The position numbers and the translations under genes were made by a program. 64,000 bases of DNA from PVC group bacterium (lineage in GTDB: Bacteria > Auribacterota > Erginobacteria > Erginobacterales > Erginobacteraceae): NCBI GenBank assembly GCA_043804695.1, contig JAZDIV010000048.1:5941-69940 (forward strand), in the 5' to 3' direction. Shown here piece by piece: positions 1 to 64,000 of the stretch (positions are counted from its first letter, which is position 1; each line of letters begins with the position of its first letter). The notes beneath the pieces were generated by a model. The model saw nothing but the letters and a program-made list of their open reading frames with translations. It did not search any database and was not told the origin of the DNA.

Positions 1-14
1 AGCCAGGAGCAGAC

Positions 15-1574
15 GTGACCCCCATCTGGCATCACATAATTATCCGGGGCGCGCGGGTGGTGGACGGGAGCGTCGGACCTGCCTTCCGGGCGGATGTCGG
101 GGTCCGGGACGGCGTGATCGCGGCGGTTGGCGATCTCAGGGAAGAAAAAGCTGATCGCGTTATCGACTGCCCCGGCTCCGTTCTCTGTCCCGGGTTCATC
201 GACATTCACTCCCACTCCGACTTCACCATTCTGATCGATCCCCGGGCCGAGGGCAAGGTTCGGCAGGGGGTGACGACGGAGGCGATCGGGCAGTGCGGCG
301 GTTCCGCGGCACCCCTTTTTGGCGAGAAGCTGGAGCGGGTGCGGGGACAGTACCCGGAACTATCTATCAACTGGACGACACTCGGCGAGTACCGGAAGAG
401 AGTCGAGGATCAGGGGACGGCGGTTAACCTCGTCCCTTTCACCGGGCAGGGAAATATCCGGGGATCGGTTATCGGGTATGGCGGGGGGGCGCCCTCGCGA
501 GAGGAGATGAAGTGGATGCTCTCCCTCCTGGAGGAGGAAATCGCGGCGGGGAGCCGGGGCATCTCGACCGGCTTGGTCTATCCACCCGGGAGCTTTGGCG
601 GGTTCGGAGAACTGACTGAACTGCTCCGACTGGTCGCCGGGGCGGGGGGGATATACGCCACCCACATGCGGAATGAAAGCGACCAGGTGGAGGCGGCGGT
701 GGAGGAGGCGATCAGACTGGCCGAAGAGACCGGGATATCGCTTCAAATCTCCCACCTGAAAGCGCAGGGGCGGCGGAACTGGCACCGGCTCTCCGCCTGT
801 TTCGAGAAGATCGAAGGCGCCCGGGCCCGGGGATTGAATGTCAACTGCGACCGGTACCCGTATCTCGCTTCGGCAACGGGACTCGACATCCTGCTGCCAG
901 CGGGGGCCAGTGAAGGTGGCGCGGCGGAGGAACTGAGACGCTTGAAGGACCCTGCGGAACGACGCAGGATGGCGGAGGAGGTCGACCGGGACGACTGGGA
1001 CGGTGTGGTCGTCTCCCATGTCTCGACGGAGGCGAACCGTGATCTCGAAGGTTTGAACCTGGAAGAGATCGCGGAAAGGAGAGGCGTCTCCCCGCTCGAC
1101 TGTTTCTTCGATATTTTGGTCGAGGAGGAGTTGAACGTGGAGGCGCTCTTCTTCGGGATGAGCCTCGACAACCTCCGGCGGATCCTGCAAAAGCCCTACT
1201 GCATGGTCGGGTCGGACGCCTCGGCGCGGGCGGTGACCGGACCGCTCTCCCGGGGCAAGCCCCACCCCCGGACCTTCGGGACCTTCCCCCGGGTCCTGGG
1301 CGAGTTCGTCAGGAACGGCACCCTGGCACTGGAAGAGGCGGTCTTCAAGATGACGGGTCTGCCGGCTCGAAAACTGGGACTGAAGGACTGCGGGGTCATC
1401 AGGGAAGGGGCGGTGGCCGACCTGGTCATCTTCAGCCCGGATAGAATCAAAGACCGGGCGACCTACCGGGACCCGAAGCAGTACCCCTCCGGGATCGAGT
1501 ACGTGATCGTCAACGGAGAGATCGTGGTGGAAGACGGGGAGCATACCGGGCGACTCCCCGGGCGCTTTCTGTAA
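15..1574 (+). CDS. D-aminoacylase / N-acyl-D-amino-acid deacylase (amidohydrolase superfamily)
   Basis: 519 aa ORF with the HSHSDF metal-binding motif and overall D-aminoacylase-like layout. GTG start at 15, preceded by AGGAG 5 nt upstream. Confidence 0.75.
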   Translation: MTPIWHHIIIRGARVVDGSVGPAFRADVGVRDGVIAAVGDLREEKADRVIDCPGSVLCPGFIDIHSHSDFTILIDPRAEGKVRQGVTTEAIGQCGGSAAPLFGEKLERVRGQYPELSINWTTLGEYRKRVEDQGTAVNLVPFTGQGNIRGSVIGYGGGAPSREEMKWMLSLLEEEIAAGSRGISTGLVYPPGSFGGFGELTELLRLVAGAGGIYATHMRNESDQVEAAVEEAIRLAEETGISLQISHLKAQGRRNWHRLSACFEKIEGARARGLNVNCDRYPYLASATGLDILLPAGASEGGAAEELRRLKDPAERRRMAEEVDRDDWDGVVVSHVSTEANRDLEGLNLEEIAERRGVSPLDCFFDILVEEELNVEALFFGMSLDNLRRILQKPYCMVGSDASARAVTGPLSRGKPHPRTFGTFPRVLGEFVRNGTLALEEAVFKMTGLPARKLGLKDCGVIREGAVADLVIFSPDRIKDRATYRDPKQYPSGIEYVIVNGEIVVEDGEHTGRLPGRFL

Positions 1575-1689
1575 ATACGGCTTCTTTTAAGTGCGGATCA
1601 GTCAGATCGGACTGATCCGTTGAACGTAGAGCACACGATGTTCATCCTTCTTTACTTTCGTTGCCTCTTCACGGTTTCATGATACGGTT

Positions 1690-3273
1690 GTGTTCATGAC
1701 CCATTTTCGCACAATGAGATTGGCCGCACTGATGATTCTGCTGGCCTTTAGCGGGTGCGGTTCGCGGAATGGGGAGGAAGAGAACTTTCTCCGCCTCCGG
1801 CTGAAGGATGACCCGTCCACTCTCGACCCGGCCTACATCGTGGACGTTCCGGGCGGGGCGCTGGCGGCCAAGATCTTCAACGGGCTGGTTCGTTTCGATG
1901 CGGATGGGAAGATCGTGCCCGACCTCGCCGCTCGCTGGGAGGTCACGGAGGATAGCCGGACCTACCGGTTTTTTCTGAGAGAAGGGGCGCGTTTCACCAA
2001 CGGCCGGGAGGTGACGGCGGAGGATGCTGTCTTCTCCCTTCGCCGTATCCTCGATCCCGCGGTCAACTCGCCCCGGTCCTGGCTCCTGAAGGCGGTGCAG
2101 GGCGCCCCCGGCTTCATGGCCGGAGAATCGGCGGAACTGCCCGGGATCAGAGCGGCCGGTAAGAATACGGTCGAGATCGAACTGAGCGAGCCGTCCGCCC
2201 TTTTCCTGGATTTCCTGGCCATGCCCAACGCCTCCATCATCCCCCGGGAAGAGACGGAGAAACCCGGAGAGACGTTTTCGGATCATCCCTGCGGGACCGG
2301 TCCTTTCCGGCTCGTCGAGTGGGGGCACAACAACCGGATCGTCCTGGAGCGGAACCCGGATTACTTTGACGGGCCGCCGCGCCTGGCGGGGATCCTCTAC
2401 CGGGTGATCCCGGAAACGCTGACCGCGGTGGTGGAATTCGAGCAGGGGAACCTCGATATCATGGAAGTTCCCCGGGCCGAGTTTGGCAAATACACGACCG
2501 AATCGCCCTGGAAAGAGATGGTCCAGAGCCGGGTCGGGCTCAACTGTTATTACCTCGGGTTTAACTGCCGGCGCCCCCCCTTCGACGATCCCCGGGTCCG
2601 TCAGGCCTTCAACTATGCGATCGATCGGGAGAAAATCATCGGCGTTCTCCTGGAGGGGGGGGCCGTCCCCGCCGCCGGCCCCGTGCCGCCGGGTCTTCTC
2701 CCGGCCCGCCCCGCCGGCTACCGGTATGACCCGGCCCGGGCCGGAGAGCTGCTGGCCCGGGCGGGGGTTGACCTCCCCCTCAGGGCCGCGTTTCTCTTCA
2801 AGGCCGACCGGGAGGTTCTCAGCATCGCCGAGGTGATCCAGGACTATCTGAAGAAGGTCGGCATCGAGCTGACCCTCGTTCAGCGGGAGTGGAGCTCGTT
2901 CAAGCAGCTGGTCGATGAAGGGGAGTTCGACATTTTCTACCTCTCCTGGTGGGGCGATTACCCGGACGCGGAGAACTTTCTTTACCCGACATTCCACTCA
3001 ACCAACATCGGACCCGGGGGCAACCGGTCCCGCTTCAGCGATCGGGAGGTTGATGAGAAGCTGGCCGCCGCCGGCCGGGAAACGGACGGGGAAGAGCGGA
3101 CCCGGCTGCTGACAGAGGCGGCGGAACGGGTAGCCGAGCGTGCCCCCTGGGTTTTTCTCTGGCACAAGAAGGACGTGGTGATCTGCAGTCCCCGGGTGGA
3201 GAATTACCGGATCCCGCTCATCTACAACGGGGATAAGTTCACCGGCATTCAGTTATTAATCCGACCGTGGTAG
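1690..3273 (+). CDS. ABC transporter substrate-binding lipoprotein, family 5 (peptide/nickel, OppA/DppA-like)
   Basis: 527 aa with N-terminal lipoprotein signal (LLAFSGCGS) and SBP_bac_5-like conservation. The last codons and stop lie inside a palindromic repeat. Confidence 0.75.
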   Translation: MFMTHFRTMRLAALMILLAFSGCGSRNGEEENFLRLRLKDDPSTLDPAYIVDVPGGALAAKIFNGLVRFDADGKIVPDLAARWEVTEDSRTYRFFLREGARFTNGREVTAEDAVFSLRRILDPAVNSPRSWLLKAVQGAPGFMAGESAELPGIRAAGKNTVEIELSEPSALFLDFLAMPNASIIPREETEKPGETFSDHPCGTGPFRLVEWGHNNRIVLERNPDYFDGPPRLAGILYRVIPETLTAVVEFEQGNLDIMEVPRAEFGKYTTESPWKEMVQSRVGLNCYYLGFNCRRPPFDDPRVRQAFNYAIDREKIIGVLLEGGAVPAAGPVPPGLLPARPAGYRYDPARAGELLARAGVDLPLRAAFLFKADREVLSIAEVIQDYLKKVGIELTLVQREWSSFKQLVDEGEFDIFYLSWWGDYPDAENFLYPTFHSTNIGPGGNRSRFSDREVDEKLAAAGRETDGEERTRLLTEAAERVAERAPWVFLWHKKDVVICSPRVENYRIPLIYNGDKFTGIQLLIRPW

Positions 3274-3397
3274 TATTTACATCAACGATTGCGGTCATTG
3301 CGAGCGCAGTGAAGCAATCTCTTGCTGTGCATAGAGTTGAGATTGCTTCGTCGCTCCGCTCCTCGCAATGACATGTCCATACAATTATGGACTGACT
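3250..3397. repeat. Palindromic 'GTCATTGCGAG...CGAAGCAATCT' hairpin element, copy A (with flanking extension)
   Basis: Inverted halves gtcattgcgag...cgaagcaatct / agattgcttcg...ctcgcaatgac. The whole 3250-3397 block is the reverse complement of 23593-23762. Confidence 0.8.
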
Positions 3398-3573
3398 AAT
3401 AAAATAGGGGTCGCGTCTGCCCGCGGCTGATTTCGTTCCATTTCCTAATGAGGTCTGATAGGTAATTAGCCGGGAGCAGACGTGACCCCTATTTGCGGAT
3501 TGCCTAACGGGGAGGGGAGTGCTATGCTGGGCGGCATAGTGAAGTTCCGGAACGGGAACCGGGAGGCCGGCGG

Positions 3574-4617
3574 ATGGCCATCGATCACAAGACGGTTGAA
3601 ACAATCGAGCGCTTGCCCAAGGTGGAACTCCACCGGCACCTGGAAGGGTGCGTATCGGCGGAGCTCCTGCTGGAGATTGACCGGGAGTATCATATCAAGC
3701 TTCCCTCGAATAAGCTGGAGGAACTCCGTTCCCATGTCCAGATTAAAGGCCAGGCCGGAAGCTTGCGGGAGTTTTTAGAGAAATTTTTCTGGATCGGGAT
3801 GGCCTTTCCCACCCTGGAGGCGATCGAGCATGTCTCCTACTGTGTCTGCCGGGACTGTGCCCGGGACAATATCCGGGTGCTCGAACTCCGGTTCAGCCCG
3901 GTCTTCATGACCCTGGAGACGCCTCACGGCTGGGAAGAACTGCTCCACGCGGTTTTGAAAGGCGCCCGGCAGGCGGAGGAAGAATTCAATATCGATGTCG
4001 GATTTATTGTTGGCATCTCCCGTTCCAACGGCCTGAAGCTCGCGCTGCGGGCCGTCAATACCGCGGCCGATTACACCGGCCTGGGAGTGGTGGGGATCGA
4101 CCTCTTCGGCGACGAAGCCGCCTTCGGGCCGGAACTCTTCATCACCGCGTTCAAGGTTGCCCAGGAGAACGGCCTCAATGTCACCATCCACGCCGGCGAG
4201 GGAGGGGGGGAGACCAATATCCGGGTCGCGATTGAAACGCTGGGAGCCCAGCGGATCGGCCACGGGATCCGGATCGTCAATGATCAGGAGATGATGGCCT
4301 GGGTGCGGGACCGGGGGATACCCCTGGAGATCTGCCTGACCAGCAACGTGAAGACGAAGACCGTCCCCAATCTGCCTTCTCATCCGGTCCGGAGACTGTA
4401 CGATTACGGGATCCGGATATCCCTCAACACCGACGATCCCGCCATCTGCGACACCACCTTCTCGAGAGAATTGCTGCTGGCGATGGAGTACTTTCACTTC
4501 ACCCTGGATGAGATCAAGGGGCTGATGATCTCGGCGCTGGACCAGTCATTCCTGGAGCCGTACCGGAAGAAGATCCTCCGGCCGAAACTGGAGCGGGAAC
4601 TGGCCGCGAGTAACTAA
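3574..4617 (+). CDS. add: adenosine deaminase
   Basis: 347 aa; N-terminal LPKVELHRHLEG metal-binding motif and C-terminal SLNTDDP motif typical of adenosine/AMP deaminase fold. Confidence 0.85.
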   Translation: MAIDHKTVETIERLPKVELHRHLEGCVSAELLLEIDREYHIKLPSNKLEELRSHVQIKGQAGSLREFLEKFFWIGMAFPTLEAIEHVSYCVCRDCARDNIRVLELRFSPVFMTLETPHGWEELLHAVLKGARQAEEEFNIDVGFIVGISRSNGLKLALRAVNTAADYTGLGVVGIDLFGDEAAFGPELFITAFKVAQENGLNVTIHAGEGGGETNIRVAIETLGAQRIGHGIRIVNDQEMMAWVRDRGIPLEICLTSNVKTKTVPNLPSHPVRRLYDYGIRISLNTDDPAICDTTFSRELLLAMEYFHFTLDEIKGLMISALDQSFLEPYRKKILRPKLERELAASN

Positions 4618-4663
4618 ATTACATACAATCCATTCGTCAGCAGCTCTATATACCCACGAAAAT

Positions 4664-4740
4664 CACGAAGGACACGAAGAATAACGGGAAACCGGATTCA
4701 ATTTTCCCCGCTTTCTTCGTGTCCTTCGCGTCCTTCGTGG
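4664..4740. repeat. Tandem-unit hairpin, CACGAAG family (copy 1)
   Basis: Left arm ccacgaa-aat-cacgaag-ga-cacgaag, right arm cttcgtg-tc-cttcgcg-tc-cttcgtgg, separated by a ~30 nt loop. Confidence 0.8.
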
Positions 4741-4886
4741 TATTTTTATTTTTCCTCCGGAATAATAAAAAATATCAGGCTAATATAAAAGTTACATAGT
4801 GGGGGGGAGATGTGGGCTGGGGTGTTAAAGATGTCTTTTAATTGTGCAGCCTAGTGTCACGTCTCAGAAATGTCTTGAATATTTTT

Positions 4887-4990
4887 GTCATTGCGAGCCG
4901 AAGCCGCGAGCGCAGCGTGGCGGGCAGCGAAGCAATCTCAATTCGTTGCAATACAATAGATTGCTTCGTCGCTCTGCTCCTCGCAATGAC
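4887..4990. repeat. Palindromic 'GTCATTGCGAG...CGAAGCAATCT' element, copy C
   Basis: gtcattgcgagccgaagccgcgagcgc...cgaagcaatctcaattcg...agattgcttcgtcgctctgctcctcgcaatgac. Confidence 0.8.
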
Positions 4991-5150
4991 CGAATTATCT
5001 AATGCGATTTCCGAGACGGCACACTAGGGATGGGAACTGAAAAAACCGCCAAGACGCAGAGAACGCAAAGATGAACGGCAAAAAAACAGACCCGGATGCA
5101 TCTTTGCGATCTTTGCGGCCCGGCGGTTCGGAAAAATTGCCTGGCCCATC

Positions 5151-6395
5151 CTATCCGCGGAAGCGCCTGAAGATCAGGGTGCCGTTGTGTCCCCCGAAAC
5201 CGAAAGAGTTGCTGAGGGCGAACTCGATCTCCGCTTCCCGGGGCTGGTTGGGAACATAGTCAAGATCGCAATCAGGATCCGGGAACTCATAGTTGATGGT
5301 GGGCGGAATCAGACTGTGTTCCATCGCAAGCAGACAGGCGACGGCTTCCACCGCGCCGGCTGCGCCCAGAAGATGGCCGTGCATCGACTTGGTGGAACTG
5401 ATGGGGACCCTGGAAGCGTGGCTGCCGAAGACGGCCTTGATCGCCATGGTCTCAAACTTGTCGTTGAGCGGGGTCGATGTCCCGTGGGCGTTGATGTAAT
5501 CCACGTCTTCCGGGGCGATCCGGGCGTAATCGAGCGCCATCTTCATGCTCCGCGCGGCTCCTTCCCCACCGGGGGCGGGCGCCGTCAGGTGATAGGCGTC
5601 GCACGAACAACCGTACCCGGTGAGCTCCCCGTATATCTTCGCACCCCGCCGGCGGGCATGCTCCAGTTCTTCCAGAACCAGCATCCCCGCGCCCTCGGAC
5701 ATGACGAATCCGTCGCGCTCCCGGTCGAACGGGCGGCTGGCCTTTTCCGGGGCGTCGTTCCGGGTGGAGAGGGCTTTCATCGAACAGAACCCGGCCAGCC
5801 CGAGTTTGGTGTTCGACGCTTCCGCGCCGCCGGCCACAATCACATCGGCCAGACCATTGCGGATGCCCCAGAGCGCATCGCCGATCGAATGGGTGGCGGT
5901 GGCGCAGGCGGTCACCACGGCCAGGTTGGGGCCCTTGAGGCCGAAGATCATGGCGATCTGCCCCGGCAGCAGATTGATGATCATCATGGGCACCAGCAGG
6001 GGAGAGACCCGGCCGGGTCCTTTCTCCAGCATGATCTGGTGCTGAGTTTCAATGGTATTGAGCCCGCCGATCCCGGAACCGGCGTAAACGCCGATCCGGT
6101 TCAGGTCTTCGAGTTCGAGATCCAGACCTGAGTCCTCCAGCGCCTGCTTGGCGGCGATCACGCCCAGCTGACAGAACCGGTCCATTCTCTTCAATTGCTT
6201 CCGATCGAGGTGCTGGTCCGGGTCGAAGTTCTTGATCTCCCCGGCAATCTGGCTATCGAAGCCGGAAGGATCAAACGCCGTAATCCGGCCGATCCCGCTC
6301 CGGCAGGAAGCTAACGCATCCCAGAACTCAAACGGATTATTGCCGATCGGGGTTACGACTCCCATCCCGGTGATAACAACTCTCCGTTCGGCCAT
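5151..6395 (-). CDS. fabF: beta-ketoacyl-ACP synthase II
   Basis: 414 aa, MAERRVVITGMGVVTPIGN start, Cys-His-His KAS II architecture. Confidence 0.9.
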   Translation of the reverse strand: MAERRVVITGMGVVTPIGNNPFEFWDALASCRSGIGRITAFDPSGFDSQIAGEIKNFDPDQHLDRKQLKRMDRFCQLGVIAAKQALEDSGLDLELEDLNRIGVYAGSGIGGLNTIETQHQIMLEKGPGRVSPLLVPMMIINLLPGQIAMIFGLKGPNLAVVTACATATHSIGDALWGIRNGLADVIVAGGAEASNTKLGLAGFCSMKALSTRNDAPEKASRPFDRERDGFVMSEGAGMLVLEELEHARRRGAKIYGELTGYGCSCDAYHLTAPAPGGEGAARSMKMALDYARIAPEDVDYINAHGTSTPLNDKFETMAIKAVFGSHASRVPISSTKSMHGHLLGAAGAVEAVACLLAMEHSLIPPTINYEFPDPDCDLDYVPNQPREAEIEFALSNSFGFGGHNGTLIFRRFRG

Positions 6396-6506
6396 TCCTT
6401 CCTCCTTTTTTGGAAATATAAAACCTGCCCGGACCCGCCGTCGAAAAGACGGCGGGTACGGGCCGGCCGGCTAATCCGGCTATGGGGCCGGAGCCCTCAG
6501 CCACGT

Positions 6507-6746
6507 TCAGGACTTGGCGTTTTCTTCGATGTACTTGATGGCGGCGCCGACGGTGGTGAGCTTCTCCGCTTCCTCATCGGGGACCTCGATCTCGAAGGCC
6601 TCTTCCAGGGCCATGACCAGCTCGACGGTATCCAGAGAGTCCGCTCCCAGATCGTCAATAAAAGACGCCTCCTCGGTCACCTCTTCCGGGTTGACGCCCA
6701 GCTGCTCCACGATGATATCCTTGACCTTCTGTGTCACTTCAGACAT
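6507..6746 (-). CDS. acpP: acyl carrier protein
   Basis: 79 aa with the DLGADSLD phosphopantetheine attachment motif. Confidence 0.9.
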
Positions 6747-6954
6747 TTTTCTTCCTCCTTTTGCAGATTAAGCCGCCGCCCCGGGCGGGGCGGGACTTCA
6801 TTGACTTCGATTTCGTTGCCGACAAACTGACTTTCGTTCTGCCTGATTGCCGCTACCGTGTGAAAAGCCGATCAAAATAAATAACCTTATCGCACCTCCC
6901 TGTTGTTTAAACAAAAGCTGCATCCTGGAGGCAACATCGTAAAAAGTAGCGCCG

Positions 6955-7695
6955 CTAAATATGCATGCCGCCGTCAACAACTAAAACCTGACCGGTGATA
7001 TAGGAAGCGCCGGGGGAGGCCAGGAAGGAAACCGCCCCGGCCACGTCTTCCGGAGTCCCCATCCTGGCCAGCGGAATCGCCCCTATCATCGCCTCCCTGA
7101 TCTTCTCGGGGATCCGGTCGGTCATCTCGGTCGCGATGAACCCGGGAGCGACCGCGTTGACCCGGATGCCGCGGGGGGCCATCTCCTTCGCCAGCGACTT
7201 GGTAAGAGCGATCAGGCCGCCCTTGGAAGCCGCGTAGTTGGCCTGGCCCGCGTTCCCCATCAGCCCGATGATGGAGGCGATGTTGATAATGCAGCCGGAC
7301 CGCTGTTTCATCATGCTCCTGGCGACGGCCCGGCTCAGATTAAAAGCTCCGCCGAGATTGACCGCGATCACCTGCTGCCAATCTTCCTCGCTCATCCTGA
7401 TCAAGAGCGCATCACGGGTGATCCCAGCGTTGTTGACCACTATATCCACGCTCCCCCAGAGGTCAAGCACTTTATTCACCGCCTCCTCAACCGCCGAAAA
7501 CCGGGAGACGTCGACCGGAAAGGCCGGTGAATTCCGCCCGGACTTCTCGATCGAGGCGGCCGTTTCCCGCGCCCCCGTTTCATCCCTATCCAGGACCGCT
7601 ATGTCAGCGCCCCTCCCGGCCAGTTCGATCGCGATCGCCCGGCCGATCCCTCTGCCGGCGCCGGTGACGATGGCCTTCTTGCCTTCTAAAAACAT
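6955..7695 (-). CDS. fabG: 3-oxoacyl-ACP reductase
   Basis: 246 aa SDR with TGAGRGIG Rossmann motif and YAASK active site. Confidence 0.9.
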   Translation of the reverse strand: MFLEGKKAIVTGAGRGIGRAIAIELAGRGADIAVLDRDETGARETAASIEKSGRNSPAFPVDVSRFSAVEEAVNKVLDLWGSVDIVVNNAGITRDALLIRMSEEDWQQVIAVNLGGAFNLSRAVARSMMKQRSGCIINIASIIGLMGNAGQANYAASKGGLIALTKSLAKEMAPRGIRVNAVAPGFIATEMTDRIPEKIREAMIGAIPLARMGTPEDVAGAVSFLASPGASYITGQVLVVDGGMHI

Positions 7696-7896
7696 ACCTC
7701 TTCTCCCGCTCAGTAAACAGATGATTAGATACTGTGTTTCCCTCTACCCCGGCCCCTTTTTTAACAGACGATTGAATGTGATTGAATAGGATTTATGGCC
7801 TATACCCGGGCCTCTAAAGACGGTAAACGATAAAAGTGCAGACCCGGTGCCGGGCCAACCGTTTACTGATCACTGCTTACTGATTACCTGTTTTCG

Positions 7897-7937
7897 GTTC
7901 AACGTTCAACGTTGGACGTTCGATGTTCGACGTTCAT
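7897..7937. repeat. Heptamer tandem TTCRACG (GAACGTTC palindromes) in fabH 3' region
   Basis: ggttcaacgttcaacgttggacgttcgatgttcgacgttcat immediately downstream of the fabH stop. Confidence 0.7.
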
Positions 7938-7946
7938 CCCTTATTG

Positions 7947-8933
7947 TTACCATCTGACCAGCGACGCCGCCCAGGTCAGTCCGCCCCCGAAGGCGACCAT
8001 CAGGAGCAGATCGCCCCTCTTGAGAACTCCATTGTGATCCATCTCCGCCAGGCCGACCGGGACCGTCGCCCCGGACATGTTCCCATAGCGGTCCACGTTG
8101 ATGTAGACCCGCTCTTCCGGTATCTTCAGGCCCTTGGCCACCGCTTTCATGATTCTCAGGTTCGCCTGATGAGGGAGAAGCCAGTCAACATCCTGCGGGG
8201 TCAGGCCGGCCTGGCTCAGGACCCGCCGGGCGGCGGAGACCATGGAGGAAACGGCGAGCTTGAAGACCTTGTTTCCTTCCATCCGTATGTACTGCCGGCG
8301 CTGGTCAAGAATCTGGTGAGTGATCGGGCAGGCTGAGCCGCCGGCTTCCACCTGCAGAAGCGAAGAGTACGCCCCGTCGGCCCCGATATAACAGTCGACG
8401 ATCTCGCCGTTAGCCGCGCCCTTGCTCAGGACCGCCGCCCCGGCGCCGTCGCCGAAAAGAACGCAGGTATTGCGATCCTCCCAGTCCGTCATCACCGAGA
8501 GCACTTCCGAGGCCGCGACCAGGGCGTGGCGGTATCTTCCCCCGCGCAGCAGCTTTTGTGCCAGCTCCAGGGCATAAATGAAACCGCAGCAGGCGGCGGA
8601 GATGTCGAAACAGGCAGCGGTCGTGTTCCCCAGCCGGGCCTGAAGCAGGCACGCGGCCGCGGGGAGCGGTGCATCGGGGGTAAAGGTGCCGAGAATGATC
8701 AGATCAAGCTGCTCCGGCTTCAGGCCGGCGCTTTTCAGGGCCTGCCGGGACGCTTGCTCGGCCATCGAGGCAGCCGTCTCTCCGGGAGCGGCAATCCGCC
8801 GCTCATTGATGCCGGTCCGGGCCAGAATCCATTCATTCGACGTGTCGACCATCTTCTCCAGGTCGGCATTGGTCAAGACTTTCTCGGGGACGTAAAAACC
8901 CGTTCCTGCAATCCCGATTTTTTCCTGGGCCAT
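7947..8933 (-). CDS. fabH: beta-ketoacyl-ACP synthase III
   Basis: 328 aa, typical FabH N-terminus (GTGFYVPEKVLTNADLEKMVDTSNEWI) and active-site Cys/His/Asn. Confidence 0.9.
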   Translation of the reverse strand: MAQEKIGIAGTGFYVPEKVLTNADLEKMVDTSNEWILARTGINERRIAAPGETAASMAEQASRQALKSAGLKPEQLDLIILGTFTPDAPLPAAACLLQARLGNTTAACFDISAACCGFIYALELAQKLLRGGRYRHALVAASEVLSVMTDWEDRNTCVLFGDGAGAAVLSKGAANGEIVDCYIGADGAYSSLLQVEAGGSACPITHQILDQRRQYIRMEGNKVFKLAVSSMVSAARRVLSQAGLTPQDVDWLLPHQANLRIMKAVAKGLKIPEERVYINVDRYGNMSGATVPVGLAEMDHNGVLKRGDLLLMVAFGGGLTWAASLVRW

Positions 8934-8957
8934 GTCTTTCTCCCTTGAAATTCGAAT

Positions 8958-9140
8958 CTATCCTTCCTTCACTTCCGCCGCCGCTCTCCCCTTGTAATAG
9001 CCGCAGTGCGGGCAGATCCGGTGCGGAGGACGGGGACGGCGGCAGTGCGGACAGAGGACGGTCCGGGGGAGGTCGTAGGCCTTCCCCGACTGACGATTTC
9101 TTTTTCGACTCTTGCTGATCTTTCTTTTCGGAACGGCCAT
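8958..9140 (-). CDS. rpmF: 50S ribosomal protein L32
   Basis: 60 aa MAVPKRKISKSRKRNR... with CxxC...CxxC zinc ribbon. Confidence 0.9.
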   Translation of the reverse strand: MAVPKRKISKSRKRNRQSGKAYDLPRTVLCPHCRRPRPPHRICPHCGYYKGRAAAEVKEG

Positions 9141-9181
9141 GGCGGTACTATCCTTTTCAGTTCTAACTCATTTGTTTTATC

Positions 9182-9625
9182 CTATAACCCCGCAAACGGG
9201 GAGTCTTCCCGAGCAGACTGACAGCCGCATTGTTTCTCATTCAGATCCTGCCCGCAAACGGGGCAGATCCCCCGGCAGCCGGGCTGACAGAGCGGTTTGA
9301 GCGGGAGGGCGAGAATAATATCGGTCCTGATTTCATCTGTCAAGTCGATTGTGCCCGCAGGATCGGCAACCTCTTTCTGGACGTCAAAGCCCGGAACTTT
9401 GAGCGGAAGCTCAACATTTTTCAGGCAGCGGGCGCAGGAAAAGCGGACCCGGGTCTGCAGTCTTCCCCGGACCAGAAGCAGATGCCCGACCAGATCAACA
9501 TTCAATTCATAATCGATCGGCTCCCGAAATTCGGTCCCCGGATCACCGATATCAATAATCGCGGGGGATTCCTTTCCCCGCACGGTCATCCCCCCGCGCG
9601 GGACCAGCTGCAGGTTAATGATCAT
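9182..9625 (-). CDS. yceD: YceD/DUF177 family protein (23S rRNA accumulation protein)
   Basis: 147 aa with C-terminal CxxC...CPxCG; conserved position upstream of rpmF. Confidence 0.75.
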   Translation of the reverse strand: MIINLQLVPRGGMTVRGKESPAIIDIGDPGTEFREPIDYELNVDLVGHLLLVRGRLQTRVRFSCARCLKNVELPLKVPGFDVQKEVADPAGTIDLTDEIRTDIILALPLKPLCQPGCRGICPVCGQDLNEKQCGCQSAREDSPFAGL

Positions 9626-10130
9626 TGATCTCTTTGAAAGCTTCCACTACCGGGGGAGGGACAAAATGGGAAACATCCCCTCCCAGGAAAAATATCTCTT
9701 TTACCATCCGGGAGCTGATGTAGGAATACGCTTCGGCGGGCATCAGGAAGATCGTTTCCAGGTCGGGGGAAAGCTTCCGGTTGGTGAGCGCCATCTGAAA
9801 TTCATACTCAAAATCAGCGACCGCCCGCAGTCCCCGGATCACAACCCGCGCCCCCCGCCGGGCGGCAAAGTCGATCAGCAGCCCCGAGAATGACTCCACC
9901 TCAACCCCGGGGAAAGAGGAAACGCACTCCTGCACCAGAGCAAGTCTTCGGGGGAGGGGAAAACACGGGGTCTTCTCCATGTTCTCCGTGACGGCAATGG
10001 TCAGCCGGGGGAAGATCCGGATGGCCCGCCGGATCAGATCCAGATGCCCGAACGTGACCGGGTCGAAGCTCCCCGCGTAGACGGCGTGGTTGCCGTTGGA
10101 TTGATTCTGGCTCACGGCATTAAATCGCAA
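9615..10130 (-). CDS. coaD: phosphopantetheine adenylyltransferase
   Basis: 171 aa, AVYAGSFDPVTFGHLDLI nucleotidyltransferase motif. Confidence 0.9.
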   Translation of the reverse strand: MRFNAVSQNQSNGNHAVYAGSFDPVTFGHLDLIRRAIRIFPRLTIAVTENMEKTPCFPLPRRLALVQECVSSFPGVEVESFSGLLIDFAARRGARVVIRGLRAVADFEYEFQMALTNRKLSPDLETIFLMPAEAYSYISSRMVKEIFFLGGDVSHFVPPPVVEAFKEINDH

Positions 10131-10695
10131 TTATGCTATAAATCGTCAAGCCGGTCCGGCCATATCTCTTCGCTTGCAGCCGGCGCCAGGCGCCCGGGGG
10201 CAGGACAGGCTCCAACCCGTATAAGTGCTCGACCGCCACCAGCCCATCTTGCTGCAGGGTACCAGAACCGTCGATCCGAGACAAGATATTTTCCCCCGGG
10301 GAACCGTTCATTTCTCCGCCGGCCCGATACGGCGGGTCGGCCAGAATCAGGCCGAATCTCTCCCCACGCTCTCCCAAGCGGGCCAGCGCGGAACGCCAGT
10401 CGGCGGCCATGATCTCGCTCTCCGCCTCCCGCCCGAGGCCGGAGATATTGGCCCTGATGACTTCCAGGGCCGGGCGGTGGTTCTCCACGAAAACAACCTT
10501 CGCCGCCCCTCTGCTCAACGCTTCCAACCCCAGCGCCCCGGTCCCCGCGAAGAGATCCAGGACCCGGATCCCGGGAACCGCGCCGCCGAGGATGCTGAAC
10601 AACGCCTCCCGGACCCGGTCGGCGGTCGGACGGGTTTTCTCGCCCGGAACCGACTTCAGCTTCCGGCCCTTAAATCGTCCCGCGATGATCCTCAT
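10120..10695 (-). CDS. rsmD: 16S rRNA (guanine966-N2)-methyltransferase
   Basis: 191 aa, MRIIAGRFKGRKL start, DLFAGTGALGLEALSRGA SAM motif and DPPY motif. Confidence 0.85.
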   Translation of the reverse strand: MRIIAGRFKGRKLKSVPGEKTRPTADRVREALFSILGGAVPGIRVLDLFAGTGALGLEALSRGAAKVVFVENHRPALEVIRANISGLGREAESEIMAADWRSALARLGERGERFGLILADPPYRAGGEMNGSPGENILSRIDGSGTLQQDGLVAVEHLYGLEPVLPPGAWRRLQAKRYGRTGLTIYSIIAI

Positions 10696-10920
10696 AATAA
10701 ATTAGCGCCTCCGGCGCTAATTTAGAAGAATTGGAGTGAATTGTACCTTTTAAACGTGTAACAGACTGATAATTACCCAAGAATTAGTTTGAACGCAGCT
10801 GCTCAATAAACAACGGTAAGCCCTTAGTGTAATAAAACAAAATATTTTTTCCTGGTTGCTTTTTCGCCTGTTTCGGGAGTTCAATAATTGGATCTTTCCG
10901 ATTATTGAAATTCCGAAACA
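10696..10920. repeat. ~225 bp dispersed repeat (family 2), copy 1; begins with start-codon hairpin B and ends with A'-A palindrome
   Basis: About 95% identical to 27414-27644. Contains ttagcgcctccggcgctaa at the rsmD ATG and tgtttcgggagttcaataat...attattgaaattccgaaaca at the distal end. Confidence 0.85.
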
Positions 10921-11004
10921 TGAACTTAGCTTCGCAACTGTGGGAGGGCTTTCCAAGCCCGATAATCGGGGTTCATCGGGGCTCCATTCGTTCTGCGGCG
11001 GGCA

Positions 11005-11060
11005 CCGTTCGACGTTGGGCGTTGAACGTTGAACGTTGAACGTTCATTGTTCGATGTTCA
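11005..11060. repeat. Heptamer tandem (GAACGTT/TTSRACG) in recG 3' region
   Basis: cgttcgacgttgggcgttgaacgttgaacgttgaacgttcattgttcgatgttcat just downstream of the recG stop. Confidence 0.7.
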
Positions 11061-11067
11061 TCCCTCC

Positions 11068-13140
11068 TTACCCCACATCCCCCAGCTCGAAGTTGTCCCC
11101 GTAGCGGCGCCGGAGACGGCGGCGGACCTCCTCCAGTCCCGGATCTTTCAGCCGGGGGTCTTTTTCGAGGAGATGAAAAGCCTGCCGGCGGGCGAACTCC
11201 ATCAAACGCACATCCGCCACGATGTTCCCGATCCGGAGCTCGGGCAGCCCGGTCTGCTGGGTCCCGAAGAACTCCCCCGGTCCCCGGATCTCCAGATCCT
11301 CCCGGGCGATCAGGAAGCCGTCGTCTATATCCTTGATCGCCTGCAGGCGGCGGGCGGCATCCTCCGTCCGCGGATTGCCCTGGAGAATGCAAAAGGCGGG
11401 GTAGCGGCTTCTCCCCACCCGGCCCCGGAGCTGATGAAGCTGGGCCAGGCCGAAGCGTTCGGCGTTCTCGATCAGCATGACAGTCGCGTCCGGGATGTCG
11501 ATCCCGATCTCCACCACCACCGTTGAAACCAGGATCATCGTCTTCTGGCGGCGGAATTGCTCCATCGCTTTTTGCTTCTGATCGGACGGCAGTCGGCCGT
11601 GAATCAATCCCACCGGGATGCCGGGGAAAACCCGGCTCCGCAGGTGATCGAACATTGCGACAGCGGCTTTTAACTCCAGCCCCTCCGATTCCTCCACCAG
11701 CGGGTAGACGATAAAAGCCTGCCTGCCTTCTTCCACCTGCCGCCGGATGAAGGCGTAGGCCCGGTCGAGACGGTCGGGGCTGATCCAGTAGGTCTTCACC
11801 TTTGCCCGCCCGGGGGGCATCTCGTCCAGAACCGAAAAATCGAGATCGCCATAGACGGTCAGGGTCAGGGTCCGGGGGATCGGCGTCGCCGTCATCACCA
11901 GCACGTGCGGCTGAACTCCCTTCTGTCTTAAATCCGCCCGCTGCCGGACGCCAAATTTATGCTGCTCGTCGATCACGATCATCCCCAGGTGATGAAAGGA
12001 GACGTGCTTCTGGATCAGGGCGTGCGTCCCCGCCACCACCTGAATGGTCCCCGCCGCGATCTCTTCCAGAGCCCGTCTCCGCTGCGCCCCCTTCACCCCC
12101 GACGTCAGCAGGACCGTCCGCACCCCCAGGGGGGAGAGCTCCCGATCGATGTTGGCATGATGCTGAGCCGCCAGAATCTCCGTCGGGGCCATGATCGCCC
12201 CCTGGTAGCCGCTGTCCACCGTAGTCAAAAGAGCGCAGACGGCGACCACGGTCTTTCCGGACCCGACGTCTCCCTGGAGCAGGCGGTTCATCGCCCGCGT
12301 CCCCGTCATGTCGTCCTTGATCTCCCGGACCGCCCGCTCTTGCGCCCCGGTCAGCCGGAAAGGGAGCCGCGCGATGTAGCGGTCGCGCAGGGGCGTATCG
12401 GTCGAATGGGGCAGGCTACGCACCTGCCGGGCCCGTTTCTCCCGGCGGGATCCCAGCGCCAGCTGAAGGATGAAAAATTCGTCAAGGATCAGTCGCTTGC
12501 GGGCCTCTTCCAGCGCGGAGGGATCGGACGGGTAGTGGATGTCCCTGACGGCCCGGTGGAGAGGAACAACCCGCCACCGTTCCCGGAGATCGCCGGGGAG
12601 CAGTTCGGGACAGGCAGGAAGGCACTCATCGAGGGCCCGTTCGATAATCCCCCGCAGCATCTTCTGATTCAGCCCCTCGGTCAGGGGATAGACCGGAATA
12701 ATCCGGCCGGCCTGGCTGAGGCCGTCTCCTTCCGGCCCGAGCCGTTCGTATTCAGGGTTCACCATCTGGAGCGTGCGGTACCGATGCACCGGCCCGGTAA
12801 AGGCGGCCTCCTCTCCCTCCCGGAAGGTGTTTTCCAGGTAGGACTGATTGAACCAGATGCAGGATATTTTCCCGCTCCCGTCGGCAACCACCAGACGGAA
12901 CACCTTTTTCCCCGATCGGGTCCTGCTCAGTTCCCGGGCCAGAATGTTACCCCTGACGGTGGCAAAGTCGCCTTCCCGGAGGGCGGCGATGGGAGATATC
13001 CGGCGGCGGTCCTGGTAATTCCGGGGGAAAAAATACAGAAGGTCCTCCACCGTCTCGACGCCCAGCCGCTGGAGAAGCATCGCCCGGCGGGGGCCGACTC
13101 CCTTGAGATACTGGACGCTGTTATGTAAAGGTGACTCCAT
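11068..13140 (-). CDS. recG: ATP-dependent DNA helicase RecG
   Basis: 690 aa; wedge domain followed by DEQH helicase motifs (GDVGSGKT, DEQHKFG). Confidence 0.9.
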   Translation of the reverse strand: MESPLHNSVQYLKGVGPRRAMLLQRLGVETVEDLLYFFPRNYQDRRRISPIAALREGDFATVRGNILARELSRTRSGKKVFRLVVADGSGKISCIWFNQSYLENTFREGEEAAFTGPVHRYRTLQMVNPEYERLGPEGDGLSQAGRIIPVYPLTEGLNQKMLRGIIERALDECLPACPELLPGDLRERWRVVPLHRAVRDIHYPSDPSALEEARKRLILDEFFILQLALGSRREKRARQVRSLPHSTDTPLRDRYIARLPFRLTGAQERAVREIKDDMTGTRAMNRLLQGDVGSGKTVVAVCALLTTVDSGYQGAIMAPTEILAAQHHANIDRELSPLGVRTVLLTSGVKGAQRRRALEEIAAGTIQVVAGTHALIQKHVSFHHLGMIVIDEQHKFGVRQRADLRQKGVQPHVLVMTATPIPRTLTLTVYGDLDFSVLDEMPPGRAKVKTYWISPDRLDRAYAFIRRQVEEGRQAFIVYPLVEESEGLELKAAVAMFDHLRSRVFPGIPVGLIHGRLPSDQKQKAMEQFRRQKTMILVSTVVVEIGIDIPDATVMLIENAERFGLAQLHQLRGRVGRSRYPAFCILQGNPRTEDAARRLQAIKDIDDGFLIAREDLEIRGPGEFFGTQQTGLPELRIGNIVADVRLMEFARRQAFHLLEKDPRLKDPGLEEVRRRLRRRYGDNFELGDVG

Positions 13141-13270
13141 TAATAAATTAGCTCGCTGCGCTCGCTACTTTATAATGGACCCGATTGATTCAATCGGGGT
13201 CTGTTGGTTAATTAAGATATTTTCACCGAGGCAACAATATACAAAAGCCTTTCCAACATCAGCCAACATT
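13141..13270. repeat. ~130 bp dispersed repeat (family 3), copy 1
   Basis: taaattagctcgctgcgctcgctactttataatggacccgattgattcaatcggggtctgttggtta... also found at 43292 and 47397. Confidence 0.85.
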
Positions 13271-13458
13271 TGTCTTCCGGGATATGATTTTTCTGTTGGC
13301 TTACGGTAACCCACTCTGATTTTTTCGAAGAAAAAATCAGATTATTGAAATTCCGAAACAGCGAGATAACTTTATCCTTGTTTAACGTTCTTCCCTGTGC
13401 TAAACAAGGCTTCCTCAATCAACCGAAAAGGGATGACTTAATTAAGGATTATAACACC

Positions 13459-13686
13459 ATGTCACAAGTCTGCGCAATCTGCGGGAAGCAGCCTCATTCC
13501 GGGAACAAGATCAGCCGGCGTGGTCTGGCCAAAAAGAAAGGCGGGGTGGGAAAAAGAGTGACCGGCGTCTCCCGGAGAACATTCTTACCCAACCTTCAGA
13601 AAGTCAGGGCCGTGATCGATGGCGAGGTCGTTTCCATCCGGGCCTGCACGCAATGCATCCGTTCCGGCAAGGTTGTCAAGCCTTGA
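13459..13686 (+). CDS. rpmB: 50S ribosomal protein L28
   Basis: 75 aa MSQVCAICGKQPHSGNKISRRG... L28 family; the start is taken at an internal ATG of the longer track ORF. Confidence 0.85.
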   Translation: MSQVCAICGKQPHSGNKISRRGLAKKKGGVGKRVTGVSRRTFLPNLQKVRAVIDGEVVSIRACTQCIRSGKVVKP

Positions 13687-13791
13687 ATTTCCCCTTTCAG
13701 ATCAACTGATGTAAAAGGGGAAATGTAAACCGGGAATGCCGAAGGCATTCTGATCCAACAGGTCCCCTGTATAGCCGGGGACGAGACCGCA

Positions 13792-16527
13792 TCACTTCCC
13801 CCGCTTCCTCCGGTGCCAGAGGAGAAGCACCGGGCTGGCGATATAGATGGACGAGTATGTCCCCACCACCACCCCCACCATCAGCGCGAACGCGAAATCT
13901 TTGATCACCGCGCCCCCGAAAAGAAAGAGGAAAATCACCACGATCAGGGTGGTGAGCGAAGTCAGGAGCGTCCTGTTCAGCACCTGATTGATGCTGGTAT
14001 TGATGATCGTCTCATCCGATTCTCCCCGCATCTCTTTCATATTCTCCCGGATCCGGACAAAGACCACGATGGTGTCGTTCAGGGAATACCCCACGATGGT
14101 GAGGAGGGCGGCGATAATCGGGATACTGAACTCCCGGATCGGGAGCAGGAAGAATCCCGACAGGAAACCGACCGTGATGATAACATCGTGAACGAGGGCC
14201 AGAACCGCTCCCAGCGCGAACTTGAACTCATTAAACCTGAACCAGATATAGGCCCCGATCGCCAGGAAGGCCAGGATAATCGCCCCCAGCGCCTGGGTTC
14301 TCAGCCGGCTCCCCACTTTCGGCCCCACCATCTCGGTGCGCTGCTCGTAGGTTTCAGGATCGAGAAGGGAGGGGAGCGCTTTCTTGATCGCGTCATCGAT
14401 CTGCTGGGAAGAAGGCACGGAAGCCCGGATGATGACCCCCCTCCCTTCTCCGTACTGCTGGACCGAACTGCTTTCCAGGCCGATCCCGTTCAGGATCTCC
14501 CGGATTTTCACCGCCGGCACTTCCTCCGTGAACTGGCGCTGGATCAGAATCCCCCCGCTGAAATCGATGCCGAAGTTTTTCTCGCCGTTATAGATAAAGA
14601 CGAGGATACTCCCGATCATCAGAATTCCGGAAATCAGGAATGCCGTCCGGAGTTTGCTGATGAAAGCGAAGTTCGGGTTCTTAAACATCTGGAACATCTT
14701 GAGATCGGTAAACCGCGGGCTCAGGCAGAAGAGGTCGAAAACGACCCGGGTCACCACCAGGGCGGTGAACATGCTGGCGCAGATGCCGACCGACAGCGTC
14801 AAAGCGAACCCCTTGATCGGGCCCGACATGGGAAGGAAACTGAACCCCAGCGGGTTCAAAAGGACCAGGGCGGCGATCAGAGTCGTGAGGTTGGCGTCGA
14901 AAATCGTCAGAAACACCTTCTCATACCCGGCGGAGATGGCGCGCCGGATTCTCTTCCCGGCGGCCAGTTCCTCCCGGATCCTCTCAAAGATGAGAATGTT
15001 GGCGTCCACCGCCATTCCGATGGTCAGAATGATCCCGGCGATCCCGGGGAGGGTTAACGTCGCTTTGAAGCCTTTGAAGAGGAACGGCAGCAGGCAGAGG
15101 ACCCCGATGATGAAACCGACATTCAGGCAGAGAGCGAAATCGGCCACCAGACCCGCGACCAGGTAATAGATGGCCATGAAGACAATGACGATGATCAGTC
15201 CGGCCAGGGCGGCTTTGATTCCCTGCCGGATGGAGTCTTCTCCCAGCGACGGGCCGACCGAGCGCTGCTCCTTGATCATCAGCGGGGCCGGGTAGGCTCC
15301 GGCGGAAAGCTGGCTGGCCAGGAGCTTGGCGGAGTCAAGGTCAAAGTTGCCCTCGATGTATCCCTCCCCGCGCGGGATGTGGGTCCGGATCATCGGGGCC
15401 GAGAGAACATTGCCGTCAAGGATCATGGCCAGACGGCGGCCGGGAGGATTGTCATCCGCGTTGTACTGCTTGGTAATCCGCGAGAAGATCCGCGCTCCCT
15501 TGCGGTCGAACTTGAAATGAACGATCGGCTCGCCCGTTCCCCCTTTCGTCCCGAAATAAGCGGTGACCAGGCTTTCGCCGTTCAACTCGCTCTTGTCGAC
15601 CAGGAGCAGGCTCTCCTCGCCAACCGTGCCGTCGGGGTTCACCTTCCCGTAGGTCTTCAGCGTGAAGCCGGGCGGGGCTTCGCCGTCCGCGATCGCCTTT
15701 TCCAGGCGTTTCTCATCGTCGTCAACCAGCTTGAATTCTAAAAATGCCTGGCCCTGAATCAGCTCCAGGGTCTGCTCCGGGTCCCTGACCCCGGGCAGCT
15801 GGATCAGGAGCTCGTTCCGGCCCTGCTTCTGGATCTCCGGCTCGGAGACGCCGAACTTGTCGACCCGGTTCCGGAGTATTTCCAGGGATCCCAGGTTGGC
15901 GGCCTGAATCTCCCGGGCGAAGTTGTCGAAAACCTGCTCGTTGTTCTCAATCTCATCTGCCTGAAGATCGTATTTATCCTGATAATGCTGCTGATAATAC
16001 CTGGCCAGGCTGATACCCCGCTTTTTAACTGCTTCTTTCAAAACGTCCAGGGGTTCCCTGACCGAGCCGGCGGCCTGTTCTTCAACAGTATCCATCAGGG
16101 CGGTGAAATCTTCGTCGACGTTGTCGGCCCCTTTCCGGATCAGCGCCAGCTCATCCACCGACAGGATGACGTGCATCCCCCCGCGCAGATCAAGCCCCAG
16201 GTTCAGGTGTCCCTTGGTTTTCCGTTCGATCCGCTTGATGGCTTCCTTGTTATCCTCGCTTTCCGGGAAGTATCTGGTCAGGTCGATCCCGGAAGCCCGG
16301 ACTTCCTTTTTCAAAAGCTCGATCCCGGAGATGGGGATCTTGCGTTCTTCCATCCCGTACTCGCGGTCCATCGCCTGGAGCAGCCGCTGAAACGCCTCAT
16401 CCTGGTTAACCGCTTCCTTCTTCAGATACTCCCGAACGTTCAGCTCGGTCAGCGGGAAGGAAATCACGGCCAGGAGGGCGACAACCCCCAGGATAACCAG
16501 GATCTTCCATCTCAGCCCTTTTGACAT
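13792..16527 (-). CDS. secDF: protein translocase subunit SecDF (fused)
   Basis: 911 aa with two sets of 6 TM segments and a periplasmic domain; SecD and SecF signatures. Confidence 0.9.
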   Translation of the reverse strand: MSKGLRWKILVILGVVALLAVISFPLTELNVREYLKKEAVNQDEAFQRLLQAMDREYGMEERKIPISGIELLKKEVRASGIDLTRYFPESEDNKEAIKRIERKTKGHLNLGLDLRGGMHVILSVDELALIRKGADNVDEDFTALMDTVEEQAAGSVREPLDVLKEAVKKRGISLARYYQQHYQDKYDLQADEIENNEQVFDNFAREIQAANLGSLEILRNRVDKFGVSEPEIQKQGRNELLIQLPGVRDPEQTLELIQGQAFLEFKLVDDDEKRLEKAIADGEAPPGFTLKTYGKVNPDGTVGEESLLLVDKSELNGESLVTAYFGTKGGTGEPIVHFKFDRKGARIFSRITKQYNADDNPPGRRLAMILDGNVLSAPMIRTHIPRGEGYIEGNFDLDSAKLLASQLSAGAYPAPLMIKEQRSVGPSLGEDSIRQGIKAALAGLIIVIVFMAIYYLVAGLVADFALCLNVGFIIGVLCLLPFLFKGFKATLTLPGIAGIILTIGMAVDANILIFERIREELAAGKRIRRAISAGYEKVFLTIFDANLTTLIAALVLLNPLGFSFLPMSGPIKGFALTLSVGICASMFTALVVTRVVFDLFCLSPRFTDLKMFQMFKNPNFAFISKLRTAFLISGILMIGSILVFIYNGEKNFGIDFSGGILIQRQFTEEVPAVKIREILNGIGLESSSVQQYGEGRGVIIRASVPSSQQIDDAIKKALPSLLDPETYEQRTEMVGPKVGSRLRTQALGAIILAFLAIGAYIWFRFNEFKFALGAVLALVHDVIITVGFLSGFFLLPIREFSIPIIAALLTIVGYSLNDTIVVFVRIRENMKEMRGESDETIINTSINQVLNRTLLTSLTTLIVVIFLFLFGGAVIKDFAFALMVGVVVGTYSSIYIASPVLLLWHRRKRGK

Positions 16528-16533
16528 TATAAA

Positions 16534-16890
16534 TTAACTCCCTTCGGGTTTTCTTTCCACGGCGGAGACATTGCTGCGGTTGACCTCCAGCTTCACATTA
16601 TCGGCCACCTTGACGATGATCGTCTTTTCCTTCACGCTGCTGATGACCCCGTGAATGCCCCCCGTGGTCACCACCAGGTCTCCTTTCTGGAGTTCCGAGA
16701 CCAGCTTCTGATGCTCTTTCTGCCGCTTCTGCTGGGGACGGATCAGGAGGAAATAAAAAACGGCAAACATCAATATCAGGGGAATCAGCATCCCCCCCAG
16801 TCCGCCTTTCCCCCCTTCACCCTGCTGGCATCCCATGCCGCCGCCTTCGCCGCCTCCCGGCGCCATCGCGATTGGTATATACTGCATCAT
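16534..16890 (-). CDS. yajC: preprotein translocase subunit YajC
   Basis: 118 aa, single TM segment, then DLVVTTGGIHGVI motif. Confidence 0.85.
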   Translation of the reverse strand: MMQYIPIAMAPGGGEGGGMGCQQGEGGKGGLGGMLIPLILMFAVFYFLLIRPQQKRQKEHQKLVSELQKGDLVVTTGGIHGVISSVKEKTIIVKVADNVKLEVNRSNVSAVERKPEGS

Positions 16891-16993
16891 TGACCTCCTT
16901 TCAATATTTTTTCCTTGTTCTTGTATTCCTGTTTAACAGGTAAAGGCGTCGATAGTACTACAACCACCCGGTCAGCGCAACCCACAACCGTTC

Positions 16994-18169
<1,176 letters not shown>

Positions 18170-18196
18170 TCAAGAAAAACAAAGATTTATAAAATA

Positions 18197-19234
18197 TTAA
18201 ATTATCAGCATGGCATCGCCGTAACTGTAGAAACGATACTTCTCCCTGATCGCCTCCCGGTACGCCTCCATGATTGTCTCTCTCCCAGCCAGGGCAGAAA
18301 CCAGCATGAGCAATGTTGAGCGGGGGAGGTGGAAGTTGGTGATCAGGTTGAAATCATTCCTGAAACGGTAGCCGGGGTAGATGAAGATACCGGTTGCGGC
18401 CGCCCCGTGTTCCACCCTCCCGTCCTCCCGGGTGCCGCTCTCCAGGGCACGCACGGTCGTGGTGCCCACCACCCAGAAACGTCCCCGGCGGGAGTTGATC
18501 CGGTCCGCGGTCTCCAGGCTTATCTCATAATACTCTTCATGCATCCGGTGCTCTTCCACCAGGTCGGCCTTGACTGGCTGGAAGGTGCCGTAGCCCACGT
18601 AGAGCGTCAGACAGACGATTTCCACGCCCTTATTCCTGATTCCATCCAGGAGTTCCTCAGTAAAATGGAGCCCGGCGGTCGGAGCGGCGACAGCGCCGGG
18701 TCGATGGGAGAAGACCGTCTGGTATCTCTCCCGGTCCATCCGGCGCATTTCCTCCGGATAGTTTTCCGGGTCACGTTTGATATACGGCGGCAGCGGCGGC
18801 AGCCCGATCTTTTCAACGGCTTCGAGAACGCTGCCGGCCCCGGGAAAATCGATAACGACCATCCCTCCCGACCGCTCCCGGATCACGCCGACGATCCCTT
18901 CTCCGAAATCGATCTCCGTCCCCGGCCGGGACCGACGGGCGGGTCTGATCAGGGCGTTCCATCCGCTTTCATCCGCCGGCTGCAGGAGCAGGACCTCCAC
19001 CCTCCCCCCCGTGGGGATTCTCCGGCCGTAGAGCCGGGCGGGGATGACGCGGGCATTATTGAGAACCAGCAGATCCCCCTTGGAAAAATATTCCAGAAGG
19101 TCGGGGAATTGACGATGCTCAACCCCGCCGGTCTTTCGATTCAAGACCATCAGGCGAGCATCTTCTCTCTTCCCGGGAGGATGCTGGGCGATGAGTTCGG
19201 TGGGAAAATCGTAATCGAAATCAGCTGTCTTCAT
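18197..19234 (-). CDS. queA: S-adenosylmethionine:tRNA ribosyltransferase-isomerase
   Basis: 345 aa, FDYDFPTELIAQHP start typical of QueA. Confidence 0.9.
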   Translation of the reverse strand: MKTADFDYDFPTELIAQHPPGKREDARLMVLNRKTGGVEHRQFPDLLEYFSKGDLLVLNNARVIPARLYGRRIPTGGRVEVLLLQPADESGWNALIRPARRSRPGTEIDFGEGIVGVIRERSGGMVVIDFPGAGSVLEAVEKIGLPPLPPYIKRDPENYPEEMRRMDRERYQTVFSHRPGAVAAPTAGLHFTEELLDGIRNKGVEIVCLTLYVGYGTFQPVKADLVEEHRMHEEYYEISLETADRINSRRGRFWVVGTTTVRALESGTREDGRVEHGAAATGIFIYPGYRFRNDFNLITNFHLPRSTLLMLVSALAGRETIMEAYREAIREKYRFYSYGDAMLII

Positions 19235-19779
19235 TGTTTTAAATTTTTCCCGGGAAATTTAAAACGCTCGTACTCGCTGTAGAGACATCCGCAGTACTGC
19301 TGCTTATAGAGACCATATCGCTCGGTCAGGTCCCAGTGCTCCTTCCATCCTTCCCGGAAATCCCGGTAGAGGAATTCGATCCCTGTCTCCCGGGAAACGT
19401 CTTCGGCAATCTTCCTGGCCAGCTCATGCTTCTGCTGCTTGCTGATCAATAAAGTGGTTGTAAACGCATCGTACCGCCCCTTCCGGGCAACCGCGGTGGT
19501 CTGCCTCAGACGCAGATAATAACAGTAGCGGCAGCGGGCAGCCTCCCGGAAGGCCGTCAGGCGGAAGAACTCTTCCATATCGTAACGGGGGGCAAAGATT
19601 ACCTTCACGCCCGTCTTCTCCGCGTACCCGCCGACGGCTTCTTTGCGCTTCAGATATTCCCGGTAAGGGTGAATGTTGGGGTTGTAGAAATAGCCGTCAA
19701 CCTGATGCCCTTCTTCGGAGAGAATCTTGAATGGATAGGTGGCACAGGGCCCGCAGCAGATGTGGAGTAAGATCCTCAT
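19231..19779 (-). CDS. queH: epoxyqueuosine reductase QueH (DUF208)
   Basis: 182 aa, LLHICCGPC N-terminus and conserved Cys pattern of QueH; adjacent to queA and tgt. Confidence 0.75.
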   Translation of the reverse strand: MRILLHICCGPCATYPFKILSEEGHQVDGYFYNPNIHPYREYLKRKEAVGGYAEKTGVKVIFAPRYDMEEFFRLTAFREAARCRYCYYLRLRQTTAVARKGRYDAFTTTLLISKQQKHELARKIAEDVSRETGIEFLYRDFREGWKEHWDLTERYGLYKQQYCGCLYSEYERFKFPGKNLKQ

Positions 19780-19845
19780 AACATTAAAAAATGGAGATCA
19801 GATAATCAGTAGGGAGTTGATCAGGAAATACATAAGAAGGTTATC

Positions 19846-20050
19846 GGATGATCAGGAAATCAGCAGGCAGATTATCGGGGTATTAAGGTTATCAGTCAGG
19901 GGGGCTCGCAATCTGATCACCTGATCTTCCGGTATCCCTTCCAAGGATATCAGATGATCAGGAAATCAGTAGGCAGATGATCAGGGTATAAGGTTATCAG
20001 GCAAGGGGGCCTCGCAATCTGATCACCTGATCCTCCGGTATCCCTCCCAC
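19846..20050. repeat. Tandem direct repeat (~108 bp period, about 2.5 copies), TGATCAG-rich
   Basis: gatgatcaggaaatcagcaggcagattatcggggtattaaggttatcagtcaggggggctcgcaatctgatcacctgatcttccggtatccc repeated at 19955-20045 with about 90% identity; a partial unit lies at 19800-19845. Confidence 0.8.
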
Positions 20051-20133
20051 TGATACCCTGATCACCTGATATCCCTTCCTTAGGTATCCCTCCCACTGAT
20101 ATCATGTTTTCCTGATACGCTATCTTCCCCTCT

Positions 20134-21153
20134 TTACAACAACTCACCCTGAGAACCCCGGGGCAGTTTTATCTCCAGGTGGCGGTAGGCGAGAGGTGTG
20201 GCGCAGCGTCCGGTGCGGGTGCGCTTGAGGTAACCCTGCTGAATCAGGTACGGTTCGTACACTTCGGCCAGGGTGTCTCCTTCTTCGCCGATGGCAACGG
20301 CGATGGTCTCGATTCCGACCGGTCCCCCCTCAAACTTCCGGATGATCGTTTCCAGGATGCGCTTGTCCATCTCATCGAGGCCTTTCTCATCGACGTCCAG
20401 CATGCTGAGCGCCCGGTGGGCGATCTCCGGGGTGATCTTATTATCCGCCCTGACCTGGGCGTAATCTCTCCCCCGCTTGAGAAGGGAATTGGCGATCCGG
20501 GGCGTACCCCGCGAGCGACGGGCGATCTCCCAGGCGCCATCCCCGGTAATCTCGACCTGGAGAATACCGGCCGCGCGGAGCACTATCTCCTTCGGTTCTT
20601 CCGGCCGGTAAAAATCCAGCCGGTTGACCAGGCCGAAACGGTTCCGGAAAGGCGCCGTCAGCAGACCGTACCGGGTGGTCGCGCCAACGAGGGTGAAATG
20701 AGAGAGATTGAGACGCACCGAGCGGGCCGACGGGCCCTGATCGATCATGATATCGATCACGAAATCCTCCATGGCCGGGTAGAGATATTCCTCCACGATA
20801 TGGGTCAGGCGATGAATCTCGTCAATAAACAGGATATCCCCGGTCTTCAGATTGGTTAAAAGGCCCGCCAGGTCTCCCGGTTTTTCGATGGTGGGCCCCG
20901 AGGTGGTTTTGATATCACAATTCATCTCCGAGGCGATGATATAGGCAAGGGTGGTCTTGCCGAGTCCGGGCGGCCCGAAAAAGAGAAGATGATCCAGAGG
21001 TTCGTTCCGCCCCCGGGCGGCCTGGAGCGCGATCTGGAGCCGGTCCTTGATCTTTTCCTGCCCGGTGAACTGATCAAAGGCGGACGGCCGCAGCTGGCGA
21101 TCGAGCGAGGCATCATGCTCTTTCAAGGTCTGATTGATAAACCGATCTGACAT
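20134..21153 (-). CDS. ruvB: Holliday junction branch migration ATPase RuvB
   Basis: 339 aa, AAA+ Walker [10 protein letters not shown] and RuvB C-terminal winged helix. Confidence 0.92.
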
Positions 21154-21154
21154 C

Positions 21155-21245
21155 GAATTTGGGATTTGTGATTTGTAATTTATTTGTTATTTGGAATTTG
21201 TGATTTGTAATTTATTCCCATTAATCGCATTAACGTATTAGTTAA
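21155..21245. repeat. AT-rich tandem repeat (TTTGTGATTTGTAATTTATT x2) between ruvA and ruvB
   Basis: gaatttgggatttgtgatttgtaatttatttgttatttggaatttgtgatttgtaatttatt. Confidence 0.7.
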
Positions 21246-21265
21246 TAAGTATCAATCACTGTGTT

Positions 21266-21865
21266 CTATAAGTACTTGAGAGCCCCTTTTAACAACCTCT
21301 CCACCGGCCAATCCGGTTCAGAGCCGGCCAGCGCCCGGCTCAATGCCTGCTGAGCCGCCGACTGCCGGTAACCGAGAGAGAGGAGCGCCCGCATCACGTC
21401 GGCGATTTTATCCTCGGCCCCCTCGAGGCCGGCCTTCCCCGCCGCTTTTCGGAGACGGGGGAGGAGTGTGATTTTATCCTTCAATTCGAGAATCAACCGT
21501 TCCGCGGTTTTTTTCCCGATTCCATGGATCGTAGAGAGGAGGTCAACGTCACCGGATACGACCGCCGTCTGGAAGGCGGAGACCGTGATCCCGCCGAGCA
21601 CTCCGAGAGCTACTTTCGGTCCTATTCTCGAAACACCGAGAAGCATTCTGAAGAGCTCCCTCTCCTCCCCGGTGGCGAAACCGTAAAGGGTTTGCTCATC
21701 TTCGCGAACGTACAGGTGGGTCAGAATGGTTAATTCCGTTTCGGGAACCGGGAGTCGTTCAAACGTGCTGACCGGGATGAGGAGGCGATAGCCGGTATTA
21801 TTTACCTCCACAACGGCGTAATCAGGAGCCGAGCTGACCAGTGTGCCTTTCAGATACTCGATCAT
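21266..21865 (-). CDS. ruvA: Holliday junction DNA helicase RuvA
   Basis: 199 aa, MIEYLKGTL start, HhH motifs. Confidence 0.9.
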   Translation of the reverse strand: MIEYLKGTLVSSAPDYAVVEVNNTGYRLLIPVSTFERLPVPETELTILTHLYVREDEQTLYGFATGEERELFRMLLGVSRIGPKVALGVLGGITVSAFQTAVVSGDVDLLSTIHGIGKKTAERLILELKDKITLLPRLRKAAGKAGLEGAEDKIADVMRALLSLGYRQSAAQQALSRALAGSEPDWPVERLLKGALKYL

Positions 21866-21899
21866 AAATAACTAAGCTCCGCAACTTTTTTGACAGGAC

Positions 21900-22020
21900 G
21901 ATTTGGGGACAGGACGATTACCCCCAACCTCACCCCCTTTTTAGCAGGACGATTATACGGCAGGACTATTAATTATAAGGGTTTTATTTTGTCTGAATTA
22001 TTTATCCTTCATCGTACTGT
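21900..22020. repeat. Tandem-unit hairpin, CAGGACGATT family
   Basis: gacaggacgatt x2, agcaggacgatt and ggcaggactatt on the left arm, with ataaatcgtcctgct on the right. Confidence 0.65.
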
Positions 22021-22068
22021 CGATAAATCGTCCTGCTTATACTCAGGAGAACATTAAATAGTACACAT

Positions 22069-22147
22069 GTCATTGCGAGGAACGAAGTGACGAAGCAATC
22101 TTAGCCAATTTAAAAACAAGAGATTGCTTCGCTCCGCTCGCAATGAC
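22069..22147. repeat. Palindromic 'GTCATTGCGAG...CGAAGCAATCT' element, copy D
   Basis: gtcattgcgaggaacgaagtgacgaagcaatcttagcc...agattgcttcgctccgctcgcaatgac. Confidence 0.8.
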
Positions 22148-22213
22148 CATCACAAAAGATGTAATCTATTTAATGTTCTTCTTAGTAAGTCGATTATTTA
22201 AATTCCGAACACC

Positions 22214-22714
22214 TTATTTTTCCGCAGGAAAAATAGTATCGTGAAAGTACGTAATCCCCAGGGCCAGGGCGTCCGAAACATCGAATGGAGTGGGGAGCGC
22301 ATCCAGTTTCAGCAGGACCTGAACCATTTTCTGGACCTGTCTTTTATCAGCCGCGCCGTTCCCGACCACGGCTTTCTTTACCCGTCGGGCGGCATAGGTG
22401 GAGACCGGGATATCCCGCCGGGCCGCGGCCAGACTGCACACACCCCGTACCTCTCCCAGGGTTAATGTCGATCTGATGTTCTTATGATAAAAGACGTCTT
22501 CGAGAATAAATCTCCGGGGATGGTACCGCTCAATCAGTCCTTCTATTGCGGAGTGGATACGGGCCAATTTTTCCGCCGAAGTCTTCAGCCCCTTGCCGGT
22601 AATTGTACCGGCAGCCAGGAGAATTATATCTTCGCCCCGTTTCTCGAGAACGCCATAGCCGGTCACATTGATTCCAGGGTCAACGGCGATGATGCGAAGG
22701 GCATTAGGGGTCAC
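22214..22714 (-). CDS. ruvC: crossover junction endodeoxyribonuclease RuvC
   Basis: 166 aa, RIIAVDPGINVTGYG RNase H-like start. Confidence 0.9.
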   Translation of the reverse strand: MTPNALRIIAVDPGINVTGYGVLEKRGEDIILLAAGTITGKGLKTSAEKLARIHSAIEGLIERYHPRRFILEDVFYHKNIRSTLTLGEVRGVCSLAAARRDIPVSTYAARRVKKAVVGNGAADKRQVQKMVQVLLKLDALPTPFDVSDALALGITYFHDTIFPAEK

Positions 22715-22737
22715 GGTTTCTCCCTGAAGGTTTCCAT

Positions 22738-23484
22738 CTATTCCAACTCGGCAAGAATCTCCTCGGGGATATCACAGTTTGAATAGACATTCTGCACATC
22801 GTCATGCTCTTCCAGCTCTTCGAGAAGTCCGAGCACCCGGCGGGCGTCATTCCCCTTGACGGGAACTTCATTGGTGGGGATCTCGGTGACCTCTCCGTGA
22901 CTGATCTGATACCCGTTCTCCAGCAGAGTGCTCTTAACCGCTTCGAAGTCAGACGGATCGGTATAAATTTCGAAACCGTCTTCCTCGGCTTTGAAGTCTT
23001 CCACCCCCGCATCCAGGACCAGAGAGAACAGCGCTTCCTCATTGACGCCGGAGGCGCCCACAGTGATAAAGCCTTTCTTCTCGAACAGATATGACACGCT
23101 TCCCGGGCCGGCAATGCTCCCCCCCTTTTTATCAAAGATGTGCCGGATCTCGGCGACGGTCCGGTTCTTGTTGTCGGTCAGCCCCCGGATCAGGATGGCA
23201 ACGCCTCCCGGGCCGTATCCTTCATACGCGGTTTCTTCGTAACTGGCGCCGGGAAGCTCGCCGGTGCCTTTTTTAATGGCCCGTTCGATATTCTCCACCG
23301 GCATGTTGGCGTCACGAGCAGCCTGCACCACGGCCCGCAGCTGCGAATTGGCGTCGATCTCCCCGCCCCCGCGGCGGGCGGCCACGGTGATCTCTTTCAC
23401 CAGCTTGCTGAAAAGCTTGCCGCGTTTCGCGTCCTTCGCTCCTTTCTTGTGCTTGATACTCGCCCACTTTGAATGACCGCTCAT
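22738..23484 (-). CDS. yebC: YebC/PmpR family DNA-binding transcriptional regulator
   Basis: 248 aa, MSGHSKWASIKHKKGAKDAKRGK start. Confidence 0.9.
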   Translation of the reverse strand: MSGHSKWASIKHKKGAKDAKRGKLFSKLVKEITVAARRGGGEIDANSQLRAVVQAARDANMPVENIERAIKKGTGELPGASYEETAYEGYGPGGVAILIRGLTDNKNRTVAEIRHIFDKKGGSIAGPGSVSYLFEKKGFITVGASGVNEEALFSLVLDAGVEDFKAEEDGFEIYTDPSDFEAVKSTLLENGYQISHGEVTEIPTNEVPVKGNDARRVLGLLEELEEHDDVQNVYSNCDIPEEILAELE

Positions 23485-23505
23485 TTGTTCCTCCGGAACA
23501 GTTTT

Positions 23506-23590
23506 AAGTGTAAAGTTTAAAGTGTAAGGTGTAAAGAATTCGCTTCTCTTGGCATTTAGACAGCAGCAGCAATCTTTACACTTTACACTT
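23506..23590. repeat. Tandem-unit hairpin, GTGTAAAG family (copy 1)
   Basis: gtgtaaagtttaaagtgtaaggtgtaaag...ctttacactttacac; related copies at 26965 and 35646. Confidence 0.75.
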
Positions 23591-23592
23591 AT

Positions 23593-23762
23593 CAGTCAGT
23601 CCATAATTATATGGACATGTCATTGCGAGGAGCGAAGCGACGAAGCAATCTCAACCCCATGCGCGGCAAGGGATTGCTTCGCGTAGTCTACCCCGATTTA
23701 TCGGGGCTCGCAATGACCGCAATCGTTGATGTAATTACTATAACGGTCGGATTAATAACACT
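23593..23762. repeat. Palindromic 'GTCATTGCGAG...CGAAGCAATCT' element, copy B (full length, inverted relative to copy A)
   Basis: agtcagtccataattatatggacatgtcattgcgagg...cgaagcaatct...ctcgcaatgaccgcaatcgttgatgtaattactataacggtcggattaataac is the reverse complement of 3250-3397. Confidence 0.85.
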
Positions 23763-23774
23763 TAATACATCCAC

Positions 23775-23825
23775 ACATCGCACATCCCCCCTCCTCCCGC
23801 GCCGGCGCGGGAGGAGGGGAGTGGT
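23775..23825. repeat. GC-rich near-perfect palindrome (15 bp arms)
   Basis: cccctcctcccgcgccggcgcgggaggagggg. Confidence 0.7.
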
Positions 23826-24045
23826 TTAGGAGAGATAGCAAAATAGTCACCAGTCATATCTCCCTCGACGCAGGGTCGTTGGTGGATAAAAAAAATTTCA
23901 AAGAACTAAAGTGTTACCAATAATCCAGATATCGCGGCTTTCGGTGTTACTGTTTTGGATTTGGAATTTTGGTCATTTGAAATTATTTTAGGATTTAGAT
24001 ATTATGATTTAGGATTTTAAAGCTTACGAGCTTGGCGAGCAAGCT

Positions 24046-26175
24046 CTACCCCTCTTCTTCCTTCTCATTTTTGGTCAACGCGATTACCTTCTGAGAGATC
24101 GTGGCAGGAACTTCCTCATACCTCTCGAACTCCATCGTGAACACCCCCTTGCCCCCGGTCAGCGATCGGAGTTCCGGGGTATACTTCAACATCTCCGCCA
24201 TCGGCACCTGAGCCTGGACGATCTGGCGGGAGCCGTCGGGCGTCATCCCCAAAATGCGGCCGCGCCGGGAGTTCAGGTCGCCGGTGATGGCCCCCATGTA
24301 CTCGGTGGGGACGGTGATCGAGACATTCATTATCGGCTCCATCAGAACCGGCTGGGCGCTCCGGGCACATTCCTTGAAGCCCTGGCGCCCCGCGATCTGA
24401 AAGGCGATGTCCTTGGAATCAACCGGATGGGTCTTGCCGTCATAAACGGTGGCGATGACATCCATCATGGGGTAACCGGCCAGCACCCCGCTTCCCATGG
24501 CGCTCAAATAGCCTTTCTTGACGCTCTGGACCAGCTGAGCCGGTATGTGGCCTCCCACTACCGCATCGGAGAAAAGCAGCTTCCCCCCCCAGGGGAGCTC
24601 AATCAGCTCTCTTTTCGCCTTGCCTTCCGCGTTTTCCGCCCCGGTGGTGTAAGGCTGAACGTGCATCCAGACCTCGGCGAACTGCCCCGCGCCGCCGGTT
24701 TGTTTCTTGTGGCGGTACTTGGTCTCCCCCTTTCCCCTGATCGTTTCCTTGTAAGCGACCCGGGGCGTTCTCAATTCGACATCGACATTGAAGATCTTGC
24801 TGAGCCGGTTGACGACGATCTGGATCTGGACCTCGCCCATCCCCGAGAGAACGTACTCTTTCGTCAGCGGGTCGAGGCGCCCCTTCAGGGTCGGATCTTC
24901 GTCGATCAGCTTGTGAAGCCCCTCGGCGATCTTGTCCTCGTCCCCCCGGTTCCTGGCGTAGACCGCCATCAGGGCGGTCGGCGAAGGAAAACGGAGCGCA
25001 GGAAACTGGCAGCTCTGCCCCGGCGCGCAGAGGGTGTCTCCGACCGACGTCTCCTTGAGCTTGGTCAGGGCGATGATATACCCGGGTATCGCCTGGGGGA
25101 TTTTAATCTGCTCCTTGCCCCGGAGGACGAAGAGATGGCTGACCCGCTCCTTGTGGCCGCTGGTGGAATTGAAGACCTCCGACTCCGCCGGAAGACAGCC
25201 TGACCAGACCCGGATGTACGACAGCTGCCCGACAAAAGGATCGTTGACGCTCTTGAAGACCCGGGCGCAGAAAGGAGCGTCTTTTCCGGGGGACATCCTG
25301 TCGTCTCCGACGGTTATCTCCCCCCGATCAGCCGGGGAGGGGAAGAGATCGCAGAAGCTCTGGAGCAGCTCATCCACCCCGACGGCGGTCAGGGCGCTGC
25401 CACAGAAGACCGGGCAGACGCCGCCGCGGGCGAAAGCGGCCCGGAAACCATCCCGGATTTCCGCCGGCTCCAGGGTTCCGTTCTCCAGGTATTTCTCGAT
25501 CAGGCTGTCCTGCGTCTCCGCGGCCGCTTCCATGATCTTCTCCCGGAAACCGTTGATTTGATCCCTCAAGCCGGCGGCGGCGGTATCCCCGGCCTTGCCG
25601 TCGAGGAGCCCGCACACCGTCGTGAAGGAGGAGTGATCCCCGCCGGGAAGGCATACCGGAAGCACGGGCGCCCCCAGTTCATCCCGGATGGCGGCCAGCG
25701 CTTTCGAGAACTGGGAATTCTCCCGGTCAAGCTTGTTGACAAAAAAAGCGACCGGCAGATTCCGGGAACGGGCCTCTTCCCATATCCGCCGGCTGCCGGT
25801 GTCGATCTCCCCCGTTCCGTCCACCACAATCAGAACGCTGTCCACCACTTCCAGGGCCACGACGACCTCTCCCCAGAAATCCATGTATCCCGGCGCATCC
25901 AGCAGAAAGAGATTCTTTCCCGCGACGGCACAGTTCAGGGGCGTGGTGCGCACGCTGCCTTTACGGGCCTTCTCCTCCTCATCGGTGTCCGAGATCGAAT
26001 TCCCTTCATCGACGCTGCCCTGCCGGCTGTTGGCCCCGGCCTTGTACATCAGGGCGTCGGCCAGGGTGGTCTTGCCGCAGCCGTTGCCGCCGAAAATCCC
26101 GATGGTCCGGACGTCCTTCACTTCATAATCAGCCATGGTCTTAACCTCGAAGATAGCCCTCGATAGTCCAGGCAT
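24046..26175 (-). CDS. elongation factor G family translational GTPase (EF-G paralog)
   Basis: 709 aa with G3 DAPGYMDF and G4 NKLD motifs; EF-G domains II-V including C-terminal FERYEEVP. G1 is divergent (GGNGCGKTT instead of AHxDxGKTT). The start may be the MADYEV ATG at about 26136. Confidence 0.75.
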   Translation of the reverse strand: MPGLSRAIFEVKTMADYEVKDVRTIGIFGGNGCGKTTLADALMYKAGANSRQGSVDEGNSISDTDEEEKARKGSVRTTPLNCAVAGKNLFLLDAPGYMDFWGEVVVALEVVDSVLIVVDGTGEIDTGSRRIWEEARSRNLPVAFFVNKLDRENSQFSKALAAIRDELGAPVLPVCLPGGDHSSFTTVCGLLDGKAGDTAAAGLRDQINGFREKIMEAAAETQDSLIEKYLENGTLEPAEIRDGFRAAFARGGVCPVFCGSALTAVGVDELLQSFCDLFPSPADRGEITVGDDRMSPGKDAPFCARVFKSVNDPFVGQLSYIRVWSGCLPAESEVFNSTSGHKERVSHLFVLRGKEQIKIPQAIPGYIIALTKLKETSVGDTLCAPGQSCQFPALRFPSPTALMAVYARNRGDEDKIAEGLHKLIDEDPTLKGRLDPLTKEYVLSGMGEVQIQIVVNRLSKIFNVDVELRTPRVAYKETIRGKGETKYRHKKQTGGAGQFAEVWMHVQPYTTGAENAEGKAKRELIELPWGGKLLFSDAVVGGHIPAQLVQSVKKGYLSAMGSGVLAGYPMMDVIATVYDGKTHPVDSKDIAFQIAGRQGFKECARSAQPVLMEPIMNVSITVPTEYMGAITGDLNSRRGRILGMTPDGSRQIVQAQVPMAEMLKYTPELRSLTGGKGVFTMEFERYEEVPATISQKVIALTKNEKEEEG

Positions 26176-26376
26176 AGTTAGAAACGGATTGAAATAAGTG
26201 CCTAAAGTTCAAAGTGCCTAAAGTGCCTAAAGTTAAAACTGCCCGCCGTGACTCTTGGCCGGGCGGGCCGGAACCGCCGGCGGAGCAATACTATAATTAC
26301 CGCAAGGAATGCCGAAGGCATTCCGATCCGGCAAGTCCCGGAGCGAAGCGACTGGACGATACTACATCTGTTCCAT

Positions 26377-26937
26377 TCACGCCCGCCCCAGGTATTCGCC
26401 GGTTCGGGTGTCGATCTTTATCTTCTCCCCCTCTCGGATGAAAAGCGGAACATTCAGCTCGAGGCCGGTCTCCATCCGGGCCGGCTTGCGGACATTGGTG
26501 GCGCTGTCCCCCTTCAGTCCTTCCGGCGCGGCGGTCACCGTCAGCGCCACGCTGGAGGGGAGTTCCAGCTGAATCGGGACATCCTCGTCGCTGCAGACCA
26601 GGTCATACTCGGCTCCCTCGACAATGTAATCCTGAGCAGATCCGACCAGGTTCTCATCGACCGTGACCTGATCAAATGTCTCGGGGTCAACAAAGACATA
26701 ACCCGGCCCGTCCCGGTAGCTGTACTGCAGCTTCTTCCTGGTCAGTGAAACGATCTCCACCGGCTCGGTGGACGAGAACCTGACCTGGGAAGAGCGGCCG
26801 TTCCGCAGATTGCGCAGAACCGCCTGAACATACGCGCCGCCCTTGCCCGGCTTGACCCGATCGAGGTCGAGGACCAGGCAGATATCGTCGTTATAACGGA
26901 CGGCATTCCCCCGTTTCATATCGTTGGCGATGGCCAT
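26377..26937 (-). CDS. efp: elongation factor P
   Basis: 186 aa; KPGKGGAYVQ loop carrying the conserved modified Lys. Confidence 0.9.
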   Translation of the reverse strand: MAIANDMKRGNAVRYNDDICLVLDLDRVKPGKGGAYVQAVLRNLRNGRSSQVRFSSTEPVEIVSLTRKKLQYSYRDGPGYVFVDPETFDQVTVDENLVGSAQDYIVEGAEYDLVCSDEDVPIQLELPSSVALTVTAAPEGLKGDSATNVRKPARMETGLELNVPLFIREGEKIKIDTRTGEYLGRA

Positions 26938-26964
26938 ATAAGTTAGCGCCTCCGGCGCAACTTG

Positions 26965-27026
26965 GTGTAAAGTTTAAAGTGGAAAATGTAAGGGATCTTT
27001 ACACTTTACACCTGACACTTTACACA
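26965..27026. repeat. Tandem-unit hairpin, GTGTAAAG family (copy 2)
   Basis: gtgtaaagtttaaagtggaaaatgtaagggatctttacactttacacctgacactttacac. Confidence 0.75.
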
Positions 27027-27107
27027 GCTGTATTGAAATTCCGAAGCAGCAAGTTAGCGCCTCCGAAGCTGCTAATGATATTATTTTTGCACAGCAAAAA
27101 TAATAAC

Positions 27108-27398
27108 TCAGCCTTTCACCGCCACCTCGAACCCCTCCCGGACCGGGGCTTCGCGGTAGAGCGGGTAGGAGGCGCGCTGCTCGAGATAGAGATTTACCTC
27201 CTCGCTCGCCTCGGCGTCCTTCCTGCTCTCCCAGATGGTGACGGAAATCGCTTTCGATCGTTCCCGGTCGATGAGCAGGTAAAAGTTCCGGTACCCTTTC
27301 TGAACCTTGATCTCGGGGTTGATATACTCCTCGTACAGCTCCCGGAACTCGTCGATCTTATCCGGCTTGATCGAGATCGTAATAAGCTGGGCGTACAT
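27108..27398 (-). CDS. antibiotic biosynthesis monooxygenase (ABM)/Dabb-family small protein
   Basis: 96 aa; ferredoxin-like ABM pattern (ITISIKPDKIDEFRELYEEYI...TIWESRKDAEA). Confidence 0.55.
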   Translation of the reverse strand: MYAQLITISIKPDKIDEFRELYEEYINPEIKVQKGYRNFYLLIDRERSKAISVTIWESRKDAEASEEVNLYLEQRASYPLYREAPVREGFEVAVKG

Positions 27399-27413
27399 AT
27401 GATACCCTCCCCT

Positions 27414-27644
27414 TATAAATTAGCGCCTCCGGCGCTAATTTAGAAGAATTTGGAGTGAATTGTACCTTTTAAACGTGTAACAGACTGATGATTACCCAAG
27501 AATTAGTTTGAATGTAACTGCTCAATAAACAACGGTAAGCCTTGAGTGTAATAAAATAAAACAAAATATTTTTTCCTGGTTGCTTTTTCGCCTGTTTCGG
27601 GAGTTCAATAATCGGATCTTTCCGATTATTGAAATTCCGAAACA
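27414..27644. repeat. ~225 bp dispersed repeat (family 2), copy 2
   Basis: Near-identical to 10696-10920; carries hairpin B at the ABM gene's ATG and an A'-A palindrome distally. Confidence 0.85.
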
Positions 27645-27833
27645 GGCACGTTAGCTCACGCATTAGATACTACAAAGCATACTCTCACGTCAATAAAACA
27701 AACGTACGGGCGGCACGTGGTGGAGAAAAAAGCAGGACTTCCGTTACATAAAAAAACCAGATAGACGAATCTATCCGGGAAAAAAGATTACTACAGCCAC
27801 AGTTTAAGAGAGAGAGACTGTGTAACAGTTTAA

Positions 27834-28091
27834 TCATGTTCTGATTATCTGCTCGTGCTCCTCCACTTTTTCGCCTATCGTATCTAACTTTTGATCTATT
27901 TTGCCTATTTGCTCTTGCAAATTTTTTGCCACCAAATTAAGTTTTAGCTCAGTTTCCCGATTAAGCTCCCGAGCCTCTTCCCTCACTTCACCGATGTCCC
28001 TCCTTAAAACTTGATGGCCCTCCAAGATCACATCAAATTTCCGGTCCATATGTTCCATGAGCACTTCAAATCTTTCTTTTTCATCCGGCAC
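27834..28091 (-). CDS. hypothetical small coiled-coil protein in AT-rich island
   Basis: 85 aa charged helical ORF inside a ~550 bp low-GC (~40%) segment downstream of the 5S rRNA; no recognisable family. Confidence 0.3.
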   Translation of the reverse strand: MPDEKERFEVLMEHMDRKFDVILEGHQVLRRDIGEVREEARELNRETELKLNLVAKNLQEQIGKIDQKLDTIGEKVEEHEQIIRT

Positions 28092-28221
28092 AGCTTTATT
28101 TCCTTTTGTTATTTATCGGCAATTATTATGGCTTAAACTTAAAATTTTAACAAGATATTTTTAATCGGACATAAAATAAGGGAGTGATTGCGCATTTTCG
28201 AAGAAAATGCGCAAAAAAATA

Positions 28222-28339
28222 GCCCCGCGGCAACCTACTCTCCCCCCCAGTCTCCCGGGAAGTACCATCGGCTCAGAAGGGCTTCACGACCGTGTTCGGG
28301 ATGGGAACGGGTGTTTCCCCTTCGATATGGCCACGGGAC
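28222..28339 (-). rRNA. rrf: 5S ribosomal RNA
   Basis: Reverse complement reads GTCCCGTGGCCATATCGAAGGGGAAACACCCGTTCCCATCCCGAACACGGTCGTGAAGCCCTTCTGAGCCGATGGTACTTCCCGGGAGACTGGGGGGGAGAGTAGGTTGCCGCGGGGC. 5' and 3' ends pair as helix I. Confidence 0.9.
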
Positions 28340-28522
28340 TAATTTTTTCGCTTCGCGAAAAAATTATTGTTATCTCAAGCCAACAATTTCTCCACGAAGC
28401 ACAAATAAATTAAGGTCAGTATCTTGTCTGTTAACTACTTCAAAAAGCTTCGGCGGGGATCTTAAACTATTTTATTTATCCCTCCCCGGAACGAACGTTC
28501 CGGGGAGGGAAAATAAAATATA

Positions 28523-31591
<3,069 letters not shown>

Positions 31592-31691
31592 AGTAAATAA
31601 TAATTTACCGATCTGCCTCGACTTCTTGCAGTACTCAAGACTTCCCGGAGGACAGACACTGCTCCCCCGGAATGCCTCAAGACCCTGACCT

Positions 31692-31707
31692 CAATTGTCA
31701 AAGAACA
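31692..31707 (-). promoter_or_regulatory. boxA-like antitermination element in the tRNA-Ala to 23S spacer
   Basis: Minus strand TGTTCTTTGACAATTG; matches E. coli boxA TGCTCTTTAACAATTT. Confidence 0.6.
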
Positions 31708-31745
31708 TAAAATTTTTCCGTACCGGAAAAATTTTATTAATAAAA

Positions 31746-31818
31746 TGGAGCTGAGGGGTTTCGAACCCCTGACCTCAGGCTTGCAAAGCCCGCGCTCTCC
31801 CAGCTGAGCTACAGCCCC
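31746..31818 (-). tRNA. tRNA-Ala (anticodon TGC)
   Basis: Reverse complement GGGGCTGTAGCTCAGCTGGGAGAGCGCGGGCTTTGCAAGCCTGAGGTCAGGGGTTCGAACCCCTCAGCTCCA; G3:U70 identity pair present. Confidence 0.92.
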
Positions 31819-31923
31819 TTAAAATTTTTTCCGAAGAAAAAATTTTAAGGACACATTACCATACCAGACATTTAATCAAAAGAGCAAATATCCAACAATA
31901 CTTCGCATCAGTCCACTCAGACA

Positions 31924-31997
<74 letters not shown>

Positions 31998-32235
31998 TTA
32001 TTTTTTTGCTCCGCAAAAAAATAATGTGTAGCGCCTTCGTCGCTACCAATTCTAATTCAAGGCGTTGATCTCAATTATCAAATCTTTATATAGATCCCGC
32101 TGAATATATTTTTTATTACGACGCAAAGCGTCGTAATCGCCTTTTTATTTCCTCCGCCGTTTTCCCTTGGAAAACGGCGGAGGAATATAAAAAGAATGGC
32201 AAGACGGGTCCAGCACGGAAGCCGTTGCTACTCTT

Positions 32236-33836
<1,601 letters not shown>

Positions 33837-33882
33837 GATTAAGAATTGATCCGGCTTCCGTACTGGAGCCCGTCTTACCATT

Positions 33883-33898
33883 CAATTGTCAAAGAACA
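33883..33898 (-). promoter_or_regulatory. boxA-like antitermination element in the 16S leader
   Basis: Minus strand TGTTCTTTGACAATTG, identical to the copy at 31692-31707. The adjacent leader pairs with the 16S trailer (ggtaagacgggctccagtacggaagccgg pairs with ccggcttccgtgctggacccgtcttgcc at about 32190-32218). Confidence 0.6.
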
Positions 33899-33994
33899 AA
33901 AAAAATGCATCCGCAGATGCATCGATGAATACCTGCGAAGAAATGTGGTGCTGCTTACATTGTAAAGGAACACCTCAATTTCATCAGCTTGCCA

Positions 33995-34050
33995 TTACCA
34001 TATACCACGAGGCGTCGTCTGTCAAGAGGAAAATGAAATTATTTTTTCGG
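33995..34050 (-). promoter_or_regulatory. candidate rrn P promoter with UP element
   Basis: Minus strand aaaaaataatttcattttcctcTTGACAgacgacgcctcgtggTATATGgtaatgg; consensus -35 with an AT-rich UP-like tract upstream. Confidence 0.45.
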
Positions 34051-34054
34051 GATA

Positions 34055-35278
34055 TCACCCAGCCAGCGCGATCCGGCAAAAATGCCGTTTGCCCAGCTTG
34101 AGAACGTCATTAGCTTTGACCGCGATCAGGGCCTCGTGTTCAACTATTTTTTCTCCGTTTAAACTGACCGCTCCCTCCTTGATCTTCCGGCGGGCCTCCG
34201 CGTTGCTGGAGACCAGCGATGCCTTCCGGAGCAGGGTTACGATGTTGATCATGCCTTCGGCCAGATCATCCGGCCCCAGCCGGAGAGACGGCATCTCCCG
34301 GGGCGCTTTTTTCTTCTGGTGGACCGTCTCAAAAGTCCGCTGCGCCTCGCGGGCGTCCTGACTCGAAGTAAACCGTTCGGCGATCTCGAAGGCCAGGTTC
34401 TTCTTCCAGATCAGGGGATTGGTCCCCGCGGCGCAGGCCCGCTTCGCCTCTCCGATTTCCTCGGCGCTCCGATCGGACAGCAGCTCGAAATAGCGCCACA
34501 TCATGTTGTCGGAGATGGACATTATCTTGCCGTAGATATCCCGGGCCGGCTCGCTGATCCCCACGTAGTTCCCCAGGCTCTTGCTCATTTTCTGCACCCC
34601 ATCGGTCCCTTCCAGCAGGGGGAGGGTCATGACCGTCTGCGGGGGCTGCCGGTATTCCCGTTGAATTTCCCGGGCCAGGAGCAGGTTAAAGGTTTGATCG
34701 GTCCCCCCCAGCTCCAGGTCGGACCGGACGATAACCGAGTCATACCCCTGCATCAGGGGATAGAGGAACTCCAGCACGCTGATCGGGCGCCCCGCCCGGT
34801 AGCGTTCCGAGAAATCATCGCGTTCCAGCATGCGGGCCACCGTATACTTGGAGGTGAGCTCAATGATATCGGAAAACTTCAGCGGCGAGAGCCAGGAGCT
34901 GTTGTAAACCACCTCGGTCTTTTCCCGGTCGAGAATCTTGAACACCTGCTCCTGATAGGTGCGGGCGTTCTCCATGATTTCGTCCCGGGAGAGGCGGCGG
35001 CGGGTCCTGGTTCTTCCGGAAGGATCGCCGACCAGCGCGGTGAAGTCACCGATGATGAATACGACCAGGTGGCCCAGATTCTGGAACTCGCGCAGCTTGC
35101 GGAGGGGAACGGTATGCCCGAGATGGATGTCGGGAGCCGAGGGGTCGGCGCCGTACTTGACCCGGAGCGGCCGCCCGGAGGAGAGGGAACCTCGGATTTT
35201 GACCGCCAGATCGTCTTCCGGAATGATCTCGACGGCGCCCCGCCGGATGATTTTCAGTTGCTGTTCTACCGGATCCAT
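34055..35278 (-). CDS. tyrS: tyrosine--tRNA ligase
   Basis: 407 aa; HIGH-type motif (HLGH), KMSKS, C-terminal S4 domain. Confidence 0.92.
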   Translation of the reverse strand: MDPVEQQLKIIRRGAVEIIPEDDLAVKIRGSLSSGRPLRVKYGADPSAPDIHLGHTVPLRKLREFQNLGHLVVFIIGDFTALVGDPSGRTRTRRRLSRDEIMENARTYQEQVFKILDREKTEVVYNSSWLSPLKFSDIIELTSKYTVARMLERDDFSERYRAGRPISVLEFLYPLMQGYDSVIVRSDLELGGTDQTFNLLLAREIQREYRQPPQTVMTLPLLEGTDGVQKMSKSLGNYVGISEPARDIYGKIMSISDNMMWRYFELLSDRSAEEIGEAKRACAAGTNPLIWKKNLAFEIAERFTSSQDAREAQRTFETVHQKKKAPREMPSLRLGPDDLAEGMINIVTLLRKASLVSSNAEARRKIKEGAVSLNGEKIVEHEALIAVKANDVLKLGKRHFCRIALAG

Positions 35279-35289
35279 CTATAAATTAG

Positions 35290-35465
35290 CGCCTTCGGCG
35301 CAACTTGGTTACGGCCAGGGTAACGATGCCCGTTTCGGCAAAGGTAACGGTAACGGCCACTCCGCCTGGCGCACGTAACCGTAACCGGCAGACGAAACCC
35401 CGATAAATCGGGGCAGGCTGGGCCTCGTAACCGTAACCGTAGCCGTTATTGAAATTCCAAAGCAG
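35290..35465. repeat. ~170 bp dispersed repeat (family 4, GTAACGG-rich), copy 1
   Basis: ggttacggccagggtaacgatgcccgtttcggcaaaggtaacggtaacggcc...gtaaccgtaaccgtagccgttattgaaattcc; about 85% identical to 38812-38960. Confidence 0.85.
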
Positions 35466-35468
35466 GAA

Positions 35469-35607
35469 CTTAGCCCTCACTTCGCTCGGGCGACTAAATA
35501 AAACTACGAATTACGCGAATTACACGAATTTTCTTTAAAATATCCCTGCACTGTCGGTTCAATGCTTGCACATTCTTATTTTTCCGGAGGAAAAATAAGA
35601 TTATTGA
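35469..35607. repeat. ~135 bp dispersed repeat (family 5), copy 1
   Basis: ctacgaattacgcgaattacacgaatt...gttcaatgcttgcacattcttatttttccggaggaaaaataag; second copy at 44153-44300. Confidence 0.8.
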
Positions 35608-35645
35608 AATTCCGAAACAGCAAGTTAGCGCCTCCGGCGCAACTT

Positions 35646-35700
35646 GGTGTAAAGTTTAAAGTGTAAGGAATCTTTACACTTTACACCTGACACTTTACAC
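35646..35700. repeat. Tandem-unit hairpin, GTGTAAAG family (copy 3)
   Basis: gtgtaaagtttaaagtgtaaggaatctttacactttacacctgacactttacac. Confidence 0.75.
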
Positions 35701-35917
35701 AGCTTTATTGAACTCCCGAAACAGGGAATGAGCGCCTTCGGGGATGACTTCTATTCCGGCAAAGGTTGGGGTGATTACTTCCAAAATGGATATCGGATTA
35801 TCAGCATATCAGTGGGAAGGACATCAGGAACTTAGGAGAACAGGTAAGGGCTCGGCCTCGCCTGATAATCTGATATCCTGAGGCCCTTCCCACAGATATG
35901 CTGATTCCCTGGTATCC

Positions 35918-37756
35918 TTATTTCTCTTCTCCCCCTTCATCCGCGGGGGCGGTGTCTTCCCCTGACATTTCAGAAGCCGGGGTGGCCGGCCCGGCTATCG
36001 ATTCGGCCAGTTTTTCCAGGCCGTCCTTGAGGCGGGTGTCGACATCTTTCATCCGGGGCCGCACCGTCTCCGCACCGGCGGGCGGTTCCTGCTCCAGCCC
36101 TTTTCCCTGGAGATAGTTTTTAATGCTCAGGGCGATCCGCCGCTCGTCCTTATCGATATTGATCACCTGCGCCTTGACCGCGGCGCCTTCCGCAATGACG
36201 TCTTTAATGTTCTCAAACGGCTTGTCGCTGACCTGGGAGATATGCACCAGCCCCTCGATGCCGGAGTCAAGCTCCACAAACACGCCGAAGCCGGTGACCT
36301 TGGTCACCTTCCCTTCGACAACATCGCCCGGCATATACCTGCTGGTGACCTCCTCCCAGGGATCGATCCCCATCTGCTTGGTCCCCAGGGAGATTTTTTT
36401 ATTTTCAGCGTCAATCGAAAGAACAACCGCCTCCACCTTGTCGCCCCGCTTGAACAGCTGAGAAGGATGGGCTATCTTCTTCGTCCAGGACATGTCGGAG
36501 ACGTGAATCAACCCGTCGATGCCCTCCTCCAGCTCAAGAAACGCCCCGTAGGAGGTCATGTTCCGGATCTTCCCCTTAACGACACTGCCCACCGGGAACC
36601 TGTCGGCAACCTGCGTCCAGGGGTTGACCTCGAGCTGCTTGATCCCGAGCGAGATTTTTTCTTCTTCCGGCTGAGTCTTCAGGACCACGATCTCGATGAC
36701 ATCGCCGATCGCGAGAATATCGGTCGGGTGGTTGATCTTGCGGGTCCAGGAGAGCTCGGAGATGTGGACCAGTCCCTCCACTCCGTCTTCCAGCTCGACA
36801 AAAGCCCCGTAGGGCATGATGTTCACCACCCGTCCCTGGACTTTCTTGCCGGGAGGATACTTTTCGCCCACCGACTCCCAGGGGTTGGGGGTCTTCTGCT
36901 TGAGTCCCAATGAGACCCGTTCCCGTTCCCGGTCATACTTCAGAATCTTGACTTCGACCTCATCCCCCACCGCCAGCAGCTCGGAGGGATGGCTGATCCG
37001 GCCCCAGGACATGTCCGTGATATGGAGGAGGCCGTCCAATCCTCCCAGATCTACGAAAACCCCGAAGTCGGTTATGTTCTTGACCACGCCTTTCCTGATG
37101 TCGCCTTCCGCGATCTCGGAGAGGAGCTTGGTCCGGGCACGGGTGCGCTCTTCTTCCAGAAGTTCCCGGCGGGACAAAACGATATTCCGCCGGCGTTCAT
37201 TGATTTTGATGATTTTGAACGCGAATTCCCGGCCCATCAGGCTGTCTTTATCTTTAATGTAGTGGATGTCGATCTGGGAGGCGGGCAGAAAAGCGTCCAG
37301 GCCGATATCGACCATCATCCCGCCTTTCACCCGCCGGGAGATAACCCCGGAAATGCTGTCCCCTTCCTGATACTGGGAGACGACCCGCTCCCAGTTTTTC
37401 AGCTTGTCCGCCTTCTGCTTGGAGATGCAGACCATCCCGTCCCTGTCTTCCAGACGCTCGAGGAAAACCTCCACCGTGTCCCCGGTCTGGAGGCTGGTCT
37501 CGGTCTCAAATTCACTCAGGGGGATCAGGCCCTCGGACTTGTAGCCGATATCGATAACCACGTATTCAGAACGGATCCCGTAAATCCGGCCGGTTACCAT
37601 CTTCCCTTCTTCGAGATGCTGCATGGTCGCCTCGACCATCCCCGCCAGCTCTTCCCGGGACATCGTCTCCCCGGCGCCGCTTTCTTGAATCGGTTGGGTT
37701 GTTTCGTTCGTCAGTTCCGTCATCTCACGTATTCCTTCCTGTTGCGGATATCCCAT
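35918..37756 (-). CDS. rpsA: 30S ribosomal protein S1
   Basis: 612 aa with six S1 domains and an acidic C-terminal tail; the start may be the MTELT ATG 11 codons in. Confidence 0.9.
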   Translation of the reverse strand: MGYPQQEGIREMTELTNETTQPIQESGAGETMSREELAGMVEATMQHLEEGKMVTGRIYGIRSEYVVIDIGYKSEGLIPLSEFETETSLQTGDTVEVFLERLEDRDGMVCISKQKADKLKNWERVVSQYQEGDSISGVISRRVKGGMMVDIGLDAFLPASQIDIHYIKDKDSLMGREFAFKIIKINERRRNIVLSRRELLEEERTRARTKLLSEIAEGDIRKGVVKNITDFGVFVDLGGLDGLLHITDMSWGRISHPSELLAVGDEVEVKILKYDRERERVSLGLKQKTPNPWESVGEKYPPGKKVQGRVVNIMPYGAFVELEDGVEGLVHISELSWTRKINHPTDILAIGDVIEIVVLKTQPEEEKISLGIKQLEVNPWTQVADRFPVGSVVKGKIRNMTSYGAFLELEEGIDGLIHVSDMSWTKKIAHPSQLFKRGDKVEAVVLSIDAENKKISLGTKQMGIDPWEEVTSRYMPGDVVEGKVTKVTGFGVFVELDSGIEGLVHISQVSDKPFENIKDVIAEGAAVKAQVINIDKDERRIALSIKNYLQGKGLEQEPPAGAETVRPRMKDVDTRLKDGLEKLAESIAGPATPASEMSGEDTAPADEGGEEK

Positions 37757-37960
37757 CCGGGGACAACCGCCGCGGTTGCGCCGGCCGCTAGGACGACCGG
37801 CGGGGTTGTGTTATTTTTGCCGCCCCGGCAAAATCGGGGCGGTAAAAACAACGGTGTATTTTTGAGCCAAAGGGGGCGGAGGATAGCACCGGAGCGTTTC
37901 TGAGTCAATATCTAACTGGATTCGGTGTCCGACAATTGTCCGCCTATGATAAATGACGAA

Positions 37961-38108
37961 ACTCGAATGTCGAATGACGAAAGAATGACAAATTTAAAAT
38001 GACCAATGACGAACCCTCCCCGCCTGGGTGATGGGTTTATTTGTCATTAGACATTCTTTCGGCATTCGTTATTCGGATTTCGTCATTCGTCACTCATTCC
38101 TCATTGCG
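37961..38108. repeat. Tandem-unit hairpin, GAATGACGAA family (copy 1), between cmk and rpsA
   Basis: Left arm aaatgacgaa / gaatgtcgaa / tgacgaa units; right arm cattctttcgg / cattcgtt / atttcgtcattcgtc. Confidence 0.8.
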
Positions 38109-38118
38109 ATCTCGATTA

Positions 38119-38811
38119 TTACTTAATGTACTCCAGTATCTTCCGCAAGTTGACCTCCACATCATCCGTGTCCCCGGTATCGATCACGATCCCGTCTTCG
38201 GCCAGGCGGAGAGCCCCGACCGGCCGGGTCTTGTCCGCGTGATCCCTTTTGATCAAATCTTTTTCGACTTCCTCCCGGGTGGTTTTGAGACCATTCTGGA
38301 GGAATTCCCGGTGGCGCCGGCCGGTCCTTATTTCAAGGGGAGCATCCACGAAAAACTTATAGTCGGCATCCGGGAAGACGACGGTGCCGGTGTCCCTCCC
38401 TTCCGCCACCACGCTCCTCGAGGCGGCGATCGCCCGCTGCTGGGTAACCAGCTCCTTCCTGACCTCCGGGACATCCGCCAGAAATTTTACCGTGTTGGTC
38501 ACTTCCGGGGTACGGATCACCCTGGTCACCTCCTGGCCGTCGACAAAAACCCGGGTCCCCTCCTCCCCCTTTCTCAAGCGGATCTCGGTGTTCTTCGCCA
38601 GTTCGATCAGGCCGTCTTTATCCTCCATCTCCACCGGCGACCGGAGCGCCTTCCAGGTGATCGCCCGGTAGATGGCGCCGGTGTCGAGATAAATCACCCC
38701 CAGCCGTTCGGCCAGGCGCCGGGCGATCGTGCTCTTCCCCGAGCCGCAGGTCCCATCCATGGTTATTGTAATCCTTCTTTCTTGTGCGCTCATGGATAAT
38801 ATTCTTATCAT
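38119..38811 (-). CDS. cmk: cytidylate kinase
   Basis: 230 aa; P-loop DGTCGSGKST and cmk NMP-binding region. The start may be the second in-frame ATG. Confidence 0.9.
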   Translation of the reverse strand: MIRILSMSAQERRITITMDGTCGSGKSTIARRLAERLGVIYLDTGAIYRAITWKALRSPVEMEDKDGLIELAKNTEIRLRKGEEGTRVFVDGQEVTRVIRTPEVTNTVKFLADVPEVRKELVTQQRAIAASRSVVAEGRDTGTVVFPDADYKFFVDAPLEIRTGRRHREFLQNGLKTTREEVEKDLIKRDHADKTRPVGALRLAEDGIVIDTGDTDDVEVNLRKILEYIK

Positions 38812-38960
38812 TCAGTGCCTTCGGCGCAACTCGGTTACGGCAAGGGTAACGATGCCCGTTTCGGGAAAGGTAACGGTAACGGCCGCCCCGCTTGGCGCAC
38901 GTAACCTTAACCGGCAGACGAAACAGGCCTCGTAACCGTAGCCGTAGCCGTAGCCGTTAT
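38812..38960. repeat. ~150 bp dispersed repeat (family 4), copy 2
   Basis: Begins with degenerate hairpin B (gtgccttcggcgcaac) at the cmk ATG, then ggttacggcaagggtaacgatgcccgtttcgggaaaggtaacggtaacgg...gttattgaaattccg. Confidence 0.85.
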
Positions 38961-39059
38961 TGAAATTCCGATGATATTCTGATCCCCTTCCCACTAATCT
39001 CCTGATTATCTGATCCCCTTATATTATATGACTTTGATCCCCTGATGCTTTTTGTTTCT

Positions 39060-39971
39060 TTATCCTTCGCGCCTGCGCGCTGTAGCGCTTCGGCGCGCAA
39101 GCGTACTCTTTGTGGTTTTACTGAGTTTCTGCCGGCGGAGGCTGGCCTTCCGCAGCCAGGCGCTGATCCGGGACGGATCACCTGACTGCATCTGTTCCCT
39201 GACCAAAACCAGGGTCTCGAGCAGGCCGTCGATCTGCCCGAGCACCTCTTTTTTGTTTTCCATGATGATCTCCGTCCAGAGGAGGGGGCTGGCGGCGGCG
39301 ATCCGGGTCATGTCCATCAGTCCGGGACCACTGAACTGCAGAAGATTTTCATCGCCGATCCGGTTGATCAGGGCCGCGGCGGCCAGATGAGGGAGGTGGC
39401 TGACGGCGGCGACCACCCGGTCATGCCGGGCCGGCGCCAGGGAGATAACATTCATTCCCAGCGCCTGCCAGAGTTTCTGGATCTCACCGATGGCGGGTTT
39501 CTTGGTAGAGCGCACCGGCGTGATCAGGCAAACCCGGCCGGCGAACAAATCGGCCCGGGCTGACGCCGCGCCGGACTCATCCGAGCCGCCCAGAGGATGG
39601 GAACTCACGTAATATCGTCTGGGGCCGGTCAAACCGGTCAGGGTATCAACCACTCCGCCCTTGACGGAGAGGAGGTCGGTGATCAGGCACCCGGGGGGTG
39701 CCTGGGCGAACCATTCCGGAGCCAGACGGAGAGTGGCCGCGGACGGGGTGGCGAAAACCAGCAGATCAGCCCCGGCCAGCGCGTCCTCCCGTTCCAGCGT
39801 CCCCCGATCGATCGCCCCCCGTTCCCGGGCTTTTTCTATCCTCTCCCTGCTCCTGCCCCACCCGACAACTTCCCCGGCCAGATTTTTCAGCTTAAGGGCC
39901 AGCCCCAGCGAGCCTCCCATCAGACCGACGCCGACGATCGTAACCTTCTTATAGAGCGTTTTCTCCGGCAT
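39060..39971 (-). CDS. tyrA: prephenate/arogenate dehydrogenase
   Basis: 303 aa; N-terminal Rossmann motif VTIVGVGLMGGSLGLALK and PDH-family C-terminal domain. Confidence 0.8.
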   Translation of the reverse strand: MPEKTLYKKVTIVGVGLMGGSLGLALKLKNLAGEVVGWGRSRERIEKARERGAIDRGTLEREDALAGADLLVFATPSAATLRLAPEWFAQAPPGCLITDLLSVKGGVVDTLTGLTGPRRYYVSSHPLGGSDESGAASARADLFAGRVCLITPVRSTKKPAIGEIQKLWQALGMNVISLAPARHDRVVAAVSHLPHLAAAALINRIGDENLLQFSGPGLMDMTRIAAASPLLWTEIIMENKKEVLGQIDGLLETLVLVREQMQSGDPSRISAWLRKASLRRQKLSKTTKSTLARRSATARRREG

Positions 39972-40004
39972 TGAAATCTCACATTGAGTTAATTGCCCAA
40001 AGAG

Positions 40005-40143
40005 AAAAATGACGAGAACCGAATGACGAAATCCGAATGACGAATCCCCTCCCCCGGCGGCGGGGTGGGTGTATATGTTACCTGGTCATTTGTCATTAAT
40101 ACATTCTTTCGGATTTCGTCATTCGGGTTTCGACATTCTTATG
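40005..40143. repeat. Tandem-unit hairpin, GAATGACGAA family (copy 2), between tyrA and aroB'
   Basis: aaaatgacgagaaccgaatgacgaaatccgaatgacgaatcc...tcatttgtcattaatacattctttcggatttcgtcattcgggtttcgacattc. Confidence 0.8.
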
Positions 40144-41136
40144 TCATTTCTCCACGATGCTCTCCCTGATCTTCGTCCCGAAGTGCCTTCCCCCCTCCTC
40201 AAAGTATGCCATCACCTCGTCACCTTTTTTCAGCGCCGCCACCGAGACCGGCCGGCCGGAAGGGCGGACCAGGCGGATGGTCTCCGCGTTCTGGAGGATC
40301 AGGCTGACCTCGCTCTTTTTCGCTTTCGCCTTTACCAGGAGCATCGGGCGTTTCTCCACTTTCGTCCGGCCGACAATGGCCGGCCGGGTCACTCCCCGGA
40401 AAGTCACCGCGAGCACCTCGCTCCCGATCGCGATCTCGGAGAGATAGCAGGTTTTTCCGTCCGGGAGCAGGGTATAGGCGTGGATGCCCCCGGCATTGAC
40501 CCGGAAGGGACGGGGAGCCACATAGGGGTTCCTGACGCTCTCGGCGTGGACCAGAAAGAAAGCCGAACCGGTGTTCCCCACCAGCATCCCCTCCCCCGGG
40601 CCCATTGCGGTGCAGGTGTCGACACAGACCCGGTCGCCCAGACCGAGTTCCCTGATCTCCGTGACCCGGGCCGGGGACGGAGCCAGTTTTTCCCGGGCGC
40701 CCTTGACCAGGTTGATGATCGCCCCGATCACCGCCGGATCCGCATTTTTCACCACCACCCCGGCAACGCCCTTTTCCAGGATTCCCAGGGCGGTCCGGGC
40801 CGCGGAGAGACTTTCCACGCGTGCCATCACCGCCCCCGATCGGGCGATGATATTTTCAAGCGGGATGATCTTCCAGTTCCCTCCGGAGACGATCACCGTC
40901 TTGCCCTTGCCCAGGGCCAGGATCCTGTCTTCGTCCGCCTGTTTTTTGATCTCGATCTCGACCACCGCCCTTCCCATTTTCAGGTCGCCGTCCGGACCGA
41001 CCGTGGTCAGCCTCCCCAGCTCCCGGACCGCTCCGGTCTTGCCCCGGGGGACGATGACTGCATCGGCGCCGTTTTCCAGGGCGGTCAACACCTTCTTCTT
41101 CGACCAGGGGCGGCAGTCTACCCATACTTTTTTCAT
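40144..41136 (-). CDS. aroB': 3-dehydroquinate synthase II (archaeal-type, AroB')
   Basis: 330 aa; strong resemblance to the DHQS-II family: MKKVWVD...W start, GDRVCVDTC, ENPYVA.RPFRVNAG, ILQNAETIRLV. Confidence 0.85.
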   Translation of the reverse strand: MKKVWVDCRPWSKKKVLTALENGADAVIVPRGKTGAVRELGRLTTVGPDGDLKMGRAVVEIEIKKQADEDRILALGKGKTVIVSGGNWKIIPLENIIARSGAVMARVESLSAARTALGILEKGVAGVVVKNADPAVIGAIINLVKGAREKLAPSPARVTEIRELGLGDRVCVDTCTAMGPGEGMLVGNTGSAFFLVHAESVRNPYVAPRPFRVNAGGIHAYTLLPDGKTCYLSEIAIGSEVLAVTFRGVTRPAIVGRTKVEKRPMLLVKAKAKKSEVSLILQNAETIRLVRPSGRPVSVAALKKGDEVMAYFEEGGRHFGTKIRESIVEK

Positions 41137-41165
41137 TAATCTTACCTATTTAGCCACCAAGACAC

Positions 41166-41345
41166 TAAGGCACCAAGGAAATAATTAGGAAGAGCGCCTA
41201 AAAAGAACTAATATGAAACGACGTGCCTGAAGTTGCAGTAATCTAATTCCTATTAGACGCGACCGCATGGGCCGGAATTATAATCATCCCGTAGCCCTGG
41301 CGTCATTACTTTACTCTTTTCTTCGTGCCTTGGTGCCTTGGTGGC
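41166..41345. repeat. Tandem-unit hairpin, CCAAGGCAC family
   Basis: Left arm ccaccaagacactaaggcaccaagg, right arm cgtgccttggtgccttggtgg, with a ~130 nt loop. Confidence 0.7.
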
Positions 41346-41347
41346 AT

Positions 41348-42145
41348 TTATTTTTTCTCCAGCAGTTGCATAGCCTCGGAAATGGACTTGTTCTCATGGA
41401 CCAAAAGATCGATGGACTTGATGATGGCGATCGGGTCTTCATGCTGGAAGACGTTTCTGCCGATGGAGACGCCACAGGCGCCCGCCTCCAGCGCCCCCCG
41501 GACCATGGCGAGCAGTTCCCGGTCGGTCTCCATCTTTTCCCCGCCCGCGATCACCACCGGGACCGGGCAGCCGGCGATCACCTCCCGGAAGCTCTCCGGA
41601 GTGCCGGTGTAATTAACCTTGACGATGTCCGCCCCCAGCTCCGCCCCGACCCGGGCGGCATGCTTGACGTACTTGACGTCGAACTGGTCCGTGATCCCTT
41701 CGCCCCGGGTGTACATCATCGCCAGCAGCGGCATCCCCCAGTCCCGGCAGTTCCTGGCCACGGTTCCCATGATTCCGAGCATCCGGCTGTCGGTCGGCGC
41801 GCCCAGGTTGACGTGGATGGAGACCGCGTCGGCGCCGAGCCGGACCGCCTCCGCCACCGTGCAGACCAGCACTTTGTCATGGGGATCGGGGCTCAAAATC
41901 GTGCTGGCGGAGAGATGGATGATCAGACCCACATCCTTGCCGCGCCCCCGATGTCCGGCCTTGACCATCCCCTTGTGCATGATGATCGCATTTGCCCCTC
42001 CGTTGACCACCCGGTCGATGGCCCGGCTCATGTCGGTCAAACCCGGGATCGGACCCAGAGTGATGCCATGGTCCATGGGGATGATGATGGTCCGGGCCGA
42101 GTCCCGGTTCATGATCCGTTCCATCCTGATTTCTTTGCCAACCAT
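41348..42145 (-). CDS. aroA': 2-amino-3,7-dideoxy-D-threo-hept-6-ulosonate synthase (ADH synthase, AroA'; DhnA-type class I aldolase)
   Basis: 265 aa; near-collinear with archaeal ADH synthase (PMDHG, GANA...[37 protein letters not shown], Schiff-base Lys region). Confidence 0.85.
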
Positions 42146-42226
42146 TTTCTTCTCCTCCCTTCAACATCAATACTGAATTATTATCCTGGAGAGATCATAC
42201 ATGTTTCCTGAATCCAATAGTTTATT

Positions 42227-43291
42227 TCATACCTGACCTGCCGGATAGGAGCCGAGAAGCTTCATGAACGTGCTGTTGCGCTCCAGCTCCTCCAGAGCTT
42301 CCCGGACTTTTTTCGATCGCCGATGGCCCTCCAGGTCGACAAAGAAGTAATACTCCCACGCCTTCTTCCGGGACGGCCTCGACTCTATTTTGGTCAGGTT
42401 GATCCCGCGCTTTTTGAACGCGTTGAGGGCGTCATGAAGAGAGCCGGCCCGGTGGGGAAGCGAAAAAAGAACCGAGGTGCGATCCCGGCCGGTGGGAAGC
42501 GGAGCGGTCTTCCCGATGACCAGGAAGCGGGTAATGTTGCTGGCGCTGTCCTCCACGTTCCGGCGGACGATCTTCAGTCCGTAGATCGAGGCGGAGAGGC
42601 TTCCGGCCAGGGCGGCGCTTCTCTTCTCCGCGGCGGCGATCTCCGCCGCCCGGGCGGTGCTGGCAGCCTCCCTCAATTCGGCCCGGGGCAGGTTCTTCTG
42701 CAGAAAACGCCGGCATTGGCCGAAGACACTGGGGTGGGAATAGACCCTTTCGATCCGGGAGAGGGCCGCGGTGGAGAGCAGGCAGTGAGAGACCCGGGGA
42801 AAAACCTCCGAGCAGACCTGAAGAGGAGAATCCAGGAGCATGTCAAGGGTGGAGGTGACCGCCCCCTCCAGAGAGTTCTCTATCGGGACCACCCCGTAGT
42901 CGGCGGCGCCGGTCTCCGCTTCCTGAAAGACCCCGCCGACGCTCTCCGCCGGAATGAAGACCGCGGCCGCTCCGAATTGTTTCCGGGCGGCGGCATGGGT
43001 GAAGGTCGGCTCCGGTCCCAGATAGGCAACCCGGACCGGACCCGACAGCTTTCGACAGACGGACAGTATCTCTCGGTACACAGCCCGGACCGAAGAGTTC
43101 TCCAGGGGGCCGGTATTCTGCCGTATCACCTTCCGGAGGACCTTTTCTTCACCGGCCGGATTATATCCGGCGGTTTCTTTTTTCCCGGCCGCACCGCCGG
43201 CCTGACGGGCAAGCCGGCCCCTCCGATTGAGAAGGTGGAGCACCTTCTCATCCAGCCCGGCGATCTTTTTTTGAATATCTTTGCGGTCCAT
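42227..43291 (-). CDS. pheA: bifunctional chorismate mutase / prephenate dehydratase
   Basis: 354 aa; N-terminal AroQ chorismate mutase helix, PDT domain (ESRP motif) and C-terminal ACT domain. Confidence 0.88.
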   Translation of the reverse strand: MDRKDIQKKIAGLDEKVLHLLNRRGRLARQAGGAAGKKETAGYNPAGEEKVLRKVIRQNTGPLENSSVRAVYREILSVCRKLSGPVRVAYLGPEPTFTHAAARKQFGAAAVFIPAESVGGVFQEAETGAADYGVVPIENSLEGAVTSTLDMLLDSPLQVCSEVFPRVSHCLLSTAALSRIERVYSHPSVFGQCRRFLQKNLPRAELREAASTARAAEIAAAEKRSAALAGSLSASIYGLKIVRRNVEDSASNITRFLVIGKTAPLPTGRDRTSVLFSLPHRAGSLHDALNAFKKRGINLTKIESRPSRKKAWEYYFFVDLEGHRRSKKVREALEELERNSTFMKLLGSYPAGQV

Positions 43292-43425
43292 TTTATAAAT
43301 TAGCTCGCTGCGCTCGCTACTTTATAATGGACCCGACTGCGTCGGGTCTGTTGGTTAACTAAGATATTTTCACCGAGGCAACATTATAAAAAAGCCTTAT
43401 AATCTCAGCCAACATTTACCCCATG
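43292..43425. repeat. ~130 bp dispersed repeat (family 3), copy 2
   Basis: ataaattagctcgctgcgctcgctactttataatggacccgactgcgtcgggtctgttggttaactaagatattttcaccgaggcaacat... Confidence 0.85.
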
Positions 43426-43486
43426 GAATATAATTTATCTATCGGTTTCAAAAATACCATTCTTATTTTTTCGCCCCGCCCCGAAG

Positions 43487-44149
43487 TTACACGTTCGACG
43501 CCGGACGTTCATCCTTTTCTTCTGAATTCTGACTCCCGACTTCTGGCTCCCGACTCCCGACTTCCGATTCCTCGCTTCTCAGGTCGCTGCTGGAGGCAAT
43601 CTTTTTCGCCGTCGGCCGCTCCCTCGATTCCAGGGAAGGCAGATCGGCGAGAGAGTTGAGCCCGAAATACTCCAGAAACATCCGGCAGGTCCGGTAGAGG
43701 TAAGGGCGCCCCACGACTTCCTTCTGCCCTGCTATCTTGATCAGTTCCCGTTCCAGCAAGCTCTTCAGGATGCCGTCCACGCTCACGCCCCGGATCAGTT
43801 CAATCTCGGTCTTGGTGATCGGCTGCTTGTAGGCGATGATCGCCAGGGTTTCCAGCGCCGGTTTGGAGAGATGCACCGTCCGGCGGGTCTGGTAGAGTTT
43901 CCTGATCCAGGGGGCATAGACATCCCTGGTCCTCAGCTGGTAGCCGTTGGCCACCTTCCTGATCGAGAAACTCCTCCCCTCTTCCTCGTATTCACGCTCC
44001 AGGTCCGTCAAAACCTCTTTCACGCTCTCCCCCTCCTGCCATATCCCTCCGGTCATCTCCTCCAGCCGGGAGGGGGGAAGGGGCTCCGAGGCAACGAAGA
44101 GAATCGCTTCCACCACGCGCTTTAAATCAAGCTGTTTCTTTATACCCAT
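43487..44149 (-). CDS. scpB: segregation and condensation protein B
   Basis: 220 aa; ScpB winged-helix pair (VEAILFVASEPL...). Confidence 0.88.
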   Translation of the reverse strand: MGIKKQLDLKRVVEAILFVASEPLPPSRLEEMTGGIWQEGESVKEVLTDLEREYEEEGRSFSIRKVANGYQLRTRDVYAPWIRKLYQTRRTVHLSKPALETLAIIAYKQPITKTEIELIRGVSVDGILKSLLERELIKIAGQKEVVGRPYLYRTCRMFLEYFGLNSLADLPSLESRERPTAKKIASSSDLRSEESEVGSREPEVGSQNSEEKDERPASNV

Positions 44150-44152
44150 ACA

Positions 44153-44300
44153 TTAGCTCACTCCGCTCGGGCAATTCAATAGAACTACGAATTACGCGAA
44201 TTACACGAATTTACTTTAAAATAAGTCAACGATATTAGTTCAATGCTTACACACTATTATTTTTTAGCCCCGAGCCAAAGTATTAATCGGGGGAGAAAAA
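44153..44300. repeat. ~140 bp dispersed repeat (family 5), copy 2
   Basis: ctacgaattacgcgaattacacgaatttactttaaaataagtcaacgatattagttcaatgcttacacactattattttttagccccgagcc... Confidence 0.8.
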
Positions 44301-44309
44301 AATAATACA

Positions 44310-45041
44310 TTACTGCACCGCCGCCTCGACCTTCCTGATCATGATCTCGCTGAAATGGCCCCGCTGGAAAACCTGCACCAGCTTCTGCCGGATCAGCTCC
44401 AGCAGGGCTAAAAAAACCACCACCACCCGGGTCCGGGATTCTCCTTTTTCGAACAGGCGGTGAAACAAAATCGGGCCCCGGCGCTGTAATCTCTCCAGCA
44501 CCCGGTGACGGCCGTCCTCCAGGGTAAAGTTGTCCGGTTCGAACTCGGGGGGACGCCGTTTTTCAGCTTCGTTCAAAACCTGGGAGAAAGCGTCGAGCAG
44601 CTGGAACAGGTCGATCTCTTCCAGGGGGAGTTCCCGGGAAGGGGGGGCCTCGACGGGAACCCGGTTCCGGGGGAAGGTTTTTTCCTGATCCAGTTCCAGG
44701 ACATGAAAAACGTCCGCCGCCTCCTTAAACTGCTTGTATTCCAAAAGCTGCCGGACCAGGTCCCAGCGGGGGTCTTCTTCTTCCTCCTCCTCTCCTCTCT
44801 CCTCGGGAGGGAGGAGGAGGCGCGATTTGATATGCATCAGCGTCGTCGCCATGGCCAGGAATTCACCGGCGATGTCCAGATCGAGGATTTTCATCAGCTC
44901 CAGATACTTCAGGTACTGCTCGGTGATCTTCTGGATGGGGATGTTATAGATATCGACCTCGTTCTTCCTGATCAGGTAAAGCAGGAGGTCGAGCGGCCCC
45001 TCGAAAATTTCCAGATGGAATTGCTGGTTTTGGTCGATCAT
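44310..45041 (-). CDS. scpA: segregation and condensation protein A
   Basis: 243 aa; FEGPLDLLLYLIRKNEVDIYNIPI kleisin N-terminus. Confidence 0.88.
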   Translation of the reverse strand: MIDQNQQFHLEIFEGPLDLLLYLIRKNEVDIYNIPIQKITEQYLKYLELMKILDLDIAGEFLAMATTLMHIKSRLLLPPEERGEEEEEEDPRWDLVRQLLEYKQFKEAADVFHVLELDQEKTFPRNRVPVEAPPSRELPLEEIDLFQLLDAFSQVLNEAEKRRPPEFEPDNFTLEDGRHRVLERLQRRGPILFHRLFEKGESRTRVVVVFLALLELIRQKLVQVFQRGHFSEIMIRKVEAAVQ

Positions 45042-45052
45042 TATAAATTAGC

Positions 45053-46051
45053 TCAGAATTTGATTGCTGCCCGTACCAGCTCCATGGTCTCGGCGGCGGC
45101 GGAGCGGGCCCGGGCCGCGCCTTCTGCCAGCACGTCCTCAATCCGGTGATCCCGGAGCCAGTAGTTTCGCTGTTCCTGAAGCGGCTCTAAAAACCTGATC
45201 AGGGCGCCGGCCAGGCAGTTCTTGCACTCCGTGCATCCCCGCTTCGCGTTCCGGCACCAATCCTCGACCTCCGGCAGCATCCCGGCGTTGAGAAGCCGGT
45301 GATAGGCAAAGACGGTGCAGTCCTCCGGATGGCCCGGATCCCGGAGCCGGATCCGGCGGGTGTCGGTTATCATCCCCCCGACTTTGTTCCGGATCACTTC
45401 CGGCGGATCGGCCAGGGCGATAAAATTGTCGTAGCTCTTGCTCATCTTCCGGTTATCCAGACCCGGCAGCCTCGATGACGCGGTGAACAGGGGCCGGGGC
45501 TCCGGGAAAACGGGCGCATACAGGTTATTGAAGCGCCGGGCGATCTCCCGGGTCAGCTCCAGGTGCGGGACCTGGTCAATCCCGACCGGCACCGCCGTCG
45601 CCCGGTAGATCATGATGTCCGCCGCCTGGAGGACGGGATACCCCAGGAAACCATAGGTCAGAAGGTCTCTCCCCCTGATCTCCCTCAGCTGCTCCTTGTA
45701 CGTCGGACACCGCTCCAGCCACGGCAGGGGGGTCAGGGACGACAGCAAGAGGTGCAGCTCGGCGTGTTCTTTCACGTCGGACTGGACGAAGATAGTGCTT
45801 CTTGCCGGATCGAGCCCGGCGCTGAGCCAGTCGGCGGCACATTCCCGGACATATTTCCTGATCAGGCCGGGGTTTTCATACTCGCTTAAAAAAGCGTGCC
45901 AGTCGGCCACCATGTAAAAACACTGATATTCGTCCTGGAGCGAGACCCAGTTGAAGAGAGCGCCGAAGAGGTGCCCGAGATGGAGAGGCCCGGTCGGCCG
46001 CATCCCGCTTAAAATTTTTCTTCGAAAAATCTTATTATTATCTTTTTCCAT
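45053..46051 (-). CDS. trpS: tryptophan--tRNA ligase
   Basis: 332 aa; MRPTGPLHLGH (HIGH) and KMSKS motifs. Confidence 0.9.
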   Translation of the reverse strand: MEKDNNKIFRRKILSGMRPTGPLHLGHLFGALFNWVSLQDEYQCFYMVADWHAFLSEYENPGLIRKYVRECAADWLSAGLDPARSTIFVQSDVKEHAELHLLLSSLTPLPWLERCPTYKEQLREIRGRDLLTYGFLGYPVLQAADIMIYRATAVPVGIDQVPHLELTREIARRFNNLYAPVFPEPRPLFTASSRLPGLDNRKMSKSYDNFIALADPPEVIRNKVGGMITDTRRIRLRDPGHPEDCTVFAYHRLLNAGMLPEVEDWCRNAKRGCTECKNCLAGALIRFLEPLQEQRNYWLRDHRIEDVLAEGAARARSAAAETMELVRAAIKF

Positions 46052-46085
46052 AAATAAACCCGGAATTATTGAGTCTCCGTTTATA

Positions 46086-47396
46086 TCAATGCTTTTTTAA
46101 CTTGTCAACCAACTGATGAGCCAACCTGAGTTCTTCTTCCCGCGACCGAACCATACCGTCGAGGCGGGCGGCGAGCAGCTCGTGCAGGATCCTTTTGTAT
46201 GCCGGCCCCGGGGGCAGACCGAGTTCTTTCAGGTCTTCGCCCCCCACCTCGCCCGCGGCCGACCGGTAGCCGCTCAGGTAGGTTCTGATCCGGCGGTCGG
46301 ACTCATCCGAGCCGATCCGGGACATGATAATCAAAACGATCTCCGGGGAGCGCCCCTGGAGGAGGAAGAAAATCCGGCTGGGCGGGACATCATCCGGGGA
46401 AGACAACACCCGGGCGATCTCCCTTGCGTCTTTTTTCCCGGCCAGCAGCTGATCGAGGTACTGCCGGGACAGATTGAACTTCTCCCCGGTCCGGGCGGTA
46501 TCAGCCGCCGAGAGGGGGACCAGGAGGGCGCCGAAGTACAGCCGGAAACGGCTGACATCCTCAGCGGGAAAGGCCCGCCTGAACCAGTCGTGATTCCGAT
46601 TGACCCGGTCCAGAAGAGCCGCCAGTTCCCGGGAGTAGGCAAGACGGGGGTGGATAAACCGGAGTTCGTCATACCGGGCCATGGCGGCGACCGCGGACGG
46701 AGGATCCGGCTCCCGGAAGATCAGTTCCAGCTCATGCCGCAGCCGTTCCGGAGACACCTTCTCGAAGAGCCGGAGATCGACCGCGGTCCTCATCAGCTCT
46801 TCCGTCCGCGGCTCGATCATGAAACCGAGCCGCTGCTGGAAACGGACGGCCCGGAAAATGCGGGTCGGATCATCCCGGAAGCTCCGCTCGTGCAGCACCC
46901 TGATAACGCGGGCCCGGAGATCGGCCAGCCCTCCGCAGAGATCGATCAGCCGGCCGAACCGCCCCTCGTTCAGAGAGAAGGCCATGGCGTTGATGGTGAA
47001 GTCCCTGCGGAGCAGATCCTCTTTCAGCGATCCGGGCAGGATCCGGGGGAGAGCTCCGGGCTCGGGGTAATATTCCTCCCGGGTGGTGGTGACATCAATC
47101 TTGATCCCGCCGGGCATGATCACCAGGGCGGTGGCGAAGCGTCGATAGAGCTTATAACAGCCGCCGACCGAGCGGGCGAATTCGCGGGCGAACTGGAGAC
47201 CATGAGCCTCGACCAGGATGTCGAGGTCGAAGTTGTCTCTTCCCCCTTCCAGCAAGTCCCGCACCGAGCCGCCCACGCAGAAGACGTTCCAGCCCCGGGC
47301 ATCGGCAAAGCGGCCGATCATACGCAGGATTTTTATCAGGCGGGGAGACAGCCTCTCGCTGATGATCGGGTTCAGGTCAATTGATTCATCCATCAT
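46086..47396 (-). CDS. tRNA nucleotidyltransferase (CCA-adding) / poly(A) polymerase family protein
   Basis: 436 aa; class II NTase head GGSVRD...DxD and RDFTINAMA; no HD domain evident. Confidence 0.75.
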   Translation of the reverse strand: MMDESIDLNPIISERLSPRLIKILRMIGRFADARGWNVFCVGGSVRDLLEGGRDNFDLDILVEAHGLQFAREFARSVGGCYKLYRRFATALVIMPGGIKIDVTTTREEYYPEPGALPRILPGSLKEDLLRRDFTINAMAFSLNEGRFGRLIDLCGGLADLRARVIRVLHERSFRDDPTRIFRAVRFQQRLGFMIEPRTEELMRTAVDLRLFEKVSPERLRHELELIFREPDPPSAVAAMARYDELRFIHPRLAYSRELAALLDRVNRNHDWFRRAFPAEDVSRFRLYFGALLVPLSAADTARTGEKFNLSRQYLDQLLAGKKDAREIARVLSSPDDVPPSRIFFLLQGRSPEIVLIIMSRIGSDESDRRIRTYLSGYRSAAGEVGGEDLKELGLPPGPAYKRILHELLAARLDGMVRSREEELRLAHQLVDKLKKH

Positions 47397-47530
47397 ATTA
47401 ATTAGCGCCTTCGGCGCTACTTAATAGCGGACCCCGATTGATTCAATCGGGGTCTGTTGGTTAACTAAAATTCTTACATCGATTCGCCATTATACAAAGG
47501 CCCCATAACCTCAGCCAACTTTTATTCTTG
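47397..47530. repeat. ~130 bp dispersed repeat (family 3), copy 3
   Basis: ttaattagcgccttcggcgctacttaatagcggaccccgattgattcaatcggggtctgttggttaactaaaattc... Confidence 0.85.
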
Positions 47531-47596
47531 AAGTATCCGTTAGCCGCAGGCCACAAGTTTCACAATTTTTTATTTTTTCACAGAAAAAATAAAAAA

Positions 47597-47674
47597 CCAC
47601 GAAGAGCACGAAGAGCACGAAGAGGGAAAAACACCTTATCCCGGTTTTCTTCGTGACCTTCGCGAGCTTCGTGG
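47597..47674. repeat. Tandem-unit hairpin, CACGAAG family (copy 2)
   Basis: ccacgaagagcacgaagagcacgaagag...cttcgtgaccttcgcgagcttcgtgg. Confidence 0.8.
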
Positions 47675-47727
47675 CAAATTGCTTTCTTCTGACTGCCGGG
47701 AGAATAACTCTCTCCGATCAGACCGGG

Positions 47728-48648
47728 TTACGGGATATGCGCTTTTTGGCTATCCTTCCGGGGGCGGCCTTTTTTTCTCCGCAACAGGCCGAAAATACCC
47801 CGCGCTTCGAACGCGCGATAATTCTGATAAAAGGCTTCACGGGTTATCCCGTATTTCTTGCAGATCGATCCGACATGGGGTTTGGGGGAGGTCGCCGACT
47901 CGCGGATCATCTCCAGCTTGACCTGGGCGGGATCCTGCCAGTTGAGAAAAGAATGGAGGCTGTAGGTCCTCGCTTCCGGCTTTTTCTCCAGGAAAGGGAA
48001 CGGGATGAAGCCCGGCAGCTGCTTCAGGTATAGCCGGGTCTCTCCGTATTGAGCGATCAGTTTCTTCAGTTCCCGCTGGCCGATGACCCCGAGCAATCCC
48101 CACACTTTAAACTTATTCAGATAGTTGTAGAAATCCTGGCGGGAGAAACTGAAGAAAGAGCTGATGGCCTTCACCCTCAGCTCCGGCTGCGCGTGCACCA
48201 GACGGAGATATTCGTATCGGTTGAGGAACTCATCTTCCAGAGGATAGTGGTACTTCCCGTTCAGCCGGATCAGCTCATTCCGCTGCTGGTCAAGGTAATA
48301 CCGGACCGCGTCGCGGATCCGGGACAGCTCGAACGGCTTGGTGATATAATCATCCACCCCCGCTTTCAGGGCCCGGACCGCGATCTCTTCCGAACCCCTC
48401 CCGGTCAAAATGATTACCTTGGCGAAAGGGAAGAGCTCCTTGATCTCCGGGAACAGTGCCAGCCCGTCAACGCCCGGCATCATGTAATCAAGCAGCACCA
48501 GGTTGGGAATAAAATCCTCCATTTTCCGCAATGCTTCTTTCCCCGAAGAGACCGCGTTGACCGAAAACCCCAGCCGCTGGAAATACTGGACGAGTAGCTC
48601 CCGGACCTGTTTTTCATCATCAACAATCAATATCTTTTTTGAGAACAT
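47728..48648 (-). CDS. response regulator with CheY-like receiver and C-terminal tandem transposase-type HTH domains
   Basis: 306 aa; REC domain (DDE...D...K). The C-terminal half carries two HTH segments resembling IS3-family OrfA HTH (…ICKKYGITREAFYQNYRAF…). Confidence 0.7.
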   Translation of the reverse strand: MFSKKILIVDDEKQVRELLVQYFQRLGFSVNAVSSGKEALRKMEDFIPNLVLLDYMMPGVDGLALFPEIKELFPFAKVIILTGRGSEEIAVRALKAGVDDYITKPFELSRIRDAVRYYLDQQRNELIRLNGKYHYPLEDEFLNRYEYLRLVHAQPELRVKAISSFFSFSRQDFYNYLNKFKVWGLLGVIGQRELKKLIAQYGETRLYLKQLPGFIPFPFLEKKPEARTYSLHSFLNWQDPAQVKLEMIRESATSPKPHVGSICKKYGITREAFYQNYRAFEARGIFGLLRRKKGRPRKDSQKAHIP

Positions 48649-48784
48649 GGTATGCTGGCCTCCTTCATAAATTTGCTCACTTCGCTTGCAAATTAATGTT
48701 AATCACGACTTCAATATAATAAACATACATTGCTGTTGAGACAATAGCTATACCCTATTCGAAAAACTTATCCCTTGGAAACAA

Positions 48785-48874
48785 AACTAATTAAAACCAC
48801 GGAGGACACAGAGCACACGGAGAATTTTAAAAAAATGTGCGAAATCTATTCATTAACATCTATTTTTTCTCCGT
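48785..48874. repeat. Tandem-unit hairpin, CACGGAG variant of the CACGAAG family (copy 3)
   Basis: ccacggaggacacagagcacacggag...ctccgtgatctccgag; both arms changed in parallel relative to copies 1 and 2. Confidence 0.75.
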
Positions 48875-49123
48875 GATCTCCGAGATAGAATTCAAGCCAT
48901 ATTCGAGAATAAGCCGCTTAAAATACCTTTTCGAGTAAGGTATCACTATCCTTACCATAGTTAAAAGGTTTACAGATAGCAAGGATAATTTTTCCTCCGG
49001 GGAAACGGCCCCGCGCAACGCCGCCCCTCCGCGCGCCGCCGACCGCCCGCCTCCCCGGCCGGGGGACGGCGATTTCTCCGCCGGCCGGCGCCCGGGGGGA
49101 CAGCGCGAGACAATGACCGGCTT

Positions 49124-50065
49124 CTATCCGCGGGGATGAAAGCGCCGGTGCACTTCCTTGAGGCGCTCGCGGTCAACATGGGTGTAGATCTGGGTGGTGC
49201 TGATGTTGGAGTGGCCGAGCAGCTCCTGGACCACCCGGAGGTCCGCCCCCTGGCTGAGGAGATGGGTGGCGAACGAATGGCGGAGCGTATGGGGGCCGGC
49301 CTTTTTCTTGATCCCGGCCCGGCGAAGGTAGGTCTTCACCAGACACCAGAGCCATTGCCGCGTAAAGTGCTTTCCCTGCCGGGAGAGGAAAAGGTCCGGG
49401 GAGGCGGACTTCTTGAGCAGAAGCGGACGGGACCACTCCAGGTAATCGGAAAGGGCCCGGGCGGCTTTCCGGCCCAGGGGCACTATCCGCTCCCGGGCTC
49501 CCTTCCCCCAGGCGCGGACAAACCCCGACTGCAGGTTGACGTCATCGACCCGGAGACCGATCAGTTCGGAAGCCCGCAGCCCGCTGGCATACAGCAGCTC
49601 CAGAACCGCCCGGTCTCTTAAACCCAGGGGGGTGGAAAGATCCGGCTGGCCGAGAAGAGATTCCACTTCCGCGATGGAGAGGACCTGGGGGAGTATCTTC
49701 CAGAGACGGGGAGACTCCACCACCTCGGTCACATCCCGCCTCAGGTATCCCTCCAGGGTCAGAAACCGGAAGAGCATCCGGATCGAGACGAGCGTCCGGG
49801 AGAGGGAACGAGGTGTCAGACCGCGATCCTTCTCGGCCAGCAAAAAATCCATCACGTCGTCCCGCTCGACGGCCGCCAATCCTCCTGGGCCCTTCCGGCT
49901 CAAGAACGTGATGAACTTCTCCAGATCGGTCCGGTAACTGCAGGTCGTGTTGGGGCTCAACCCCCGTTCGACATCGAGGTAGCGGATGAACTCATCCAGG
50001 TAGATTTTTCCCGAGGGGAAAAATCTATCGAGTGAAGAAGCCTGGGTAACGTTATCTCGCCCCAT
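49124..50065 (-). CDS. xerD: tyrosine recombinase XerD/XerC
   Basis: Phage-integrase N-terminal SAM-like domain and catalytic R...HxxR...Y (HTLRHSFATHLL...GHSNISTTQIYTHV). The start is taken at the internal ATG (50065) to avoid a 70 nt overlap with the upstream gene. Confidence 0.85.
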   Translation of the reverse strand: MGRDNVTQASSLDRFFPSGKIYLDEFIRYLDVERGLSPNTTCSYRTDLEKFITFLSRKGPGGLAAVERDDVMDFLLAEKDRGLTPRSLSRTLVSIRMLFRFLTLEGYLRRDVTEVVESPRLWKILPQVLSIAEVESLLGQPDLSTPLGLRDRAVLELLYASGLRASELIGLRVDDVNLQSGFVRAWGKGARERIVPLGRKAARALSDYLEWSRPLLLKKSASPDLFLSRQGKHFTRQWLWCLVKTYLRRAGIKKKAGPHTLRHSFATHLLSQGADLRVVQELLGHSNISTTQIYTHVDRERLKEVHRRFHPRG

Positions 50066-50090
50066 AGCTGCGCCGGTTACATTTCCACTA

Positions 50091-50738
50091 TTATTTTTCA
50101 CCAGGAAAAATAATAAAGGGGTTGGAATTCCTTTCTTCGCCGATGGTAGAATGGGGGCCATGACCGGGAAGAATCATCGTATCATCCGGGAAAGACAGCA
50201 GGCGATTCTTGATGCTCGCCATGAGTTGATTCATGGATCCTCCGGGAAAATCAGTGCGGCCGACTCCCCCCGCGAAGAGGGTGTCGCCGGTGAAGACAAG
50301 ATCCGGCTCATCGCCGCGGGGAAGCCGGAGACAGACACTTCCCGGGCTGTGCCCGGGAGTGGACACGACCTTCAGCTTCAGCCGGCCGACCTCGACCTCA
50401 TCATCATCCTGAAGTTCCCGGTCGCAGGCAGGCGAATCGATTCGCCCGAGGCCGAGCAGACTCAAATTACGATCCGGATCGGCCAGAGCACCGGCATCCG
50501 CATGATGAATGAGCAAAGGAACCCCGTACTGCTCTTTCAACGCCCGGTTGGCGGCGATGTGATCGATATGGCCGTGGGTGTTGATCAAGACGACCGGGGT
50601 GAGGTTCTCCCTTTCGATCACCGAGACAATCACATCCGGGTCCCCGCCGGGATCGATGATTGCAGCCTGCCCGTCGTCATCGGCCAGAATGTAACAGTTA
50701 GCCTGAAGAGTCCCGACGACCAGCCTTTTAATCTTCAT
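50091..50738 (-). CDS. MBL-fold metallo-hydrolase (glyoxalase II-like)
   Basis: 215 aa; HxHxDH zinc motif (THGHIDH). Confidence 0.8.
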   Translation of the reverse strand: MKIKRLVVGTLQANCYILADDDGQAAIIDPGGDPDVIVSVIERENLTPVVLINTHGHIDHIAANRALKEQYGVPLLIHHADAGALADPDRNLSLLGLGRIDSPACDRELQDDDEVEVGRLKLKVVSTPGHSPGSVCLRLPRGDEPDLVFTGDTLFAGGVGRTDFPGGSMNQLMASIKNRLLSFPDDTMILPGHGPHSTIGEERNSNPFIIFPGEK

Positions 50739-50785
50739 CTGACGCTTCTCTCCTCTTAAAAAGTATTTTTAACTTGTTATCAGGT

Positions 50786-50850
50786 ATTCTTTCGGATTGC
50801 GTCATTCGTAATTCGACATTCCTTCGGATTTCCTCATTTGAATTTCGGAA
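50786..50850. repeat. GAATGACGAA-family half element (right-arm type only)
   Basis: cattctttcggattgcgtcattcgtaattcgacattccttcggatttcctcatttgaatttcgg. Confidence 0.6.
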
Positions 50851-50851
50851 T

Positions 50852-51538
50852 TTACATCATGCCATGCTCCGCCATGCTGAAATATCCGTCCGTGGTCACG
50901 ATGATATGGTCCAGGATGTCGATCCCGACCGCCCCGCAGGCAGTTTTCAGGCGGACGGTGATCTCCCTGTCCTCGGGGCTGGGGCGCAGGCTTCCTCCCG
51001 GATGGTTGTGGGCGAAGATCAGGCGGGTGGCGTTGTTTCTCAAAGCCGCCGAGATGACTTCCCGGGGATGGACGGCCGACCGGTCGACCGTACCCTGGAA
51101 AAGCTGCTCCGCCTCGATGATCATGTTGGCGTTGTTCAGAAAGACGACCTGGAAAACCTCTTTCTGAAGGCCTCCCAATGACTGCCGGAGGAAATGAAAG
51201 ACCGCCCGGGGAGAACCGGCCAGGGGCCGGGACGCGGCCTCCTCCTTCAGGTAAAGGCCGACCGCCTCCCGTATCAACTGGAGGCCGAATATGTTCTTCG
51301 GCCCCAGCCCCTCGATCTCGCACAGCTGCCCGGGGTCGGCGTTCAAAACCCCTTTCACCGATCCGAATTTTTTGAGCGCGGCCTTGGCCGGGCCCTTGGT
51401 GTCCGTCCGGGGAGTCCCCAGAGACAGAAGAAGTTCAATCACCTCATAATCCTGAAAGCCGCTCAGCCCGGTCCGCCGGAATCGTTCTCTGAGACGCTGC
51501 CGGTGGCCGGATGCGTCGTCTGCCTGCTGTTTCTCCAT
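50852..51538 (-). CDS. radC: RadC-family JAB/MPN domain protein
   Basis: 228 aa; HhH region plus JAMM motif HNHPGG...SPxD. Confidence 0.85.
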   Translation of the reverse strand: MEKQQADDASGHRQRLRERFRRTGLSGFQDYEVIELLLSLGTPRTDTKGPAKAALKKFGSVKGVLNADPGQLCEIEGLGPKNIFGLQLIREAVGLYLKEEAASRPLAGSPRAVFHFLRQSLGGLQKEVFQVVFLNNANMIIEAEQLFQGTVDRSAVHPREVISAALRNNATRLIFAHNHPGGSLRPSPEDREITVRLKTACGAVGIDILDHIIVTTDGYFSMAEHGMM

Positions 51539-51654
51539 TGCCGGTCTCCCGAAAAAATATCTTTATTAATTCCGTTATAATATATTACTATATGGGCTCT
51601 CATCAAACTAACCTAACAACATACTATAAATGAATTGGGTTAAGGAGGCTTCTC

Positions 51655-51984
51655 ATGGAAATAAAAAAATGCGACGGGATCCTGGTAGTGTCGATGGTCC
51701 CGCGGTTCGATGCTTATTCCGCCAAGGAGGTGGAAGCGGACCTGAATCAAGCCATTCTATCCGGAACCGAAAAAATTCTCTGCGATTTTTCCGATACCGA
51801 ATACATATCCTCGGCAGGGCTGAGGGTGCTTCTCGCTACCGCCAAGGCGCTCAAGAAGATCAGGGGAGAGATCGCTCTCTGCGCTCTTAAACCATCCGTT
51901 AAAGAAGTGTTTGAAACAGCCGGCTTCACCCCCCTCTTCAATATCTATGACGGGGAGAAAGAAGCCCTGGCCGGGATGGCGTAA
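51655..51984 (+). CDS. STAS-domain anti-sigma-factor antagonist (SpoIIAA-like)
   Basis: 109 aa; conserved phosphorylatable Ser context (DTEYISSAGLRVLL). Confidence 0.8.
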   Translation: MEIKKCDGILVVSMVPRFDAYSAKEVEADLNQAILSGTEKILCDFSDTEYISSAGLRVLLATAKALKKIRGEIALCALKPSVKEVFETAGFTPLFNIYDGEKEALAGMA

Positions 51985-52069
51985 TAATCCCGTCCCCGGT
52001 TAACGCCGGCACCAGGTAATCGGAGCCAGCATGCTCACGGCCCCGGCGAGAAATTCGCCGGGGCTGTTT

Positions 52070-52942
52070 TTATGGAACGGAGCAGCGAATGTCGACATGG
52101 TCCCGACGTTCGGCAGTATTCTTCTTCAAGCCCGCGGCGAAATACACCAGCGCCGCCATCAGAAGCAGATACCCGTATGCATTGAGCAGAACGCTCAACC
52201 CGGGGGCTAAAAAGCCTGCACCGATGTCTCCAGTTTTGAGCCACCCATTGATCAACAGCGAGATTAAAAGCGGGGAACCGGAAAGAACCACTACAAAGGA
52301 TAAAGTGGAATACAGGTTGGCCCGCACCACCCGGAAACTGTACACGACCGCTTCCACGATCCCGGCGCCTTCAACAACCACGCCCGGGTAAGAAAAGACC
52401 AGGGCGAACATGAGTGCAACTCTCCCCCAGTTGACCACCAGGAGTATGAGGTAATACATGATCCTCTCGCTCGTCAGAGACAGTAAAACTCGCGCTATGG
52501 CCGTTGGTATCAGTATTACCGCCGCCTGCACTATCCCGACCCCGAGGAAACGCCAGAAATAATGCTTCCCGCTCTCCATGACCGCGGCCAGGCTCCATCC
52601 TCCCAGGCCGAGAATAACATCCAGACTTCCCATAATCCCGGCATGAAAAAAGACCAAGACCAATCCAAGGCAGACTATAAAGAATACACTCGTCCAGACC
52701 GGGAGCCCGGCAACATTAAAAATATACCTGCCGGCCGCACAGAAGATGGCGATACCCAGCCACAAAATAACCAGGCAGGGATGTGAATGTACCATCCTCA
52801 GCGCCTGGATGATGGTCTCACCCCTTGGAGGACCTTCAGGCATTCTTCCGGTCATACCGGGAGCTTCACCGATTTTCCGTCGTAGCGCTGCCCCTCTGTC
52901 TGTCTCATGATCGTTCATTTCAAGGCGAGGCACCCCCGTCAC
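52070..52942 (-). CDS. hypothetical polytopic membrane protein (about 6 TM)
   Basis: 290 aa; hydrophobic helices after a ~50 aa charged N-terminus; no family recognised. Confidence 0.4.
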   Translation of the reverse strand: MTGVPRLEMNDHETDRGAALRRKIGEAPGMTGRMPEGPPRGETIIQALRMVHSHPCLVILWLGIAIFCAAGRYIFNVAGLPVWTSVFFIVCLGLVLVFFHAGIMGSLDVILGLGGWSLAAVMESGKHYFWRFLGVGIVQAAVILIPTAIARVLLSLTSERIMYYLILLVVNWGRVALMFALVFSYPGVVVEGAGIVEAVVYSFRVVRANLYSTLSFVVVLSGSPLLISLLINGWLKTGDIGAGFLAPGLSVLLNAYGYLLLMAALVYFAAGLKKNTAERRDHVDIRCSVP

Positions 52943-53973
52943 GACCCGGGGGTATTTTCTTTACCTCTCAGGCTGAAAAGCCTGGACTCGATCATGTCAT
53001 TCACAACAAGCCTGATCTGGGGATCGTTGGGGTCGAAGCCCCGGTAAACCAGCAGGTCCCGGGCGATCGAGAGGGCGCGGGACTTTTTCTCCTCCGGGGT
53101 AATCCGGGAGGGGGCGACTCCTCCTTTCATCGCCGACCGGGAGGCCTGCTCGGCAGCCTCCACCGCGGTCTCCGTCAGGCTCTTGATCACCTCGAAAACG
53201 AAGTCCCTTCCCTTGACGTCATCGATCAGCCGGGTCCAGATCAGGGTAAACCAGCGCTGATAGTGCCGGCCCAGCCAGGGAAGGTTGCTCAGGATAAAAT
53301 GAAGAATCAGGAGAAGCACAGCCGAGGCGGCGTAGGTACTGACGGTAAGGAAATGAGCGACAAAATCCTCCCGGAAAGTCCTCAGGAATGCCGACGCCAT
53401 ATCGGCGAATGATTCATAGCGGGGACGGTCGAGTTCCTCCTTTATCTCGCGGACCTGTTTGGCCTCCGGCGGTGATCCGTAAAAGAACAGGGAGCCCCCG
53501 GCACCGGAGGGATAAATAACCAGCTGATCCGGTTCGATTCCCAGGGAAATCCGGTCGGAGAGGTTCAGTAACTTTTCCCTCATCGAAGAGCCGCTCAGAT
53601 GGAGAAGCGGAAGGGGCACCAGTACGGGTGGGCCTTCGGCGGGAGGGTAGAGCCGGTCCAGGTACTCAGCGACGCGCAGCGCTTCCTCGACCTCGTCCCC
53701 CCTCCCCCGCAGGAAGAGCATTCCCTCTTCAGTGCCGAGGATCGGGAGATGAAGGTACTGCAGGGAAGAGAATATCCCCCAGGTCCGGGCAATGAGATCG
53801 AGGGCGCCCTCGATCTGAGCGGGGGTGGCATTGCGGACCACGACCGGGGCTACCGTCCGGTCATAGGCAGCGGGAGGCTGTCCGACGCCGGCCCGGGCCT
53901 CCTCGGGAGGTTGAGAAAAGCCGGCGGCGGCAGAGAAAACAAACCCGAGAATGACACCGGCAAGGAGCTTCAT
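52939..53973 (-). CDS. hypothetical bitopic protein: signal peptide, periplasmic alpha/beta domain, single C-terminal TM, cytoplasmic tail
   Basis: 344 aa; 4 nt overlap with the downstream membrane gene suggests translational coupling. Confidence 0.4.
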   Translation of the reverse strand: MKLLAGVILGFVFSAAAGFSQPPEEARAGVGQPPAAYDRTVAPVVVRNATPAQIEGALDLIARTWGIFSSLQYLHLPILGTEEGMLFLRGRGDEVEEALRVAEYLDRLYPPAEGPPVLVPLPLLHLSGSSMREKLLNLSDRISLGIEPDQLVIYPSGAGGSLFFYGSPPEAKQVREIKEELDRPRYESFADMASAFLRTFREDFVAHFLTVSTYAASAVLLLILHFILSNLPWLGRHYQRWFTLIWTRLIDDVKGRDFVFEVIKSLTETAVEAAEQASRSAMKGGVAPSRITPEEKKSRALSIARDLLVYRGFDPNDPQIRLVVNDMIESRLFSLRGKENTPGS

Positions 53974-53976
53974 GAC

Positions 53977-54603
53977 CTATCCTTCCGGGGCCGGGCCGGG
54001 AAAATCCTTCTTTAAAATCTTCTTTTCCGCTTCCATGTGACTGAGTTCCCCCTTGAATATCTTCCGGTCGGTCTCTTCGGCCGCCAGTTCTTTCTCCAGC
54101 CCGGCAACTCTTTTTTCTTCCATCTCCTTCTGCTTCTTCAGCCTGATATCTTCCGCCTTTTCTTTCTCGAGCCGTTCCTTCAGTTTCCCCGGACCGGGGG
54201 TTTTCTTCCCTGCTTTTATTTCCCCGGCACACCTCTCCTGATCGGCGTGAAGCTTACCTTCCACTTCCTCCAGTTTTGCCGAGATATCTTCGACCTCGGC
54301 CTTTTCCTCCCGGAGCTGGCCCTTGAAAGTATTTACTTCCTTCACCGAGAAGGCCAGCTCTTCATGGAGCCTGCCGTCCAGATCTTCGACCAGCTCCCGG
54401 GCCACCGGCCTGAGCCGGTTCAGCTCTGCGGAGTACCTCGCGGCGGTCGCAAGGTATTTCTTGTGATGGCGACGGTTCCGGCAGTTTGCCGCCAGCTGAC
54501 GGTACTCCTCCCCCCGGCGATTCATCCGTCGGATCTTCTTCAGGAGTGTGTTTTTACGAATAATGTCCGTCTTGATGGCGTTTTCTATTGCAGTGTGATT
54601 CAT
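53977..54603 (-). CDS. hypothetical charged coiled-coil protein
   Basis: 208 aa, K/E/R-rich heptad-like sequence, no TM segment. Confidence 0.4.
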   Translation of the reverse strand: MNHTAIENAIKTDIIRKNTLLKKIRRMNRRGEEYRQLAANCRNRRHHKKYLATAARYSAELNRLRPVARELVEDLDGRLHEELAFSVKEVNTFKGQLREEKAEVEDISAKLEEVEGKLHADQERCAGEIKAGKKTPGPGKLKERLEKEKAEDIRLKKQKEMEEKRVAGLEKELAAEETDRKIFKGELSHMEAEKKILKKDFPGPAPEG

Positions 54604-54663
54604 GATGTCCCCCTTTCTTGTTTTTCCTCCGGAAAAACAAGAATAACATTAATCGTTCTTATC

Positions 54664-55419
54664 TCATTTTTCAAGCTCATTCACATCTGAGTATGTTAAA
54701 ACTTCCAAGTTGTCATGATAAACCGTGCCCGTCCGGCCGGAATGATGGCCCAGGAGAAGGGGAAGATGCGACCTGCCGTAGGTCAGGCGTTTGCGGGAAT
54801 AATACACCAGATCGCCATCAATCCGGAACTCGACAAAGCCGCTGTCTGTAACCAGTATCTCGTAGGTGTGCCACCCGCCAAGATAATGATCGCGATAGGG
54901 CCGCCGGCTGATCTCCAGGTCTCCGTCTTCATCCACCAGGCAGCAGGTGAGAGTGCCTCCTTCCGGGATGATCCCCCCCGTCCATCCGAGATGGCCGAGG
55001 TAGTCGTAGCTCATCCCGACCAGCCAGTCCGGCCAGACACCCTGTAGAAAAGCGTCCGGGTTCCGGGGGAATCCGAAGGAACCCCCGAAGCAGACGGAAC
55101 CGCTTCGGCCGGAAATAAATAGATCGCAGCGGACAACCATCCCCGGAGAGAGATGAAAGACCCGCTTGCTCAGCAACCCGTTCTTCTCCCCGGCGGCGCC
55201 GGTGTCCAGGGCGGGGGCGGGATTGCCGTGACGAGCGTTGATCCGCGGACCGGGCCGAGCAAAGAAATGCCACTTCTGTTCCGGCTCACCGGAAAAATCG
55301 TCATGAAATATCCGGTGCCCGGACGGCGACGCGACGGAGGCCGGCGGGCAGGAGAGAGCGGAGAGGCAGAGGAGAACAAGCGGGCAGGGAACGATCCTCA
55401 ACAGGACTGCTCGTCTCAA
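54664..55419 (-). CDS. secreted protein, possibly concanavalin/LamG-like beta-sandwich
   Basis: 251 aa with signal peptide; alternative (TTG/GTG) start likely; weak resemblance only. Confidence 0.35.
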   Translation of the reverse strand: MRRAVLLRIVPCPLVLLCLSALSCPPASVASPSGHRIFHDDFSGEPEQKWHFFARPGPRINARHGNPAPALDTGAAGEKNGLLSKRVFHLSPGMVVRCDLFISGRSGSVCFGGSFGFPRNPDAFLQGVWPDWLVGMSYDYLGHLGWTGGIIPEGGTLTCCLVDEDGDLEISRRPYRDHYLGGWHTYEILVTDSGFVEFRIDGDLVYYSRKRLTYGRSHLPLLLGHHSGRTGTVYHDNLEVLTYSDVNELEK

Positions 55420-55433
55420 CTGCAGCCTCTTCT

Positions 55434-55469
55434 GATGTTGAACGATGAACCTTGGACGTTGAAGTTCAT
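55434..55469. repeat. Heptamer tandem (GAACGTT type) in intergenic region
   Basis: tgttgaacgatgaaccttggacgttgaagttcat. Confidence 0.6.
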
Positions 55470-55472
55470 CTC

Positions 55473-56126
55473 TTATTCCCTGACCAGTTCCTCCTCCACC
55501 TGCGCGATCAGCTTCTTCAGAGTTTCAATCCCCGCCGCGGGAAGAAGCTGAGAAAGCTCAACAGTATTTTTCACCGTCCGCAGGGAACCGAGCACTCGTT
55601 TCAGCGCCTCCTGCCGCTTCGTTGCCCAGGCTTCCTCGGGATCGAGAGTCGATTCCCGGGCGGCCTGGAGGAGACTCCGGTACTGGCGGCCGATTTCTTT
55701 CGGCCGCATCTCATCATCAAAGACCGCCGAGCGGAGTTTACCGTAATCTTCTTCGGAGATCGCCTTTTTGGCCCGGGCCATCCGGAGGACGTTGACGCTC
55801 TCATAATCCGGAAGCTTCTCGATCCGGTCTCCATCTTCCAGGAAGGCGGAAAGACTGGCCGGTTCTTCCCTCTTCAAGAACAGGTACGAGCGGAGGAGCT
55901 TGTCCACCGTCTGCTGCCGCAGCTTCAGTTCCCGGGTGCAGTAGCTCTCAAAGGTCGGGAACCCCCACTCCCGGAAGGACTGCTTTTTCCCCACCACGCT
56001 CACGAACCGGCCCAGTTCCAGCCAGTTTCCCTTGAACTTCCTGACCGCATCCAGCACCTGGAAACGGAGGCTCTCCGGGTCCAGGTGTTCCATTTTTCCC
56101 TCGATCTCGCTGATTGTTCTCGTCAT
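55473..56126 (-). CDS. hypothetical protein
   Basis: 217 aa, soluble, helical, no recognisable domain. Confidence 0.35.
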   Translation of the reverse strand: MTRTISEIEGKMEHLDPESLRFQVLDAVRKFKGNWLELGRFVSVVGKKQSFREWGFPTFESYCTRELKLRQQTVDKLLRSYLFLKREEPASLSAFLEDGDRIEKLPDYESVNVLRMARAKKAISEEDYGKLRSAVFDDEMRPKEIGRQYRSLLQAARESTLDPEEAWATKRQEALKRVLGSLRTVKNTVELSQLLPAAGIETLKKLIAQVEEELVRE

Positions 56127-56246
56127 TATTTTTTACTCCGTAAAAAATGAATACTTCCGATTGTCCGGAGTTTAACATAATTGAAGTTCGGCTGGTAGAA
56201 AATATGTCATATTTACCTTCTTCACCACGGGTGGTATTCTCCCTCC

Positions 56247-56867
56247 ATGTCCGGGAATAACGAATCGAAGACGGCCCTGACCCGACCGGGCTTTTTCCAC
56301 CGGAGCCATAAGCCGCTGGCGGCGGCGGTGGCGGTCCTGATTCTCTCCTACGCGCCGGTGGCTCGTCCGATTCAGTTCTTCCTGCGAACGTCGCTGGGGC
56401 CGGAAGGAATGATGCTGTTTGTTCTGCTCATCTTCCTGGCCGGCGGCGTTCTTTTCTTTTCCTCCTCCCGTCTCTGGAAACTTCCGTTGAAGAATATCAT
56501 TCTTACGATCACGGTCTTTCTGGCCGGGCTTATTTACTCCTTCACCCTCCGCCTCCCCGAAGAAAGAATCCACCTGGTGCAGTTCGGACTGCTGGGCCTG
56601 CTGGCCTGTCCCAGCCTGAAGGGGCAGGCCTCCGGTGGATGGAGATGGCTCTGGAAGCCGCTGCTCTTTGTCTCCCTGGTCGGGGCGGCCGATGAAGTTT
56701 TTCAGTGGTTCCTGCCGGACCGGTTCTTTGATCTCCGCGACATCCTCTTCAACGCCCTCGGCGGCGTCTGGGGGATACTGCTTTACATGACGGTGAGGGG
56801 GAGAAGCGGTGAAAAGATGAACATCGAACGTTCAACGCATAAAGATACGGTGATCCGTTATCAGTAA
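56247..56867 (+). CDS. VanZ-like family membrane protein
   Basis: 206 aa; 4 TM segments and the VanZ signature region (DEVFQWFLPDRFFDLRDILFNALGGVWG). Confidence 0.7.
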   Translation: MSGNNESKTALTRPGFFHRSHKPLAAAVAVLILSYAPVARPIQFFLRTSLGPEGMMLFVLLIFLAGGVLFFSSSRLWKLPLKNIILTITVFLAGLIYSFTLRLPEERIHLVQFGLLGLLACPSLKGQASGGWRWLWKPLLFVSLVGAADEVFQWFLPDRFFDLRDILFNALGGVWGILLYMTVRGRSGEKMNIERSTHKDTVIRYQ

Positions 56868-56940
56868 TCAGTTGTCAGTACCTCTCCCGGTCGGCCGATA
56901 CTGATTACCGATCACCGATTACTGATTACCGTCATTACAT

Positions 56941-57849
56941 ATGAAAATAATCTCCTGTATCTTGCTCTGGATCTTTTTTCTCCTTCCCACGATCAGGGCG
57001 GAAGATAACAGCGCTCTGGAGCTGCATTTCATCGACGTCGGTTACGGGGACGCCATCCTGATCAAATCCCCTTCGGGGCGATTCGCCTTGATCGACACCG
57101 GGTATCCGGAAGCCGCCGGCCGTGTATCCGCCTACCTCAGGGAGAGGAATGTCGAAACGCTTGATCACCTGATCATCACCCACCCGCATCCCGACCATCT
57201 GGGAGGAGCGGCCGGTCTGCTGAAACAATTCCGGGTTGAGCAAATATACGACAACGGCCAGAAAATCGATCAATTTGATGAAAGGCTGACCGTGTCCAGG
57301 GGCCGAGAATACGAAAGATCGGTCCGGGAACGGGAGTCGTACCGGGTGCTAAAGGCGGGTGACACGATTCAATGGGATGGGGTCTCCCTGGAAGTCCTCT
57401 GGCCCCCGGACACCCGGGCGGGAAGAGACTGGAACGCGAACTCGCTGTCAATCATGCTTTGCTATGACGGTTTCCGGGCGTTCCTGGCGGCCGACAACAA
57501 TACGGTCAGCGAACAGGAACTCTTGAAAAAGGGCGAACAGGCCCTGAAAGCCGGCCTTCTGAAAGTCGGCCACCATGACGCCGGGGACGCCACCGGGCCG
57601 GCGTTTCTCCGCGCGGTTTCCCCCCGCTGGGCGGTCGTCTCGGTCGGAGAGAGCCCCTGGAACTATCCCTCGCCGGCGGTGCTGCGCCGGCTGGAGGGTC
57701 AGTGCGAGCGGGTCTTCCGGACCGACCGGGACGGGAACATTATCGTCATGATTCTCCCTTCCGGGGAAATCCGGACAATAAAGACCAGCCGGAGTAGTGT
57801 GCCCGTATGGCACTGCATCGATACCGGCTCCGGCATTGTTCAAAATTAA
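56941..57849 (+). CDS. secreted MBL-fold hydrolase, ComEC/Rec2 C-terminal domain-like
   Basis: 302 aa; signal peptide, HFIDVGYGDAILI, ITHPHPDHLGGA, KVGHHDAGD motifs. Confidence 0.75.
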   Translation: MKIISCILLWIFFLLPTIRAEDNSALELHFIDVGYGDAILIKSPSGRFALIDTGYPEAAGRVSAYLRERNVETLDHLIITHPHPDHLGGAAGLLKQFRVEQIYDNGQKIDQFDERLTVSRGREYERSVRERESYRVLKAGDTIQWDGVSLEVLWPPDTRAGRDWNANSLSIMLCYDGFRAFLAADNNTVSEQELLKKGEQALKAGLLKVGHHDAGDATGPAFLRAVSPRWAVVSVGESPWNYPSPAVLRRLEGQCERVFRTDRDGNIIVMILPSGEIRTIKTSRSSVPVWHCIDTGSGIVQN

Positions 57850-57919
57850 CCCGATTTATTCCTGCCTGCCGGCAGGCAGGAATAAATCGGGTTAAGGTTA
57901 ACAGCCAAGGCTGACCTCA

Positions 57920-60067
57920 ATGAAACGTACGATAAAAATTATTATCTTCGCTTCCTTTATTCTTGGGATTGCGTTACTGCTAACCGCATTGGTATACCGC
58001 GGTGAATTGCTCGGGCATTTCCATGCCCGGGCCGGCATCTCCGATCTAAGGAACGGGAATGTTGAGTCGGCATTACATCATCTAAAAAAAACGGTCGAGG
58101 CGTGCCCTTTCGACCGGCAGGCGAACAGCATTTTTGGACGCTGGATGCGCTATTTCGGCAAGCGGGATGAGACCGTCGGTTTTTATAGGGATCTGGTGAA
58201 GATTTATCCCCGGGAGCCCATATTTCACTATTTCCTGGGAATGAATCTCTTAACACCCCGCCAGTATGAAGCGGGGGTACGCGAACTGGGAAAAGCCCTG
58301 AAGATAGATCCTGGTTATTATCCGGCCTATTACGGCCTTGGTATCTATCACACCCTGATGGGCGAAGCGGAGATAGCCGAGGATAATTTCCGGAAGTGCC
58401 GGGAGCTGGCCCCGGACTCAGATCTCTCTTATCTGGGCCTGGGCTATCTCAATAACTCCCGGCGGTGGGATAACGAAGCCCTGCGAGAATTTGAAACGGC
58501 TTGTCAAAAACGTCCGGACGACTTTCTCTGCCATAAAATATTGTTCACGTTATATTCTTCAACCGGGCAAAGAGACAAGGCAATCGCGGCGATGCAGAGG
58601 GCGTTATCTCTCTGCCCGTATCTGCCCCATTACGATACTCTCCGGAAGCAGTTAAAAAAGTATTCTTCCCAGGAAATCAAGCAGGTACCACCATTGCCGC
58701 CTGAGCAGGAAGAACGAATTCGTGAAAAGGAAAGAGCCGCTTTCGCCCGTTGGCAGAGAGAAGCCGGAGAGCAAGTTGACCCGGCGCGAGCTAACCTCAC
58801 TATGGCTAAAAAGATCTATGGCGAGTTTGATATTGAAAAGTATCTTGAAGAGATCAATCGGATGGCCGAAGACCTGGGACCTGTAATCCGTTTACTCACC
58901 TCACCCCGTGAGAAGATAAAGCGAATCAATCAATATCTATTTCAGGAAATAGGGATCACGGTGCCCTGGATCAAAGGCGACCCGAACGATGTATTTCTGA
59001 ACCGGGTTCTGGAGAGAAAACAGGGGAACTGTCTCGGCCTCAGTTGTCTCTATGTCTCATTAGGCCGGAGATTGAATCTCCCGATTTACGCGGTGGTTGC
59101 GTACCGGCATATATTCTGCCGGTATGATGACGGCCGGGAGAGAATAAATATCGAAACTCAGTCCCGGGGAGAAGAATTACCCGATTCACTCTATCGACTC
59201 TCTCTCCCCCCGGCCTGGATTGAGAGAGGGATATATTTAAAGAATGCAACCTCTGAAGAGTTGACCGCCATCCTGCTTCATGGTCGCGGTTGGGTTTCAA
59301 TGGCGAATAAAAAATACCAGTATGCGGCGGACGATTATAAAGAAGCGCTTAATCTGACATCTGATTTAGCCGGGCTCTGGTTCGGGATGGGTCTCGCAAG
59401 TTACCTGACCAGCAATTACGAAGAAGCAATTGATTACTTTGAAGCATCCTTACAATTGGAACCGGGCTATGACAACGCTCTCTACAATCTTGGAAAAGCA
59501 TACAACCGGAGAGGAAACACGGGGATGGCAATTCAGAGCCTCCAAGAAGCCCTCTCAGTCACCCATAATCGTTTCATCTCTTTCAAGATCTTTCTGGAAC
59601 TGGGAAGGGCACAGCGTAAAAGACGCGACTATCAAAAATCGATCGAAGCTTATCAGGCAGCATTGCGGTTAGAGCCGGATTCAATTTCAGCCAAGGATGA
59701 TCTGGCATTTACATACCGTAGTTTTAATGAATTTGATAAGGCGAAAAAACTCTACCAGGAGATATTAAAGAGAGAACCGAACAACGACAGGGCTTTATTA
59801 GGCCTGGGCATGATCTCTACCGATTTGAAGGATCACGAAGTGGCGTTACCCTATTTCAAACAATCGGTCGAGGCCAAACCCGGAATTCCTTATCACCATT
59901 ACCGGTTAGGACTGTGCTATGCCCGCCTGGGAGATATAGAAAATGCTGAGCGTCAGCAGATTATTATAAAAGACCTGGAGCCGCGTCTCGCGAACAGGCT
60001 ATTACAGGCCATAAAAGTGAAGTCGAAAGATGGGAGAGGAGAAAAGAGAGGAACCAGTAATCAGTGA
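57920..60067 (+). CDS. membrane-anchored TPR-repeat protein with embedded transglutaminase-like (SirB1/YchA-type) domain
   Basis: 715 aa; N-terminal TM segment, multiple TPR units, central KQGNCLGLSCLYVSLGRRLNLP Cys-containing core with downstream His/Asp. Confidence 0.65.
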   Translation: MKRTIKIIIFASFILGIALLLTALVYRGELLGHFHARAGISDLRNGNVESALHHLKKTVEACPFDRQANSIFGRWMRYFGKRDETVGFYRDLVKIYPREPIFHYFLGMNLLTPRQYEAGVRELGKALKIDPGYYPAYYGLGIYHTLMGEAEIAEDNFRKCRELAPDSDLSYLGLGYLNNSRRWDNEALREFETACQKRPDDFLCHKILFTLYSSTGQRDKAIAAMQRALSLCPYLPHYDTLRKQLKKYSSQEIKQVPPLPPEQEERIREKERAAFARWQREAGEQVDPARANLTMAKKIYGEFDIEKYLEEINRMAEDLGPVIRLLTSPREKIKRINQYLFQEIGITVPWIKGDPNDVFLNRVLERKQGNCLGLSCLYVSLGRRLNLPIYAVVAYRHIFCRYDDGRERINIETQSRGEELPDSLYRLSLPPAWIERGIYLKNATSEELTAILLHGRGWVSMANKKYQYAADDYKEALNLTSDLAGLWFGMGLASYLTSNYEEAIDYFEASLQLEPGYDNALYNLGKAYNRRGNTGMAIQSLQEALSVTHNRFISFKIFLELGRAQRKRRDYQKSIEAYQAALRLEPDSISAKDDLAFTYRSFNEFDKAKKLYQEILKREPNNDRALLGLGMISTDLKDHEVALPYFKQSVEAKPGIPYHHYRLGLCYARLGDIENAERQQIIIKDLEPRLANRLLQAIKVKSKDGRGEKRGTSNQ

Positions 60068-60388
60068 TCAGTAATCAGTAATCAGTGATCAGTAGGCCAC
60101 CGCCCGGCGAAACACTGACTACTGATTAAGCTTTGAGATAAAAGCATTCTGGGCGCTTCTATTAATCGGTTGATCCGGCTTTGCCGTGGGGAAACCGGCA
60201 GACTGGGTATAACCGATACTCCTGGCGATCATACTCGACGGGATTGCTGAAAGCCCCGCCTCCGGCCCGGCGACGCGGGCGCCTGCGAAGAGAACGCTCC
60301 GGCCGCTCCCCGCGCTATCTTTTCAATATTCTGTGGACGTATGATAGATCCCTCGATATTTCACTCACGCACACACCTCGCCCGGAAC

Positions 60389-62362
60389 TCACCTGGTAAC
60401 CGGCATATCGCCGGCAACGCCGAAGTACACCCGGGTCACGCCCCGGACCGACCACAATCCGGCCTCGGGACGGAAGATGCCTCCCGTCTCCTGGGCGCCG
60501 CCGGTAAAACGCCCGGCGAAGGGGATGTCGCCGGGGCGGCCGAAATAGACGCGATCGCCGCCCCGGACCGCCCAGAGGCCGGTCGACGGCCGGAAGACGG
60601 CGATATCCGCCGCCCACTGTATCTGTGCTCCGTACCAAACGTAGTCGGCCGGGACCGGCGTGTCACCGGCGGTACCGAAATACGCCCGGGTCACCCCCCG
60701 GACCGCCCAAAGGCCGGTCGACGGCCGGAAGATCCCGATATTATCCAGGCCGTCACCGTTATAATCGGCCGGGACCGGGAAATCACCCGCCGTTCCGAAA
60801 TAGGCGGCGGTCACGCCCCGCACCGACCAGAGGCCGGTCGTTTTGTTGCAAACGGCGAAATCACAGCTGCCGTTTCCGTCATAATCGCCCGGCACGGGCA
60901 GATCGGATGAACTGCCGAAATAAACCCGGCTCACCTCCTTGATCGCCCAGAGGCCGGTCGACGGCCGGAAGATCCCGACATCGGCGAAGCCGTCACCGTC
61001 ATAATCTCCGGAGACCGGGATGTCCCCGGCGGCGCCGAAATAAACCCGGCCCAGGTTCCGGACCGCCCAGAGGCCGGATGAGGGGCGGAAGACGGCCAGA
61101 TCGGAATTTCCGTTGCCGTTATAGTCCCCCGAAGAAAGAACCATGTATTCCGGCGTCGGCGCCGGGGTCGGCGTCGGCGAGGGGAGGGTGTAGGAGAAGA
61201 TCACTCCGTAATCGTACACACCGCCGCAGGAAGTCATCCCGTAGAGAGTGTTGTCGGCAAGGAGCAGGCCGTTTAAAAGGAGAAAGGTCCCATCCCCGGT
61301 CTGCACGCTGAAGTCATGGAGGATGGTATACCCGGACCCGTCCTTCTCCATCGCGAAAAGTGTCCCCCCGTAGTACCCTCCCCCTCCCCCGCCGCCGAAT
61401 ATGGTCGTCCCGTAGAGGCGGGTGCCGTCGGAGACCAGGGTCGCTCCCGGAGCGAGGCCGTCTTCCGCGAAGTCGGGGAAGTTATGAATAATTGTATAGT
61501 CCGAACCGTCGGGGTTGAGGGAAAAAACAGTCCCGTCATAGTTCGTTCCTCCATAGGCCGTCGTCCCGTAGAGGCGGCTGCCGTCGGAAAGGATGCCGCT
61601 TATCGGCAGGGCGCCGTCATCGGTCTGGACGCCGAATTGGTGAAGTATGGTATATGAACTCCCGTCGGTTTCCAGGGAGTACAGTGTCCCGGAAAGCGGC
61701 AGCGGCAAGGTCAGCGTGGTGGTTCCGTAGAGCGTCCCGGAATCGAGGGTCACGGTCGCGTACGGCAATGCCCCGTCCCCCAAAAACGCGGGAAAACTGT
61801 GGAGGACGGACGCGGAAGAAACGTTGGGTTCCAGCGAAAAAACCGTGCCTCCCCCGATCGTCCCGCCCCAGACAGTTGTCCCGTAGAGCATCGTTCCGTC
61901 GCCGACCAGGCCCCCATAGGGGTTTCTCCCATCACCGGGATAGGTGCTGAAGCCGTGCAGATCGGTATAACCGGTCCCGTCGGTGTTAATGGCGAAGACC
62001 GTTCCGTAATAATTGGGACCGTAGTATGACGTCGTTCCGTAGAGCACGCTCCCGTCGGAGACCAGGCTTCCCGTCGGGGCAGCACCCGAGTCGGTCTGGA
62101 GACCGAAGTGATGAATTATGGTATAACCGGAGCCGTACGGGGCGATGGAAAAAATCGTTCCGTAATCCGCCGAGCCGCCGTAAGAGGTTGTTCCGTAAAT
62201 CATGCTCCCGTCGGAGACGAGTGTCCCCCGCGGCTTCGCTCCGTCGTTATCGGTCCACCCGGCGAAGCTGTGCAGGATCGTGTAGCCGGTCTGGGGCGCC
62301 GCGGCAACGGGAATGGTGACACACAAAATCATGATTGCGGACAGTGCAACAGAAACCTTCAT
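60389..62362 (-). CDS. secreted repeat protein: N-terminal ~48 aa beta-propeller-like repeats plus C-terminal FG-GAP/VCBS-like repeats
   Basis: 657 aa; signal peptide; at least 8 units of 'GYTxLHSF..DGxxPxGxLVSDGSxLYGTTxxGG...GTVFSI', then 6 units of 'GDYDGDGxxDxxxFRPSTGLWAxRGVTRxYFGxxGDxPV'. Confidence 0.65.
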   Translation of the reverse strand: MKVSVALSAIMILCVTIPVAAAPQTGYTILHSFAGWTDNDGAKPRGTLVSDGSMIYGTTSYGGSADYGTIFSIAPYGSGYTIIHHFGLQTDSGAAPTGSLVSDGSVLYGTTSYYGPNYYGTVFAINTDGTGYTDLHGFSTYPGDGRNPYGGLVGDGTMLYGTTVWGGTIGGGTVFSLEPNVSSASVLHSFPAFLGDGALPYATVTLDSGTLYGTTTLTLPLPLSGTLYSLETDGSSYTILHQFGVQTDDGALPISGILSDGSRLYGTTAYGGTNYDGTVFSLNPDGSDYTIIHNFPDFAEDGLAPGATLVSDGTRLYGTTIFGGGGGGGYYGGTLFAMEKDGSGYTILHDFSVQTGDGTFLLLNGLLLADNTLYGMTSCGGVYDYGVIFSYTLPSPTPTPAPTPEYMVLSSGDYNGNGNSDLAVFRPSSGLWAVRNLGRVYFGAAGDIPVSGDYDGDGFADVGIFRPSTGLWAIKEVSRVYFGSSSDLPVPGDYDGNGSCDFAVCNKTTGLWSVRGVTAAYFGTAGDFPVPADYNGDGLDNIGIFRPSTGLWAVRGVTRAYFGTAGDTPVPADYVWYGAQIQWAADIAVFRPSTGLWAVRGGDRVYFGRPGDIPFAGRFTGGAQETGGIFRPEAGLWSVRGVTRVYFGVAGDMPVTR

Positions 62363-62450
62363 ATCCTACCTCCTAAGAAGAGAACAACTCCGTTAAATTT
62401 GCGCCGCCGGTGCTAATTTATGGAATAATACAATAATCTTCCGTTCCGGA

Positions 62451-64000
62451 TCAATGTTTTTCCGGTTCATTCACCCCTTCTTCTCTCTCGATCTTCTCCC
62501 TCCAGGTGAGGGCCGGGGGGTAACCCGGAGAAAGCCTGAGCGCCTCGTTCATCCGGGCGGCCGACTCGGGGAGACGACCCTGGCGGTAATAGACAACCCC
62601 GAGATTGAAGACCGCCTCCACCATTTCCGGCTGCAGCTCCAGCGCCTTCCCGTAGGCTTTTTCGGCTTCATCGAACCGCCCCAGCCGGGTGTAGATCGAG
62701 CCCAGGTTGTTGTGCGTTGACGGGGACAGCGGATCGATCTCCAGCGCTCTCTGAAGAACCCGGAGCGCGTCCTGCGATCGCCCGGCCAGTCCGTAGGCGG
62801 CCCCCAGCAGCGAGAGCGAAACCGGGCGGCCGGGGTCGAGCGACACCGCCGTCTCGTACTCCCGGACCGCCTCCGGTACCCGGTGAAGCCGGAGGAGGGT
62901 GTTGCCCAGGTTCCGGCGGCAGGCCGCGTCCCGGGGCTTGAGCCGGAGCGCCTCCCGGTACTCTCTCTCCGCCTCGTCGAGACGCCCCTCCGCCAGGTAG
63001 GTGTTTCCGAGGTTATACCGGGCCCGGGGGCTGCCCGGGGAGCGGCGGGCGGTCGCCCGGTAAATCGTCGGGTTGTCCTTCCAGTCCAGGTTCCGCCGGA
63101 TGGTGAGGGCGGAGAAAAAAACGAGCGCCGAGAGAATTACGACGACCGCCGACGGGCGGCTGCCGGCTTGACCGCCGGGCCGGAACAGGCACGTTTCCAT
63201 CGCCAGGGCCACAAGCAGGAAAAAACCGGCCGAGGGAAGATACAGCCAGTGTTCGGCCATCTCGGCGTTGAGGGGGAACCAGTTCAGATAAGGAAGAAGA
63301 CCGATGCCGAACCAGGCGATCCCGAAGAGGATTAACGGGAAACGCCGGCGCGCCCGGAGAACGGCGAGCGCCGCTCCGGAGAGAAAAATCGCCGGCCCCA
63401 GCACCGAGGGAGAAAAAAAAGACCCGGCCGGAGAAACAACCCGTTCCATCCGCAGGCCCACCGGGATCAAAAGCACCTTGAGATAGAGAAGAAGCACCTT
63501 CCAGCCGGTGAGAAACCTTTCATAAAAAGGATAGGGATTCGAGGTCAGCGGGACCGTTCCGCTTCTGAAGACCGCGGCCCGGGCCGCCAGGTAGAGAAGG
63601 GCGATTAAAAAGAGCGCCGCGACATACCGGCCGAAAGCGGGAGCGGGCGACGCACCGGGCCCGCCTCCCTTTTTCCGTGAGATGGCGGCGGCGCCCAGGA
63701 GAACAAGGAGGGGCAGGACCAGGGAGGATTCCTTGGACAGGAGAGCGAGCAGAAAGCAGACCGCCGACAGGAACAGGAATCCTCGCCGTATTACCCCGGC
63801 TGATGGAGTTGAACCCGCATTTTCTTTTTCCGCCAGGAAAAAGAAAAGGGAGAGCAAAACGAAGAACGCGGCCAGCAGGTCGGCCCGGCCGGAGACATAG
63901 GCAACCGCCTCCGTCTGGACGGGGTGGATCAGGAAAACGAGCGCGGCCAAAAAAGCTATCGGCCGGCGGCCGCCGATCATCGTCAGGATGCGCAACACCA
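62451..64000 (-). CDS. polytopic membrane protein with C-terminal TPR repeats (O-antigen-ligase/TMTC-like architecture), 5' end beyond window
   Basis: At least 515 aa; about 10 TM helices followed by 5-6 TPR units; the ORF runs off the window end. Confidence 0.55.
   Translation of the reverse strand, partial: VLRILTMIGGRRPIAFLAALVFLIHPVQTEAVAYVSGRADLLAAFFVLLSLFFFLAEKENAGSTPSAGVIRRGFLFLSAVCFLLALLSKESSLVLPLLVLLGAAAISRKKGGGPGASPAPAFGRYVAALFLIALLYLAARAAVFRSGTVPLTSNPYPFYERFLTGWKVLLLYLKVLLIPVGLRMERVVSPAGSFFSPSVLGPAIFLSGAALAVLRARRRFPLILFGIAWFGIGLLPYLNWFPLNAEMAEHWLYLPSAGFFLLVALAMETCLFRPGGQAGSRPSAVVVILSALVFFSALTIRRNLDWKDNPTIYRATARRSPGSPRARYNLGNTYLAEGRLDEAEREYREALRLKPRDAACRRNLGNTLLRLHRVPEAVREYETAVSLDPGRPVSLSLLGAAYGLAGRSQDALRVLQRALEIDPLSPSTHNNLGSIYTRLGRFDEAEKAYGKALELQPEMVEAVFNLGVVYYRQGRLPESAARMNEALRLSPGYPPALTWREKIEREEGVNEPEKH

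Follow-up and report, generated by a model that had tools for sequence, protein, structure and literature searches.

The 639-base spacer between rpsA and tyrS (positions 35279–35917, both genes on the (−) strand) in an uncultured PVC-group MAG of Candidatus Auribacterota, family Erginobacteraceae, is an ordered series of repeat modules. We think it fairly probable that it represents an array of non-coding cassettes, part of an interspersed mosaic palindromic repeat family found across Erginobacteraceae, that has grown unit by unit after a short hairpin, B. This reading draws on the modules themselves, their order and their excess over chance, on the differences in length and content between orthologous spacers, on the link of B to start codons and on compensatory changes in the stems of B and of a second palindrome, C. 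Throughout, the window is the whole 64-kb stretch of DNA analysed (64,000 nt).

Modules of the rpsA–tyrS spacer

In the direction of the genes, the spacer and its flanks contain the following features.

35918–37756, (−): rpsA (30S ribosomal protein S1), upstream gene; NCBIfam NF004952, 2.9e-217
35783–35922, (−): long hairpin with TGATCAG/GATATCA-type short units in its arms; inverted repeat I1, 67-nt arms
35726–35752, (−): B′, a degenerate 3′ half of the B hairpin, directly upstream of A′; third copy of repeat D2, 63% identity
35705–35724, (−): box A′ (CTGTTTCGGGAGTTCAATAA), first module of cassette 1; differs from the A consensus at 2 positions
35646–35700, (−): GTGTAAAG-unit hairpin, variable core of cassette 1; inverted repeats I2, I3 and I5; z −4.0
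35622–35645, (−): hairpin B (AAGTTGCGCC-GGA-GGCGCTAACTT), end of cassette 1; covariance-model match of 33.8 bits; z −3.5
35601–35620, (−): box A (CTGTTTCGGAATTTCAATAA), opening cassette 2 a single base past B; exact match
35574–35600, (−): palindrome C (TCTTATTTTTCC-NNN-GGAAAAATAAGA); I7, 12-bp perfect arms; z −6.2
~35466–35572, (−): family 5 body (GTGCAAGCATTGAAC...), ending in a B-like hairpin, B′ (35466–35496); repeat D13
35446–35465, (−): box A (CTGCTTTGGAATTTCAATAA), opening cassette 3; 2 mismatches
35307–35445, (−): family 4 hairpin of GTAACGG units, core of cassette 3; repeat D10; z −3.1
35283–35306, (−): hairpin B (AAGTTGCGCC-GAA-GGCGCTAATTT), end of cassette 3; covariance-model match of 41.5 bits; stem end 4 nt from the tyrS ATG (35278)
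34055–35278, (−): tyrS (tyrosine–tRNA ligase), downstream gene; TIGR00234, 1e-112, aligned from residue 2; protein with 100% identity to one from a ‘PVC group bacterium’ MAG

The first-pass annotation had described this spacer as built entirely from such modules, and the description holds: modules with repeats elsewhere account for ~598 of the 639 nt (~94%), the longest stretch without a module being 35753–35782, and copies of A, B and C far exceed chance expectation. Within the window there are 9 matches to box A (0.00 expected), 9 matches to the B core at 7 sites (0.04 expected) and 7 matches to the ~27-nt palindrome C (0.01 expected). The modules were all confirmed, with corrected coordinates. 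Box A, which had been placed at 35593–35613, was ~8 nt off and overlapped C, and lies at 35601–35620; the B at the tyrS ATG, given as 35286–35303, is present and spans 35283–35306.

The long hairpin (arms 35783–35849 and 35856–35922; minimum free energy −68.2 kcal/mol, z −8.3) begins at the stop codon of rpsA, with AUUUU after it; motif-level relatives lie at 19837–20117 and 38975–39015 (repeat D8). The GTGTAAAG hairpin is 85% identical to 26972–27065 upstream of efp (D17), and its unit type recurs at the tyrS site of the relative L111. Family 5 is unstructured (folding z −0.2); positions 35476–35583 are 82% identical to 44157–44264 (D13), a C palindrome always precedes the family 5 copies in L023, L108 and L013, and the B–A–C–family 5 order of cassette 2 is also found in L023. 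A candidate promoter in family 5, TTGAAC-N17-TTTAAA, fails the −10 rule and was rejected. In family 4, positions 35280–35398 are 91% identical to 38806–38924 (D10); a small CCCCGAT..ATCGGGG hairpin nested at 35398–35413 is missing from the copy upstream of cmk. A 64-codon open reading frame crosses family 4. Scanned against Rfam 15, the window yields no families other than rRNA and tRNA that score around the gathering threshold, and matches within 35200–36000 are noise-level miRNA and snoRNA hits with E of 0.6 or worse.

A shared unit grammar and box A

Units follow the order [A]-[variable palindrome]-[B] and lie head to tail in the same direction as the gene. The variable palindromes often consist of two arms of 7–9-nt tandem units, and the unit families that make up long hairpins include GTAACGG, GTGTAAA, TGATCAG, CGTTCAA, CTTCGTG and others. 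The same grammar had been proposed upstream of efp (26938–27107), rsmD (10696–11067), recG (13141–13344) and cmk (38812–39059), and we found it at all four. The related proposal that all families have common ends is right for the gene side, which is always B or B′; the far side is A in some families and C in others. Family 3 cassettes carry a sigma-70-like promoter, TTGGCT-N18-TATAAT, pointing toward the gene; a sigma-70 scan of the rpsA–tyrS spacer found no promoter.

Box A, a conserved stretch of 20–29 nt with a sharp 3′ boundary at AATAA, is the most conserved module. Its exact 20-mer is present in at least 120 metagenome stretches, and 34 of the 37 copies in related loci are intergenic. 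Many copies lie no more than 400 nt upstream of an ORF on the same strand, an ORF-based orientation test being noisy; the genes beside them encode TPR, ABC, radical-SAM and glycosyltransferase proteins. B and A meet at an invariant junction, the B stem plus 1 nt. The 3′ arm of B and A could together form a small candidate hairpin (AAGTTCC/GGAATTT), for which 50–93% of cells pair and few changes are compensatory.

Two readings of this element as a known signal were rejected. The sigma-28 consensus is TAAAGTTT-N11-GCCGATAA, and the B 3′ arm with A was considered as such a promoter; the reading fails on three counts: conservation is equally high in the ‘spacer’ and the ‘hexamers’, the genes concerned have housekeeping roles, and rRNA and rpsA have promoters of the ordinary TTGACA type. 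As a site for IHF, A shows no fit to WATCAANNNNTTR.

Orthologous spacers differ in length and content

The synteny cmk–rpsA–tyrS–rRNA is common to the window and five relatives, which allows the same junction to be compared across genomes. (A 17-mer scan of genome contigs gave 110 matches, most of them chance, and only genomes with multiple matches are informative.) Base-for-base conservation of these spacers, which the first-pass annotation named as the observation that would speak against insertion, is clearly not what we found. The rpsA–tyrS spacer measures 639 bp in the window versus 254 (L111), 156 (L113), 127 (L114), 36 (L116) and 21 bp (L115), and the 21- and 36-bp spacers contain none of the modules.

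First, the closest relative, L111, whose TyrS is 79% identical to that of the window, has a spacer consisting only of B′–A–GTGTAAAG hairpin–B–ATG. The junction reads GTGTAAAG hairpin–B–gtac–ATG in L111; in the window the same B (24 of 24 positions identical) is followed by g, a 339-nt block and atag–ATG. These extra 339 bp comprise A–C–family 5–B′–A–family 4–B and sit between two copies of B, one base after the first. The insertion point is defined mainly by this one clean comparison (tyrS, window versus L111) together with two looser ones, and for that single step a deletion between B copies in L111 would yield the same picture.

Second, cassette types differ at orthologous sites. At efp the window has a GTGTAAAG unit where L111 has a family 3 cassette, C at one end and B at the other being retained, and the orthologous scpB–pheA spacers measure 195 bp versus 866 bp.

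Third, repeat copies group by genome and not by locus, each being nearer to copies in the same genome than to its orthologous copy. Among GTGTAAAG units identity is 0.88 for copies in the window and 0.93 for those in the MFD02416 genome, compared with 0.78 between the two orthologous tyrS copies. These comparisons support the earlier suggestion that such spacers would have arisen by serial insertion of small cassettes that adjoin and carry B.

B behaves as a selected hairpin, and C-type hairpins keep some positions

B behaves as a selected, strand-specific hairpin tied to start codons. It is a GC-cored hairpin of ~25 nt in which 6 of 11 stem pairs show compensatory changes, a count that 0 of 500 shuffles reach. 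In the pooled set, the stem ends 0–9 nt before the start of a long ORF at 25 of 73 sites in the sense direction versus 1 of 73 in antisense, a contrast that is partly circular because the model that picked the strand of each B site was trained on gene-oriented seeds. Such a start lies within 9 nt at 12 of 26 sites from relatives. The corresponding count is 13 of 47 for an independent metagenome sample, which was itself selected on A; 21 of those 47 sites have no gene start close by. Relaxing the distance to 45 nt, a gene start follows B at 40 of the 73 sites, including the 25 within 9 nt. The purine-rich loops of the B copies in the window are all on the strand of the downstream gene. Those loops that read GGAGG or GAAGG, as many do, would fit a Shine–Dalgarno sequence, but the loop is not reliably one: many others differ (GCAG, GGCG, GTAG), and the distance to the ATG is 11–17 nt.

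Palindrome C, in which 7 of the 12 pairs vary in a compensatory way between copies, comes after stop codons, and the first-pass annotation had called it terminator-like. That label is not borne out: an intrinsic terminator has a GC-rich stem and a U tract and closes a transcription unit, and the stem of C is A/T-rich with no U tract behind it. C-type hairpins moreover lie inside the rRNA operon, against the 5′ ends of tRNAs (tRNA-Ile and tRNA-Ala) and of 5S rRNA, and C is therefore not a terminator. Their positions are kept, at the tRNA-Ala 5′ end in 5 of 6 genomes and before boxA in 4 of 6, and a C-type hairpin in the rpsA leader also has a conserved place between genomes.

An alternative is that the spacer is an essentially static selected layout in which C ends the upstream transcript, the cassette supplies a promoter, the variable hairpin forms a leader structure and B presents the ribosome-binding site, the recurrence of modules reflecting a shared need for such signals and not movement of DNA. 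The sense-strand link of B to start codons and its frequent GGAGG or GAAGG loops agree with such a layout, as do the gene-facing promoter of family 3, the location of C after stop codons and the places held by C-type hairpins in the rRNA operon and rpsA leader. These features also bear out part of the composite regulatory architecture that had been offered as an alternative to insertion. The static layout is opposed by the variable orthologous sites: spacers of 21 and 36 bp do without any module, different cassette types occupy the same site and copies cluster by genome. In addition, the rpsA–tyrS spacer has no sigma-70-like promoter, C is not a plain terminator, the loops of B vary, and a need for signals hardly accounts for three A-to-B units in tandem ahead of a single gene. 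We therefore consider a static layout unlikely, and prefer growth by insertion after B.

Mobility signatures and enzymes

On a rival reading the cassettes would be non-autonomous elements mobilised in trans by a single-strand transposase that recognises hairpins, a RAYT or IS200/IS605 Y1 enzyme or an IS91-like Y2 rolling-circle enzyme, with B serving both as subterminal 3′ hairpin and as landing site. Several features of the units agree with this. The unit ends, A (CTGYTTCGGAATTTCAATAA) and B (...GGCGCTAACTT), have no reverse complementarity and hence form no terminal inverted repeats, leaving asymmetric ends with a hairpin at the 3′ side. No target-site duplication flanks the 339-nt block, where the sole direct repeat is the 24–27-nt B itself (D2, D5). 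Insertion falls at a fixed distance from the foot of the hairpin, and arrays run head to tail. The IS91 family likewise makes no duplication, inserts beside CTTG or GTTC and has a subterminal palindrome at terIS (bioRxiv 10.1101/2025.01.24.634351); CTTG or GTTC usually comes just before A in the window and in its closest relatives, and for 18 of 39 A copies from close relatives the preceding bases are CTTG, GTTC, CTCG or GTCC.

The enzymes, however, were not found. The first-pass annotation suggested looking for a cognate IS200/IS605 or IS110 transposase, and there is no transposase of any kind, no RAYT (Y1) gene and no Y2 HUH transposase in the 64-kb window; likewise, no transposase-like family recurs beside 161 copies of A in 727 kb of metagenome DNA, and no Y2 enzyme appears in the DNA beside A copies. 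The IS91-like tetranucleotides are probably explained by the sequence of B itself, because other genomes have TTTA there, following the local B stem variant: across the metagenome set GCTAAGTTC is the commonest left flank of A, and other junctions end in TTTA or CTTA in step with that variant. The units, at 100–230 nt and non-coding, also differ from IS91 elements. The unpaired GTAG or CGTC tag by which REPs are defined is missing (in a 14-copy B alignment GTAG occurs in 3, inside the stem, and the flanks have no GTAG or CGTC consensus), and orientation does not alternate as in BIMEs. Movement in trans by these enzymes accordingly strikes us as improbable in the DNA surveyed. Comparison with an integron attC array (RYYYAAC/GTTRRRY cores at either end of an imperfect 57–141-bp palindrome, plus an integron integrase) was also set aside, B having CGCTAAC and GTTGCGC, which miss those cores, within only ~25 nt. 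The window encodes a single tyrosine recombinase, and this scores as XerD.

Classical MITEs, shortened insertion sequences that bear terminal inverted repeats, are moved by a DDE transposase and nested by chance in a tolerant spacer, would account for units that are small, numerous, strongly structured and present in some genomes but absent from others, and an IS66 transposase lies near the rpsA–tyrS locus in L113. The idea of miniature elements with MITE-type ends is already contradicted at the sequence level and is very improbable: A and B are not inverted copies of one another, the B repeat is far too long for a target duplication, and all units share a single orientation and fixed junctions. 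An artificial mosaic made by collapsed or mis-joined repeats is hardly credible even in a MAG contig with 100–230-nt repeats at 82–97% identity, as flanking synteny agrees with five independent assemblies, comparable arrays, some of them longer, are found in an independent MAG (contigs to 552 kb) and in the metagenome stretches that carry A, and the spacer copies have diverged (82–91%) and are therefore not easily confused in assembly.

A model for growth after B

For the favoured reading, insertion of cassettes after B, we propose the following course. Each new unit would join an existing B one base beyond its stem, and that B would normally lie 2–8 nt before a start codon. The unit's own terminal B would restore the B–ATG junction and provide a fresh landing site, and arrays would therefore grow head to tail at the 5′ ends of genes. 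An ancestrally short rpsA–tyrS junction could in this way have expanded to 639 bp. Copying was probably directed by the hairpin and made no target duplication, either through an HUH-type single-strand enzyme whose gene lies outside the window or through replication template switching between B hairpins. The array may be co-transcribed with tyrS, its hairpins acting as RNA punctuation: C-type hairpins might mark the boundaries of transcript segments, and B, as a 5′ stem-loop, might insulate the start site, allowing upstream cassettes to accumulate without harm to translation.

A bolder version, to which we give little weight, takes B as both landing site and 3′ end of a dedicated site-specific system of non-coding cassettes, an integron- or HUH-like ‘leader builder’ that would stack A...B cassettes, some with promoters (family 3), precisely one base beyond a start-codon hairpin. 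B would here be a natural insulator, making translation initiation indifferent to the cassettes upstream. If true, it would be a previously undescribed modular rewiring of 5′ leaders and intercistronic regions in a bacterial lineage. Should insertion one base after B hold in populations, it would offer a direct test of hairpin-directed transposition versus template switching, and insulation of translation starts by B would explain how tyrS, efp, recG and other essential genes tolerate hundreds of structured bases upstream. For interspersed palindromic repeats, spread and role are settled for very few bacteria, and the Erginobacteraceae case is unusually legible, with its small module vocabulary, fixed junctions, an orthologous site ranging from 21 to 639 bp, a hairpin at start codons and another in the rRNA operon. 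These repeats will also mislead gene callers and assemblers on Auribacterota MAGs.

Relation to known repeat families

The array is best described as REP/BIME/BOX-like mosaic repeats, with cassettes that end in a hairpin against a start codon as the new element. REPs are imperfect 20–40-nt palindromes that lie outside genes in many copies; one end bears an unpaired tag, GTAG or CGTC (PMC3733652), and BIMEs are regularly spaced REPs in alternating orientation (PMC2817692). Like the REPs and BIMEs of Enterobacteria and Pseudomonas and the REPINs with RAYT transposases (PMC2817692, PMC3116915, PMC3733652), the arrays described here are mosaics of many-copy short palindromes and other motifs, lineage-specific and variable between relatives; B and C are themselves short, intergenic and far more frequent than chance. 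They share with REPs and BIMEs the lack of a target duplication and, probably, transcription into hairpins that act as RNA. By contrast, REPs alternate and lie mostly downstream of genes, whereas the units here run head to tail, upstream, and end at the start codon; they also lack the REP tag, and the DNA examined has no RAYT gene, which in REPIN–RAYT systems sits between its cognate REPs.

Multicopy sequences of Geobacter are similar in combining palindromic repeat families and 6–42-nt direct repeats in intergenic regions (PMC2996986). Several occur per region (‘insertion is not random’), and most are absent from sister species (PMC2996986). They belong to an unrelated phylum, no sequence similarity was seen, and the paper has no A/B/C grammar or start-codon hairpin (PMC2996986).

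The BOX element of S. pneumoniae (boxA-boxB(n)-boxC) is modular, with conserved ends and an expandable variable middle, and folds when transcribed (PMC3049150), as would the units here. BOX is over-represented between convergent genes and has no tie to start codons (PMC3049150), whereas B adjoins the ATG. The middle modules here also differ from BOX in coming from many unrelated hairpin families.

The STRR heptamers of heterocystous cyanobacteria, reportedly described by Mazel et al. in 1990, are said to lie between genes as tandem arrays of 7-nt units, of which there are several families, as there are here. The tandem units of the present cassettes differ in being arranged as two inverted arms, which gives long hairpins, bracketed by A and B.

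Modular organization of the rpsA–tyrS spacer

As the first-pass annotation had proposed, the spacer between rpsA and tyrS (35279–35917) is an ordered array of modules, an observation borne out by the module coordinates and by counts above those in shuffled sequence; the modules below account for ~94% of its 639 nt. The positions first assigned to them were all correct except that of the middle box A, misplaced by ~8 nt.

Features of the rpsA–tyrS region
35918–37756 (−): rpsA (NCBIfam profile match)
35783–35922 (−): hairpin of 140 nt, TGATCAG-type short units in its arms
35726–35752 (−): B′, degenerate, joined to A′
35705–35724 (−): box A′
35646–35700 (−): hairpin of GTGTAAAG units
35622–35645 (−): hairpin B, upstream copy
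35601–35620 (−): box A, middle
35574–35600 (−): palindrome C, AT-rich
35466–35572 (−): family 5 body, unstructured, B-like hairpin at its end
35446–35465 (−): box A, tyrS-side
35307–35445 (−): family 4 hairpin, GTAACGG units
35398–35413 (−): small hairpin CCCCGAT..ATCGGGG, nested in family 4
35283–35306 (−): hairpin B, tyrS-side, stem ending 4 nt before the tyrS ATG
34055–35278 (−): tyrS (NCBIfam profile match)

Box A, a short conserved box, has 9 matches in the window with up to three mismatches allowed, against 0.00 expected from shuffles; the GC-rich core of hairpin B has 9 matches at 7 sites against 0.04, and palindrome C has 7 against 0.01. Folding z-scores of spacer segments relative to dinucleotide shuffles were −8.3 for the long TGATCAG-type hairpin (−68 kcal/mol), −6.2 for C, −4.0 for the GTGTAAAG hairpin, −3.5 for B and −3.1 for the family 4 repeat; family 5, at −0.2, is not a hairpin module. 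An Rfam search gave no family match for the spacer.

An ORF of 64 codons (35286–35480, −) spans B′-A-family 4-B and terminates at a TAA within B, 7 nt from the tyrS ATG; although probably no gene, it is likely to be mis-annotated. A TAA in one frame is always present in B just ahead of the start codon.

Orthologous spacers in related genomes

The TyrS encoded in the window matches that of a 'PVC group bacterium' MAG at 100% identity. Several A boxes occur in the genomes of Candidatus Euphemobacter frigidus and Ca. Erginobacter occultus, both of Candidatus Auribacterota, family Erginobacteraceae, and of two further MAGs. The order cmk–rpsA–tyrS–rRNA operon is kept in five related contigs.

rpsA–tyrS spacers: length; TyrS identity to the window; content
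Window: 639 bp; reference (100%); full array
L111: 254 bp; 79%; B′-A-GTGTAAAG hairpin-B-gtac-ATG
L113: 156 bp; 74%; A/A palindrome and B with compensated stem
L114: 127 bp; 72%; single hairpin of CTTCGTG units
L116: 36 bp; 70%; modules absent
L115: 21 bp; 70%; modules absent

Far from being conserved base for base with no presence/absence difference, orthologous spacers differ in both length and content, and their comparison supports the first-pass proposal that units may have been inserted serially. The B of the L111 tyrS site is identical at 24 of 24 bases to the upstream B of the window, and what the window has in addition is 339 nt (A-C-family 5-B′-A-family 4-B) that start one base past this shared B and are followed by atag-ATG. 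Because these 339 nt separate the two B copies of the window, and because the family 4 copy before cmk likewise terminates in a GAA-looped B, the tyrS-side B appears to have come with family 4, the older B remaining unmoved. Upstream of efp, the window has C-B′-A-GTGTAAAG hairpin-B-ATG where L111 has C-family 3 cassette-B-ATG; the scpB–pheA spacer, 195 bp long in the window, reaches 866 bp in L111 and is packed there with A and B units; and hairpins in the same spacers of different genomes are made from different short units.

Copies also group by genome. Identity between GTGTAAAG units is 0.88 for two window copies and 0.93 for two copies in the genome of the MFD02416 MAG, against 0.78 for the orthologous tyrS copies of the window and L111, and family 4 copies group in the same way. 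Two family 2 copies of ~230 nt, upstream of rsmD (10697–10925) and of an ABM-domain gene (27415–27649), are 94–100% identical; the L111 ABM gene has an ordinary leader in place of family 2. This grouping points either to recent spread of units within genomes or to within-genome homogenisation of copies. Family 2 holds a long A′/A inverted hairpin, with B at its end.

Structure of the unit

Over 39 related-locus copies and 134 non-redundant ones from metagenomes, the conserved part of A lengthens to GCTAAGTTC-CTGCTTCGGAATTTCAATAA, and conservation ends sharply past AATAA. On the 3′ side of the metagenome copies lies a strong hairpin (65/134), a C palindrome (22/134) or no marked feature (47/134). 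Upstream, A usually adjoins the 3′ arm of a B-type hairpin, and B meets A at the stem plus 1 nt in every case; units therefore run [A]-[variable palindrome]-[B], arranged head to tail. In two other relatives' loci, L027 (~3700) and L052 (~2860–2900), oppositely oriented A boxes precede divergent genes, 10–13 nt from the ATG; at its N-terminus the L052 gene product is pilin-like (...GFTLIEALIVVMVIG).

Among known systems, REP/BIME mosaics, pneumococcal BOX elements, Geobacter multicopy sequences and cyanobacterial STRR heptamers come closest, and like this array they are extragenic, palindromic, modular and lineage-specific. Unlike these, the present arrangement is one-directional and head to tail, it lies upstream of genes and its terminal hairpin is fixed to the start codon; BIMEs hold REPs in alternating orientation (PMC2817692), and the array lacks the GTAG or CGTC tag of REPs (PMC3733652). 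The array lies outside every named family.

Hairpin B at start codons

When 14 copies of B are aligned, 87% of the cells are paired and compensatory changes are seen at 6 of 11 pairs, a number reached by none of 500 shuffles. A covariance model built from those copies located 26 B sites in related loci and 47 in 643 kb of metagenome DNA selected on A, not on B. A long-ORF start lies ≤9 nt from the stem in 12 (2–8 nt) and 13 (0–7 nt) of these, respectively, and farther downstream, within 45 nt, in 7 (16–32 nt, with an ordinary Shine–Dalgarno sequence between) and 7 (13–19 nt); A comes next in 3 and 4. Pooled, a gene start follows within 9 nt at 25 of the 73 sites on the scored strand versus 1 of 73 on the opposite strand, a partly circular contrast, since the training seeds of the model were gene-oriented. 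Window genes adjoined by B are tyrS, efp, rsmD, recG, pheA and a tRNA nucleotidyltransferase gene.

The loop of B often, although not in every copy, reads GGAGG or GAAGG; as it lies 11–17 nt from the ATG, a simple ribosome-binding-site reading of B does not hold. We infer instead that B is a stable stem-loop immediately 5′ of a start region that is AU-rich and unstructured; it could protect the 5′ side of the mRNA and shield the start from upstream sequence. The functions ascribed to A and B are proposals.

Palindrome C as a candidate punctuation hairpin

The first-pass annotation had called C terminator-like, a reading we reject: its stem is A/T-rich, a U tract is absent and C-type hairpins lie within the rRNA operon.

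C-type hairpins in the rRNA operon (28222–33835)
31997–32025: against the tRNA-Ile 5′ end
31818–31849: against the tRNA-Ala 5′ end
31706–31738: 8 nt past tRNA-Ala, directly before boxA-like GTTCTTTGACAA
28336–28368: against the 5S rRNA 5′ end

The hairpin before tRNA-Ala occupies the same place in 5 of 6 genomes and that before boxA in 4 of 6, both with stems changed but complementary; the rpsA leaders of L111, L113 and L114 carry a C hairpin at the same place, and compensatory changes appear at 7 of 12 pairs across 19 copies. With positions kept and stems compensated, C behaves as a conserved, putative transcript punctuation hairpin.

Three C palindromes (16990–17018, 22211–22239 and 19237–19265) coincide in part with the 3′ end of a coding region, and in two genes (16990, 22211) the C 3′ arm provides the stop codon, both reading ...GAA AAA TAA. 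A CCCCGAT-loop-ATCGGGG hairpin is nested in loops or arms of family 4, two C palindromes and family 3 (35398–35413, ~37805–37830, ~44262–44290, 13180–13200 and 23600–23625), including the loop of the window's rpsA-leader C; of the two family 4 copies, only one contains it.

Possible routes of spread

All data are compatible with two routes. In one, units would be moved by a single-strand enzyme that recognises hairpins and whose gene lies at another genomic locus; in the other, replication would switch templates between B hairpins, so that a recipient B would receive an [A...B] copied from a donor B-[A...B]. Three features recall IS91: absence of a duplication, a subterminal palindrome on the 3′ side and CTTG/GTTC adjoining the element; this likeness weakens because bases before A in other genomes track the local B stem (for example, TTTA). 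The specific transposase envisaged earlier found no support: the 64-kb window encodes none, and the protein families recurring beside 161 A copies in 727 kb are ordinary genes only. The sole recombinase in the window is XerD-type (tyrosine recombinase, 49124–50161, −; TIGR02225, 6.9e-109). The longest ORF of this gene includes two C-type palindromes (49998–50030, 50088–50116) within 165 nt of its 5′ end; the true start is probably downstream, as the HMM match starts at residue 54–57. Units have neither terminal inverted repeats nor flanking direct repeats other than B itself, which rules out classical MITEs and does not fit BIMEs.

Promoters and transcription

A scan for sigma-70-like sites found none in the rpsA–tyrS spacer. 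By contrast with this spacer, pheA and the tRNA nucleotidyltransferase gene are each preceded by a family 3 cassette with a sigma-70-like TTGGCT-N18-TATAAT facing the gene (43383–43412, 47489–47518), so some cassette types bring portable promoters; a third family 3 copy lies at 13197–13271. The 21–36-nt rpsA–tyrS junctions of relatives suggest that co-transcription is probably ancestral, in which case the array would have to be read through or supply its own start.

Other repeats in the window

Repeats of 120–156 nt at 60420–62233 were rejected as part of the intergenic system, being protein repeats within an FG-GAP repeat protein gene (60389–62362). Nested inverted repeats (GTCATTGCGAG...CGAAGCAATC...GATTGCTTCG...CTCGCAATGAC; 4928–4968, 22091–22131, 23641–23681, 3310–3350) form a separate intergenic family unrelated to A, B and C. 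A TGATCAG-type hairpin unit is tandemly duplicated at 19837–20049 (106 nt, 2 copies, 89% identical), downstream of the gene at 20134–21153, with a T run after the array. Intergenic arrays of 7–9-nt tandem units (GTTCAAC, ATTTGTG, AAGTGCCTA, CACGAAGAG, CAGTAAT and other families) occur window-wide, for example at 7897–7936, 11012–11044, 21157–21213, 26196–26243, 40008–40044, 47598–47624, 56895–56931 and 60055–60094; they often form two inverted arms, and relatives have other unit families at the same spacers.
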